Shown: positions 1-42,634 of the stretch, one piece after another
Layout: each line of letters opens with the position of its first letter
Numbering within the stretch: position 1 is the first letter of the stretch
Assembly: GCA_003660975.1 (NCBI GenBank)
Contig: QMVG01000007.1
Span: 1 to 42,634, forward strand
DNA: 42,634 nucleotides
Reading direction: 5' to 3'
Source: Candidatus Micrarchaeota archaeon
GTDB taxonomy: Archaea; B1Sed10-29; B47-G15
Position numbers and translations under genes: made by a program
Notes under the pieces: generated by a model
The model's database searches: none
What the model was told of the DNA's origin: nothing
The model's input: the letters and a program-made list of their open reading frames with translations, nothing else

Positions 1-2
1 TC

Positions 3-194
3 AATATTCTTCTCCAAACTAAACCAGCCATTGAAGAACATAAAAATAAAATTAAAAAATTATTTAAAAAAAATGAAAGTAAACTAAAAGTTATATCATC
101 CGATCAAATAATAAAGGAATTTAAGCAATTTTTAAAAGGAAAATCTTCATACGAGGAAACTTTATTTAAATTATACTATTCAAAGTCTGCTTAA
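3..194 (+). CDS. 3' end of a hypothetical protein (partial, runs off window start), AT-rich
   Basis: Open frame from base 3 (NILLQTKPAIEEHKNK...LYYSKSA) to TAA at 192-194; absent from the ORF track. Confidence 0.6.
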   Translation, partial: NILLQTKPAIEEHKNKIKKLFKKNESKLKVISSDQIIKEFKQFLKGKSSYEETLFKLYYSKSA

Positions 195-249
195 TTCCTT
201 ATTTTCCTTTAATTTTTCCCTTAACTTTCTTTTCCCTTGATTGAACTCC

Positions 250-717
250 CTAATTCTCTACAATTACTTGTGTTTGAACAAGGGCCATCCAAGGGCTTGA
301 TTCTGGAGCTCCCTCATAAGTCGCTGACACGCCTATCCCGTAAACGCCGTTTTCTACCTTTGTCGTGTCCAACAAAATTTCCTGGCCGTTAGATGGATTG
401 TCCACCCATTGAATTATAACATTGGGGTTGCTGTAAGGATCGCCGTTAAATCCCTGTGGAGCCAGGGAAACCAGTATTTTCGTGGCCTCACTTGGAATGC
501 TCTCTAAAGTCACTGTCACTATACCACTTATCTTTTTGCCTTCTGTTGGTGATATCTTTACTTTAAGGCCATTGTCCTCTAGATTGATTTCTGTTTTTGT
601 CTGCTGCATCTCCTGATTCTGTGTTGTCTCTCCACCTTGCTGAACGCAACCGCTTATGAAAACTATCCCAACTATCGTTAACAACAGAACTGCAATGCTG
701 CTATATTTGGACGCCAT
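250..717 (-). CDS. Putative archaeal lipoprotein with beta-rich (Ig-like) domain
   Basis: Hydrophobic signal ending in lipobox-like FISGC, Q/T-rich linker, beta-strand-like C-terminal region. Confidence 0.65.
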   Translation of the reverse strand: MASKYSSIAVLLLTIVGIVFISGCVQQGGETTQNQEMQQTKTEINLEDNGLKVKISPTEGKKISGIVTVTLESIPSEATKILVSLAPQGFNGDPYSNPNVIIQWVDNPSNGQEILLDTTKVENGVYGIGVSATYEGAPESSPWMALVQTQVIVEN

Positions 718-829
718 GAATTAGGTTAAAAACTAATTCTTTAAAAATATTTCGTTTTAATCGAGAGCAGCGTATGCCATATAAAATGTGCTGTTAAATT
801 AATAAATCAAAAACTACAAAAACATAAGC

Positions 830-1762
830 ATGGCAACATCCTTATTCTATGACGCTGAAAGAAAAAAGAGAAGAATCGCTAGAGGATACAATAAGCATAG
901 GTCTGGCTTTTCATGGACCCATTTCAGCAGTAAGGAAGAGGACTCATTGGATAAGCTTATGGAAGAGCTGGGCAGAGACGCTGAATTTAAAGCAGACCTG
1001 ATAGAGGAGCAGAGGCCTAGGTTCAACATATTTAAAGACTTCTACGTGCTTATTCTTGGCATCCCAAGCAGTAAAACAATAACATCCGAAAAGGATGACT
1101 ATGACATGGAGCAGTTAGCCATTGTAATTAAAAGAGACAGGATTGTGAGCATCTCAAGGAAAAAAATGCCTTTGATAAGAAAAGTAATGTTTAAACTGAG
1201 CAAGAAAAAGAGAAGATTAAGCAGTAGTTATGTTCTTTCAATGCTTTTGGAAGAGATTACTGAAAACATAATAAAGACCATTGAATCCTATGAGGACATA
1301 ATTGAGAGCGTTGAAAACAGCATAATGAAAGGGAAGGTTGAGAGGGATGTGCTTCTGAAAGTAAACAGCATGAAGGAGAATGCATTCCATATCTCAAAGG
1401 TGCTAAAAGCAAATTACCAGTCAATTGTCAGGCTAGAAAATGCTCTGAAGAAGTGGGGCGGATATGAATTTAACGTAAACATAAAAGACAGGGTTCTTTA
1501 TGCCCTTGACAATGTAGAAACAATAAGAGAGTCTCTTAGGGGAATAACAAATCTTTACATTGGAATCATGTCGCACAGGATGAATGAGAACGTGTATAAG
1601 CTGACAATAATAGGTACTGCTTTTCTTATCCCTATGCTGATAGCAGCTTTTTATGGCATGAATGTTCCACTGCCTAAATTAACTTTTTGGCAGCTGGTCT
1701 TTATAAGTTTCACAACAGCATCGCTAATACTGGCCATAATGAAGGCCAAGAAATGGATTTAG
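830..1762 (+). CDS. corA: CorA-family Mg2+/Co2+ transporter
   Basis: Large soluble N-domain, C-terminal TM helices with YGMN signature (AFYGMNVPLP). Confidence 0.9.
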   Translation: MATSLFYDAERKKRRIARGYNKHRSGFSWTHFSSKEEDSLDKLMEELGRDAEFKADLIEEQRPRFNIFKDFYVLILGIPSSKTITSEKDDYDMEQLAIVIKRDRIVSISRKKMPLIRKVMFKLSKKKRRLSSSYVLSMLLEEITENIIKTIESYEDIIESVENSIMKGKVERDVLLKVNSMKENAFHISKVLKANYQSIVRLENALKKWGGYEFNVNIKDRVLYALDNVETIRESLRGITNLYIGIMSHRMNENVYKLTIIGTAFLIPMLIAAFYGMNVPLPKLTFWQLVFISFTTASLILAIMKAKKWI

Positions 1763-1769
1763 GACCAAT

Positions 1770-1964
1770 TTACTTTAAGCTTTCATCAATACTCCCATCA
1801 GGCAACATATTGTCTGGATGGTACTCTCCCTTTTCCTCCATTTGGTATCTCTTGCATTTTCTAAAGTCTCCAAAGCAGTAGTCCTCTATCCAATGCTTGT
1901 CTATTTTTCCTTCTTCATAGAACCTTTTCATTGGACATACTGAATACCACTTGCACAGCATCAC
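1770..1964 (-). CDS. Small Cys-rich protein (CKWxxxCP...YC...CKRY...HPDNMLPDG)
   Basis: 4 Cys, protein-like composition, start overlaps the stop of the upstream SdpI-like gene. Confidence 0.7.
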   Translation of the reverse strand: MMLCKWYSVCPMKRFYEEGKIDKHWIEDYCFGDFRKCKRYQMEEKGEYHPDNMLPDGSIDESLK

Positions 1965-2587
1965 AAACGCCTGAACAACAGATAAGAGTAAATCACAAGA
2001 TAAAAGGCAACAAGAAAAACAGATGCAATTATGAAATAGAAGGCATAATTAACGAAGATTATGCTGATTACTGTGACAAAGGCCATGGCTTTGAAAAGCT
2101 TCCCTCCCCTCTTATGTGTTTCTTTCCAAACCTTGTCATTGGACAGTGTCCATGGTGTCCTTATGCCGACAAACCAATTTCTTTTTGAGTGTTGTAGTAC
2201 CTCTCCCATGAAATAGAAAAGCAAAGACAGGGCTGGAAGAACAATGTAAGTTATTCTAACATCAACAAAATTGGCGAATACAATTATAATCTGCATGTAA
2301 AGCAAAAACAAAATAATCAATTTTACAAGCATCTTGTAATAGCTCTCGAATTTCTTATAGTTCTTCGCAAGAGGGTCTATTGCTGGCAAGATGTAAAAAA
2401 GCAAAAGCAGGAACAATGAAAGAGAGGGTATCAAAAAAAGGCTGGGAAATTTAGGCATGTATGAGTCCACATTTCCGTAAGCGTCCCAATGCATTGGAAT
2501 TTTTTCAGGCAGAATGGGAAGGAAAACAAGAGATAACAAAAACATAAGTGCAACTGCCACCAGGCCTGTTTTTGACAAATATTTCAT
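1961..2587 (-). CDS. SdpI/DUF1648 family membrane (immunity-type) protein
   Basis: LPEKIPMHW...G.VD (DUF1648) and NWFVGIRTPWTL...W..TH (SdpI) motifs; ATG at 2587 preferred over TTG at 2605. Confidence 0.88.
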   Translation of the reverse strand: MKYLSKTGLVAVALMFLLSLVFLPILPEKIPMHWDAYGNVDSYMPKFPSLFLIPSLSLFLLLLFYILPAIDPLAKNYKKFESYYKMLVKLIILFLLYMQIIIVFANFVDVRITYIVLPALSLLFYFMGEVLQHSKRNWFVGIRTPWTLSNDKVWKETHKRGGKLFKAMAFVTVISIIFVNYAFYFIIASVFLVAFYLVIYSYLLFRRL

Positions 2588-2637
2588 ACAGAAGATATTA
2601 AGCAAAACTTATTAAAATAACCTGCCTTTAAGAGAGC

Positions 2638-3915
2638 ATGGCAAAGCTAAAGCGGAGCTTAAATTTTACAGAAGTAACCTTAACAGGTGTCGGCATCATA
2701 CTCGGGGCTGGCATATATGCTCTGATAGGCCAAGGAGTTGCCTTAACTGGCAATTCTGTTTGGCTGGCTCTGCTTTTTGGCGGTATAATTGCAATGTTCA
2801 CAGGCATGAGCTATGCTGAGCTTTCTTCTATGTTTCCAGAAGCAGGGGCTGAATACGAATACGCTTCAGAAGCGTTTGGGAAGAGGTTGGCGCTGGCCTT
2901 GGCTTTGTTGATTGTCATTGGTGCAGGCATATCTGGCTCGGTTGTTGCATTGGGCTTTGGGGGATACCTCAGCCATTTTGTGAATATTCCTATGCAACTC
3001 TCTGCTTTGTTGCTGATAGTTGCAAGTACTGGAGTCCTATTATATGGAGTAAAAGAATCTGCATGGCTTGGCATAATATTTACCATCATAGAGGCTTTAG
3101 GCCTATTTATCATAATCGCAATAGGCATTCCTCACCTTGGTGGAGTTGATTATTTTGAGATGCCGCATGGACTTACAGGCTTATTGAGCGCTACTGCCCT
3201 GATGTTCTTTGCTTTTGTGGGCTTTGGGGACATATGCAAGCTCAGTGAAGAAACAAAAAAGGCCAAAAAGATAATTCCCATAGCAACCATCTCTGCTATT
3301 GCTATAAGCACTCTGTTGTATGTGCTAGTGGGCCTTGCCGTTATCTCAATACTGCCATGGCAGGAGCTTGCTTCATCTGACGCACCAGTGGCAGTTGTGG
3401 CTCAGCATGTCTTAGGAAGCAAAGGAGGGACCACGCTTGCTATGATTGCTCTGTTCTCTACATCAAACACATTGCTGCTGTTTCTCTTAGCAACCTCAAG
3501 ACTAATGTATGGAGTTGCTGAAAAAATAAAGAAAATATCCAAACTGGCATGGGTACACCCAAGGTTCAGAACGCCGTGGTATGCTATTCTCTTTGTAAGC
3601 ACTGTCTCGGCTGTCTTTATATTTGCTGGCAGTATACGGGAAGTGGCTTTTATAGGGAATTTTAGCATATTTGTAACTTATATTGTTGTGAACGCTGCGA
3701 ACATATACATAAGAGTGAAGATGCCAAAAATCAAAAGAGGTTTCAGAGCGGGCCCATCTTTCCACAGGCTCCCAGTAATATCTGTGCTTGGCCTGCTTTC
3801 CAGCGTATTCTTGCTGCTAAACTTGTCAAAGGATGCAATAATATACGGCTCTGCAATCACTTTGCTATCCCTTGCGCTGTCTTACTTGCTGGTCAAGCCT
3901 TCAGCCAAAAAATGA
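2638..3915 (+). CDS. APC-family amino acid permease
   Basis: LKRSL...GIILGAGIY, SYAELSSMFPEAG, FFAFVGF, SRLMY, HPRFRTP motifs; multiple TM segments. Confidence 0.92.
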   Translation: MAKLKRSLNFTEVTLTGVGIILGAGIYALIGQGVALTGNSVWLALLFGGIIAMFTGMSYAELSSMFPEAGAEYEYASEAFGKRLALALALLIVIGAGISGSVVALGFGGYLSHFVNIPMQLSALLLIVASTGVLLYGVKESAWLGIIFTIIEALGLFIIIAIGIPHLGGVDYFEMPHGLTGLLSATALMFFAFVGFGDICKLSEETKKAKKIIPIATISAIAISTLLYVLVGLAVISILPWQELASSDAPVAVVAQHVLGSKGGTTLAMIALFSTSNTLLLFLLATSRLMYGVAEKIKKISKLAWVHPRFRTPWYAILFVSTVSAVFIFAGSIREVAFIGNFSIFVTYIVVNAANIYIRVKMPKIKRGFRAGPSFHRLPVISVLGLLSSVFLLLNLSKDAIIYGSAITLLSLALSYLLVKPSAKK

Positions 3916-4431
3916 AAAGAGCATTCTCTTAAACACGTCAACGAAAGCAAGCACAGGATTACTGAACTTTTTCGCGACGTTTAAGACCAATCTTTTCTGC
4001 GGCTCTACTGTTATCAGGCCAGCCTCTTTGGCACTGAGCACCGCTGTGATTGGGTCCTCGCCGTTCTTTATGTCTTTTAGTATCTGCTTGACACTATTGA
4101 CATTTGTTTTTATCAGCAGCGAAGGGTAACGGAAAGCATCAGACCTTATGTCAGTTACTCTGCCTCCCTTGAACTCTATTGCCCCTGCTACCTGGTCATC
4201 AACAAGAACATTAATTTCATGGTCTCCCATTAGGGGGCCTAAAAAATAAGGCACATATGAGCCTATGCGCTTGTTTATCTCGCTTAGCTGATTCTTGGCC
4301 AGGGGAATTATTTCTCTTGCTTTCTGGACTATCTCAGCAGTTGTCATAGAATCTATATCCTGCGGGAAACTTATTGCCACGCAGACTGGCAATAACGCAA
4401 GCAGGAGAACAAATGGCAAAACCCTCTTCAT
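3901..4431 (-). CDS. Secreted hypothetical protein
   Basis: GGAGGT RBS before ATG 4431; signal peptide MKRVLPFVLLLALLPVCVA. Confidence 0.65.
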   Translation of the reverse strand: MKRVLPFVLLLALLPVCVAISFPQDIDSMTTAEIVQKAREIIPLAKNQLSEINKRIGSYVPYFLGPLMGDHEINVLVDDQVAGAIEFKGGRVTDIRSDAFRYPSLLIKTNVNSVKQILKDIKNGEDPITAVLSAKEAGLITVEPQKRLVLNVAKKFSNPVLAFVDVFKRMLFSFFG

Positions 4432-4442
4432 ATCAATACCTC

Positions 4443-5033
4443 CTATAACCTCCACATCAAGTTTTTGTAAACAAGCTTTAAGTTTTTAGCATCAGCAGGA
4501 AGCTCAAAAAGCAAAATTCCCTTTGCTGTCTCGCCTGTTAACAGGTGGCTGCTTTTTAATTCATCTGCTCCTTTCCTGTATGGTATGCGGTGGTAGTCAA
4601 AATTATTCTCGTCTTTCAGTATAAAGTCATTAACATCAAAGTCATATGCCTCCCTTGATGGATTCCAGACACTTATGAGCACAAAAACAAACACAGAGTT
4701 TTCCTGTGCGCTGTGATTTAGATAACCTTCTGAAGGGCTGAAATACATATACGACTTGGCCTGATTGGCATTCATCAGGGTTATGAATGCTCCATCGTCC
4801 TTATAGCCTATCCCAATGTCATTGCTCACATTGACTGTTTTATATTCTGTTGCAGCTGTGCCGATGATTTCGCTGGCTCTTTGCTGGAAAGCAATTGTAA
4901 AAACAAGCATGAAGACTACAAATACTATAAAGCCCAGTAAGAGTATATCAGAATAATCAAGGTCTCTTTTGAATACAACTTTTACTGGCTCTCCTTTGCT
5001 TCTTTTTCTCTTTTTACTTTTAGCTTTAGGCAT
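4443..5033 (-). CDS. Membrane-anchored DUF4352-like protein
   Basis: Basic N-tail, single TM, then V.N...DFILKDENN...L.TGETAKG.L.FELP...LKLVY pattern. Confidence 0.7.
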   Translation of the reverse strand: MPKAKSKKRKRSKGEPVKVVFKRDLDYSDILLLGFIVFVVFMLVFTIAFQQRASEIIGTAATEYKTVNVSNDIGIGYKDDGAFITLMNANQAKSYMYFSPSEGYLNHSAQENSVFVFVLISVWNPSREAYDFDVNDFILKDENNFDYHRIPYRKGADELKSSHLLTGETAKGILLFELPADAKNLKLVYKNLMWRL

Positions 5034-5135
5034 ATGTTGTTTAATACAAAGAGCATGAATATAAAGCTAACCTCAAAATGCCCACTTTGTTTGCATAGCC
5101 TTATTCCGATTAGAATTCAGGTAAAGAATAAAATT

Positions 5136-5405
5136 CTATACAGAATTCCTTTTGCTCTTGAGCTCTCTGAGTTTTCTTCTGTGGGAAGCCCACTCCTCGG
5201 CCATAAAGAAAAGGAAGATTAGGAAAATAAAGAGCGGAAGAAGGAATAGCAGGTACATAAAAGGGGAGGAAAGCTTTACAAAGAGAATAAGCACAACAGC
5301 AAAGAAAAATGCGGCAAAGGAGAAAATTAATGTCTGTTCTGAACTTTCTAACATACTCTCTACTTTCTTGATTTCCCTCTCAATTTCCTCCTCTATCCCT
5401 GCCAT
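5136..5405 (-). CDS. Small 2-TM membrane protein
   Basis: Charged N-helix, two hydrophobic segments, basic C-tail; 4 bp downstream of nth. Confidence 0.65.
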   Translation of the reverse strand: MAGIEEEIEREIKKVESMLESSEQTLIFSFAAFFFAVVLILFVKLSSPFMYLLFLLPLFIFLIFLFFMAEEWASHRRKLRELKSKRNSV

Positions 5406-5409
5406 AATA

Positions 5410-6087
5410 TTATTCTATTTTTGGATAATAAAGCTTTTTGCTTGGACAAATATCGCTAAGGGGGCATTTGAGACAGAGAGGTTTTCTGGCCTTGCATATG
5501 CTCTTGCCATGATTTATCAATAGGGTGTGGAAGATGGCCTGTTTACGCTGTGCAACTGTAGCTTCAAGAAGCTTCTGAACCTTTTCCCTGCTTGTTCCTT
5601 CCGGAACTATCCCTAACCTTGTTATCACTCTCTGAACATGAGTATCCACAGGAAATGATGGCTTCCCCAAAGAAAAAGCAAGAACTACACCAGCTGTTTT
5701 TGGGCCAATGCCTTTTATGGAAAGCAGCCAGGACCTGGCCTCTTCGTCTCTCATTTTCTTAAGAGGAGAAAGAGTAAAGTCAGCAAAATCCTCCTTCATT
5801 TTTCTCAAAGCGTTTTTTATGTACTTAGTTTTGCTTCTGTAAAGCCCACTTTCTTTCAGCAGCTCTTCAAGCTCTTTGTCTCTAGCAGCAAGTAATTCAT
5901 CCCATGACTTAAAGCGCTTTTTCAACTTAGCAAATGTTTTCAACGTGTTCACGTCTGTGTTGTTCTGTGAGATTATTGTCTGCACAAGCATATCCACAGG
6001 GCTCAAAGCAGGCAAGCCCATGTTTAAGCCAGCGTAAAAAGATTTCAGCCTTTTAAACACTTCATCAAGCTTCTCTGCATTTTTCAA
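5410..6087 (-). CDS. nth: Endonuclease III-family HhH-GPD DNA glycosylase with 4Fe-4S motif
   Basis: IISQNNTD, HhH LLSIKGIGPKTA, PVDTHV, C-terminal CKARKPLCLKCPLSDIC; TTG start with GGGGTG RBS. Confidence 0.9.
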   Translation of the reverse strand: MKNAEKLDEVFKRLKSFYAGLNMGLPALSPVDMLVQTIISQNNTDVNTLKTFAKLKKRFKSWDELLAARDKELEELLKESGLYRSKTKYIKNALRKMKEDFADFTLSPLKKMRDEEARSWLLSIKGIGPKTAGVVLAFSLGKPSFPVDTHVQRVITRLGIVPEGTSREKVQKLLEATVAQRKQAIFHTLLINHGKSICKARKPLCLKCPLSDICPSKKLYYPKIE

Positions 6088-6143
6088 GAAAACACCCCAT
6101 AAAGCTTTTTAAATAAAAGCTATTTATAGTTTTGGTGTTTTTC

Positions 6144-7085
6144 ATGAAAAAAACAAGGAACGCAAAAAGGACAAGACCTGTGCAAAAGAAGTCAAAAAGC
6201 AAGTCAAGAGCAGTGTACTTCGCGAGCGCTTTAATAGTTGGCATAATACTAGCCACTGCAAGTGTGAGCCCACGCGCAGTAGGCATTATGAAAAGACCAA
6301 GCTGTTCAATGATTGAGGACAGGCCTTGTTACCAGACCGTCTACACATTTAGGAGCGGAAGGAGCATAACACGTGTGTGGAGGAACACAAGGCATGCAGA
6401 GTGGTTTTGGCAGAGGTTCTGCGAGAACAAGAGGCTTGCAAAAATAAGTGAAAATGAAGAGGAAACAGTAATATGTCCTGAAAGCAAGGAGAAGGTTTAC
6501 GACTGCCAGATAGGAAGGTCAAAAAGGCTACACATCCTTAAATATGCTGGAGAATGTAAAGCAGTGGAGATAAATCCGCTAAAACCGCCTAAAGGAAGCT
6601 TATACAATCCAGGCGAGATAAGCATTGAGGGAAACGACAGCTCATCATTAGAAACTAACTGCAAGCCCAAGGCAAAGGAGCAACTTACTGCAATAGAGAG
6701 TTTAGCAAAAGCCCTTGATGAAGACAAAAAAGCAGATGTGTATACAGACCACGGCATAGATGAGGTAACCCATTGGTATTACACAGGAGAGCTTGGAGAT
6801 TACTATATAGATATCCACTTTTACGGGTATATGGACAACGGGGAAGAGCATCAATTCCAGGGAAAGTACACGCTTAGATACAAAGAGGGCACTAAGCAAA
6901 TAGAGAGGCATTACGAAGCTTACTACTGGGAGGACTTACCAAAAGGGGCTTTTTTCAAGGATTATGGCTATAAATTGTACAGCAGTTACAGCGATGGGGA
7001 GAAAAACGAATCATGCGAGTGCAAGGACTACACATTGGGGGACACACCAGCGCGTGTCGGCTGTGAGGGCATCTGCTGTCACTAA
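6144..7085 (+). CDS. Cys-rich membrane-anchored/exported hypothetical protein
   Basis: Long ORF with basic N-tail, hydrophobic segment and 12 Cys; GGTG RBS before ATG 6144. Confidence 0.65.
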   Translation: MKKTRNAKRTRPVQKKSKSKSRAVYFASALIVGIILATASVSPRAVGIMKRPSCSMIEDRPCYQTVYTFRSGRSITRVWRNTRHAEWFWQRFCENKRLAKISENEEETVICPESKEKVYDCQIGRSKRLHILKYAGECKAVEINPLKPPKGSLYNPGEISIEGNDSSSLETNCKPKAKEQLTAIESLAKALDEDKKADVYTDHGIDEVTHWYYTGELGDYYIDIHFYGYMDNGEEHQFQGKYTLRYKEGTKQIERHYEAYYWEDLPKGAFFKDYGYKLYSSYSDGEKNESCECKDYTLGDTPARVGCEGICCH

Positions 7086-7502
7086 TCACCACGGACTAGG
7101 TTCGTAGCTGAGCGAAATGTTAATTGATTTGTCTATTTGATATGAGGAAACACCAACATTTGCCAACTTGCCGTCCACGTAAAAAAGCCAGAACAAACCT
7201 TTTTCCTTATTTTCTTCAACCCCTCCTATTGATGTGATATAAGCACCCATGCCGGGATATGTTTTGTAGCGTAACTCGTCTACATTATCTCTTATGACAT
7301 CAAAGACTGTAGAACCCCTTTCAACAGAAATATTCTTAAAAATATCTTCTCCAGCCCCGTTAAATAAGATTTTTAGGTATACAGTTACATTTCCGCTTTC
7401 ATTATGGGTATTTACTCCTGTGTTTATTGGAAATATATAGAAAAAAAGAAGGGACAATATAACTATGCTAATGAGTAATATTTTGCCTTCCCAATGTTTC
7501 AA
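7086..7502 (-). CDS. Membrane-anchored DUF4430 (transcobalamin C-terminal-like) protein, putative cobalamin-binding
   Basis: N-terminal TM, GSTVFDV...GAYITSIGGVE...FWLFYVDG...VGVSSY motif; overlaps stop of upstream gene. Confidence 0.8.
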   Translation of the reverse strand: MKHWEGKILLISIVILSLLFFYIFPINTGVNTHNESGNVTVYLKILFNGAGEDIFKNISVERGSTVFDVIRDNVDELRYKTYPGMGAYITSIGGVEENKEKGLFWLFYVDGKLANVGVSSYQIDKSINISLSYEPSPW

Positions 7503-9658
7503 TAAAATCCCCTTCTATTTTTCATGAAAAACAGATATAAAAGAATAACAAGTACAACAGAAATTAAAATAAGAAGCAACTCAAATACGTGGAAATCAAT
7601 ACGTGCTGTTGCCATGGCTGTGATTGGCTTATTTTCAGCTTCCCTTGTCTTGCTTGCTTTACTTGTATTGTCTTTAGCTGTACGGCCTTTGCTACTTAGC
7701 CCTTCCCTGCCCTCATAAACAGAGTATGGGCTTTGGCCGCCTGCTGTTGCTTTTTCTCCTGTTCTTTCATTGAGTGTGGTATTGCTCGTGCTGTAACTTT
7801 CATTCTCAGAACTTGCGTTCAAAGAAGAGACATTAACAGCTGCATTTTCAGTTTTGTTCACACTCTCGTTTCCTTTGCTCTTGTTTTTGAATAGAGTTGG
7901 AGGTATATATGTATATCCGCCACCGCCGTACGAAGAACCTCCACTTCTCTTTTTTTCCAAGACAGTTGTGCTAGCTGAAGCCCTTGCAATGTTCCCAGCA
8001 AGGTCTTTGCACTCTCCGTAGACTCTCTTTTCGCCAGTGCCTGGGCTGAGAGTCCATGAGACATTAGTGGGGCTCTGCCATGAAGACCATGTGGAATTAT
8101 CATTACTATACCTACACTTGTAAGCCAGTTTTGCATCTGGCACTATGACAACAGAGTGTGAATATGCATCATCGTGTTTTAGGGAAAATGAAAAGTATGG
8201 TGCTCTGTTGTCAAAATGTCTATTTGTCAATGTCATCAATGCCAGAGCAGTATCCATGGCATTTGACTTGTTCTCTCTCTGATAGTTCCTGTTAAAGCCA
8301 AAGTCAGACATCTGGAGCTTTTTTAAACAAATTAATGCTTTGCTAACATTGCTTGAATTTCCATAGCCGTAACTTCTTAGAGCCATAACAGCAAATGCTG
8401 TTACTCTCGGATCATCCGGGCTGCTCTGGTTTTCATCATAAGACCAACAACCATTGCTTCTCTGGACGGACAGGATATATGACAAAGCCCTTGAACTGTT
8501 GCTGTCGTTCACATTCTGCATAGCAAAAGCGAGAAGAGATTCTGCAGTAAATTCAATGGGCTTAGGCTTGCACAAAGAACAGCCAGGAACTATATATGGT
8601 GTGCTTCCGTTGGGCATCTGAGAATTCCTTATGAACTGCGTTGCGTTTGTTTGGATATTTTTCATAGATAGCGCCATAACAACCCAGTCTGTTGAATCTA
8701 TGTCTGTAGAGCCAAAGAAACCAAAGCCGGTGTTGTTAGCTTGTTGGGAGAGAATGTAATCTATAGGAGTATCTCCACTGCTGTTCTGGATATGTGAAAC
8801 ATTAAAGCCCACATGCTCAAGAGCCAAGACATATGCAGATGTTGTCAAAATATCAACGCCCCAGCCAGATGACCAACCTGGTCCTGGATTGCTAAGCACG
8901 CATGAATTATTAGCATATCTTATTGACTCATTTGCTAAAATGCCTGCATCATACATGCCCATCATTCCAAAAGGGTGATTCCAAGCAGCAAATCCACCAA
9001 TCTTGCCACTACTTGCATTAAGATTGTATAAAAGCCAAGACATAAGCTCTTTTGTCATGTTTTGTTTGTCAAGCACGCGTACTGTGCTTATCAAATTCCA
9101 ATTTGAGTCATAAGTTGCATTTACTGTGAAATTAACGTAATGCCTTGCCTTTAATGTGTATCTGCCAGAAGCCAAGTGTAAAGAGACATTGAGCTCTCCA
9201 TTAGAATCTGTGTTTCCTATGCTAACGTTGCTTCTGCAATCCGTAAAATTACACAGTATTATGCTAACATTTGCGATGCCTGAATTGTTCTCATAGCTAA
9301 CATTAACGTAAAGTCCTGTTGAGTCTGGCATATATCTTAGCTCTATCGTGTCATTGCCTTGTAAAATATATGAGCTTACACCTACCATTGATAGACTCCC
9401 ATTAACGTAAAAAGCCCAATAGTCATTGCCCCTTGGAGCAACCCCGTTAACAGCTGTTATGTTATATCCAGCTCCAGAGGAATAATAAGAAAGGCTCAAG
9501 GTTGAATTAAAAGCGTCAAATGCTGTCTGATTTGAAGACGCATTGAAACTAGTGTTCACATCTGACCCCAAGAAAGTGGGAAAGTCAGCCACAACACTTA
9601 CATTAAAAGCAAATGCAACGTGCATAGCTAAAGCTAAGAGTATCACAAATCTCCTCAT
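7499..9658 (-). CDS. Surface glycoprotein: DUF4430 + Ig-like + prenyltransferase-like alpha/alpha barrel + Ig-like + linker + C-terminal TM; putative cobalamin receptor
   Basis: Signal peptide; TAFDA..ITAVNGV..YWAFYVNG..VGVSSY; repeats such as ALSYILSVQRSNGCW and LKKLQMSDFGF; C-terminal TM with basic tail; dense N-x-S/T. Confidence 0.75.
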   Translation of the reverse strand: MRRFVILLALAMHVAFAFNVSVVADFPTFLGSDVNTSFNASSNQTAFDAFNSTLSLSYYSSGAGYNITAVNGVAPRGNDYWAFYVNGSLSMVGVSSYILQGNDTIELRYMPDSTGLYVNVSYENNSGIANVSIILCNFTDCRSNVSIGNTDSNGELNVSLHLASGRYTLKARHYVNFTVNATYDSNWNLISTVRVLDKQNMTKELMSWLLYNLNASSGKIGGFAAWNHPFGMMGMYDAGILANESIRYANNSCVLSNPGPGWSSGWGVDILTTSAYVLALEHVGFNVSHIQNSSGDTPIDYILSQQANNTGFGFFGSTDIDSTDWVVMALSMKNIQTNATQFIRNSQMPNGSTPYIVPGCSLCKPKPIEFTAESLLAFAMQNVNDSNSSRALSYILSVQRSNGCWSYDENQSSPDDPRVTAFAVMALRSYGYGNSSNVSKALICLKKLQMSDFGFNRNYQRENKSNAMDTALALMTLTNRHFDNRAPYFSFSLKHDDAYSHSVVIVPDAKLAYKCRYSNDNSTWSSWQSPTNVSWTLSPGTGEKRVYGECKDLAGNIARASASTTVLEKKRSGGSSYGGGGYTYIPPTLFKNKSKGNESVNKTENAAVNVSSLNASSENESYSTSNTTLNERTGEKATAGGQSPYSVYEGREGLSSKGRTAKDNTSKASKTREAENKPITAMATARIDFHVFELLLILISVVLVILLYLFFMKNRRGFY

Positions 9659-9677
9659 GAATTACACCTCCTATTCC

Positions 9678-10199
9678 TCAGGTTAGATACACTGCCTTGC
9701 TAATCTCCTCTACCTTGTCTTTCACAACATCAATGAAAAGGGCAGCGTGCGGTAAGCACAAGGGAACTATAACAGTATTGCCAATTATCTGTATTGCAGC
9801 AAATGGGATTGCCATTATTGTTGCCAACAAAAGGGATTGACCTGTAATCAAAGGCCAAGCTGAATTCACTATTACCTGATAAAGCAAGGTGAGAAATGCT
9901 GCTGAGGTAGCCAGCTTTTTCCTATCCTTTATATATGATTTCGGCAGGAACCCTGAAATAAAACCCACCAAGCCAAAAGCGGAAAATGTGAAGAACGTCC
10001 ACGGGCCTGGAAGGCCTATGTAGAGGTCGCTAAGCAAAAGCGCCAAAGAGCCTGTTAGAAAACCCTGGATTGGACCATATCTCAAACCAGCCAACATGGC
10101 AAAGGCTGTTATTGGTTCTAGGTTTGGAATGCCTGCCATAATAGCTCTGGCCACGGCGGCGGATGATACTAATGCGGGTAAGGTAAATTTTCCCTTCAC
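9678..10199 (-). CDS. ECF transporter S-component, CbrT-like (cobalamin)
   Basis: 173-aa hydrophobic protein with AVAR...IPNLEP, G..YGP..GF..G, SD...G.PGPWT; B12 gene context. Confidence 0.8.
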   Translation of the reverse strand: MKGKFTLPALVSSAAVARAIMAGIPNLEPITAFAMLAGLRYGPIQGFLTGSLALLLSDLYIGLPGPWTFFTFSAFGLVGFISGFLPKSYIKDRKKLATSAAFLTLLYQVIVNSAWPLITGQSLLLATIMAIPFAAIQIIGNTVIVPLCLPHAALFIDVVKDKVEEISKAVYLT

Positions 10200-10208
10200 A
10201 TAAACACC

Positions 10209-10760
10209 TCAGTACTCTATTCCTCTTCTTGCTCTCATTCCTTTTTGATAGGAGTGTTTTATTTCTCTCATCTCTGTTACGAGGTCAGCAGCATTTATCA
10301 ATTCCTCTTTTGCTTTTCGCCCTGTTATCACCAACTCAACCTGTTTAGGCTTCTCCTTTATCAAAGACAGCACATCATCAATGGAGATATATCCCATATG
10401 CACCGCCACGTTCAGCTCGTCAAGTATCACCAAGTCATATTGCCCACTCATAATGGTTTTTCTTGCTTCCTTAAGACCTTCCAAGGCCCAATGCTTGTCC
10501 TTGTCAGGGACTGGAGCAAGGCAAGACGGATCTGGTTCACCACTGGGGAGTGCTGGGCATGGCCTGCCGTATTGTTTTACATAAACGCCTAATTTCTTAA
10601 GCGATTTAAGTTCCCCTGAAGGATATGACTTGAGGAACTGAAGCAAGGCAACGTTCAGTGAAGAGCCCCTGGCTCTCACAGCAAGCCCAATTGCGGATGT
10701 CGTTTTTCCCTTGCCATTTCCTGTATAGACCTGGACGATTCCTTTGCTCAAATGTGGCAT
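10209..10760 (-). CDS. cobO: ATP:cob(I)alamin adenosyltransferase (BtuR/CobO/CobA type)
   Basis: VYTGNGKGKTTSAIGLA.RA, QFLK, YDLVILDE, ELVITGR, ADLVTEM..IKH, ARRGIEY. Confidence 0.95.
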   Translation of the reverse strand: MPHLSKGIVQVYTGNGKGKTTSAIGLAVRARGSSLNVALLQFLKSYPSGELKSLKKLGVYVKQYGRPCPALPSGEPDPSCLAPVPDKDKHWALEGLKEARKTIMSGQYDLVILDELNVAVHMGYISIDDVLSLIKEKPKQVELVITGRKAKEELINAADLVTEMREIKHSYQKGMRARRGIEY

Positions 10761-12874
10761 GTTGGGCAGCCCCCTGCATAATCTGCTTCAACTGTTACCT
10801 TGCCATTTTCGTAGCTTATAGGCCCTTGCTTCTCTTTTTCGGATTTGCTCACGCCTATGTTTAGCACCTGCTCTGCCCTTGAGCCATCTCTGTATATCGT
10901 TATGCCCTTACATCCCATCTCATAAGCCATTAGGTATGCTTTTCTAACATCATCAACAGTTGCTGAGTTTGGCATATTGATGGTTTTGCTTACAGCGCTG
11001 TCAACATATTTCTGGAAAACTGCCTGCATCTTGATGTGGTCCTCTGGCTTGATATCAAGAGCAGTGACAAATATTCTTTTAACATCATCAGGTACCTCTT
11101 CCATATCCTGAACAGAACCTTTTGCAGCAATCCTCTCCATTAAGGCCTCTGAATAGAAACCTCTTTCCCTTGCTACCTTTTCAAAGTAAGGATTAACTTC
11201 CAGCATAGGCTCTCCATCAAGTATATTTTTCCTAACAAAGCAGATTGCAAACAATGGCTCTATGCTGCTGCTGCATCCTGCAATAATGCTAGTTGTACCT
11301 GTTGGAGCTATGGTGGTAACAGCTGCATTTCTCATAGGAATTCCCTGCTTTCCATATATGCTCCTGTCCCACGCAGGGAAGTTTCCTCTCTTTTTTGCAA
11401 GCTCCTGCGAGGCCTTGTGGCTCTCTTCTTTTATAAACTTCATCAGCTTTTCAGCTAACTGCAAAGCTTCTTCTGAATCATATGGTATGCCCAATTGAAT
11501 TAACATGTCTGCAAAGCCCATAACACCTAGCCCTATTTTCCTTGTCGTTTTAGACATCTCCTCTATCTGTTTCAGAGGAAACTTGTTCATATCAATAACA
11601 TTGTCCAAAAAGTGAACGCCTTTGTGGACGAGCTCTCTTAACTTATCCCAATTAACATCTCCATCTTTGACGAGCTTGGCCAGGTTTATGTGCCCCAAAT
11701 TGCAAGACTCATATGGAAGTAATGGCTGTTCCCCGCAGGGGTTTGTTGCCTCTATTTCTCCTAAGTCTGGTGTTGGGTTGTGCTTGTTTATTGTATCAAG
11801 AAATATCATGCCAGGGTCTCCGTTCTTCCAGGCCATATTCACTATCAAATCAAAAACCTGCTTGGCGTTCAATTTGCCTACTGGTTTTTTTGTTCTGGGA
11901 TTTATGAGCTCGTAATCTTCTCCTTTCTTCACGGCCTCCATGAACTCATCTGTAGCTCCAACAGAGATATTGAAGTTCGTGAGACTCTTGCCATCCATCT
12001 TGGCAGTTATGAACTCAACTATGTCTGGATGGTCCACGCGCAGCACGCCCATGTTCGCTCCTCTTCTCTTCCCTCCCTGCTTGATCACATCAGTAGTCAC
12101 ATCAAAGACTCTCATAAATGAAACAGGTCCTGAGGCCACGCCTCTTGTGGTCTTCACAACATCTCCTTTTGGCCTTAACCTGGAAAATGAGAAGCCAGTG
12201 CCTCCTCCACTCTGGTGTATCTTGGCAGTGTATTTAACAGCATCAAAGATGCCATCCAAAGAATCCTCAACGGGAAGCACAAAGCAAGCAGAAAGCTGCT
12301 GAATCACTGTGCCTGCGTTCATCAAACAAGGGCTATTGGGTATGAACTCAAAATTAGACATCATATCAAAGAATTCTTCCTCAGTTTTCTTTACATTTGC
12401 GTTTGGGTCATAAAGAAGGTCGGCCTGGGCTATGTTCTTGGCCACTCTCCTAAACATCTCGGCAGGGGTTTCTATAACCTTGCCTGTTAGGTCTTTTTGA
12501 AGATACCTCTTCTTCAAAACGGTCATTGCATTTTCCATTTTCTGAATTTTCTCATTGAGAGCTCTTATCTTTCTCAATCTCGCTCTCTCTTCCCTGTAAA
12601 GTATATATGCTTTCGCAACCTCTGCCTGACCTGCCATTATAAGGACTGTTTCAACTATGTCCTGAATGTCTTCAACACCTGGTATCGTATGCCCATCAAA
12701 CCTGTCCTCCAGCTCTTGAACGACCTTGTCAGTTAATGCTTTTGCAAGCGTTTCATTCTTTTTGCCCACAGCTTCCATTGCCTTCAAAATAGCAATAGTA
12801 ATTTTCGTTGGGTCAAAATCAACGATGTTGCCCTCTCTTTTCCTAATCTGCCTCAAACTGTAATCTACTACCAT
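10748..12874 (-). CDS. nrdJ: Adenosylcobalamin-dependent class II ribonucleotide reductase with N-terminal ATP-cone
   Basis: ATP-cone (IRKREG...VEDIQDIVE), PNSP.LMNAG, QLSACFV, TNPCGEQ, ESCNLG, IAPTGT, VSKTINM, C-terminal CPTC; no intein. Confidence 0.95.
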
Positions 12875-13005
12875 CCCAATCCCTGCCTACGATTAAACTT
12901 TCTTATCAATCTGCCTGCTTCAATAAGCAAAAGGATAAGGAAATAGTTATATTAAAATGCTTCGCTTCAGAAATCAAACAAAATTAGGAGAACAACTTAG
13001 AAAAA

Positions 13006-13416
13006 TTAACAATTGCGTTGTCTTTCACTGTTTTTGCGCTTCCTGTAGTCTCCTATGGCCTTACGCAGTGCCTCAACAGCTAACACAGAACAGTGAAGTT
13101 TCACTGGAGCTAAGCCGTCCAACTTTTTCAAAACATCATCCTTTGTGAGCTTTTCAGCTTCTTCTATTGTCATTCCCTTTATCATATCTGTGAGAATACT
13201 CGAACTGGAAATCGCAGCCACACAGCCAAATGTTTGAAATTTCACATCTGTTATTACATTGTCCTTTACTTTTATGTAAAGGTACATCACGTCTCCGCAA
13301 ACTGGATTTCCCACTCTACCGATGCCGTCAGCGTCTTTTATCTCACCCATATTGTGTGGATTTCTAAAATGCTCCAAAACCTTTTTTGAATATCTGAATG
13401 CATCCATCTTCATCAA
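13006..13416 (-). CDS. iscU: Fe-S cluster scaffold IscU/NifU-like
   Basis: YS..VLEHFRNP.NMG, GNPVCGD, FQTFGC.AAI, KLHCSVL. Confidence 0.95.
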   Translation of the reverse strand: MMKMDAFRYSKKVLEHFRNPHNMGEIKDADGIGRVGNPVCGDVMYLYIKVKDNVITDVKFQTFGCVAAISSSSILTDMIKGMTIEEAEKLTKDDVLKKLDGLAPVKLHCSVLAVEALRKAIGDYRKRKNSERQRNC

Positions 13417-14588
13417 CCTTTTACATCGTAGTTGTCAAAGCTGTGCTTGAACGGGCTTATCTGCCTCAATTCATCAACGCAAAGCTTAATTTTCTCTACA
13501 GCATATTTTGTTTCCTCCATGCTGTTAAATCTCCCAAAAGTCATTCTAACAGTACCATGTATGATTTTGTGGTCAAGACCTATGGCAGATAAGACATGTG
13601 ATGGTTTTAATGACCTTGAAGAACAAGCACTGCCTGTTGAAACAGCTATCCCATAGTCATCTAATTTGTAAAGTAAGCTCTCTCCCTCAATATACTTAAA
13701 AGTTATATTGGCATTATTGACAAGTCGCCTGTTTGGATTGTCAATACCAGGACCGTTAAGCAAACTGTCTTCTACCTCCAACAGCTCTCTAACAAGATAA
13801 TCTCTCATGCTTTTTATCTTTGAGATCTCATTTGCTGTCATAAGCTCAGCAGCTTTTGCAAAAGCAACTGCTCCAGCCACGTTTTCTGTTCCAGGCCTTT
13901 TGCCAAACTCGTGAGGCCCTCCGTAAAACAGTGGCTCTATTTCAATGCCTTCTCTCACGAACAATGCCCCAACTCCTTTTGGGCCGTGAATCTTATGCGA
14001 AGCCATGCTTATCATATCCACGCCTGTCTTTTTCACATCTATAGGAACTTTTGTAAAGCTCTGCACACAGTCCATATGGAGAATACTCCCTTTATCATGC
14101 ACGATCTCTGATATGGCTTTCATATCTTGAACTGTGCCTATCTCATTGTTGCCGTGAATTATGCTAACCAGGATGACATCGCCACTCAACTCGTCTTGCA
14201 ATGCATCTAGATTCAAGAATCCTTCTGAATCCACTGCTAGCTTTACAACACCAAAACCTCTTTCTTTCACAGCCAACATCGTGTTGTTAACAGCAGGGTG
14301 TTCAATTGTGGATGTTAACAATTTTCCTTTTTTCTTGGCTAAGCATATTCCCTGTATTGCCAAGTTATCGCTCTCAGTTCCCCCAGAAGTGAAAACAATC
14401 TCATTGGCATTTGCATTTATTTTCTTGGCAATGCTTTCCCTTGCTCTCTCAAGCGCCTCTCTTGCCTCTCTGCCAAAAGCATGTAGTGAAGAAGCATTGC
14501 CATAGATGTCCGTGAGATACTTTTTCATCTCTTCAGCAACTGCAGGGTCCACTCTTGTGGTAGCTGCATTGTCTAAATAAACCCTCAT
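13413..14588 (-). CDS. iscS: Cysteine desulfurase IscS/NifS
   Basis: VYLDNAATT, FTSGGTESDN, IEHPAV, NNEIGT, SHKIHGPKG (PLP Lys), STGSACSS; ATG 14588 with GGAGG RBS. Confidence 0.95.
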   Translation of the reverse strand: MRVYLDNAATTRVDPAVAEEMKKYLTDIYGNASSLHAFGREAREALERARESIAKKINANANEIVFTSGGTESDNLAIQGICLAKKKGKLLTSTIEHPAVNNTMLAVKERGFGVVKLAVDSEGFLNLDALQDELSGDVILVSIIHGNNEIGTVQDMKAISEIVHDKGSILHMDCVQSFTKVPIDVKKTGVDMISMASHKIHGPKGVGALFVREGIEIEPLFYGGPHEFGKRPGTENVAGAVAFAKAAELMTANEISKIKSMRDYLVRELLEVEDSLLNGPGIDNPNRRLVNNANITFKYIEGESLLYKLDDYGIAVSTGSACSSRSLKPSHVLSAIGLDHKIIHGTVRMTFGRFNSMEETKYAVEKIKLCVDELRQISPFKHSFDNYDVKG

Positions 14589-14590
14589 AG

Positions 14591-14929
14591 CTAAGCCTCC
14601 AAAAAGTGCTTTCTTTTTGGATTTAGGTATTGCAATATGCCAGCTTTCCAAAGCTTTTGGCATGTGCTACAGAAAAGCTGTTGGTTATCTGCCTCAGCGA
14701 TTTGCTCAACAGCTTCTCTTATTATTTTCATCATGCTCTTGTTCTTGTAAAGTTTTTTAGCTCTCGCTCCCCTGGACATATTAAGATAGTAGGACACTGC
14801 TGCCTGGCTAACACCGAGGTACGAGGCCACTTCTTGCTGTTTAAGGCCCTTCTTTTTCAATTCGGCTGCAAAGACGGCCCTCACAGCAGGCAATATTTCC
14901 TTTGAAACTATCTCACAACGAGTTATCAT
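14591..14929 (-). CDS. Archaeal HTH transcriptional regulator with Cys motifs (COG2522-like)
   Basis: CE.....LPAVRA..A, HTH GLKQQEVASYLGVSQAAVSYYL..RG, C-terminal CSTC. Confidence 0.85.
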   Translation of the reverse strand: MITRCEIVSKEILPAVRAVFAAELKKKGLKQQEVASYLGVSQAAVSYYLNMSRGARAKKLYKNKSMMKIIREAVEQIAEADNQQLFCSTCQKLWKAGILQYLNPKRKHFLEA

Positions 14930-14975
14930 ATAACACTGTTATAAAAAAGCAGATATAAAAAGATAACGCTGTTAT
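14929..14975. promoter_or_regulatory. Promoter of the HTH-iscS-iscU operon: minus-strand TATA flanked by two ATAAC-N3-GTTAT palindromes
   Basis: TATAACACTGTTATA (14929-14943) and ATAACGCTGTTAT (14963-14975) bracket AGATATAAAAA (TTTTTATATCT on minus). Confidence 0.65.
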
Positions 14976-14996
14976 TATTCTATTAACCTGTTGTTG

Positions 14997-15087
14997 GTAT
15001 AATGTCTCATTAACCGAAGTTTTTAGGCAAAGCGAGAAAATTTAGGTGTGGCTCTGCAAGAGCCGAACTGGTTAATGTATGTTATGT
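14997..15087 (-). repeat. Degenerate integron attC-like imperfect inverted repeat
   Basis: Minus strand: ACATAAC-ata-CATTAACC-agtt...aacttc-GGTTAATG-agac-ATTATAC; internal hairpin GGCTCT-gca-AGAGCC (15050-15064). Confidence 0.5.
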
Positions 15088-15159
15088 GCCCTGAACGGAA
15101 TGAAGTGGAGTGAGAGTGCAACGTGATTGAGCGAATGATAGTGAGCGAAGAGGTTAGGC

Positions 15160-15522
15160 TTACGCTAATTTAATTAATTCCGAAACAGTGATTAATATTG
15201 CTCCTTTGGCTGGCAAACCTTTATTTTCTGGCATTTTTTCAACAAATTTTTTCCATTTACCGCCTGTAAAGTATTCGGCGGTGCCTACTAATTTATAACC
15301 ATTCCAATCTTTATCCCAGACAGCAAGGCAAACATTGTTATTTTTTTCAAGATTTTCTTTTGTTTGTTTCATATAGTTATCGGTGATAAGAATTTGATTT
15401 TTAGAAACAACTTTAACATAGGCAACGCCGATTACATTAGGTTTGCCAGCTTCATCAACAGTAGCAAAAGCTAAAGGATTTTCTTCAATTAGTTTTTTTA
15501 ATTCTTCATTTATTTCTATCAT
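15160..15522 (-). CDS. Pyridoxamine 5'-phosphate oxidase-like FMN-binding protein
   Basis: LAFATVDEAGKPNV, ITDNYMKQTKENL..N..VCL.V, GYKLVGTA motifs. Confidence 0.85.
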   Translation of the reverse strand: MIEINEELKKLIEENPLAFATVDEAGKPNVIGVAYVKVVSKNQILITDNYMKQTKENLEKNNNVCLAVWDKDWNGYKLVGTAEYFTGGKWKKFVEKMPENKGLPAKGAILITVSELIKLA

Positions 15523-15931
15523 TTTTACCACCAGAATGTGATTTTAAAAGATTTTCAACAGGTGGAAGATAAACCCATGATTGTGGTGGCGTAAATTTAG
15601 GATAAATCAGTTTTGGGTCAATAGGCTCTGAAAATTTCTTAACACCTATAATCTCAATTGCAACCCCTTTCCCCATACCAGAAAAGTATGTAAAAAATTC
15701 TTTTTTAGTTAAACCTGAGAGATTTCCGTAATTTTTCCACAGCTTTTCAGGTTTATCTTTTATAATCTTTCCGACATGAAATTTACAAACAATTTTGCTA
15801 ATGGGCTTTGTGGCATAGACCAACACTTCATCAACATCTTTCTTAAAGGGTGCTTTTCTAAACTCATACCTCTTATCCTGTCTCAAAATCGCATCAACAT
15901 ATTTTACTTTAATCGATAGTATAGCGATCAT
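15506..15931 (-). CDS. ASCH/PUA-like domain protein
   Basis: ILSIK.KYVDAIL...KRYEFRK, VYATKP, PE.LW, F..YF, PPQSW.Y. Confidence 0.85.
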   Translation of the reverse strand: MIAILSIKVKYVDAILRQDKRYEFRKAPFKKDVDEVLVYATKPISKIVCKFHVGKIIKDKPEKLWKNYGNLSGLTKKEFFTYFSGMGKGVAIEIIGVKKFSEPIDPKLIYPKFTPPQSWVYLPPVENLLKSHSGGKNDRNK

Positions 15932-17411
15932 TTATTTCCGCCACCTCCTTTATTTTTAGATATTTATTATGAGGAATTTTAATTATCGTTTGTGGGGGAC
16001 CTTTTAAAATTCCATTATCTAAAAGAAAATGATATTTAATTGGCTTCTTAAAGTGCATAATCCACCAAAACAATATAATCTTTGTTGGTTTTTTTGAAAT
16101 TTCTTTGATCTCTGATAATGAGTAAACACTTCTTTTCCCCACATAAGAGACAATTTCAGTTACATTTGTGAGATTGTCATACACTTTTTCTACAATGCCC
16201 AGGGATGTTATTCCCCTTATATCCCCAGACCTATAAAACAATAGGACATCACCGCACTCCATACCTCTAATTCTTGAATGGCATAGATATGCCTTCTTTA
16301 TCGTGTTCCCTTCAACTACGAATTCTCCAGCAGATTCCAATAAGGTGGTTTGTCTTGGCGCATATTCTGTAAATAACCTATTATGCCATTTATCTCTTAT
16401 TGGAATGATGAATTTATTAACTCGATCACCATCATAAAAAGAGGGATAAAATTCTTTATACACTTCTTGTGGTGTATATTTCTTAGATTTGCAGGGAACT
16501 AATTGTTTTATGAAAATATATTCACCGTTCTCTTTTTGTGCTTTAGGCTTAAAACCATATTCTTCTATTAAAGATACAAGAAAATCATTACGTTCTCTGA
16601 AATGAGTCAAATAGACCTCTTCGATATCCTTTTGAATGGCTGTCTGAATGGATATTTTTATGAATAACTCGCCAATCTTTGATCCTCTATCTATGGGGTC
16701 TACCTTTAGAGTGCATATCTTTAACCTTTTTTTCTTTGGTAATGGTCGTCGAATGGAGTTTATAGGTTCATTTTCATCTTTGAGTATAAGAATAGCTCCT
16801 ATTCTACCATTTACAAAATGAACCCGTGCTTTTCTCCCTTCCCTTGAAATCTTTTCCCACCATATCTCAAAATCCTTATAGTCTCTTTTAAGTGAGTCAA
16901 ATATTGGGTCATCCAAATTTAAGTTATATGCTGGGAGATATTTTAATGGTGGCAGAGGCAATATTCTCCTGCCTATCTCTTTTCTAAAGTATTCCAAGGC
17001 CTCACGTATATGGAAAATACGGTCTGCTATTCCAATTTTGATTGCTTTTCTGTGGATTTTCTCATCTTCAGTAATCAAAAAATCTACAGCATTTTTATAA
17101 ACGCAATAGAGCAGATGATTATCGACTCTGTCATGAGCGTTATTAGTTTGTCCTATCAATGATATGAATTTGTCATCCTTTTTAGGACATGGTGGCAGAT
17201 CTATAATAGGGTATGTTTTCAATTTTGAAAGAACTATTTTTCTTCTATCGGCATTTTTATCTTTTTTAATTTCTTCTAATGATGATGGATGAATTACAAC
17301 TTTATGCTCTGTTTCATTTAAAATCCGTAAAAGTTCTTGAACATCATTCGGTACCTCCTTCAGATCTTCCCGATATATTATGATATTAGTATCTATGAGG
17401 ATTCTGGTCAT
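15909..17411 (-). CDS. PIN nuclease + GNAT acetyltransferase + EVE/ASCH-like (PUA-fold) multidomain protein
   Basis: N-terminal ILIDTNIII...EEI...D..L...FLITED (PIN); LKICTLKV...RG.KIGELF...YLT...YGF (GNAT); GNTIKKAYLCHS...GDVLLFYRS...PPQTI (PUA-like). Confidence 0.85.
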   Translation of the reverse strand: MTRILIDTNIIIYREDLKEVPNDVQELLRILNETEHKVVIHPSSLEEIKKDKNADRRKIVLSKLKTYPIIDLPPCPKKDDKFISLIGQTNNAHDRVDNHLLYCVYKNAVDFLITEDEKIHRKAIKIGIADRIFHIREALEYFRKEIGRRILPLPPLKYLPAYNLNLDDPIFDSLKRDYKDFEIWWEKISREGRKARVHFVNGRIGAILILKDENEPINSIRRPLPKKKRLKICTLKVDPIDRGSKIGELFIKISIQTAIQKDIEEVYLTHFRERNDFLVSLIEEYGFKPKAQKENGEYIFIKQLVPCKSKKYTPQEVYKEFYPSFYDGDRVNKFIIPIRDKWHNRLFTEYAPRQTTLLESAGEFVVEGNTIKKAYLCHSRIRGMECGDVLLFYRSGDIRGITSLGIVEKVYDNLTNVTEIVSYVGKRSVYSLSEIKEISKKPTKIILFWWIMHFKKPIKYHFLLDNGILKGPPQTIIKIPHNKYLKIKEVAEINDRYTID

Positions 17412-17694
17412 TTTTACCACCGTATCAATGGCTTAATAAGATTGATAGCCTTATCTAATTCTTTCACAAAGTTGTTACTATGAAGAACTTTATTAATTTA
17501 GATGTTAAAAAACTTGCGTCGCAAGAGAGACATATCTCATAGGCAAGCGTACATTTCAGTTGTGAGAAGGAAGGTCCAATAAAACATCAAGAGAATTTTT
17601 ACCATCCCGTTTGGATAAAAAGCAAAGGGTTTGTTCCTGATGAAGCGAAGATAGAAACCCAATGATTTTTTATTTTTAATGTCTCAACATATGC

Positions 17695-18240
17695 TCATGA
17701 GCAGTTTTGCAAAACCTTGTCTGGCTCCTCTTTGAGGTGGGAGAATATCTCTTCCTCCAATTTTACGTATTTTTTATACAGCTTCTCATAGAAAGTGCTA
17801 TCTCTGTTATATTTTTTGGCATACCTCTTTTCAATGGCGTTAAAGCGCTCTCTCAGTGAAACTATCTCACTTCCCAAAACCCTGGCATCAGCATAACTTA
17901 CTAATTTCTCCTCAATGCTTTTGAGCTCGTCCACTTTGTCTATGCGGTGCAGATAGACAATGCGGCCTAATTCTGGATACCCCATATCTGAAAGCAGTTT
18001 CATCGCATATTCTCCGTGAGTAAAGCCCTTTTCTATTTCATACACCTTATCCAAATCATGAAGAAGTGAGGCGATGTCAACGATATTTACATCTACATCT
18101 ACCCCAGCCTCCTTTAAGCGCCTTGCAAGGTAAACCGCAACACAATTTACCTTTTTCGAATGCTCAATGATATGAGCATATGATGAGGTTATGTGTTTTT
18201 TTAACAGCTTTTCTGCCTCTGCCCTGCTTGGAAGCTTCAT
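17695..18240 (-). CDS. HD-domain (HDIG-like) phosphohydrolase
   Basis: EHS..V, ASLLHDLDK, THG, LH, YAD. Confidence 0.85.
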   Translation of the reverse strand: MKLPSRAEAEKLLKKHITSSYAHIIEHSKKVNCVAVYLARRLKEAGVDVDVNIVDIASLLHDLDKVYEIEKGFTHGEYAMKLLSDMGYPELGRIVYLHRIDKVDELKSIEEKLVSYADARVLGSEIVSLRERFNAIEKRYAKKYNRDSTFYEKLYKKYVKLEEEIFSHLKEEPDKVLQNCS

Positions 18241-18293
18241 AACTCTCTTTATGGGGGACAGCAATAAAAACTTTTAGAAACAAAAAATAGAAC

Positions 18294-19547
18294 ATGTCCA
18301 TTCTAGTAAAAGACGTAATAATAGATGGAAGAAAAAAAGACATCTACATTGAAGATAAGCTTATCTCAGAAATATCTAATGACATAAATGTTGAAGCAGA
18401 CTTCATAATAAAGGGTGAGGGCAAGTTATTAGTAATGCCTGCTTTTGTAAACACGCACACGCATGCTGCTATGTCTTTGTTTAGGGGATATGCAGATGAC
18501 CTGGCTCTAGATACCTGGCTCAAAGAACATATTTGGCCTGCGGAGGCCAAGTATGTAAACAAAGACTTCGTTTATTATGGCACATTACTATCCTGCATTG
18601 AGATGGCAAAATCAGGTGTGGGCACATTTGTGGACATGTACTTCCACGAGATGGAAGCTGCTAAAGCAGTGGAAAAATGTGGCATGAGAGCTTACTTAGG
18701 TCATGGTATTATAGACATCAACAAGAGCGCTGAAGAGGATTTGAGAGAGGCAGAGAATATAGTAAGAAAATTGAGAGGAGAAAAGATTAAGGGAATAATA
18801 ACACCCCATGCCCCATATAGCTGTTCTGATGAGACGTTAGTAAAAGCTTGGGAGATTGCGGAAAAATACGATACGATATACCATATCCATGTATCTGAAA
18901 CAAAAAAGGAAGTGGATGACATAGTAAAAAGAAGAAAAAAAAGACCTGTTGAGCTACTTGATTCTTTAGGCGTATTATCAAAGAGAAGCCTGCTTGCTCA
19001 CGCGGTTTGGGTAAATGAGGGCGAAATAAGAACTATAAGTAAGAGAGGGGCCACTGTATCCCACAACCCAATAAGCAATATGAAGCTGGCCTCTGGCGTT
19101 GCTCCTGTGCAGAGCATGCTTGAGAAAGGGGTTAACGTAACAATAGGCACTGACGGCTGTGCATCCAACAACAACCTTGACATCCTCGAAGAATTAAGAA
19201 CTGCGAGCTTGCTTCAGAAATTAAGCAATATGGATGCCTCTGCACTGCCAATAAGTGAAGCTATTAAAATGCTAACAGAAAATGCTTACAAGTTTTTGGG
19301 ATTGAATGTGGGAATCAAGGAGGAAAAGACAGCAGATATAGTGCTTGTAGACATGAGGGACATAAATATGATTCCTGGCCATAATGCTTATTCCAACCTT
19401 GTTTACTCTGCCAAAAGCTGTAATGTCCACTCTTTAATAGTGGATGGCGAGCTCGTAATGAAAAACAGGAAAATGCAACTAATAGATGAAGAAAAAGCGA
19501 TGGAAGAAATTGAGGCTTTTATTTCCAAAACCTTTCAGAATGGATGA
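18294..19547 (+). CDS. mtaD: Amidohydrolase, 5'-methylthioadenosine/S-adenosylhomocysteine deaminase-like
   Basis: MPAFVNTHTH, PHAPYSC, HIHVSET, AHAVW, SNMKLASG, GTDGCASNN. Confidence 0.88.
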   Translation: MSILVKDVIIDGRKKDIYIEDKLISEISNDINVEADFIIKGEGKLLVMPAFVNTHTHAAMSLFRGYADDLALDTWLKEHIWPAEAKYVNKDFVYYGTLLSCIEMAKSGVGTFVDMYFHEMEAAKAVEKCGMRAYLGHGIIDINKSAEEDLREAENIVRKLRGEKIKGIITPHAPYSCSDETLVKAWEIAEKYDTIYHIHVSETKKEVDDIVKRRKKRPVELLDSLGVLSKRSLLAHAVWVNEGEIRTISKRGATVSHNPISNMKLASGVAPVQSMLEKGVNVTIGTDGCASNNNLDILEELRTASLLQKLSNMDASALPISEAIKMLTENAYKFLGLNVGIKEEKTADIVLVDMRDINMIPGHNAYSNLVYSAKSCNVHSLIVDGELVMKNRKMQLIDEEKAMEEIEAFISKTFQNG

Positions 19548-20353
19548 TCCCATGAACAGTAGAAAATAAATTCCTGGGCATAAGCAGGATAGGGTGAAAA
19601 ATATTCTCTTGCGAAACTGCGTATTTTATCATCGCTCTGTTTTGACTTAAAATAATGCTTTAACATAAACCTTCTAACCCACCTATCCACTGGAAAAGCT
19701 TCCATTTTTTCAAGGGAAAAGGCCAAAATGCAGTCAGCAACTTTATGGCCTATGCCGTTAAAAGACATAAGAATCTCTTTTGCCTCGTCGTAAGGCAAGT
19801 TTTTCAAAGAGTAAATGTCAAAGCCACCCTGAACTGATTTAATAAACTCATATATCCATTTCGCCCTAAAACCAAAACCCAAGCTTCTGTAATCAGAAAC
19901 AGAAAGAGAGTAGAGTTTTTCAGGTTCTGGAAAGCTGTAATACTCTCTACCATCAAAATATAGGGGATCGCCGTAGCGTTCTGATAACCTCTCAACAAGC
20001 ATAGAGATGTTTTTGAAGGAATTGTTAACTGAAAGTATGTAGGAAAGAGAGCACTCAAATGCATCCTGCCTCAACAAGCGCATTCCCTTGTAAAAAGAGA
20101 CGCACTTGTTAATTATGCTGTCTTTGCCTATTGAGAACAGCACCTTATCATAATCAATATCCAAGGAGAGATAGTGTTTGATGAGATTTAGTTCAGCATT
20201 CCCCTCATAAAAAAGCTTATTTCCCTCCTGCCGCAATCTTATAAACTTCCCCTTAACAACGCCTTCCCAGAACTCTCCTTTCTTTTTCCACCTAAAAGCC
20301 TGGCCGCACCCAAGCGTTTTGTCAAGAGAAAAAGTCCTAACCTTGATGAACAT
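19535..20353 (-). CDS. ogg: 8-oxoguanine DNA glycosylase (OGG1-like HhH-GPD)
   Basis: TL.CGQAFRW, G.RLLRQD, GFGFRA, GIGHKVADCI..F, AFPVD.WV, YAQEFIF. Confidence 0.88.
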   Translation of the reverse strand: MFIKVRTFSLDKTLGCGQAFRWKKKGEFWEGVVKGKFIRLRQEGNKLFYEGNAELNLIKHYLSLDIDYDKVLFSIGKDSIINKCVSFYKGMRLLRQDAFECSLSYILSVNNSFKNISMLVERLSERYGDPLYFDGREYYSFPEPEKLYSLSVSDYRSLGFGFRAKWIYEFIKSVQGGFDIYSLKNLPYDEAKEILMSFNGIGHKVADCILAFSLEKMEAFPVDRWVRRFMLKHYFKSKQSDDKIRSFAREYFSPYPAYAQEFIFYCSWDHPF

Positions 20354-20410
20354 AGGGATATTATGTGAGCAGTATTTATAATATTTTTATCATAAATTCT
20401 TTGTGGTGAA

Positions 20411-21529
20411 ATGGTTGCAAAGAGAAGGAGAGTAAAGGTTGCTATTTTAAGGCCTTTTGAAGACATTAATGGCAAAATAAAAAGCAAGGTTATTCCAATA
20501 AGTGACAAAAGAGTTTTCAACGCAGAAATGCCAACAAAGAAAAGCATGAGAGGGGTCTGGCCCCCGCCAGAAAATGTCGGTAAGCAGGAATACTTGAAAA
20601 CAAAGGAAAAACTGCGTGAGGCACTGTTCAAGGATATTGAAAGCTACTTTGTAAAAAGCAAAATAAAAAACAGAGAAATCCCTGAGGGCAGAGAGTTACG
20701 GAAACTGCTTGCTGAGAGCAAGTTAATTGAGAAGTTAGGCAAGAAGGAGGCTGGAGCGCTGGTAAAAAAGTTCAAAGACCCTGAAGAAGCGCTGGCAGCT
20801 TTCAGGCTGTCCAGCTATAAGAAAGAGAGAGAAAAAATTGACAGCTACCTAAAAAAGCATAGAGGAAACGCAGTAAAGGCATTGCAGGAGCTTGAGCTGT
20901 TCAAAAAGGTTGGAAGCGAGAAAGAAAAGCAAGAGCTAATAAAACGCTTCGGAAGCCTTGAAAGAGCATGGCTATTAACAAAGACAATAAACCCTGAAAA
21001 AAGTCTAAAGAGGTTGAAAGACCTGGAAAAGCAGTACGGAAAGGAAGTGGAAAAGTTGCTTTTGTCTGCTGTATTAAGCGGTGCGAGCCTTGAGGAGAGC
21101 TTGAAGAGCCTTGAAAAGCAAAAGATTAGAAAAGTGACTGCAAAGAAAATAAGAAAGGAGCTGGAAAAAAGCTACAAAGAAGATATGTTGAGAAGGATAA
21201 AAAAAGAGCTTGATGCAGTAGAGAGGGAAATTGCAAAACTGGAGAAAAAACTGAAAAGGGCTGAAAAGGAGGGAGATAAAGACAGGGCAGTTGAGCTAAC
21301 GATAGATATAGCAGATAAGGAAATAGAACTGTTAAAGCTAAGCAACAGGATGATGGAAATCGTAAATGAGCAATTGGGAGGACCTAAGCTGTCAGAGGAG
21401 ATAAAAGAAAAATTAAAGCAAGCAGAGAGAAAGTTAAAGGAAATGGGCATAGACACTGGCAGCATGCCCCCTGACAAAAGAGCATTCTTCCTAAGAAAAA
21501 TGCGTGAAGAATTAGAAAAGAAAAAGTAA
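20411..21529 (+). CDS. K/E-rich helical (coiled-coil) hypothetical protein
   Basis: 372-aa ORF, purine-rich coding strand, no recognisable motif. Confidence 0.7.
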   Translation: MVAKRRRVKVAILRPFEDINGKIKSKVIPISDKRVFNAEMPTKKSMRGVWPPPENVGKQEYLKTKEKLREALFKDIESYFVKSKIKNREIPEGRELRKLLAESKLIEKLGKKEAGALVKKFKDPEEALAAFRLSSYKKEREKIDSYLKKHRGNAVKALQELELFKKVGSEKEKQELIKRFGSLERAWLLTKTINPEKSLKRLKDLEKQYGKEVEKLLLSAVLSGASLEESLKSLEKQKIRKVTAKKIRKELEKSYKEDMLRRIKKELDAVEREIAKLEKKLKRAEKEGDKDRAVELTIDIADKEIELLKLSNRMMEIVNEQLGGPKLSEEIKEKLKQAERKLKEMGIDTGSMPPDKRAFFLRKMREELEKKK

Positions 21530-21922
21530 TTACTTCTTTTCTTCTATCAAAACTGCGTTTACTGTGCCGTGCTGCCCTGGGCGTGACGTAACCTTTGCCA
21601 ATCCAATTTCTGTTTCTATTATTGCCCCTTTTGTTATTATGTTTCTTCTCGCATAGTTCCTGTTTGCTGGGTTTTCTTTTTCAGTGATTATCTTAACCTT
21701 CTTGTATTTTTTTGCCTTTGGGTCAAAAACATTAACAGTAGCTGCTATTCTTATTTTGTTCTTGGTATTGCCGCCCCTAACTCTCTGGGGTTTTATGACG
21801 TCCTTGTCCCCAATTGTGGTTAGAGTTGGCAACCTGCCCATCTCGTGCTTTCTCTTTTTTCTGTTTTTCTTCAACCTTCCGCCACTTGCCTTCCTCAGAG
21901 ACCTACCGTGCGAAACTCCCAT
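21530..21922 (-). CDS. rps8e: 30S ribosomal protein S8e
   Basis: [10 protein letters not shown]...[43 protein letters not shown]. Confidence 0.97.
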
Positions 21923-21969
21923 AACATCCCTTCCATATCTTTTTAACTTGCTTTTAATATAAGATTATT

Positions 21970-22380
21970 ATGATTGTTAAAAAGGTGCTCCTGAGAAGCT
22001 CTGCCGAGGATGAAGTTTTGGGCTTTTTGAAAGAGCACCCTAAAACACAGCTTATAAGAGCTGAATTTATCCACGGCCAGAAGCACGCTATACATTGTGT
22101 CCAACAGCTTTTAAAAGCTTTTGCCCAAAAAAGAAACATAAGCAGTAAAGAGGAGATAGAGCTGATACTCATCGCTTTGGCTGAAAGGCAGATAAAGAAG
22201 GCTATTGAAAAAAACAGCTTAGAGGGAGAGGTAGTTTTTATCTCTTGGGCGGATGAGGCTGAGAGCTTTTACGAGGAATTTAGAAATCGCTTCGTTGCAA
22301 GAGAATTAAAACTAGAAGAGGAGGACAGTGAGACGCTGCAGGCAATAGAAAAGAGTGCTACTTTTTGGATTCATTCCTAA
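21970..22380 (+). CDS. cgi121: KEOPS complex subunit Cgi121-like
   Basis: QLI.A..I.G.KH, KAF...RNIS...EIELIL....RQIKKAIE. Confidence 0.7.
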   Translation: MIVKKVLLRSSAEDEVLGFLKEHPKTQLIRAEFIHGQKHAIHCVQQLLKAFAQKRNISSKEEIELILIALAERQIKKAIEKNSLEGEVVFISWADEAESFYEEFRNRFVARELKLEEEDSETLQAIEKSATFWIHS

Positions 22381-22492
22381 GCTCTTCTTCCAATTTTCTA
22401 AGGCGCTCTAGCAATCTTTCTTTTGCAAAGCCAGGTGGTATAAGATTTAACCTCTGCTTTATGAGGAATATCTCTGCTTTCTTATCTTCCAC
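22358..22492 (-). CDS. Small hypothetical protein (44 aa, MEDKKAEIFLIKQRLNLIPPGFAKERLLERLRKLEEELRNESKK)
   Basis: GTG start after GGAGAGGAG RBS, overlaps upstream stop, fills the gap between genes; not in ORF track. Confidence 0.5.
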   Translation of the reverse strand: MEDKKAEIFLIKQRLNLIPPGFAKERLLERLRKLEEELRNESKK

Positions 22493-23054
22493 GAAGCTCC
22501 TCTCCTTCAAAAATGAGTTTGCATGGTAAGGTTAAACAGTCCACAGTAATAAAAACATCGCTGTCCCTCCAGGCGTGGGCAGCATTGAACGAACAAGTAA
22601 TATCGCTGGTGTTCAAACAGTGTATCTCAAGCTGTTCTACTGGAATGGTCGTGTTAGCCACAACCTCCTCTGCTGTTAATGTCTGATTCTCCTTAAAGTG
22701 AACGCTGTCTTCAGAGGCTCTTGTCATGCCTGAGTAATAGGAATCAAGAAGCAATCTTCTGCTGGTTGCCAAAGGGTCGTGAACATCCATAGGTGTTATG
22801 ATTTTCTGAATAACTAGAGTAATAAATATTGAGCTGTACGAAAAGCAGATGAGGAATGCTATTATCAAAAATAATGTTCTTCTTTTTACTGTTTCTGCAA
22901 TAGTTAGCGCGGACACCAGAAGAAGTAAAACTAAATCTGAAAACAGAATGGCCAGAACTGAAAGATAAAGAAAGCCGCTATTGAATAGGAGAAATGCGAG
23001 TAAAAGTGAAACGAGTAAGGAGGAAATGTAAATATATTTTCCCTGTTTCTTCAT
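22482..23054 (-). CDS. Membrane protein (about 3 TM plus small Cys-containing external domain)
   Basis: Hydrophobic N-half; C-terminal domain with 4 Cys. Confidence 0.65.
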   Translation of the reverse strand: MKKQGKYIYISSLLVSLLLAFLLFNSGFLYLSVLAILFSDLVLLLLVSALTIAETVKRRTLFLIIAFLICFSYSSIFITLVIQKIITPMDVHDPLATSRRLLLDSYYSGMTRASEDSVHFKENQTLTAEEVVANTTIPVEQLEIHCLNTSDITCSFNAAHAWRDSDVFITVDCLTLPCKLIFEGEELRGR

Positions 23055-23089
23055 ATGCTATATTTTAACAGAGATAGGATAAAAAGCAT

Positions 23090-23293
23090 TCAGGTTCGCT
23101 TTCTTTTCTCCCTCCACTCTTTTATCAGCTTTTGCATCTCTTTTTCGTAGCAGGCAGGACAGTAGTCATAGTCCTTCCACAAAATATATAAAAAACGTTT
23201 CCTCAATTTCCTAACGCATTTTTCACAAAGTGGCTTTCCACACTTCACGCAACGCGTGACAGCTTCCCTGTCCGGGTGGTAATAGCACTTCAT
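23090..23293 (-). CDS. B-box-like zinc-finger protein
   Basis: CYYHP.REAV..C..CGKPLC..C and CPAC. Confidence 0.8.
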   Translation of the reverse strand: MKCYYHPDREAVTRCVKCGKPLCEKCVRKLRKRFLYILWKDYDYCPACYEKEMQKLIKEWREKRKRT

Positions 23294-23343
23294 GCCCTAT
23301 CCCTCTAAAATAAAAGAAGTAGAATAAATATAAAAAAGGTGGT

Positions 23344-23598
23344 TTAGTAAACAGACTCTCCTGCTAACTCTCCCAAGGCATCGCTCTCATTCATTGATAA
23401 GTTTGGGTTCAGGTCCTCTATAACTGCTTCCTGCTCTTCAACGCCTAGCACACCCGTCTCTTCCCCTGGTGCCGTGCTTCCCTCTCCTGGGCTCACTGTC
23501 TCTCCACCTGCTGGTGCTTGGGTCGCCTGCCTCCCAATGCAACCTGCGAGAAAGGCCAGCACGAAGATGGTCAAAATAGCTAATACTGTGTACCTCAT
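23344..23598 (-). CDS. Small acidic lipoprotein
   Basis: Signal ending in lipobox LAGC, then disordered acidic tail. Confidence 0.7.
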   Translation of the reverse strand: MRYTVLAILTIFVLAFLAGCIGRQATQAPAGGETVSPGEGSTAPGEETGVLGVEEQEAVIEDLNPNLSMNESDALGELAGESVY

Positions 23599-23602
23599 AC
23601 TA

Positions 23603-25795
23603 TCACGCTCCTGCATTCCTTCTGTTTCTTATGGCGCTTGTTATTCTCTGTCTTATCAGCGCTGGGTTTAATACATCTTCCTTTTTTATCGTGGCATTTC
23701 TAAGTCTCTCGTCAAGTATGCCCAATCTTCCCTGCCCATACTTCTGCAGTACTTTGCTAATGCCTTTTCTGCTAATTTTTGTTTTTACTGCTGAGCGCCA
23801 TGCCTTTGTTATCCTTTGCCTCAAGGTTGCCTCAACCTGCTTTGCGCCTGTATACTCTGCCTTTGCAGCGCTTAGGTTCTTATTCAAAAGAGCCTTCTGT
23901 GCTTTTATTATCCTATCTCTGTATTCATAGAACTTCCTTCTGATAGCACTTACATCTCCGCCTTTTGCTTTTATTGCTGCCACTAACCTCTCCGCATTCC
24001 TCTCTGCCCTGCGCAGTCTGTTTCTGAGCAATACTCTTTGTTTTTTCAAAAACTCGCTTCTTGACAAGGCGAAGTGCCTCTGTATCTCATTCCTTACTCT
24101 CTTTGCTTCAGTTATATTCCCGCTTTCTATAGCTGAAATATATTTCTGCTTTTCCTCTTCCATTTGCTGTAGCCTGCTTTCCATCAGGCTGACATTCAGA
24201 CCCCTGTTGTAGAGCCTGTTAATCTTTTCCTTCAGCAGACAGATGTGCAGCTCTATTATCTTTCTCTCAACATCTTTCAACTGCTGGACAATGTTTTGCC
24301 ACTGCTCTCTCCTTTCCTGCTTGTAGCTCTCTCTTATCTGCTTTATCCTAGACCTTATCTCATTAGCGTACTGGTCCAAGCCCTCAATTTCATGCGCCTT
24401 GGTCCTGAACTCCCTTATCTTTTCCTTCATCTCTCTAACCAAAGGCTTTAATTCGCCCGCATCGGCATCCTTCATTTCACTTGCAATTGAAGATGCATCA
24501 TGCCTTATGCTTTTCAGCTCAGTGGAGTCTATGCCATATTCATCTGCCACAGCAATGACTGCGTCCATCTCCTCTATGATCTGCTCTGCGTAGAACTTGT
24601 CAAGAGCCGCACCAGCGTTGCTCCTTAACCTAAGGAATGCTCGCCTGCCCTGTCTCATAATCCTCCTCAATTCCTCTGAGCAGACAGATTCCTTTCTCCT
24701 AATCTTAGGAGCTTTTACGACAGACGCAAACAACTCTTCTCCTGATGCCTCACTGCTGTCACACTCTCCAACGTAGTCAACCTCCACTCCTGCTGCCTCT
24801 GCCATACACTCGTTTGAATAGGTTTTTCCGTCAATGCCACAGACAGGGTCATACTCCATGGTGCATGCAACTATTGGAGTTGTGATTACATTAGTTCCTC
24901 CGCCTACTGACGCTGCTGCCCCTGTCTCGCTCTCTGCTGCACCCTGCGATTCCTCTTCAGCGCAGTGATACTCTACTTCAGCAGTAGCAGTCAAAGTATT
25001 CTGGGCTACAAAAGTAGGAGTCACGCTCTTAAGGGTCACAGTAAGCCTTCCTACTTTTACAGAGCTGCCTGTATTTACTGTCTTCTCAACTGTCTGGCCG
25101 TCAGATGTAATCCTAAACTTTGCCTGAGAGGTAGAGGCCAAAAGCAGTTCAACTGAGCCGCAGTCTGTTTTCATTACCTCTCCTACCTTTATGAAAGGGC
25201 CTGATACGCTCAGACACTCATACTCGCAGGAAACAATAACTGTCTGGATGTTTTGCTCTGTGAAGCCTGCCTCTGCTGAGTGGACAGTTATCTTTAAGTT
25301 GCCAATAGTAACTGAGCTTCCTACGTTTACTGTCTTTGTAGTTGTATATCCTCCTGAGCTTATTGAGAAAGTAGCTGACTTTCCAGGTGAAGCTATGTTC
25401 AATGTAAACGAACCGCAGTTTGTATGAACTGTGTCTCCTGCTGTCATTATTGGGTGAGTAGTGCTTGATGCACTTAGACACTCATACTCGTAGGAAACTA
25501 TGCCTGTCTGGATGTTTTGCCCTGTGAAGCCTATCTCTGCTGAGTGGACAGTTATCTTTAAGTTGCCTACGGTAACTGAGCTTCCTACGTTTACTGTCTC
25601 TGTAGCTGTCTGTGCCCCTGAGCTTATTGAGAAAGTGGCTGACTTTCCGGGTGAAACCATATTCAATTTAAATGAACCACAGTTCGTCTGAACTGTGTCT
25701 CCTGATGTCATTATTGGGTGTGCTGCGACTGCTGTCCCTACAAAGGCAAGCAAGACAAGCGCTGTGAAGACCAAAACAGGTCCTCTTAAAGCCAA
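23603..25795 (-). CDS. Secreted multidomain protein: 3 beta-rich repeats + Kazal-type inhibitor domain + long coiled-coil
   Basis: GGAGGTG RBS + TTG; signal peptide; repeats HPIMT.GDTV.TNCGSF...YEC; ACTMEYDPVCGIDGKTYSNEC...GEC; helical C-half. Confidence 0.8.
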   Translation of the reverse strand: MALRGPVLVFTALVLLAFVGTAVAAHPIMTSGDTVQTNCGSFKLNMVSPGKSATFSISSGAQTATETVNVGSSVTVGNLKITVHSAEIGFTGQNIQTGIVSYEYECLSASSTTHPIMTAGDTVHTNCGSFTLNIASPGKSATFSISSGGYTTTKTVNVGSSVTIGNLKITVHSAEAGFTEQNIQTVIVSCEYECLSVSGPFIKVGEVMKTDCGSVELLLASTSQAKFRITSDGQTVEKTVNTGSSVKVGRLTVTLKSVTPTFVAQNTLTATAEVEYHCAEEESQGAAESETGAAASVGGGTNVITTPIVACTMEYDPVCGIDGKTYSNECMAEAAGVEVDYVGECDSSEASGEELFASVVKAPKIRRKESVCSEELRRIMRQGRRAFLRLRSNAGAALDKFYAEQIIEEMDAVIAVADEYGIDSTELKSIRHDASSIASEMKDADAGELKPLVREMKEKIREFRTKAHEIEGLDQYANEIRSRIKQIRESYKQERREQWQNIVQQLKDVERKIIELHICLLKEKINRLYNRGLNVSLMESRLQQMEEEKQKYISAIESGNITEAKRVRNEIQRHFALSRSEFLKKQRVLLRNRLRRAERNAERLVAAIKAKGGDVSAIRRKFYEYRDRIIKAQKALLNKNLSAAKAEYTGAKQVEATLRQRITKAWRSAVKTKISRKGISKVLQKYGQGRLGILDERLRNATIKKEDVLNPALIRQRITSAIRNRRNAGA
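25212..25720. repeat. Intragenic tandem duplication, period 264 bp (units 25212-25456 and 25476-25720)
   Basis: Both units start AGACACTCATACTCG and end GTCATTATTGGGTG, with long identical stretches. Confidence 0.9.
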
Positions 25796-25882
25796 ATAAA
25801 CACCTCCTGCTTTATTTGCATTGCTGAATCAATTTTGATGTACTCTTACTATGAAGGAGTGTTATTATATAAATCTTTTCTA

Positions 25883-28084
25883 TTATTCTCTGAATTCTGT
25901 GAGCAACAGCTGTCTTATTCTCTTCGCTTTCTTTTCCCCCAAACCGCGCACTCTCCTCAGCTCCCTCTCAGTGGCATTAAAGACAGCTGAGACAGAGCCA
26001 AATCTTTTGAGTAATTCCTCTGCTGCTTTTGGACCTACATTAGGCAGAGAGGAAACAATGTATTTCTGCCACTCAGAAATGGATGCCTTTGGTTTCTCTC
26101 CGCGAAGGTGGGGTGATGAACCTTCTTCCTTTTCCTGTTTTGCCAACAGTGCGATAAACTTGGCTGTTTCAACTATGCTCCTGCTGAAGAGCAAAGCAAC
26201 GCCGTGCTTAACTATGAGAGAGACTAGAGCACCTCTTAGAGCATTGTCATTGACCTTTCTCTCATGCTCGTAGATATCTCCCTCAACAATAATAACAGGC
26301 AGTTCAAACTGCTCCCTCATTAACCTAACTTGCTTGAACAGCCTTCCATCAATGATGCTCTGAACAAAATCAGACGCGCTTTTTCTCTCAATCACAATTC
26401 TGTCGCTTATTATATAATCTCCAACTTTCAAAGCGTGCTGCTTTACTCTTATTCCCTCATCAACTAAGGCCCTTATGATTCCTGATGGTGCTTCCCTGTA
26501 ATCCACAAAAACAGACAGCTCTTCAGGGCTTCCCTCAACGTAATTGTCTAGTGTAGTTTGGCTGTCTTTCTTTATCTCAATCCTATTGCTCATCTTTTGA
26601 AGGATTTTATACATCCTTTCCTCCTTATTTCTGCTTGCCCAGTAATATGCCTCGTCTGCTGTCTTCTCAGTCATTAAAACAGTAACCTTGCCCTCATGCT
26701 TTCTGCCAGTCCTGCCTTTTCTTTGAATTAACCTTATCTCTGAAGGGACTGGCTCATAGAATATAACATGGTCAACGCTTGGTATGTCAAGACCTTCCTC
26801 TCCTATGCTGGTCATTATAATAACTGGAAACTCCCCTTCCCTGAATCGCTTTATCAGGGCCTTTTGTTCCTTCTGCGAAAGGCCTTTGTCCTTATTTCTT
26901 GTTGCCTGCCCTATAAACTTCTCTGCTCTTATCCCCCTGCTGTTAATCAACTCTTTAAGGTACTGCGCTGTCTCCCTGTAGTGTGCAAAAACAATAACGC
27001 TCTCATTGTTCCTGACGCTTTTCTCCACTTCCCCTAAGAGCATCAAGACCTTTGGGTGCTCTACTCCTCTCTTCTTTAAATCGCTCAGCTCAACGATTGC
27101 CTGCTGTATGGCAGGGTGTGAAAGTATACTGCGGCTGGCTCTGCTTTTTTCATAACGCAGCTTGCTGAGAAAATTTAAGGTCTGGCTTACGCCCTGCGTC
27201 TGACACAGTTCCAAGGCATGCTGCACCTTAATCAACGAGGCCAGCACTGAAATAAAATGATACGCGGAAGGGTTTTCAGATGTTTTCCTCGCAAGCTCAT
27301 TCTGCAGAGATATCAATTGTTTTTTTAAAGGGAGGCCTCTCAATGTTCTTATCTTCAATCCAGCGTCCTTGAGGGCCTTGCTTTTTTCTCTCAAAAACTC
27401 CTCAAGCAGTCTGGCAACACTAAGCAGTTCTGGATTTAACTCACTTTTTCTCCAAAACAGCTTTTTCTTGTGAATATACGGCTCAACGTCTGGGTCACTT
27501 TCTGTTCTTATTTCTATGTGCTTGATGCCCAAATTCTTCTTGACTTCATTTATTTTATTTCTATTGGCTCCTGGTGAAGCTGTAAGTGCCAGAATTAGAG
27601 GGTGCCTTGCCTCTTTAAGATACCTTTCTCCAATATATGTATATGCATAATCACCTACTGCCCTGTGGGCCTCGTCAAAAACGACAATGGATACGTCTTT
27701 TAGAGATATTCTATTTTCCTCCAGGTCATTGGCTATTGTCTGGGGAGTAGCAGAGACAACCCTTGCCTTTTCCCATATCTTCTTCCTCTCTTCTGCTCTT
27801 ACCTCTCCTGTTAACAGCACGATTTCTGCCTCATCTATGTCAAGTATCTCTTTAAGGCTGTGCTGATGCTGTTGGGCCAGCGGTTTTGTTGGGGCCAAAA
27901 ATAGGGCCTTTCCCCTCCTCAACCTGCTTGCAATAACTATGGAAGCAATAACGGTTTTGCCAAGAGCAGTAGGTGCAACAACGAGAGTGTTTCCTTTTTC
28001 AAGCACTGCCTTTGCTATGTTCACCTGATACTCTCTTCTCTCTATCGTGTTTTTCTTTATGTTGGGAAAGTCCAAATATGCCAT
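25883..28084 (-). CDS. hef: Hef/FANCM-like DEAH helicase fused to ERCC4 nuclease and HhH
   Basis: RREYQ, APTALGKT, FDEAHRA, LTAS, EEGLDIP, QRKGRTGR, VGDY...IERKS, C-terminal HhH pair. Confidence 0.95.
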   Translation of the reverse strand: MAYLDFPNIKKNTIERREYQVNIAKAVLEKGNTLVVAPTALGKTVIASIVIASRLRRGKALFLAPTKPLAQQHQHSLKEILDIDEAEIVLLTGEVRAEERKKIWEKARVVSATPQTIANDLEENRISLKDVSIVVFDEAHRAVGDYAYTYIGERYLKEARHPLILALTASPGANRNKINEVKKNLGIKHIEIRTESDPDVEPYIHKKKLFWRKSELNPELLSVARLLEEFLREKSKALKDAGLKIRTLRGLPLKKQLISLQNELARKTSENPSAYHFISVLASLIKVQHALELCQTQGVSQTLNFLSKLRYEKSRASRSILSHPAIQQAIVELSDLKKRGVEHPKVLMLLGEVEKSVRNNESVIVFAHYRETAQYLKELINSRGIRAEKFIGQATRNKDKGLSQKEQKALIKRFREGEFPVIIMTSIGEEGLDIPSVDHVIFYEPVPSEIRLIQRKGRTGRKHEGKVTVLMTEKTADEAYYWASRNKEERMYKILQKMSNRIEIKKDSQTTLDNYVEGSPEELSVFVDYREAPSGIIRALVDEGIRVKQHALKVGDYIISDRIVIERKSASDFVQSIIDGRLFKQVRLMREQFELPVIIVEGDIYEHERKVNDNALRGALVSLIVKHGVALLFSRSIVETAKFIALLAKQEKEEGSSPHLRGEKPKASISEWQKYIVSSLPNVGPKAAEELLKRFGSVSAVFNATERELRRVRGLGEKKAKRIRQLLLTEFRE

Positions 28085-28085
28085 G

Positions 28086-29297
28086 TCAATCCTCTATTGC
28101 CTTTTTTACTTCCTGTCTTACTTTTGGAAGGTACTTATCCAATGTATAAACAGCAAATGCAGGTGCAACCATGCGCTTGTTTAACAAGGACTTGATGAGC
28201 TCTGACATCTCTGACAAGTTAACTATCTCTCCATTTTTTCTTAGCACCTTAACCTTTGTTTCTTCCTGCGTTTTCTTTTTTATTGACTGAAAGTGGGAGT
28301 CAAGCATCACGTAATCGCTCTTAATCCCTGATTTTTTGGCTATCTCCTCTTCAAAAGCTCTTGGATCAGATGCAATGTTCTTTATTTTCTCTCTTTTTTC
28401 ATCGTTTAAATCAATCTCTGAAAGTAAATACGCTGTTTTGAACAGTCTTCTCAGAACAATTCTGTCATAAATCTCCTTTGCGAAACTGTCCCCCTCTTTC
28501 AGTGCAAGCATCAGTTCCATATCATTGTACTCCTCCCAGTTTGGATGCCTGTCCTTCACTCTAGTAAAAGCCCTCTGTAGCATTTCGGCAGCAATCCTCA
28601 CCGTGTGGTGTGCGTAAACATTGGTGTACATGTGGTTTCTCGCAATGAGCATGCTCTCAACACTGTCAACCGCCTTTTCCATTATGCAGAATTGCCCGTC
28701 TGCTATAACAAATGTAGTCATAAGCCTCTCCACGTCCACTGCGCCAAAATGCACCCCTGTAAAGTATGCATCTCTCGGCAAGTAGTCAAGCCTGTCTGCG
28801 TCAATATCTGCTGCTATTATGTGCTGGAGGTTCTGGTTTGGGTGCTTCTTTCTCACGAGCTCTGCTACCTCTTTTGCTTCTATGCCGTGCCTCTCCAGCA
28901 TTGAAGGAATCTCGCCCGAGCCATCTATCGTGAAGCTGATCTTTCCTGTTATCAGATCTGCCCCTCTTTCTTCATGCTCCTTTTCCTGAAAGCGGGTTAA
29001 AGCATGGGAAAAAGGGGGGTGGCCTATGTCGTGAAGCATAGCAGCTGCCTTCAAAATATTCCTCTCATCTTCTGAAAATCCCATATATGAGGCAATTGTT
29101 GAGGCAAGGTAGGACACGCCCACAGCGTGAAGAATCCTGCTGTGCGTAGCCCCTGGGTAAACGAGGTATGTCAGGTCCAATTGCTTTATATGAGAAAGCC
29201 TTTGCAGCTCAGGGCTATTTAAAAGTTCCAACTGCAGCTTATCAAGCATAATGCTCCCATGAATTGGGTCTCTTATAAATTTCACGTCCCTGCCCAT
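28086..29297 (-). CDS. HD-domain dNTP triphosphohydrolase (SAMHD1/COG1078-like)
   Basis: IRDPIHG, QRL..IKQL, YPGATHSR..H, LHDIGHPPFSH, DADRLDYL.RD, VYAHH. Confidence 0.9.
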   Translation of the reverse strand: MGRDVKFIRDPIHGSIMLDKLQLELLNSPELQRLSHIKQLDLTYLVYPGATHSRILHAVGVSYLASTIASYMGFSEDERNILKAAAMLHDIGHPPFSHALTRFQEKEHEERGADLITGKISFTIDGSGEIPSMLERHGIEAKEVAELVRKKHPNQNLQHIIAADIDADRLDYLPRDAYFTGVHFGAVDVERLMTTFVIADGQFCIMEKAVDSVESMLIARNHMYTNVYAHHTVRIAAEMLQRAFTRVKDRHPNWEEYNDMELMLALKEGDSFAKEIYDRIVLRRLFKTAYLLSEIDLNDEKREKIKNIASDPRAFEEEIAKKSGIKSDYVMLDSHFQSIKKKTQEETKVKVLRKNGEIVNLSEMSELIKSLLNKRMVAPAFAVYTLDKYLPKVRQEVKKAIED

Positions 29298-29374
29298 GAT
29301 TAAATTATATACTAATCTATTTTTATCAGTGATGTTGCAAAAAGTTTTTAATAAGAAGGGCATTAATTTCTACG

Positions 29375-29908
29375 ATGAAAAGAAATGACTTAAAGAAAAA
29401 GCTCGGCAGAAGGGTTAGATATCTTGACGTGTTATCAAAAAAAGTAAGGGGAGAAAAACATTACGTTGGCTTCAGGAGCTTCAACGCAGAGGTGGAAAAG
29501 GGCAGAGTAAAGTGCGGCAACCCTGACGTAAGATTGGCTCTTGTGGAACCTCTTAAGAAATTATTGGAGAAAAATGATGCAGAGCGCATATTCGACCTGG
29601 CGTTGGAGTTCTCTGCTAAGCAGAGATATGACCCAGACGACGTCATAAAATTTGTGATTGAGTACTCAAAAGCTTGGAAGAGGGGAGAGTTTAAAAAGCC
29701 AGAGATTAAGAGAACAAAGAAGCCCCCTATTGAAAAAGTAATTGAAAGAAACCTAAGCAAAGGCGTGCGGATAGACCAGCTGGAAAGGGCCTTACGCGTT
29801 ATGTATCCAAACCTGCCTGAAAATGAAATAAGGAAGAGGATAGAAAAGTATATACGCAAGCTCAGGGAAAGGGAAGATAAAAGGAGGAGAGGCCTTACTC
29901 CAAAGTGA
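29375..29908 (+). CDS. Basic hypothetical protein
   Basis: 177-aa K/R-rich ORF with TATA-like TTTTTAATA about 25 bp upstream. Confidence 0.6.
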   Translation: MKRNDLKKKLGRRVRYLDVLSKKVRGEKHYVGFRSFNAEVEKGRVKCGNPDVRLALVEPLKKLLEKNDAERIFDLALEFSAKQRYDPDDVIKFVIEYSKAWKRGEFKKPEIKRTKKPPIEKVIERNLSKGVRIDQLERALRVMYPNLPENEIRKRIEKYIRKLREREDKRRRGLTPK

Positions 29909-30602
29909 AAATGAGCCTTGTGGTATCAGCGCCTTTATTTTCTGTTTTTATTATGTTGATGTGCCCTATCTCCTTCGTGTTTCTGACATGGGTGCCTGCA
30001 CAGGGGTCTATGTCATAGCCATCTATTACAACAAGACGCACGTCCTTTATGAAGGAAGGCAGCCTTTCAAACATCCTGCGCCTTCTTTCATCAACTCTCC
30101 TTATCATGTCTTCTCTTGTTGTCATCTCTATCCTTATCTCTCTCGCTTCGTCAACTGCTCTGTTGAACCTGTTAACGATATCTTCAAGCATATGCCTATC
30201 TGGCTTGAATGGTTTGAAGTCCACCCTTGATCGCTCAGTACCTATCTGATTGCCAGCAACCTCTGCACCGTAGTTGTCAAGCACTATGGCAGAGAGCAAG
30301 TGTTCTGCTGAATGCATGCGCATATGTTTATATCTTCTGTCCCAGTCCAAGTGGCAATGGACAAGGCTTCCAACAGGGATAACCTCAGAAACATAGTGTT
30401 TAACTATTCCCTTTTCTTTCGCGACTCTGCTTACTTCTATTTTCCTTCCTTCCCAAATTAAAAAGCCCTTGTCAGAGGGCTGTCCTCCTCCCTCTGGATA
30501 AAAGCAACTTCTGTCAAGAACAATGTAATTTTCAGCTGATACAAGCACTTCTGCATCACATTCTTTTATGTAATTGTCCTTCATATGCAAAAGCTCTGTC
30601 AT
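29895..30602 (-). CDS. alaX: AlaX-type trans-editing protein (AlaX-M)
   Basis: FYPEGGGQPSD, RRYKHMRMHSAEHLLS (HxxxH), PCAGTHV (CxxxH). Confidence 0.92.
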   Translation of the reverse strand: MTELLHMKDNYIKECDAEVLVSAENYIVLDRSCFYPEGGGQPSDKGFLIWEGRKIEVSRVAKEKGIVKHYVSEVIPVGSLVHCHLDWDRRYKHMRMHSAEHLLSAIVLDNYGAEVAGNQIGTERSRVDFKPFKPDRHMLEDIVNRFNRAVDEAREIRIEMTTREDMIRRVDERRRRMFERLPSFIKDVRLVVIDGYDIDPCAGTHVRNTKEIGHINIIKTENKGADTTRLIFTLE

Positions 30603-30611
30603 AAAAATACC

Positions 30612-31355
30612 TCACAAGCTCTCAACAACACCATCAATTGTTTTTATAGCTATTTCCTTGGTGTACGGCTTGCACTTCTTGGCAATCTCCTTCAATTTTT
30701 CTTCAGAGCTGACCTCCTCAAGCACAGAGGGGTCAACAACAGCTCTTGAAGCATCCAATTGCTGGAGAAGGTACCTATCACAGTTCCTTCCAATGTCTTG
30801 AGCTATCTTGACAATGTCATGCTCGTGAAGTAAAGCAGGAACAAAGGTCGTCTTGCACTCAAAGAAAAATTTCAAAGCAGGTCTTACCTCAAATATTTGC
30901 CTTATGCCTGTTAATACTTTTTCAGGGTCAATGCCTCCTAAAAGCTTTTTGTAATGGTTTTTTCTATGCAAAGGGGCTTTAATGTCAAGAGACAGGTAAT
31001 CCAGAGCGTTTTGAGTGGCCATTTTTATAACAGCCCCTGCATTTTCCCCGTTTGTGTTAAGCTTTATCTTCAGACCTTCCTCTTTAAATGACTTTGCAAG
31101 AAAAATTAAAGCCTCTTCCTGCTCTGTTGCTTCGCCTCCATCAAACGTGACTGCCTCTATAAGCTGCCTCTGTTCCATGACTTGGTTAAAAACATCTTCA
31201 ACAGAGTAATCCTTACATGTCAGAGGGTCTAGAATGTCTTTTTCATAGCAAAAAGGACACCTGTATCTGCAACCTCCAAAGTAAATCACAGCTGACGACA
31301 AGCCAGGCCACTCCAGCGTAGAGACATTAACTATCCTGCCTATTTTAACGTCCAT
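30612..31355 (-). CDS. Glycyl-radical activase-family radical SAM protein (NrdG-like)
   Basis: GCRYRCPFC, GGEAT, KLNTNG, LDIKAP, KTTFVP. Confidence 0.8.
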   Translation of the reverse strand: MDVKIGRIVNVSTLEWPGLSSAVIYFGGCRYRCPFCYEKDILDPLTCKDYSVEDVFNQVMEQRQLIEAVTFDGGEATEQEEALIFLAKSFKEEGLKIKLNTNGENAGAVIKMATQNALDYLSLDIKAPLHRKNHYKKLLGGIDPEKVLTGIRQIFEVRPALKFFFECKTTFVPALLHEHDIVKIAQDIGRNCDRYLLQQLDASRAVVDPSVLEEVSSEEKLKEIAKKCKPYTKEIAIKTIDGVVESL

Positions 31356-31378
31356 AATTATCTTATGCAAAAAGAGGT

Positions 31379-31972
31379 TTATATCTCAACCGTATGTCCT
31401 ATGTCTCTGAGGCTTTTAACCCTTTTTTCATAAGGTCTTTTCTCATACTTTTGCATGTATGCTATAATGAGGATCATAAGCACAAAAAGCAGGAATGCAG
31501 AGACGATGCTGAATTTAAAATTTGTTTCAAGTAATCTTGATATAATCTCTCTCTCCAAGTTAATTGAGAGTTTGCTTAGCAGGGGACCTTCAAAGAGCAA
31601 TTTTACGAGAGACGCATAACAGAAAAGAATCAAAGAGCTGATGGCCGAACTTATCTTCACAATTTGCAGTATGGCCTTTGCCTTTCTCTCTGAGAGGTAT
31701 GTCAGCACGAAGATTATGAACGAGAGGGCAAGAGAAATGAGGAAAAGGTCAATGCTGAGGTTGTAAATCTCAAACATAGAGTTTTCGAATACCAAAAGAA
31801 AAGCAAGCGGCCCCAAAAATGCATATGCCTGCTCAACTATTCTGCTTTCAACAAGCTGCGAGCTGTCATATTCTCCCAATATATTTAAGCTTTCAGTAGC
31901 AATTGCAAAGCTAAGGAATGCCAAAATGGCAATAATCAGGAAAACTGTTGAAAGCAGATGTGCAAACCTCAT
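31379..31972 (-). CDS. Multi-pass membrane protein
   Basis: 4-5 hydrophobic segments. Confidence 0.65.
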   Translation of the reverse strand: MRFAHLLSTVFLIIAILAFLSFAIATESLNILGEYDSSQLVESRIVEQAYAFLGPLAFLLVFENSMFEIYNLSIDLFLISLALSFIIFVLTYLSERKAKAILQIVKISSAISSLILFCYASLVKLLFEGPLLSKLSINLEREIISRLLETNFKFSIVSAFLLFVLMILIIAYMQKYEKRPYEKRVKSLRDIGHTVEI

Positions 31973-32022
31973 AAGCTGATTACTGCATATTCATTTAAAT
32001 CTATTTCTCCAAAAAGATAACT

Positions 32023-32772
32023 ATGAACTGGGAGAATGAATTGAAAAAGCTCAGGGTGAAAAGACAGAAGGATTCAGAGCACTTCAAAATTTTCCAGAGA
32101 GTATTTGATGAGTATACAATAAAAAATATCAGAACTTTGATCGATAGGGGGATATTCAGGGCTTTAGACTTTCCAGTGAGCACTGGCAAGGAAGCAGATG
32201 TTTACAGAGGAAGCACGAGAGCAGGAGGTTATGTGGCTGTTAAAATCTACAGAATAGAGACAGGAGATTTCAAGAACATGTGGGAATATATTCTGGGAGA
32301 CCCAAGGTTTAAGAAGGTTGGCAAGGGAAAAAGGGCCCTTATAAGAGAGTGGTGCAAAAAGGAGTTCAGGAATCTAAGCGAAGCTTACAACATTGGCATA
32401 AGGGTTCCGCAGCCATTCGCGTTTAAAGAAAATGTTCTTGTTATGGAGTTCATAGGGGAAAACGGTGAAGCTTCGCCACTGTTAAAAGATGTCAAGGTAA
32501 AGCAGCCAAAAGCATTAATAGATGAAGTCATCACATTCATACAAAGGATGTACTCAGAAATACGCCTGGTGCATGCAGACATTTCTGAGTTTAATATAAT
32601 GATGAAAGGAGAAAAACCTTACCTTATTGACATGGGCCAAGCTGTTAATCTAAAACACCCCAGAGCCCTTGAATTTTTAAAGAGAGATTTATATAACGTT
32701 GAGAGGATGGCAAAAAAGATGAGTGTAGAAGTGGACCACGAAAAAATGTATAGGCAGATTGTAGGTGTTTAG
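32023..32772 (+). CDS. rio1: RIO1-family serine kinase
   Basis: STGKEA.VY, AVKIYR, W..KEFRNL, LVHADISEFNI, IDMGQA. Confidence 0.95.
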   Translation: MNWENELKKLRVKRQKDSEHFKIFQRVFDEYTIKNIRTLIDRGIFRALDFPVSTGKEADVYRGSTRAGGYVAVKIYRIETGDFKNMWEYILGDPRFKKVGKGKRALIREWCKKEFRNLSEAYNIGIRVPQPFAFKENVLVMEFIGENGEASPLLKDVKVKQPKALIDEVITFIQRMYSEIRLVHADISEFNIMMKGEKPYLIDMGQAVNLKHPRALEFLKRDLYNVERMAKKMSVEVDHEKMYRQIVGV

Positions 32773-33291
32773 GTGGGAGAAGCTTTTGAAGATATTGTCA
32801 ATGTGCCCCTGGATAGGATAGGAGTAGTGATAGGAAAGAAAGGTGAGACTAAAAAACTGATTGAGGAAAAAACAGCTGTTGAGCTTAAGATAAACTCCAA
32901 GACAGGAGAGGTAAAAATATACAGAAAAAATGGCGAAAAATCCGTGCTTGCGAGACAGGTAATTGAGGCGATTGCTGTTGGTTTTTCACCCGAAAAGGCT
33001 TTAAAGCTGCTTGACAATAATATATACATAGATAAAATTGACATCCGCCGATTTAGCAGGAACCAAAAAGACCTTGAGAGAATAAAATCCAGGCTTATCG
33101 GAAGAAAAGGAAAAGCCAAGCGTTTCATTTCAGAAGAAAGCAAAACAGATATAGTTATATATGATGCTTACGTAGCAATTATTGGCCGTCCTGAAAATAT
33201 TTACTTGGCCAGGCAGGCTATTTTAAAACTAATACACGGAGCGCCACACAGCGCTGTTTTTCACTTTATTGAAAAGCGTTCAGAGGAGTAG
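32773..33291 (+). CDS. KH-domain ribosome biogenesis protein (Dim2/Pno1-like)
   Basis: RIGVVIGKKGETK, GFSPEKA, RLIGRKGKAK, G.PH. Confidence 0.92.
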   Translation: MGEAFEDIVNVPLDRIGVVIGKKGETKKLIEEKTAVELKINSKTGEVKIYRKNGEKSVLARQVIEAIAVGFSPEKALKLLDNNIYIDKIDIRRFSRNQKDLERIKSRLIGRKGKAKRFISEESKTDIVIYDAYVAIIGRPENIYLARQAILKLIHGAPHSAVFHFIEKRSEE

Positions 33292-34895
33292 TGCAGATGC
33301 CTGAAAAACATGCGAAAGAAATTTTTAAAGAGTTTAGGGAACACAGCATAGCCGAGTTCTTTAAAAAGAACAGGCAGATGTTGGGCTATTCAGGACCTGT
33401 AAAGAGCCTTACTACAGTAATCCATGAATACCTAACAAACTCACTAGATGCTTGTGAAGAGGCAGGCATATTGCCTGATATATTTGTTCAGATAAAGCGC
33501 TTGGGACCGAATTATTATTTGGTCATAAATGAGGACAACGGTCCTGGCATTCCCAAGAACTATGTTGGAAAGGCCTTTGGCACCATGTTGGCAGGGACAA
33601 AGTTTCACAGATTCCAGCAAGCAAGAGGGCAGCAGGGAATAGGTGGTGCTGGCTGTGTTATGTTCTCTCAAATAACAACAGGAAAGCCAACGAAGATTAT
33701 AACAAGCACTGGCAAAGGTGTTATATTTGAAGCCGATATTTCAATTGACGTGAAGACAAACAGCCCAAAAGTATCAAATGCAAGGGAATATCCAGGAACA
33801 ATGAGGGGCACGAGAATTGAAACGCATTTAAAGCATGTGAAATACCAGAAAGGGGAGCAGAGTCCAGACGAATACATAAGGAGGACTGCTTTGGCCAATC
33901 CACACGCCAGAATAACATATATAGACCCTGATGGCATCCAAGTAGTTTATGACCGCGTTGTTGACAAGATTCCAAAAATCCCAAAGAAAACAAAACCGCA
34001 CCCAAAAGGTGTGGAGGTTGATGACCTAATGACATACGCAAGCGTGACAAAGGCAAGGTCAATAAAGGGCTTTTTGGTGAACGACTTCACGAGGTTTAGC
34101 ACGAAAAAAGTAAAAGAATTACAGGAAATGCTTGACTTTGACCTAAATAAGACGCCTCAGAGCCTGACTTGGGAAGAAGCTGAGAAGATAGTAAAGGCAA
34201 TAAAGAAAATGAATTTCATTGCCCCACCAACAGATGTGCTGATTCCCATAGGAGAAGAACACCTAAGAAAAGCATTGCAAAACATATTAGAACCAGAGTT
34301 TGAGAGGGTGTTAACAAGACCTCCTGCCATATACAGGGGAGGTGTGCCATTCATAGTTGAAGTGGCCATCGCATATGGTGGCAAGGCAGGTAGAAAAAGC
34401 AACAACAAAGAGAGCGTTGAGCACCAGATGGAAATAATGAGGTTTGCAAACAGGGTGCCTCTGCTTTTTGATGCTGGCTCATGTGCAATAACAAAGGCAG
34501 TACAAAGCGTAAATTGGAAAAAGTATGGGATACAGCCAGAAGGACCAATAACAGTTCTGGTAAACTTTACATCAATTCACGTTCCTTATACGAGTGCAGG
34601 AAAGCAAGCAGTTGCTGATGAGGAAGAGATTGTAAAAGAGATAAGATTAACCTTGATGGACGCAGCAAGGCGTATAGGCATATTCATATCAGGAAAAAGG
34701 AAAAAGTATGAAAAAGAGAAAAGATTACAAGAGTTTATGAGGTATATTCCTGAAACAGCTGCGAGTATAGCAAAAATAACAGGGGAAAGTGAAGAAGTTA
34801 TAAGAAAAAGGCTTGAGCAGATTGTGAAAGAAAAGTATGACGTTGAGGAAGGAGGTAAGGAAAATGGTGAGCAAGAGCGACAAAATGGCTCTTGA
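33291..34895 (+). CDS. top6B: DNA topoisomerase VI subunit B
   Basis: NSLDACEEA, EDNGPGI, RGQQGIG, PHP.G, RFANRVPL. Confidence 0.97.
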   Translation: MQMPEKHAKEIFKEFREHSIAEFFKKNRQMLGYSGPVKSLTTVIHEYLTNSLDACEEAGILPDIFVQIKRLGPNYYLVINEDNGPGIPKNYVGKAFGTMLAGTKFHRFQQARGQQGIGGAGCVMFSQITTGKPTKIITSTGKGVIFEADISIDVKTNSPKVSNAREYPGTMRGTRIETHLKHVKYQKGEQSPDEYIRRTALANPHARITYIDPDGIQVVYDRVVDKIPKIPKKTKPHPKGVEVDDLMTYASVTKARSIKGFLVNDFTRFSTKKVKELQEMLDFDLNKTPQSLTWEEAEKIVKAIKKMNFIAPPTDVLIPIGEEHLRKALQNILEPEFERVLTRPPAIYRGGVPFIVEVAIAYGGKAGRKSNNKESVEHQMEIMRFANRVPLLFDAGSCAITKAVQSVNWKKYGIQPEGPITVLVNFTSIHVPYTSAGKQAVADEEEIVKEIRLTLMDAARRIGIFISGKRKKYEKEKRLQEFMRYIPETAASIAKITGESEEVIRKRLEQIVKEKYDVEEGGKENGEQERQNGS

Positions 34896-35955
34896 GCGGA
34901 TAAGAGAATTTGGAAAGCAACTGCTGGAACAGATTAAGAGAGGGGAATCTCCATATTTCCAGATGCCTACGAGAACAAAAGGAAATGTTATGTTTGAGGA
35001 AGGAGACAAGACACTAAGCCTCGGTGGAAGAATGAGCACCAGGAGATTCCTGAACTATGCCCACACAAGGAAGTTCATGCAAAGCGTTATGATAGCTGCT
35101 GCTACAATGGAATATATAAAAAGCGATAGGACTGTTGGAAAGCGTGAGCTTTACTACAACCTAAAACACTCGCTGCCCAACAGCAAACAAAACACATTTG
35201 AGGATGACACTGAATCTGGCTCTGTTCTGGATGACTTAGAAGCATCTCTGAACATATTGAGGGAACAGTTCCACGTGATAGCAAAGGGCAGGGGGAGCAT
35301 CTACGGTGACTTAGACTTGAGGCAGGCAGGTGATGAGTTCTCGTGCAAAGGCCTCGGAAGGGGTGGCTGGCTTATTCCAGGCTACACAGAGGACGTTGAA
35401 TTTCTCAATTACAACGCAGATTTCATACTTGCAATAGAAAACGATGCCATGATGTCAAGGCTCATTGAGGAAAAAGCGTGGAAAAAATTAAACTGCCTGT
35501 TGGTGACAGGAGAAGGCATGTTTCCAAGAGGTGTTAGGAGGTTCGTAAAGAGAATGCATGAGGAGTTGAAGCTCCCAGTCATTGCCTTTGTTGACGGCGA
35601 TCCTTGGGGCTTTTATATTTACTCTGTGCTGAAATACGGTTCAATTCAGCTCGCTCACCTAAGCGATAGGTATGCTGTGCCTGATGCAAAGTACTTGGGC
35701 ATGACCATGGATGACATAGAAACCTACGGCCTTGAGCACGTTACTGAAAAATTGAAGGACATTGACAGAAAAAAGATAAAAGAGGAGATGCAATACCCTT
35801 GGTTTAAACACTCTCCAGAGTGGATGAGGCAGTTAAAGCTAATGGCAGAAAAAGGGGTCAGGATAGAGCAACAGGCCTTAGCAAACAAAAGCTTGGCATT
35901 CGTGGCTGAGAAATACCTGCCTGAAAAGGTAGAAGAGGGCAAATTCCTGCCTTAA
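34864..35955 (+). CDS. top6A: DNA topoisomerase VI subunit A
   Basis: RELYY, AIEND, TG.G.P.R, DGDPWG (TOPRIM), EQQAL; ATG 34864 after GGAGGT. Confidence 0.97.
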   Translation: MVSKSDKMALERIREFGKQLLEQIKRGESPYFQMPTRTKGNVMFEEGDKTLSLGGRMSTRRFLNYAHTRKFMQSVMIAAATMEYIKSDRTVGKRELYYNLKHSLPNSKQNTFEDDTESGSVLDDLEASLNILREQFHVIAKGRGSIYGDLDLRQAGDEFSCKGLGRGGWLIPGYTEDVEFLNYNADFILAIENDAMMSRLIEEKAWKKLNCLLVTGEGMFPRGVRRFVKRMHEELKLPVIAFVDGDPWGFYIYSVLKYGSIQLAHLSDRYAVPDAKYLGMTMDDIETYGLEHVTEKLKDIDRKKIKEEMQYPWFKHSPEWMRQLKLMAEKGVRIEQQALANKSLAFVAEKYLPEKVEEGKFLP

Positions 35956-36002
35956 CTAAGAAAACTTTATTAAAGAGTAAATGTGTAAAAATATTACTTC
36001 TT

Positions 36003-36392
36003 ATGGTGATTGCGATGAAAGTGATAAGGGCGAGGAACAAGATAGAGCTCATAGAACAGATAAAGAGTATGGAGGGTGAGCACGGAGAGGTCTATATCAA
36101 TATGAGGCCAACGCTAGACATAGTTGAAAAAATAATTGAACGTTTCCCAAACGTAGAAAAGATTATGTGTCCGCCAAGCCTTCATGTGCAGACAAGCAGA
36201 AAAGTTTTCAAAAAGCTTGCAGACAAGGGAATCAAGCTGGAGCCAGGCGAGTTTAGGGTTGGCAGACCAAAGAAATATGATGATGAAACCATAGCAGAGA
36301 TAACTAATTTGAGAAACCAGGGAATGCCTGCAAAGCAGATTTCAGAGAGGCTCAATATTCCGCTGAGGACAGTGTACTTCTACCTTCAATGA
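36003..36392 (+). CDS. DUF1699-like protein with C-terminal HTH
   Basis: RPT...I...P....I.CPPS, GRPKKY, HTH GMPAKQISERLNIPLRTVY. Confidence 0.75.
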   Translation: MVIAMKVIRARNKIELIEQIKSMEGEHGEVYINMRPTLDIVEKIIERFPNVEKIMCPPSLHVQTSRKVFKKLADKGIKLEPGEFRVGRPKKYDDETIAEITNLRNQGMPAKQISERLNIPLRTVYFYLQ

Positions 36393-36404
36393 GGGGACAG
36401 AGCA

Positions 36405-36557
36405 ATGGGGGACATCGCTACAAAGAGCAGGATAGTAGCATCCTGGATTATAGGCCTTCTCCTGATAGGTGCAGCTATATTTAATTACTTTCACTTAAGC
36501 GCGTTTGAACGCTTGATTCTTTTCCTGATAGGTATTATGATAGTGCTTATATTCTAA
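36405..36557 (+). CDS. Small 2-TM membrane protein (50 aa)
   Basis: MGDIATKSRIVASWIIGLLLIGAAIFNYFHLSAFERLILFLIGIMIVLIF; GAGGGG RBS; not in ORF track. Confidence 0.55.
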   Translation: MGDIATKSRIVASWIIGLLLIGAAIFNYFHLSAFERLILFLIGIMIVLIF

Positions 36558-36558
36558 T

Positions 36559-36633
36559 GCCTCGGTAGCTTAGCCCGGTTAAAGCGCGCGGCTGTTAACC
36601 GCGAGACCGCCGGTTCAAATCCGGCCCGAGGCG
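36559..36633 (+). tRNA. tRNA-Asn (GTT), intronless, CCA not encoded
   Basis: Acceptor GCCTCGG/CCGAGGC, D-arm GCTT/AAGC, anticodon arm CGCGG-CTGTTAA-CCGCG, T-loop TTCAAAT. Confidence 0.97.
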
Positions 36634-36669
36634 CTTAAAGATTTATATAAAAAATTTCTTATTCTCACG

Positions 36670-36834
36670 ATGCCAGAGAAAAAGCTGAGCGAGGAAGAAA
36701 TGAAAAGGCTGCTCTTGGAAATAGATGCAATCATTGCAAGAGGTCACGCTACAAGGGAAGTACTTGAAAAAAGGCAGGAATTGCAAAAGGAGCTAAAGAA
36801 AAACATTAGGAAAAAGTTGAGAAGGAGAAGGTAA
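36670..36834 (+). CDS. Small basic helical protein (54 aa, MPEKKLSEEEMKRLLLEIDAII...KKLRRRR)
   Basis: TATA (TTTATATA) about 25 bp upstream; stop abuts yjbQ stop; not in ORF track. Confidence 0.6.
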   Translation: MPEKKLSEEEMKRLLLEIDAIIARGHATREVLEKRQELQKELKKNIRKKLRRRR

Positions 36835-37236
36835 CTATTTACTGATAATCTCAACGTAAACAGTTCTTCTTCTGGGACCATCAAAATCTGCTAACATTAT
36901 GTCCTGCCATCTGCCCAGAAGCAGCCTGCCTTCTCTTATGATGATAGTTTCAGAAGGACCCACAAGAGCTGCCTTTATGTGGGCGTCTCCATTGCCATCC
37001 ACCTTGTCGTGTCTCCACACGCCTCTCGGAATTATCTTTTCAAGCATATCAAGGATGTCAAGCATAACGTTTGGGTCCCAGTTTTCGTTTATCAATATGC
37101 CTGCTGTGGCGTGAGGCACATAGACCACGCAAATGCCTTCCTTGACTTTGGACTGCTTTACGATTTCATTCACTTTCTTTGTTATGTCTATTATTTGGTT
37201 TCTCTTTTCTGATTCCACTGTGAAGCTGAAGAGCAT
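36835..37236 (-). CDS. yjbQ: YjbQ/UPF0047 family protein
   Basis: DIT..V, VPHATA...NE, H...GN.DAHIKA.L.G, LG.WQ....DFDGPR.R. Confidence 0.92.
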   Translation of the reverse strand: MLFSFTVESEKRNQIIDITKKVNEIVKQSKVKEGICVVYVPHATAGILINENWDPNVMLDILDMLEKIIPRGVWRHDKVDGNGDAHIKAALVGPSETIIIREGRLLLGRWQDIMLADFDGPRRRTVYVEIISK

Positions 37237-37307
37237 AATCTGCTTATGAACTTACTCATAAAAAAATTTTTATATGAGTTTTCAATAAAAATTACAAGGT
37301 GTTTTTT

Positions 37308-37450
37308 ATGACGCTGTTGAGTAGCTGCTGTACCAGAAGAATTTATTTTAGCTACTCAGCAGTATGGCCATCAGCAGCTGATAAAAAGTACATAAGCTGC
37401 TGAGGCTGCCTGCAACATCCTAAACTATTTCTGTGCTTAGAGCAGGTATG
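37308..37450 (+). promoter_or_regulatory. Structured 5' leader with 31-aa uORF (attenuator/riboregulator candidate)
   Basis: uORF 37308-37403 after AGGTG RBS; stems 37314-37326/37350-37362 and 37371-37379/37395-37403, with alternative pairings. Confidence 0.5.
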
Positions 37451-37470
37451 CCTTGTAGCTTTAATGGACA

Positions 37471-38658
37471 GTGTTGAGAATGAGGTATGAAACAAGGCTT
37501 TGCGCGTTGAAATTCGCCCTCTCCTTCGGGATTTCCGGAGCGTTAGCAGTGCCTCTTCTCACGCTGTGGGGAGGTCTGAGCCTCACAGAGGTATTCCTTT
37601 TGCAGACCTGGTACAGCGTGCTTGCTGTGGCATTTGAGATTCCAACAGGCAGCATTGCTGACAAAATAGGGAGAAAGAAATCGCTGCTGCTAGGCTCTGT
37701 GCTTTCTGCACTAGCATGCGTTGTTTACGTGAGCTACCCTGCATTTGCTGTCTTTGCCCTTGGAGAACTGCTCTTCGCAGTTGGAGCAGCTCTCAACTCA
37801 GGAGCAGCAGAGGCATTTGCATACGACTACCTAAAAAGGACAGGCAGAGATATGCACTCCTTGGGGCTTTTCTCCAAGATGAGAGCTGCCTCAGTAATAG
37901 CGCATATACTGGCCCTGCCTCTTGGCACTGGCATAGCTTCCCTGCTGCCTTTCCCTATGAGCCTGAGAATGCCAATGTTTTTGACAGCACTGCCTTTCAG
38001 CATAGCAGCAATTGTGGCACTATCAATGAAAGAACCTGAATTAAGCGGCAGGGGAAAAGCATACCTGACCCTGGTAAGGAAAGGTCTGACATATCTAGTG
38101 AGGCACGAGAAATTAAGAGCGCTAGCAATAGACAAAGCAAGCATCTCTGCTGTGGCTTTTATGATGTTCTGGCTATACCAGGCCATACTAATGAAATACA
38201 ACCTGCACATATTCTGGTTTGGTGTGCTGGCTGCAGTGTTCAACATAGCTGGCGTAATAGCTATAGGCATCTTGGTGAAAGCAGAGGACAAATTAGGGCT
38301 CAAGAATACCCTAAGTGCTACATCTCTGATAATAGGCTTGTCTTACATAGCTACCAGCTTAGGCATAGTGCCCATTGCTGTGTTGGGAATTACAGTGGTG
38401 ATATCTCTAAAACTTGGAAGAGAGCCAATATTTGACCACTACATGAACAGGCATATAGCTTCTGAAACAAGGGCAACTGTGCTCTCTGCAGTATCAATGC
38501 TCCAGAGGCTGTTGATATCACTGCTCTACGTGGTTGTTGGAGTACTGGCAGACATGTCTCTGGAAGGGACATTAGTGGTCCTAGGCGTAGCTGCCATGAC
38601 ACTTGGTTTAGCATCAAGAGTGAGAGAAGAAAAGCTGGGCGTAGAAAACAGCAGATGA
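37471..38658 (+). CDS. MFS transporter
   Basis: FEIPTGSIADKIGRKKS (motif A), SGA..A..YD.L, RATVLS; about 12 TM; start GTG 37471 or ATG 37480. Confidence 0.9.
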   Translation: MLRMRYETRLCALKFALSFGISGALAVPLLTLWGGLSLTEVFLLQTWYSVLAVAFEIPTGSIADKIGRKKSLLLGSVLSALACVVYVSYPAFAVFALGELLFAVGAALNSGAAEAFAYDYLKRTGRDMHSLGLFSKMRAASVIAHILALPLGTGIASLLPFPMSLRMPMFLTALPFSIAAIVALSMKEPELSGRGKAYLTLVRKGLTYLVRHEKLRALAIDKASISAVAFMMFWLYQAILMKYNLHIFWFGVLAAVFNIAGVIAIGILVKAEDKLGLKNTLSATSLIIGLSYIATSLGIVPIAVLGITVVISLKLGREPIFDHYMNRHIASETRATVLSAVSMLQRLLISLLYVVVGVLADMSLEGTLVVLGVAAMTLGLASRVREEKLGVENSR

Positions 38659-38669
38659 GAAGGCCACCC

Positions 38670-38693
38670 TAGGGGGCATTCGCCCCCTATTTT
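38670..38693 (+). terminator. GC hairpin + T-run terminator-like structure between convergent genes
   Basis: TAGGGGGC-ATTC-GCCCCCTA followed by TTTT. Confidence 0.65.
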
Positions 38694-39967
38694 ATCTTCA
38701 TTAAATTCTTCCTAAGGCACGATAGCGCAAGTGGCTTTATTATTGGATTCTTTTCATCCTTGATTCTCTTCCAGACATCATAATCAAGCAAATTCTCACA
38801 AGAGATGCCTAATTCATCACAGGCTTGCTTCACGGCCTCATAGCTCTCTGTATACTTCATGTAGGCATATACTCTTTTGTAATGCTTCCTGTGGGCTTCC
38901 AAATATTTCCTAACCCTGTCTTTTGTTACAGCAATGTACTCTTTCATCAGCTCCTCTGTCTCCTCCCACTCAGGCCAGTCATAGGCATTAAAAGGATGAT
39001 TGTCTGAAAACTCTATTGGAACCACGCCAGGTGTGCTTACAACTACCCGGTGTATTCTTGGAAATATTTTAAGTTTGGATATTGTTTTGTATATGGCTTT
39101 GTGCGTTGATGATGATGTGTACGGCTTCTTAAAGGAACATGGAAGGAAAAGGAGGATGTCCTTGCCTTTTGGGGCTTTGTAAAACCTCTGGAAGTAATCC
39201 TGCCATACATTGAAGTAAGGGTGCTTCAGGTTCTCCACAGAAGCTCCCTCTATCAGCAGCTGCTTCTCAGCTGGAAACTTTGGTCTGAATGCGTAGTTTT
39301 GGGCATCTGTTTCTATTTTTGGATTGTCTTTGTAAGGCGCTACGATTTCTTCAAACTCCTCAGGAGAGAGAGGCCTCCACTTCCCATTTACCCAATCATC
39401 AAAGAGGGGGGCCTTGGAATGTGGGAATGTATTTATCAAAACTATTGAGTCACTGTATTTCAGAGCAAAGTTAACGCTCTTCTCCAAATCTTTTTTGATG
39501 TCCTTAGAAAAGGGCATATTTACCATGAGATATGTTCTCACCTTGCAATTGTTCCTGTGCAATGTCTCAACTGCTTCAAGATAGTGTTTTATCCTAAATG
39601 GTTTTTGGTATTTCTCAAGAATCTCATCATCCGCGACTTCAAGACCTATGGCCACTGTTAGGTTCAAACCCTTGAAGGTGCTTAAGTTTTCATCTGTTAT
39701 GTATTGAGGTATCGACTCTATTATAAGGTTTTTGACGCCTTTGCTTTTGAGCTGTTTAGCAAACCAGTCCCTGAACTCCAATGGAAATTGCTTGTCATCA
39801 AGAAAAGAACCGCTTGAAAAGACTTTTACGGTGCTGTCCAAATTTAAAGACTCCACTTGCTTCTTCATTTTGTCTATGTCAACAGGGAACTCTAGCCTTC
39901 CCCAGCCACAAGCGTAGCACTTTCCCCATGAGCACTTTCCAGAAGACAGTATGATAACAGTTGTCAC
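38687..39967 (-). CDS. Fusion of RaSEA-like radical SAM domain (TIGR01210-like) and ArcS-like DUF5591 domain; candidate archaeosine synthase
   Basis: N: VIIL...CSWGKCYACG, VKVFSSGSFLD, IES.P.YI, VAIGLE, K, TYL...P, W..G..RP; C: LLFLPCSFKKPYTSSSTH, VVS.P.GVVP.E, YDWP. Confidence 0.8.
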   Translation of the reverse strand: MTTVIILSSGKCSWGKCYACGWGRLEFPVDIDKMKKQVESLNLDSTVKVFSSGSFLDDKQFPLEFRDWFAKQLKSKGVKNLIIESIPQYITDENLSTFKGLNLTVAIGLEVADDEILEKYQKPFRIKHYLEAVETLHRNNCKVRTYLMVNMPFSKDIKKDLEKSVNFALKYSDSIVLINTFPHSKAPLFDDWVNGKWRPLSPEEFEEIVAPYKDNPKIETDAQNYAFRPKFPAEKQLLIEGASVENLKHPYFNVWQDYFQRFYKAPKGKDILLFLPCSFKKPYTSSSTHKAIYKTISKLKIFPRIHRVVVSTPGVVPIEFSDNHPFNAYDWPEWEETEELMKEYIAVTKDRVRKYLEAHRKHYKRVYAYMKYTESYEAVKQACDELGISCENLLDYDVWKRIKDEKNPIIKPLALSCLRKNLMKIK

Positions 39968-40734
39968 TGCCTCACCTGCTTGTATAGCGATCTTAGATCA
40001 TTGATATCAAGAGAGCGCACTTTTCTCGTGTCATTTATCTCCTTGGAAAAGGCAATCTTAACTGCGTTTTTCACGTCTTTATTCTTGTATCTAAAAAGCT
40101 CCCTGACAAAGTCATCAAATGCCTTATCCTTCTCAACACCTTTTTTCCTCAATCTGATAACAGCACTGTCAACCTTTGGCATTGGGTAAAAAGAGGATTT
40201 ATTGACTACTTCCATCATTTTGGCATCATAATAGTAATTGACCATTACGCTCAATCTCCCGTAATCTGGGTCTCCTGCTCCTGCAAGCATCCTTTCAGCA
40301 AACTCTTTTTGGTATGTAATGACTGCCAAGTCAAAGTCATAATCTAAAAGCTTGAATGTTATTGGAGCGCTTGCACTGTATGGAATGTTCGAAACTACCT
40401 TCGTGAATGAAGGCAGCTCCACTTTCAAGAAATCATCAAAAATAAAGTCAATGTTTTCATAAGCTGAAAGCTCGCTTTTTAACACTGGCTCCAATCTCCT
40501 GTCCTTTTCAACAGCGATTACTTTAGCTGCTTTCTCAGCTATCTTCCCGGTCAAGAAACCAAGACCTGGCCCTATTTCAAGAACAACATCGTCTTCTTTC
40601 AGCTCTGCATATCGTATCATCCTGTCAATAAAGCCCTCGTTTATTGCAAAGTACTGGTCCAAAACAGGAGATGCTCTAAAATTATATTTAGCCTCTATCG
40701 TTCCAATTCTGGACTTCAGGTCCATCCCAATCAC
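39964..40734 (-). CDS. rsmA: 16S rRNA m6,2A dimethyltransferase KsgA/RsmA/Dim1
   Basis: VLEIGPGLGFLT, VEKD, VSNIPY, QKEFAERM, YGRLSV, F.P.PKVDSAV. Confidence 0.95.
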   Translation of the reverse strand: MIGMDLKSRIGTIEAKYNFRASPVLDQYFAINEGFIDRMIRYAELKEDDVVLEIGPGLGFLTGKIAEKAAKVIAVEKDRRLEPVLKSELSAYENIDFIFDDFLKVELPSFTKVVSNIPYSASAPITFKLLDYDFDLAVITYQKEFAERMLAGAGDPDYGRLSVMVNYYYDAKMMEVVNKSSFYPMPKVDSAVIRLRKKGVEKDKAFDDFVRELFRYKNKDVKNAVKIAFSKEINDTRKVRSLDINDLRSLYKQVRQ

Positions 40735-41297
40735 GGCCTCTTTATCTTTGGGTTTTTAACAAACAAATAGTACTTGCAGTTTCCTTGCAGTTCTTCCAGT
40801 ATCCTGTCAACTATTACCCTCTTTGGGTCAGGCATCAGGTTTATCCTCTCGGATATCTCTTTAAAGGATTCAAAATTTTTCTTCTCCCTCTCGTCAAGTA
40901 TGTCAAACATGTGCTTCTTGCCAACGCCTGGCAACAGCTCCAAGGAGTGCTGCCTTATTGTTATTGGACCTGCCTTATTGAAGAAATCGACAAATTCCTT
41001 TTCTCTTTGCTCGACCATCTCGTTAACCACATCTCTCAATTCATTTCTTGCTGTGGCTGTTAACCTAGAAAAGTCAAGCTTCCCTTTTATGTACTGAATC
41101 TTGTCTCTTTTTTCCTTTCCTATATATACTCTGTCGCGAAGAGAAAGCTTCACGCCTGGCTTAACGCTCAACTCAAGAAGGGTGAAGTATTTTTCTCCCA
41201 GAGCTTGCGCTATGGCTTCCTTCTTATAAGAGGAAGCATATCCCATTGGGAGAAAGTCCAATACAATTGCGTACTCTTCTCTAAACAATTCATCCAC
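40731..41297 (-). CDS. DUF655 predicted RNA-binding protein
   Basis: EEYAIVLDFLP.G, FTLLEL, RVYIGK..RDKI, FFN.A.PI..R.H.LELLPG.GKK; conserved position between rpo4 and ksgA. Confidence 0.92.
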   Translation of the reverse strand: MDELFREEYAIVLDFLPMGYASSYKKEAIAQALGEKYFTLLELSVKPGVKLSLRDRVYIGKEKRDKIQYIKGKLDFSRLTATARNELRDVVNEMVEQREKEFVDFFNKAGPITIRQHSLELLPGVGKKHMFDILDEREKKNFESFKEISERINLMPDPKRVIVDRILEELQGNCKYYLFVKNPKIKRP

Positions 41298-41307
41298 CCT
41301 TCTGTTG

Positions 41308-41640
41308 TCATAGCTTTTGCACTATCTCAAGTATTTTTTTTATCTGAGGCTCTTTTAAATCGAACCTGATCTTTTCAAATATCAGTTTTACCTGCTCTTT
41401 ATTTGTTGGTTTAACATCCACTATCTTCACTGCGGTTTTTTCATCTATTCCCATGGCTGTCAGCTCGTTTATAGCTTCCTTTACCTTCTTCGATGAGCTT
41501 TTTCCAAACTCCTTGGCATAATCAAGCGTAACCTTTTGCTCGTAGGTCAGCTCTCCAAATTCCTTTTCCTGCTTTTCAAGTATTTTTTTTACCTCTGTGA
41601 GAGGTATGTATTTTTGTCCTATAATCTCCTTTCCTATCAT
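41308..41640 (-). CDS. rpoF: RNA polymerase subunit Rpo4 (RpoF)
   Basis: MIGKEII..KYI...EVK.IL, L.YEQ...LDY...F, AVKIVD..P. Confidence 0.92.
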   Translation of the reverse strand: MIGKEIIGQKYIPLTEVKKILEKQEKEFGELTYEQKVTLDYAKEFGKSSSKKVKEAINELTAMGIDEKTAVKIVDVKPTNKEQVKLIFEKIRFDLKEPQIKKILEIVQKL

Positions 41641-41645
41641 ATACA

Positions 41646-41942
41646 TCACTTCTGCGCTGTTAGATGAACAGGGTGCACAAGCACTTTCTTCTTTGCTTCT
41701 ATATCAGATACCTCCACATAATAACAATCTCCCTGCTTCCCTTTTATCACTCCTGTTTTTCCCCAAAACCTTCTGTGGGGCCTCCCATTGTGAACAGAGC
41801 TGTCGACTGTTATGTGCACCCTTTGGCCTGTCTTAAACTCTTGTATGAATTTATTAACATTAGGTATGCCTTTTTCTCTAACCCTTTTTCTAGCCTTGCT
41901 TCTAGTTTTTGCCATCGGTCCCTTATGTCTATGCTTAACCAT
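41646..41942 (-). CDS. rpl21e: 50S ribosomal protein L21e
   Basis: KG...KTR, F..GQRVHI.VD.SVH.GRPH.RF.GKTG.I, V.P.HL. Confidence 0.96.
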   Translation of the reverse strand: MVKHRHKGPMAKTRSKARKRVREKGIPNVNKFIQEFKTGQRVHITVDSSVHNGRPHRRFWGKTGVIKGKQGDCYYVEVSDIEAKKKVLVHPVHLTAQK

Positions 41943-42032
41943 AAGCAATCCTCCTACACTCCTTTATTTTTGTGTTAAGTTAGTATTTAAAACAAACACC
42001 TTTATATATCTGTTACCACTAAAAAGTAGTGT

Positions 42033-42353
42033 ATGGGAGAGATGACAGGCGAAGACAGGATATTTAAGTTTTGCATGGCTGTATTCGTATTGCTATTGTC
42101 TTATTATGCCATATATGGCGTGACAAATTTATTCAAGTTGCTCATATTCCTCGTAGCCCTTACAGCTGTAATACTAATGCTAAAAGGTGTTGTGGAAATA
42201 ATACTTTACGGAGAGCACCAGTCGTTTTCATCTGGAGGGGCCATAGCAGTGCTGCTTGTGCTCTTGTTCCAAGGAATGCCTGTCTTAATAAATGCTTTTC
42301 TCTTCATAGCTAGCATTCCGTTAACCTTGCTCTCAATGTTAAAGGGCTTCTAA
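42033..42353 (+). CDS. Small membrane protein
   Basis: 3-4 hydrophobic segments; TATA (TTTATATA) about 25-30 bp upstream. Confidence 0.6.
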   Translation: MGEMTGEDRIFKFCMAVFVLLLSYYAIYGVTNLFKLLIFLVALTAVILMLKGVVEIILYGEHQSFSSGGAIAVLLVLLFQGMPVLINAFLFIASIPLTLLSMLKGF

Positions 42354-42461
42354 AAGCTTGGCTTTTTAAAGCATAAGCTTTAAATACCTTTTTAAATACT
42401 ATATTAATCCCTTTATAAGCAAATTTATTGCACTGGTTTTAAACAGTAAGGAGCTGGTATT

Positions 42462-42634
42462 ATGGATATTAATTTTAAAATAGAGAACATAGTGGCATCT
42501 GCTTCTCTTGGTGTGGAGCTAGACCTCTATGCGATAGCAAGAGAGGTTGAGAATGTAGAATACGAACCAGAGCAGTTCCCAGGAGCTATACTGAAGCTGA
42601 AGAATCCAAAAACAAGCTTGCTTCTTTTCAAGAA
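42462..42634 (+). CDS. tbp: TATA-box binding protein (5' part, runs off window end)
   Basis: MDINFKIENIVASASLGVELDL...EYEPEQFPGAILKLKNPKTSLLLFK; not in ORF track. Confidence 0.95.
   Translation, partial: MDINFKIENIVASASLGVELDLYAIAREVENVEYEPEQFPGAILKLKNPKTSLLLFK

Follow-up and report, generated by a model that had tools for sequence, protein, structure and literature searches.

How does an archaeon with a tiny genome come by the adenosylcobalamin (AdoCbl) on which a class II ribonucleotide reductase depends? The question is raised by five tightly packed minus-strand genes in the 42,634-nucleotide stretch of DNA analyzed here (the window): nrdJ, cobO/btuR, and three more that encode a membrane protein resembling S-components, a surface glycoprotein of 719 aa and an anchored DUF4430 protein of 138 aa. 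We put at roughly 70% the probability that they constitute a corrinoid (B12) salvage-and-use operon in a small-genome archaeon unable to make B12, served by a solitary CbrT-like importer.

Gene identities, linkage and corrinoid supply

The first gene, nrdJ (10748–12874; all features lie on the minus strand), encodes a 708-aa class II AdoCbl-dependent ribonucleotide reductase with an N-terminal ATP-cone. The protein scored 1032 bits against NF006417 (NCBIfam cut-off 961) and 783 bits against TIGR02504 (cut-off 400), with Pfam matches to PF02867 (492.6 bits) and the ATP-cone (77.1 bits). The 183-aa product of the second gene (10209–10760), a CobO/BtuR-type ATP:corrinoid adenosyltransferase, matched PF02572 (CobA/CobO/BtuR) at 203.2 bits, NF004637 at 186.8 bits (cut-off 185) and TIGR00708 at 168.5 bits (cut-off 167.75). 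Both proteins exceed NCBIfam equivalog cut-offs, and the identities assigned to them in the initial annotation are secure; its other domain calls were also reproduced with Pfam and NCBIfam.

An overlap of 13 bp joins the start of cobO to the end of nrdJ, and 9 bp separate cobO from the gene for the S-component-like protein (9678–10199; 173 aa, GTG start), a probable corrinoid importer. After a 19-bp gap follows the gene for the large protein (7499–9658; 719 aa), whose stop codon is overlapped over 4 bp (TTGA) by the TTG start of the gene for the small protein (7086–7502; 138 aa). The ORFs and junctions thus bear out the original description of five co-oriented genes with overlaps or gaps under 20 bp. 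The packing reflects inheritance rather than chance, because distant relatives share the gene order, and the five genes would be co-transcribed. Upstream of nrdJ lies an AT-rich intergenic region of 131 bp (12875–13005) that contains a TATA-like TTTTAATATAA, spotted by eye, and in which an Rfam search found no RNA family. We infer an operon promoter here only as a candidate, because a sigma-70 scan is inapplicable to archaea.

A neighborhood survey of 31 genomes of the phylum showed that the linkage is conserved. nrdJ is present in 13 genomes, and an adenosyltransferase gene in exactly the same 13 (eight CobO-type, five PduO-type); the two adjoin in 11, including all eight with a CobO-type gene. 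The S-like gene and a DUF4430 gene share a distribution as well, occurring in the same 6/31 genomes and adjacent to one another in every one, while this uptake pair is missing from eight of the 13 nrdJ-bearing genomes. The full order, with the pair directly after nrdJ-cobO, was found in 4/31 genomes from three families, whose S proteins are 24–32% identical to each other. Three more archaeal loci from metagenomes carry S-like homologues, and their short flanks contained no nrdJ, cobO or DUF4430.

As to supply, the genome bin (G000) is mixed and 89.7% complete, so that absences from it are provisional. With that proviso, a check for cobalamin synthesis and import genes found no match to CobS, CbiB, CbiC or BtuC-type FecCD in the bin, which suggests that the archaeon is, provisionally, unable to make B12 and dependent on external corrinoid for NrdJ. 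It is not clear that this NrdJ is the sole ribonucleotide reductase: a second nrdJ is located on contig C47 of the bin, an NrdD-like ORF scoring below its cut-off on core contig C2, and an NrdG2-type (NrdG-type) activase gene within the window. The bin also holds a methylmalonyl-CoA mutase, on a stretch of roughly 60% GC that is probably mis-binned. The proposal that AdoCbl is made specifically for dNTP synthesis is therefore plausible as regards this use, but not as an exclusive one.

Two membrane-anchored DUF4430 proteins

The small protein consists of an N-terminal membrane anchor (hydrophobic segment at aa 3–31) and a DUF4430 domain (PF14478, 55.2 bits, aa 63–134). The large protein has the layout of a type-I surface glycoprotein: a signal peptide, a DUF4430/SLBB domain, a linker, an alpha/alpha toroid, a beta-rich region, a Ser/Asn/Thr-rich stalk and a C-terminal transmembrane anchor, with hydrophobic segments at aa 3–26 and 684–715. 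It carries 41 N-x-S/T sequons against 12.7 ± 3.0 in shuffled sequences, and this excess, together with the topology, predicts an extracellular and heavily N-glycosylated protein.

Its DUF4430 domain (9332–9529; aa 44–109) matched PF14478 at 42.3 bits, or 46.7 bits in a six-frame search. A profile of seven archaeal DUF4430 domains, including this one as one row, matched haptocorrin residues 323–431 (E 1.3e-8) and the C-terminal domain of intrinsic factor (E 0.0024). The resemblance to the transcobalamin beta-domain noted earlier is thereby upheld: judged by sequence, the DUF4430 domains are homologues of the beta-domain with which haptocorrin and intrinsic factor bind B12.

The toroid (8180–9073; about aa 196–493) gave a Prenyltrans match of 29.9 bits in the whole protein and, when excised, matches to Prenyltrans (32.6 vs 26.5 bits) and SQHop_cyclase_C (27.5 vs 26.1 bits). 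The corresponding part of an ESM model from the Atlas aligned to toroid models with query-normalized TM scores of 0.73–0.80. Neither the toroid nor the C-terminal anchor had figured in the initial annotation. Because it joins a DUF4430 domain to an alpha/alpha toroid, the large protein reads as a putative reversed transcobalamin-like fusion, beta then alpha.

It is unlikely, though worth weighing, that the 719-aa glycoprotein is instead a general surface protein (an adhesin or S-layer-associated) and that the small DUF4430 protein alone serves B12 uptake. Such a role would fit the rarity of the toroid protein, which occurs in 1/31 genomes, this one, no homologue of the large protein being detected in the remaining 30 genomes or by word-index search. 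It would also fit a toroid that resembles TED, prenyltransferase and terpene-cyclase-like models generically and has no match to PF01122 (Cobalamin_bind, the transcobalamin alpha-domain family). Against this stand a bona fide DUF4430 domain and the position of the gene, 19 bp from the S gene and translationally coupled to the small DUF4430 gene through their 4-bp overlap. SLBB-toroid fusions in either order were, moreover, predicted earlier to sandwich B12 (PMC1796856). The same architecture recurs in Atlas clusters from Methanobacteriota and CPR bacteria, which point in the same direction as leads only, because their scores are below 0.9.

A probable CbrT-like importer and its proposed mode of transport

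The 173-aa membrane protein scored above the cut-offs of three S-component families (PF07155, 42.7 bits; DUF6580, 39.2; PF12822, 34.2). In a single-sequence phmmer search its best PDB match was CbrT (6fnp_A, E 5e-4, residues 5–161). A 31-sequence family profile matched 6fnp_A over its full length (E 9.4e-22), followed by 4hzu_S (7.9e-5) and FolT (0.064), and a 24-sequence profile of the protein's own subgroup, phylum orthologues included, gave E 1.8e-18 with the next S-component at 0.056. CbrT is thus favored by 13 to 17 orders of magnitude over any other solved S-component in the family profiles; as first suggested, the protein is a specific homologue of this B12 S-component. Its AlphaFold2 model (pLDDT 94) matched 22 S-component entries in VIA-align with Z scores of 16.8–10.1, the next entry scoring 5.6.

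The same locus had been described as "ECF" and "self-contained", and these two terms are not supported. Neither the Pfam model nor a tblastn search with the CbiQ of a pair-bearing relative, G018, turned up EcfT/CbiQ in G000. It was detected in just 2/31 genomes of the phylum, and five of the six genomes with the S/DUF4430 pair gave no match, among them two with completeness of 91% and 96%. As a control, the Pfam model does recover EcfT from M. jannaschii, H. volcanii, S. acidocaldarius and M. acetivorans. Since EcfT was not detected in this genome or in five of the six pair genomes, the importer is probably a solitary CbrT-like carrier, apparently without an ECF module.

A lone CbrT homologue is not the default expectation, as CbrT of Lactobacillus delbrueckii on its own did not rescue an E. 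coli B12-uptake mutant (PMC5997447). It is accordingly conceivable, if quite unlikely, that the protein is a conventional S-component whose EcfT/EcfA/EcfA' module is unassembled or too divergent to be recognized, with ATP-driven import as in ECF-CbrT. The closest solved relative functions solely with an ECF module (PMC5997447), nine of the ten scanned long members of the protein's family are EcfA-EcfA'-S fusions, CbiQ/EcfT adjoins an ABC ATPase gene in G018, and G000 is incomplete. Countering these points, the negative searches of G000 agree with the absence of EcfT from 29/31 genomes, and the control archaea speak for the sensitivity of the model.

Import of another tetrapyrrole or metabolite (haem, a corrinoid precursor), with nrdJ-cobO only loosely related, is very improbable. 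In its favor, an ECF system of Lactobacillus sakei (lsa1836-1840, with transcobalamin beta-like and alpha-like proteins; bioRxiv 10.1101/864751) has been linked to haem uptake, Burroughs et al. suggested a different ligand for archaeal SLBB proteins (PMC1796856), the S-like homologues at loci L023 and L024 adjoin S-adenosylhomocysteine hydrolase rather than nrdJ, and one genome (G021, 85% complete) has the pair with neither nrdJ nor adenosyltransferase found. Against it, the family profiles single out CbrT, four genomes of three families have the pair immediately after nrdJ-cobO, NrdJ needs external corrinoid with no other recognizable importer, and although CbrT also takes cobinamide (PMC5997447), no CobS/CbiB is found here to finish it into a cobamide.

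Proposed route and relation to known systems

Returning to corrinoid salvage and use, we propose that corrinoid is captured outside the cell by the membrane-anchored 138-aa DUF4430 protein. In this lineage capture may also involve the N-glycosylated 719-aa protein, with the two-domain logic of transcobalamin reversed. The ligand would then be handed to the 173-aa CbrT-family protein of S-component fold and cross the membrane. The importer would most likely be a solitary, ATP-independent carrier, as proposed for BtuM, because no EcfT is detectable, and intracellular trapping would pull uptake. CobO would convert cob(I)alamin to AdoCbl, which NrdJ would bind to produce deoxyribonucleotides.

A bacterial nrdJ-cbrS-cbrT-pduO cluster and an ECF-CbrT transporter of B12 were reportedly predicted by Rodionov et al. 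in 2009. ECF-CbrT of L. delbrueckii has been shown experimentally to transport cobalamin and cobinamide, and the affinity of CbrT for CN-Cbl is about 9 nM (Santos et al. 2018, PMC5997447; PDB 6FNP). There, as here, a B12-dependent ribonucleotide reductase, an adenosyltransferase and a CbrT-type protein are clustered in a B12 auxotroph without BtuCDF, and the membrane protein in the window is a sequence homologue of CbrT. The present host, in contrast, is an archaeon, its adenosyltransferase is CobO-type rather than PduO-type, the ECF module that CbrT requires is not detectable, and two membrane-anchored DUF4430 proteins, one toroid-fused, are added. For an S-like protein that transports B12 by itself there is a precedent in print, BtuM of Thiobacillus denitrificans (Rempel et al. 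2018, PMC6072759; PDB 8C7P): it has the S-component fold and is proposed to work unaided, in a host that has no ECF module. In BtuM a cysteine ligates cobalt, whereas the sole cysteine of the window protein, C148, is not kept even in 60%-identical relatives. The sequence profiles choose CbrT, BtuM not being among the listed matches, and among the S-components aligned by fold BtuM scored lowest (Z 10.1).

The surface proteins have relatives of their own. In L. sakei an ECF transporter is encoded with the exported transcobalamin beta-like Lsa1839 and alpha-like Lsa1840 (bioRxiv 10.1101/864751), and both loci combine extracytoplasmic beta and alpha/alpha-toroid modules with an S-component. The L. 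sakei operon itself encodes EcfA and EcfT and is assigned to haem uptake; here, by contrast, nrdJ-cobO leads the operon and the two modules are fused in one anchored glycoprotein, next to a second, beta-only protein. With transcobalamin, intrinsic factor and haptocorrin (PDB 4KKI, 2PMV, 3KQ4) the archaeal proteins share a homologue of the C-terminal B12-binding beta-domain and, in the large protein, the fold of the alpha-domain. They differ in the reversed order of the domains, which lie about 85 residues apart, in the predicted membrane anchoring and heavy glycosylation, and in a toroid without detected sequence homology to PF01122.

Burroughs, Balaji, Iyer and Aravind (2007, PMC1796856) described a prokaryotic transcobalamin-like SLBB clade with a predicted role in B12 scavenging. 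Several of its features recur at the present locus: SLBB proteins that are secreted or exposed at the surface, their fusion to toroids (in either order), a further SLBB paralogue encoded in the operon, and hosts that do not synthesize B12; it differs in the CbiO/CbiQ genes of its operons, none of which was found here. These authors doubted a B12 role in archaea, because the archaea concerned synthesize B12, and cautioned that SLBB proteins there could serve to take up some other metabolite; the present archaeon, by contrast, shows no B12 pathway and links these genes to nrdJ-cobO. With the bacterial cluster (PMC5997447) and prokaryotic transcobalamin-like surface proteins (PMC1796856) in print, the novelty first claimed was overstated. 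Of the initial interpretation as a whole, the gene identities, the CbrT and DUF4430 homologies and the linkage stand, while the ECF label, self-containment, exclusivity and novelty are unsupported or need changing.

Collectively, our analysis suggests that a tiny-genome archaeon probably holds genes for the capture, import and activation of B12, and for its use in the synthesis of DNA building blocks, in one operon. This operon would represent an archaeal variant of a lactic acid bacterial gene cluster, apparently without the usual ATP-driven motor.

The proposed operon and its genome

Five ORFs on the minus strand make up the proposed operon, as the initial annotation described: nrdJ (10748-12874), cobO/btuR (10209-10760), a gene for a 173-aa membrane protein resembling the CbrT S-component (here the S-like protein; 9678-10199), a gene for a large, 719-aa DUF4430 protein (7499-9658) and one for a small, 138-aa DUF4430 protein (7086-7502). 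The genes are tightly packed: nrdJ and cobO overlap by 13 bp, the S-like gene is separated from cobO by 9 bp and from the 719-aa gene by 19 bp, and the two DUF4430 genes share 4 bp (TTGA). Upstream of nrdJ lies an AT-rich spacer of 131 bp, preceded on the same strand by genes for a NifU-like scaffold and a class-V cysteine desulfurase (13006-14663, minus strand) that overlap each other by 4 bp; read-through from these two genes into the nrdJ operon is possible. A convergent ORF adjoins the end of the 138-aa gene, the last of the operon. Contigs assembled from four DNA runs gave short pieces, 95-100% identical, spanning all five genes and bridging at least four of five gene junctions. These pieces represent the organism itself, sequenced at low depth from further samples, and therefore give no independent evolutionary support. 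At the Rfam gathering threshold no cobalamin riboswitch (RF00174) was found in the window, where a tRNA was the only match, and eight related loci likewise contained tRNAs and no riboswitch. An archaeon would not be expected to have such a riboswitch. Elsewhere in the window, a 730-aa ORF (23603-25795, minus strand) scores 41.6 bits for a Kazal-type serine-protease-inhibitor domain, which is unusual in an archaeon.

The first two genes are assigned with confidence on the basis of curated family models. NrdJ gives full-length matches to equivalogs for the class II, adenosylcobalamin (AdoCbl)-dependent ribonucleotide reductase (NF006417, 1032 bits against a cut-off of 961; TIGR02504, 783.3 against 399.95). 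Its neighbor is by the same kind of evidence a CobA/CobO/BtuR-type ATP:corrinoid adenosyltransferase, matching PF02572 at 203.2 bits (positions 2-172 of 172) and passing two NCBIfam cut-offs by narrow margins (TIGR00708, 168.5 against 167.75; NF004637, 186.8 against 185).

The genome bin to which the window belongs (G000; 1.33 Mb in 130 contigs, C1-C130; 89.7% complete, reported contamination 0.27%) is bimodal in composition, with 47 contigs (938 kb) below 44% GC and 83 contigs (395 kb) at 44-65% GC. Statements on its gene content are therefore best limited to the low-GC core of about 40% GC, within which the window falls at 41%. Across the entire bin no match was obtained for CobS, CbiB, CbiC, BtuC-type FecCD or EcfT. 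At 89.7% completeness these absences are provisional, but those of the first four agree with the expectation that cob/cbi and btuFCD genes would be missing. Besides nrdJ, the only B12-dependent enzyme in the bin is methylmalonyl-CoA mutase, encoded as a large subunit and a B12-binding small subunit together with a glyoxalase-type epimerase (loci L003 and L004, G000:C6:35207-37600). The mutase was rejected as a further consumer of B12 in this organism, since its stretch has about 60% GC against about 40% in the core and the enzyme occurs in one of the 31 genomes of the phylum; this part of contig C6 is probably foreign DNA binned by mistake.

NrdJ may not be the only reductase of G000. The single NrdD-like ORF of the bin, on core contig C2, scores 147 bits on TIGR02487, below the cut-off of 326, and no glycyl-radical motif was seen by eye at its C-terminus. 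It lies far from the gene for an NrdG2-type activase, a radical-SAM protein, in the window (30612-31370, minus strand; NCBIfam 145.2 against a cut-off of 131.15). A second nrdJ (808 aa; locus L014, G000:C47:44-2467) is found on a 4.5-kb contig whose GC content of 46.8% is above that of the low-GC core, and two nrdJ copies are also present in G030, a relative from the same phylum.

Candidate proteins for corrinoid capture and import

The S-like protein scores above the cut-off for three Pfam S-component families (PF07155, DUF6580 and PF12822); no substrate-specific NCBIfam model matched it. In a single-sequence search, its top-scoring solved relative was 6FNP chain A (E 5e-4); this PDB entry shows the vitamin B12 transporter ECF-CbrT from L. 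delbrueckii (PMC5997447). The chain itself (182 aa, labelled 'Membrane protein') would be CbrT, judging from that paper. An exhaustive HMMER search recovered 1083 representatives of the S-like family (E <= 1e-3), of which 56 reached E <= 1e-10. A profile of 31 family sequences (A1) aligned with 6fnp_A over its full length at E 9.4e-22, the next S-components being 4HZU (7.9e-5) and FolT (0.064). The family splits into two motif groups, that of the window with SD-x-Y-x-G-x-PGPWT-x-x-T and a larger one with SN-x-FFGQGPWTPWQM. Nine of ten long members scanned with Pfam proved to be EcfA-EcfA'-S fusions, and because all nine belong to the larger group, the profile was rebuilt from the window's group alone. 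This second profile (A5; 24 sequences, including five orthologues from the phylum) matched 6fnp_A at E 1.8e-18, with the next S-component at 0.056. In both profiles homology to CbrT is thus stronger than to other S-components, in support of the proposal that the protein is a B12-type S-component, and we infer from this kinship that it would bind and transport cobalamin or cobinamide.

The predicted structure agrees with this placement at the level of fold. An AlphaFold2 model of the S-like protein (pLDDT 94.0, pTM 0.88) was aligned by VIA-align with 22 S-component entries at Z scores from 16.8 (rmsd 2.4, 149 residues aligned) to 10.1, followed by the next entry at 5.6, and the modeled protein thus has the six-helix S-component fold. 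FolT tops the S-component ranking of the model and BtuM comes last. The substrate cannot be read from the fold by itself. A Foldseek search of the PDB with the model gave no match at E <= 0.001; S-components stood at the top of the list, from which 6FNP and 6FFV were absent. Membership in the BtuM family was rejected. BtuM uses a cysteine as axial cobalt ligand (PMC6072759), and the S-like protein is without a conserved cysteine of this type: its sole cysteine, C148, is replaced by T or F in P0002 and P0003, two relatives of 59-61% identity.

Each of the two DUF4430 proteins has a hydrophobic segment at its N-terminus and matches PF14478 (55.2 bits for the small and 42.3 bits for the large protein, cut-off 23.8). 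Seven archaeal DUF4430 sequences were combined into a profile (A4), which matched haptocorrin (4kki_A, residues 323-431) with E 1.3e-8 and intrinsic factor, in its C-terminal domain, with E 0.0024, so that the resemblance to the transcobalamin beta-domain put forward in the initial annotation is upheld as homology to the B12-binding beta-domain, an SLBB fold (Burroughs et al. 2007, PMC1796856). Cobalamin binding by these surface proteins is accordingly predicted from homology.

The second domain of the 719-aa protein, spanning roughly aa 196-493, is an alpha/alpha toroid, on which Prenyltrans and SQHop_cyclase_C score above cut-off when the domain is excised; its Atlas model superposes on toroid models with TM 0.73-0.80. 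The C-terminus of the protein carries an anchor, and N-glycosylation sequons are in excess (41, compared with 12.7 +/- 3.0 in shuffled sequences). DUF4430 and toroid together give the protein the two modules of a transcobalamin-type carrier, arranged in the opposite order, and the anchor tethers it to the membrane. Transcobalamin, intrinsic factor and haptocorrin place a PF01122 alpha6/alpha6 domain before the beta-domain, whereas in the large protein the beta-domain (aa 44-109) precedes the toroid, and PF01122 gave no match to it at E values up to 10. A single-sequence AlphaFold2 prediction of its residues 25-560 reached pLDDT 31.2 and pTM 0.18. Two word-index searches for relatives returned only the protein itself, and among the 31 genomes the toroid protein occurs in G000 only. 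Atlas feature matches to CPR clusters (DUF4430, SQHop_cyclase, and PF01122 in 17% of members) were set aside, their score of 0.77 being below the meaningful level.

Gene linkage within and beyond the phylum

Across the 31 genomes of the phylum, nrdJ is present in 13. A CobO-type adenosyltransferase is found in eight genomes, adjoining nrdJ in all eight, and a PduO-type enzyme in the remaining five nrdJ genomes, adjoining it in three. An adenosyltransferase thus accompanies nrdJ in 13 of 13 genomes and occurs in none of the other 18, its type switching by lineage. The S-like gene and DUF4430 are each found in six of the 31 genomes; these are the same six, and the two genes (the pair) are adjacent every time. 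Profile A5 includes the six S-like sequences, and the informative part of the genome search with it is the 25 misses.

The relation of the pair to nrdJ varies between genomes. The full order nrdJ-cobO-S-DUF4430 is seen in G029 and G030. G018 has nrdJ-cobO-DUF4430-S, with an S protein scoring 112 bits on DUF6580; directly after this cluster comes a gene for an ArsR-family regulator (locus L007, 10552-10935). The pair of G004 is located apart from nrdJ-pduO, G021 has the pair but neither nrdJ nor an adenosyltransferase was detected there, and eight nrdJ genomes are without the pair. What is conserved is thus a core of two linked units, one coupling nrdJ to an adenosyltransferase and the other the S-like gene to DUF4430, and some lineages join the two. 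The S-like ORFs of G030 (L006, 9731-10757) and G029 (L005, 3105-4128) measure 252-253 aa and run about 180 bp into the next DUF4430 ORF, in a different frame, reflecting either a long C-terminal tail on the S protein or a DUF4430 start further downstream. In G027 (L009, 2469-3125) and G028 (L010, 2672-3319), nrdJ-cobO is followed by an ORF of 215-218 aa with no Pfam family above cut-off; the L009 ORF has a weak Hjc match (19.6 bits against 21.1), the L010 ORF none. This ORF might replace the S/DUF4430 pair in these two genomes.

Outside the phylum, a search of genome contigs gave six weak loci in Oscillospiraceae, none of them near nrdJ, cobO or DUF4430. A first metagenome scan for S-like loci yielded no confirmed locus, and a second gave three short archaeal contigs. 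On these the S-like gene has S-adenosylhomocysteine hydrolase or MCM as a neighbor, and the flanks contain none of nrdJ, cobO and DUF4430. The S-like homologues of the metagenome loci L023 and L024 are 34-37% identical to the window's protein, and their genes are oriented divergently to that for S-adenosylhomocysteine hydrolase; in both, an ORF without a Pfam family follows.

Import mode and implications

The initial annotation had assigned the S-like protein to an ECF transporter, and this part found no support, since no EcfT that would point to an EcfT/EcfA/EcfA' module was detected in the same genome. Neither a search for EcfT (PF02361) nor tblastn of the G018 CbiQ gave a match in G000, an absence that is provisional because the genome is 89.7% complete. 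EcfT is present in two of the 31 genomes and absent from 29, among them five of the six that bear the pair, including genomes of 91% and 96% completeness. By analogy, the likeliest explanation is a CbrT-family protein that works without an ECF motor, as has been proposed for BtuM (PMC6072759), which like the S-like protein in G000 was found in a genome without an ECF module. Against this stands the report (PMC5997447) that CbrT alone did not complement an E. coli B12-uptake mutant, and for this reason a motorless CbrT family raises a mechanistic question. Overall, we assign a probability of about 0.7 to the model in which the operon captures, imports, activates and uses B12; the solitary mode of import is somewhat less certain.

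A more specific mechanism can be put forward tentatively, and we regard it as somewhat more doubtful than probable. CbrT-family proteins of ECF-less DPANN archaea may form a distinct class of stand-alone, ATP-free B12 importers, to which transcobalamin relatives on the membrane would hand corrinoid directly. Adenosylation and capture on NrdJ would then pull B12 inward, with no ATP used by the importer. The 719-aa protein would act as the cell-surface receptor, a prokaryotic, membrane-tethered and domain-swapped counterpart of the animal B12 carriers. In predictions of a complex between the S-like protein and the ectodomain of the small DUF4430 protein, ipSAE values were 0.47, 0.01 and 0.01, which speak neither for nor against an interaction.

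Several elements of this system have precedents. A bacterial cluster of nrdJ with a CbrT-type gene has been described (PMC5997447), surface proteins combining SLBB and toroid domains were published with a predicted scavenging role (PMC1796856), and a split transcobalamin-like ECF operon has been assigned to haem (bioRxiv 10.1101/864751). The present case differs from these in its archaeal host, in the link to nrdJ-cobO in an organism that does not synthesize B12, in the lack of an ECF module, and in an anchored glycoprotein that fuses the beta and alpha modules. A literature search, mostly of titles and the openings of abstracts, found no description of such an archaeal operon or of B12 uptake by ultra-small symbiotic archaea.

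If our model is correct, it would in practice supply three proteins (173, 138 and 719 aa) for assays of binding and uptake. It would also provide an archaeal case in which a clear consumer of B12 is tied to surface proteins of the transcobalamin-like kind that were predicted in 2007, and it would widen the CbrT family to include organisms that lack an ECF motor. The cofactors of ultra-small symbiotic archaea must come from their neighbors, and the operon would offer a concrete and testable route of B12 uptake for DPANN archaea.

Follow-up and report, generated by a model that had tools for sequence, protein, structure and literature searches.

A RaSEA-like/ArcS C1 fusion protein, a predicted single-chain archaeosine synthase, in a Micrarchaeota genome

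The fusion gene and its predicted fold

The window analyzed here is a 42,634-nucleotide stretch of DNA from a Candidatus Micrarchaeota archaeon (contig QMVG01000007.1, assembly GCA_003660975.1). On its reverse strand it carries an open reading frame of 426 aa plus stop codon (38687..39967), in which a RaSEA-like radical SAM domain is joined to the C1 domain of ArcS. The original prediction, made from the letters alone, had described this frame as single and uninterrupted, which is confirmed, and the motifs on which it drew (CSWGKCYAC, SGSFLD, ES.P, AIGLE, W..G..RP and PCSFKKPYTSSSTH) were all found in the translation. The start codon is GTG, and the N-termini of the family line up with the same start. 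Together with the TGA stop codon of the upstream RrnaAD/KsgA gene (39964..40734, reverse strand; PF00398, 179.5 bits), this GTG forms the sequence GTGA, a 4-nt overlap. Homologues were retrieved down to E = 2e-204, and sequence comparison thus places the homology far beyond chance. The AlphaFold2 model of the 426-aa protein (mean pLDDT 95.8, pTM 0.89) is a confidently predicted two-domain body; structure prediction had been among the checks proposed. The bridge between the two domains (residues 231–252; 39212..39277, reverse strand) has a block-mean pLDDT of at least 82, and its residues G241, L247 and H249 are nearly invariant among 86 family sequences.

The N-terminal half (residues 1–230; 39278..39967, reverse strand) is a compact RaSEA-like radical SAM domain. 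Residues 24–156 match Pfam Radical_SAM (PF04055) with 44.2 bits, against a cut-off of 29.5, and the top NCBIfam match is TIGR01210, the RaSEA model, with 104.5 bits (residues 2–199, profile positions 15–229 of 313), more than 70 bits ahead of the runners-up, Elp3 (30.2 bits) and MnmL/YtqA (28.3 bits). This score lies under the TIGR01210 equivalog cut-off of 212.15 bits, whereas the canonical RaSEAs P0180, P0193, P0196 and P0226 reach 355–381 bits. The CSWGKCYAC stretch (39908..39934, reverse strand) contains a Cx4Cx2C triad, C12, C17 and C20, invariant in 86 family members, and these cysteines are the presumed ligands of the [4Fe-4S] cluster. The Cx4 spacing is present in 12/12 fused representatives, whereas most stand-alone RaSEAs have Cx7–9. 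The alignment also shows that two parts of canonical RaSEAs are missing from the N-terminal half, an N-extension of about 40 aa and a Cys-rich module at the C-terminus (NCxxC...CxC). Residues 1–230 of the model have a radical SAM fold (Z 15–19.5 against many solved radical SAM enzymes). The best structural match is a queuine lyase (6p78; Z 19.5, rmsd 2.8 Å over 205 residues, model residues 1–225); viperin has Z 17.8 and Elp3 Z 16.5.

The C-terminal half (residues 253–426; 38690..39211, reverse strand) is an ArcS C1 (DUF5591) domain, matched by PF17884 over residues 255–391 (64.2 bits, cut-off 26). Its best NCBIfam matches are both ArcS models: NF053620 gives 69.5 bits, and NF040592 gives 64.8 bits over residues 221–390 (profile positions 247–409 of 575). 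Both scores are below the equivalog cut-offs (600 and 440 bits, respectively), against 443.5 bits for the canonical ArcS P0224. The motif PC-X3-KPY-X2-S-X2-H, described for the ArcS C1 domain in two papers (PMC10516641, PMC5699537), extends from P276 to H289 (39101..39142, reverse strand; PCSFKKPYTSSSTH in translation), and its residues C277, K281, P282, Y283 and S286 show no variation across 86 sequences. The structure of AF0587 (PDB 2q07) is recovered by both sequence (phmmer E 1.3e-8) and fold (VIA Z 15.2, rmsd 2.6 Å over 138 residues, model residues 253–426).

The proposed RaSEA–ArcS identity thus held, in that TIGR01210 and DUF5591 are the best family matches and no other family scored better. 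The TGT-like N-region and PUA domain of ArcS are missing, as had been claimed: Pfam and NCBIfam profiles gave no TGT, TGT_C2 or PUA match on the protein, and no recognizable RNA-binding domain of any kind. The description of the protein as streamlined was accurate for the ArcS half, which is reduced to C1, but it had overlooked the trimming of the RaSEA half.

Gene content of the genome

The genome from which the window comes is 89.7% complete. It encodes an arcTGT scoring 494.3 bits on TIGR00432 (equivalog cut-off 350), the presence of which had been named as a check on the prediction; C2 and PUA domains were detected, and the protein is, as judged by its profile matches, full-length (TGT, C1, C2 and PUA). 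The fusion locus is the sole RaSEA match and the sole DUF5591 match in this genome, and the search for separate partner genes therefore found none, although a stand-alone gene could sit in the missing part of an 89.7%-complete assembly. Profile searches of the same genome found no QueC (PF06508, including Gat-QueC), QueD, FolE or FolE2. QueF was also absent according to PF14489, a profile that may miss QueF-like proteins; the original prediction had called for a check on QueF-like genes. A YhhQ-type transporter (Vut_1) is present (131 bits). Weak QueC matches on contig C5 were discarded as ThiI-like and TtuA-like PP-loop enzymes. The window has one further radical SAM gene (30612-31370), which was considered as a possible QueE but encodes an activase of the NrdG2 type (145.5 bits, cut-off 131.15; QueE models at 30 bits or less).

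A14-G15 is present in 42/48 tRNA genes of this genome. The tRNA-Asn(GTT) gene of the window (36559..36634, forward strand), an example of the presumed substrate class, has the G15 attributed to it by the original prediction, together with A14. The window also contains the cluster-assembly genes that had been pointed out, a NifS/IscS-like desulfurase gene (13413-14663) and a NifU_N/IscU-like gene (13006-13416). The original prediction is supported in its interpretation: the domains match no other family better, arcTGT is present and no separate partner gene turned up, these being the points on which computation could have spoken against it.

Distribution and gene neighborhood

The fusion itself is real, but it is not a singular event: the family is present in at least 142 species genomes. 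By title, the carriers are mostly DPANN lineages and Altiarchaeota, and some belong to Thermoproteota; both Pfam domains are present in 116/120 homologues among the matches listed. The source databases currently name these proteins "DUF5591 domain-containing protein", "radical SAM protein" or "hypothetical protein". Within the phylum of the window organism, the fusion is found in 26/31 genomes and arcTGT in 26/31, with 24 genomes carrying both. Three genomes of a single genus (g21; 84–89% complete) lack both, and the four discordant genomes, with only one of the two genes, are 61–81% complete. The fusion therefore co-occurs, and is co-lost, with arcTGT in this phylum. Each of the 26 fusion-carrying genomes has exactly one DUF5591 match, and the gene is present in all 11 high-quality genomes of the phylum (11/11), in which it behaves as a core gene. 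QueC is found in 1/31 genomes and YhhQ in 3/31, and these genes do not account for precursor supply in the rest of the phylum.

The notion that the fusion might be the general non-euryarchaeal form was rejected after a sample of 101 genomes from the phylum of an Asgard-titled genome: canonical RaSEA scored over the cut-off in 56 of them, and a fused-type match was found only in the starting genome. Two proteins, P0217 and P0146, carry the two partner domains fused in the opposite order, and these independent fusions argue that the two domains work together. In a quick tree (SH-aLRT supports only, midpoint root), the fused forms fall outside the 56-row canonical RaSEA clade (SH-aLRT 93). The tree is compatible with one origin of the fusion, but a single origin is not claimed here, because the deep branch joining the fused side has a support of only 43.

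Across 80 related loci examined with 6-kb flanks, the recurrent neighbor of the fusion gene is arcTGT. It lies inside the flank in 22/80 loci, from several lineages, and is directly adjacent in 9/80, of which seven are divergent and two, both from Thermoproteota, co-directional (with a 17-nt gap or an overlap). The coupling to ksgA noted in the original prediction has a sound basis in the GTGA overlap, but it is not a general feature, as ksgA is directly upstream in only 3/71 loci, counted where 900 nt or more of upstream sequence was available. It is lineage-specific, confined to close relatives, and was rejected as a general functional clue. An L21e-RpoF-DUF655 block is found near the fusion in only 9/80 loci, and in the window the fusion gene closes a block of ribosomal and RNA-processing genes. 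An MFS gene further downstream (37471-38658) was considered as a transporter of the precursor but was dropped, since none of the 80 loci has a relative of it beside the fusion. A family query against viral contigs gave 13 pattern matches, none of which was confirmed as a relative of the fusion, and a viral or DNA-modification role was rejected on these grounds.

Proposed function

The RaSEA step of archaeosine synthesis is the radical SAM cleavage of preQ0-lysine to archaeosine. The fusion is probably a single-chain archaeosine synthase that acts after arcTGT, on a salvaged precursor, an activity predicted here. The 7-deazaguanine precursor preQ0 would be taken up from outside the cell, probably via the YhhQ/Vut_1 transporter; we infer this salvage step in the window organism because no de novo genes were found in its genome. 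Full-length arcTGT would then exchange G15 of the tRNA for preQ0, the C1 half would join the epsilon-amine of lysine to the nitrile, yielding a preQ0-lysine adduct, and the radical SAM half, using SAM and a [4Fe-4S] cluster bound by C12/C17/C20, would cut the C-N bond of lysine, so that the formamidine of archaeosine remains. The domain identities, motifs, gene content, co-occurrence and neighborhood are observed directly; the chemistry assigned to the last two steps is inferred by homology with the ArcS-RaSEA complex of T. kodakarensis. According to PMC11298593, ArcS shows activity only when complexed with RaSEA, and the preQ0 nucleoside or its 5'-monophosphate can serve as its substrate; the RNA-binding domains of ArcS are therefore not needed for the chemistry.

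Lacking an RNA-binding domain itself, the fusion might dock on arcTGT and take over preQ0-tRNA still held by the C2 and PUA domains of that enzyme. If so, the two proteins would form a channel in which arcTGT supplies the grip on tRNA that canonical ArcS carries itself. Adjacency in 9/80 loci, together with the co-occurrence and co-loss of the two genes, favors such docking, whereas ArcTGT of T. kodakarensis was not co-purified with ArcS, according to PMC11298593. Prediction of the fusion-arcTGT complex gave a median score of 0.37 (runs 0.37, 0.00 and 0.47), against 0.00 for the best of three controls. The mark used for such predictions was reached by 58/80 solved complexes and 2/110 mismatched pairs, but it was passed with a score of 0.60 or less by only 7 of those 80 solved complexes and by both mismatches; these counts apply only approximately here, because custom alignments were used for the fusion and arcTGT. 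A pass as weak as this one is more likely to be false than true. Agreement between the runs is at least 0% of contacts, and the three do not concur on the interface; the partner pLDDT is at least 83. Docking is thus rather unlikely, and it was set aside as evidence for the synthase reading given the weakness of the complex prediction.

Some features count against a synthase: both halves score under their equivalog cut-offs, the RaSEA modules are missing and the Cys spacing is altered. The same features would fit a protein that belongs to the arcTGT pathway but has another end product or donor, for example using an amine other than lysine or making a position-15 derivative that is not archaeosine, a possibility raised by the divergence of the radical SAM half and the loss of its C-terminal Cys-rich module. 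It would also accord with the position of the fused forms outside the 56-row canonical RaSEA clade (SH-aLRT 93, quick tree) and with a viral C1-only ArcS homologue that PMC10516641 ties to an unexpected product, dCDG rather than dG+. However, neither the C1 motif of ArcS nor the Cys triad of the SAM cluster departs from strict conservation, searches of the window genome with PF14489 and PF06508 gave no other enzyme that forms G+, and the retention of arcTGT alongside the fusion is most simply read as yielding the standard product, making a different product or donor improbable.

Action off tRNA, on the free preQ0 base, nucleoside or nucleotide, or on 7-deazaguanine in DNA in the manner of the phage and virus ArcS2-DpdA systems, has less to recommend it. 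Neither PUA nor any other RNA-binding domain is present in the protein, ArcS of T. kodakarensis takes the preQ0 nucleoside and 5'-monophosphate in vitro (PMC11298593), and a phage C1-only ArcS2 works on DNA (PMC10516641), but the recurrent neighbor of the family is a PUA-bearing arcTGT over the TgtA equivalog cut-off, and the arcTGT of the window genome scores only 39.7 bits on the DpdA model (cut-off 200). The behavior of the gene as a core gene (11/11 high-quality genomes of the phylum), its place at the end of a ribosomal/RNA-processing block and the absence of confirmed relatives on viral contigs (0 of 13 pattern matches) also argue against this reading, and a role off tRNA is very unlikely. 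It is hardly credible that the protein is an unrelated radical SAM enzyme, merely resembling RaSEA and ArcS and with no 7-deazaguanine role: the only point in favor is the sub-threshold equivalog scores, and DUF5591 is over the Pfam gathering score with its diagnostic motif intact, the gene and arcTGT are present together, lost together and recurrent neighbors, and the same two domain families have been fused independently elsewhere. A single-chain archaeosine synthase therefore remains the preferred reading.

Comparison with known systems

In the T. kodakarensis ArcS-RaSEA complex (Yokogawa et al. 2019, as cited in PMC11298593), alpha is the lysine transferase and beta the radical SAM lyase. 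The fusion shares with this complex the two catalytic families, the C1 motif, the Cys triad and a predicted step downstream of arcTGT, and the obligatory association of the partners is made covalent. It differs in being one chain of 426 aa rather than two proteins of about 575 and 313 profile positions, in lacking the TGT-like, C2 and PUA domains of ArcS and the N-extension and Cys-rich module of RaSEA, and in having Cx4Cx2C instead of Cx7–9Cx2C. AF0587 of Archaeoglobus fulgidus (PDB 2q07, deposited without a function), the best solved match of the C-terminal half, is a stand-alone protein of 306 aa with no radical SAM domain and aligns only in part. The phage and virus ArcS2 proteins (PMC10516641) are likewise cut down to the ArcS C1 core, but they are virus-encoded, have no radical SAM domain and target DNA with DpdA, whereas the fusion family adjoins arcTGT.

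The nearest fold to the N-terminal domain, the queuine lyase of Clostridium spiroforme (6p78; 23% identity), is likewise a radical SAM enzyme of compact size, and its structure was determined with SAM and the 7-deazaguanine compound queuine. It is a stand-alone protein that acts on the free base, whereas the N-terminal domain is RaSEA-like in sequence, and a shared fold is not a shared function. Elp3 has the same Cx4Cx2C spacing and is a neighbor of this domain in both sequence and fold, but it has a GNAT domain and modifies U34, and the N-terminal half reaches only 30.2 bits on its model (cut-off 350). QueF-like and Gat-QueC proteins of Crenarchaeota catalyze the same step, from preQ0 to G+, with unrelated folds (PMC5699537).

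Significance

No open paper describing a RaSEA-ArcS fusion was found by term searches, which led to PMC11298593, PMC10516641, PMC7694415, PMC8204110, PMC5699537 and bioRxiv 10.1101/2025.02.15.638363 among others, although Yokogawa et al. (2019), Phillips et al. (2010, 2012) or their supplements may mention one. TIGR01210 is not named in the literature searched. The family is common in small-genome archaea. The fusion is a coherent variant of the known archaeosine synthase system. A 2024 paper (PMC11298593) calls for structural work on the ArcS-RaSEA complex, and no such complex appears by title among the PDB matches listed from two structural searches; the fusion, which nature supplies as a single chain, lends itself to solving the structure of this catalytic pair.

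If active, the fusion would be a minimal archaeosine-synthesis unit consisting of a radical SAM core of about 230 residues and an ArcS C1 domain of about 175 residues, and the domains that ArcS carries besides C1 (TGT-like, C2 and PUA) would be accessories, as would the Cys-rich tail of RaSEA. Such activity would also assign a function to a family present in at least 142 species genomes, the members of which currently have only generic names. Genome-reduced archaea retain arcTGT and the fusion while lacking preQ0 synthesis, which points to a salvage route that supplies a 7-deazaguanine precursor and to G+15 being under strong selection.

Domain architecture of the fused protein

The RaSEA–ArcS fusion put forward in the original prediction is encoded by a single uninterrupted frame of 426 codons with a GTG start, at positions 38687–39967 of the minus strand. 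On sequence grounds, its product is a RaSEA-like radical SAM domain joined to the C1 core of ArcS, an identity based on the best Pfam and NCBIfam matches of both halves and on a complete C1 motif. Pfam places Radical_SAM at residues 24–156 (44.2 bits; cut-off 29.5) and DUF5591 at residues 255–391 (64.2 bits; cut-off 26). Among the NCBIfam models, the best match of the N-terminal half is the RaSEA equivalog TIGR01210 (104.5 bits, residues 2–199, profile positions 15–229 of 313), followed by Elp3 (30.2 bits) and MnmL (28.3 bits), and the C-terminal half matches the ArcS models NF053620 (69.5 bits) and NF040592 (64.8 bits, profile positions 247–409 of 575). These scores lie far below the equivalog cut-offs (212, 600 and 440 bits for TIGR01210, NF053620 and NF040592, respectively); the NCBI equivalog models miss the fused, doubly trimmed architecture. 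The motif described as diagnostic of ArcS C1, PC-X3-KPY-X2-S-X2-H (PMC10516641 and PMC5699537), is complete in the C-terminal half, and an alignment of 86 family members shows no variation at C12, C17, C20, C277, K281, P282, Y283 and S286. All the motifs originally quoted are present in the protein, and the coordinates of CSWGKCYAC in the N-terminal half (39908–39934, minus strand) and PCSFKKPYTSSSTH in the C-terminal half (39101–39142, minus strand) were confirmed. The frame remains open for only ten more codons 5' of the GTG (436 aa in all), and the N-termini of homologues line up with this start.

Both partners are trimmed. No TGT-like N-terminal domain, C2 or PUA domain of ArcS was matched on the fusion with Pfam or NCBIfam, so that the predicted absence of the TGT-like region and PUA holds and extends to C2. 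The trimming of the RaSEA half had been overlooked. In an alignment of five fused proteins and P0133 (a protein of fused length with a degenerate C1 motif) with five stand-alone RaSEAs (TIGR01210 scores of 355–381 bits for four and 273 bits for the fifth), two features of the stand-alone proteins are missing from the fused ones, namely some 40 extra residues at the N-terminus and a C-terminal NCxxC...CxC module. The first cysteines are spaced Cx4Cx2C in all 12 fused representatives, a spacing shared with Elp3, and Cx7-9Cx2C in most stand-alone RaSEAs. P0133 (424 aa), which lacks PC...KPY, forms a divergent pair with P0141 (337 aa; SH-aLRT 100) with Cx3Cx2C spacing; by sequence, this may be a fused form with an altered or lost lysine-transfer function.

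The AlphaFold2 model, for which 86 family members were used as input, is very confident (mean pLDDT 95.8, pTM 0.89, no segment below 50), which suggests a single rigid two-domain body. By VIA-align, the closest structure to residues 1–225 is the queuine lyase 6p78 (Z 19.5, rmsd 2.8 Å over 205 aligned residues, 23% identity), a compact radical SAM enzyme whose structure was determined with SAM and queuine, followed by viperin (Z 17.8) and Elp3 (Z 16.5). Residues 253–426 match AF0587 (2q07; Z 15.2, rmsd 2.6 Å, 138 residues aligned), which is also the top PDB match by sequence (E 1.3e-8). No ArcS–RaSEA complex was found by title among the matches listed in either PDB structure search, and a 2024 paper on the Thermococcus kodakarensis enzymes still calls for structural studies of this complex with tRNA (PMC11298593).

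Distribution and gene neighbourhood

The fusion is not confined to this genome. With a word-indexed protein search, 279 proteins were found at E <= 1e-3, of which the best 120 are 396–457 aa long, with both Pfam domains in 116. Their source names include 'DUF5591 domain-containing protein', 'radical SAM protein' and 'hypothetical protein', with 'archaeosine synthase' on two JGI entries. An exhaustive search gave 850 matches at E <= 1e-3, 156 at <= 1e-10 and 28 at <= 1e-30, a set that includes stand-alone RaSEAs, C1-only proteins and canonical ArcS. Of 153 pattern matches in the species-representative genome collection, 142 encode a relative. Clustering the full-length fusions at 50% identity leaves about a dozen representatives. 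The records of the 80 loci kept bear the titles Micrarchaeota, Iainarchaeum, Aenigmatarchaeota, Woesearchaeota, Nanoarchaeota, Nanohaloarchaea, Parvarchaeota, Altiarchaeota/Altiarchaeales, several Thermoproteota lineages, Methanomethylicota, Culexmicrobium and one Asgardarchaeum.

Within the window's phylum, the fusion occurs in 26 of 31 species genomes (all 11 of those at least 90% complete), each with exactly one DUF5591 match; arcTGT, the enzyme for preQ0 insertion at position 15, occurs in 26, and the two together in 24. The four discordant genomes are 61–81% complete. Fusion, DUF5591 and arcTGT are all missing from the three genomes of genus g21 (G024, G025 and G026; 84–89% complete), which, being kin, count as one co-loss event; the whole position-15 pathway seems to have been lost cleanly in this lineage.

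Fused and split forms largely replace each other by lineage, judging from the RaSEA cut-off pattern across phyla. No RaSEA over the cut-off was found in five fusion-bearing representative genomes of five lineages. RaSEA matches occur in 46 of 61 genomes from the phylum of the Altiarchaeia-titled genome, none over the cut-off and nearly all restricted to the ~200 leading profile positions, in frames ~430–470 aa long; the corresponding figures for the Aenigmatarchaeota-titled genome's phylum are 8 of 61 sampled genomes and none. In the Asgard-titled genome's phylum, canonical stand-alone RaSEA exceeds the cut-off in 56 of 101 sampled genomes, and a fused-type match was found in the starting genome (G032) only. 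The split system, described in Euryarchaeota, is thus common beyond that group.

The gene upstream of the fusion encodes a KsgA-type rRNA adenine dimethylase (PF00398, 179.5 bits), and its TGA stop and the GTG start form a GTGA overlap. The proposed coupling to ksgA stands to this extent, but ksgA is immediately upstream in just 3 of the 71 loci with enough upstream sequence; the linkage is local. In 9 of 80 loci, an L21e-RpoF-DUF655 block is found no more than 6 kb away. The recurrent neighbour is arcTGT, present in the 6-kb flanks in 22 of 80 loci (15 of 48 with at least 5 kb on each side). It directly adjoins the fusion in nine loci, seven of them divergent with 23–68 nt between the genes. 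In the other two, from Thermoproteota-titled genomes (L079:5983-8968 and L083:5983-8974), arcTGT is co-directional and immediately downstream, with frames overlapping or 17 nt apart, suggesting translational coupling.

Other combinations of the same partners were also found: P0217 (497 aa) has a C1-C2-PUA part of ArcS followed by RaSEA, P0146 (680 aa) a C1-like stretch followed by RaSEA, and P0129 (635 aa) RaSEA, a long insert and C1, the domain order of the window's protein. P0143 has an unassigned 316-aa N-terminal part ahead of a RaSEA-like domain. Some of these four may be fragments or gene-call artefacts. The radical SAM domains were placed on a quick maximum-likelihood tree, rooted at the midpoint and with SH-aLRT as the only support measure (80 rows, 221 columns; fragment P0206 left out). 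On it, all 12 RS-to-C1 fusions fall outside a 56-row clade (support 93) holding every Cx7-9 stand-alone RaSEA, and P0146 and P0217 fall inside it at separate places. The partners therefore seem to have been fused more than once, and repeated fusion is a classical sign of a functional pair. The tree is compatible with a single origin of the RS-to-C1 family, the support for the deep branch being only 43.

Pathway genes in the window's genome

The window's genome (1.33 Mb, 130 contigs, 89.66% complete) has one TGT-family gene, a 561-aa arcTGT (TIGR00432, 494.3 bits; cut-off 350) with a weak C1 in addition to its TGT, C2 and PUA domains. As originally anticipated, no separate RaSEA or ArcS/DUF5591 gene was found in this 89.66%-complete genome, TIGR01210 and DUF5591 each matching at the fusion locus only, and QueF, like QueD, FolE2 and FolE, gave no match there. 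The matches to the QueC model are the PP-loop heads of ThiI-like and TtuA-like proteins. A Vut_1/YhhQ-family transporter is encoded (130.9 bits); YhhQ transports preQ0 in Escherichia coli. Across the 31 genomes of the phylum, QueC (TIGR00364) occurs in one and YhhQ/Vut_1 in three, and most members must draw their 7-deazaguanine precursor by some other route. A14-G15 is present in 42 of the 48 tRNA genes, including, as predicted, the window's tRNA-Asn. The short contigs C108 and C109 carry dense tRNA arrays, with two identical tRNA-Arg(GCG) genes on the former and six tRNA genes in ~620 nt, several with A15 rather than G15, on the latter; these tRNAs are unlike the rest of the genome and could be from a mobile element or binning contamination.

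The second radical SAM gene of the window (30612–31370, minus strand), considered as a candidate QueE, encodes an NrdG2-type activase. It lies 18 kb from a ribonucleotide reductase large chain with an ATP-cone (10748–12874, minus strand; Ribonuc_red_lgC, 492.6 bits); the usual partner of such activases is a glycyl-radical (class III) reductase. Poorly annotated minus-strand frames include one of 719 aa (7499–9658) with DUF4430 and a prenyltransferase-like alpha-alpha toroid and one of 503 aa (15909–17420) with an N-terminal PIN_3. The sole domain match of a 730-aa frame (23603–25795, minus strand) is a short Kazal-type protease inhibitor (residues 310–334), unusual in an archaeal genome. The frames at 20411–21529, 6132–7085 and 31379–31972 gave no Pfam match.

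Proposed function

According to PMC11298593, T. kodakarensis ArcS moves lysine onto preQ0 at position 15, RaSEA converts the adduct to archaeosine (G+), and ArcS activity requires the complex with RaSEA. The preQ0 nucleoside and its 5'-monophosphate are also ArcS substrates (PMC11298593), so the RNA-binding domains are dispensable for the chemistry, and a covalent C1–RaSEA unit devoid of them is plausible as a complete enzyme. By this analogy, the fusion is probably a single-chain archaeosine synthase. A salvaged precursor would be put into tRNA by arcTGT and its product completed by the fusion, a coherent reading of the genome's gene content.

The main rival, in which the protein serves the same pathway with another donor or product, draws on how far the radical SAM half has diverged and on its missing Cys-rich module, and is unlikely. 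Action on free nucleoside or DNA is highly improbable, given the arcTGT link, the core-gene behaviour of the fusion gene and the fact that no relatives were found on viral contigs. For a single-chain synthase, docking on arcTGT as the means of holding tRNA is a doubtful proposition. A predicted complex of the two proteins, from a single job with matched alignments of 23 rows each, gave a median of 0.37 (runs 0.37, 0.00 and 0.47; best of three controls 0.00), with contact agreement between runs of at least 0% and partner pLDDT of at least 83, and lends weak support. Of 80 solved complexes, 58 reached the mark, as did 2 of 110 mismatched pairs; at scores <=0.60, just 7 of the 80 did so, together with both mismatched pairs. 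These counts hold only roughly for this job, for which separately built alignments were supplied. T. kodakarensis ArcTGT does not co-purify with ArcS (PMC11298593).

Archaeosine synthesis by ArcS and RaSEA is already known; the fused architecture, with both partners trimmed, represents a distinct variant of it. The open full-text literature searched, whose reach stops short of the founding papers and supplements, holds no description of a RaSEA–ArcS fusion. Such a fusion is unsurprising in principle to a specialist; it predominates in DPANN-type and Altiarchaeota genomes, and its use would be as a minimal enzyme for work on structure and mechanism.
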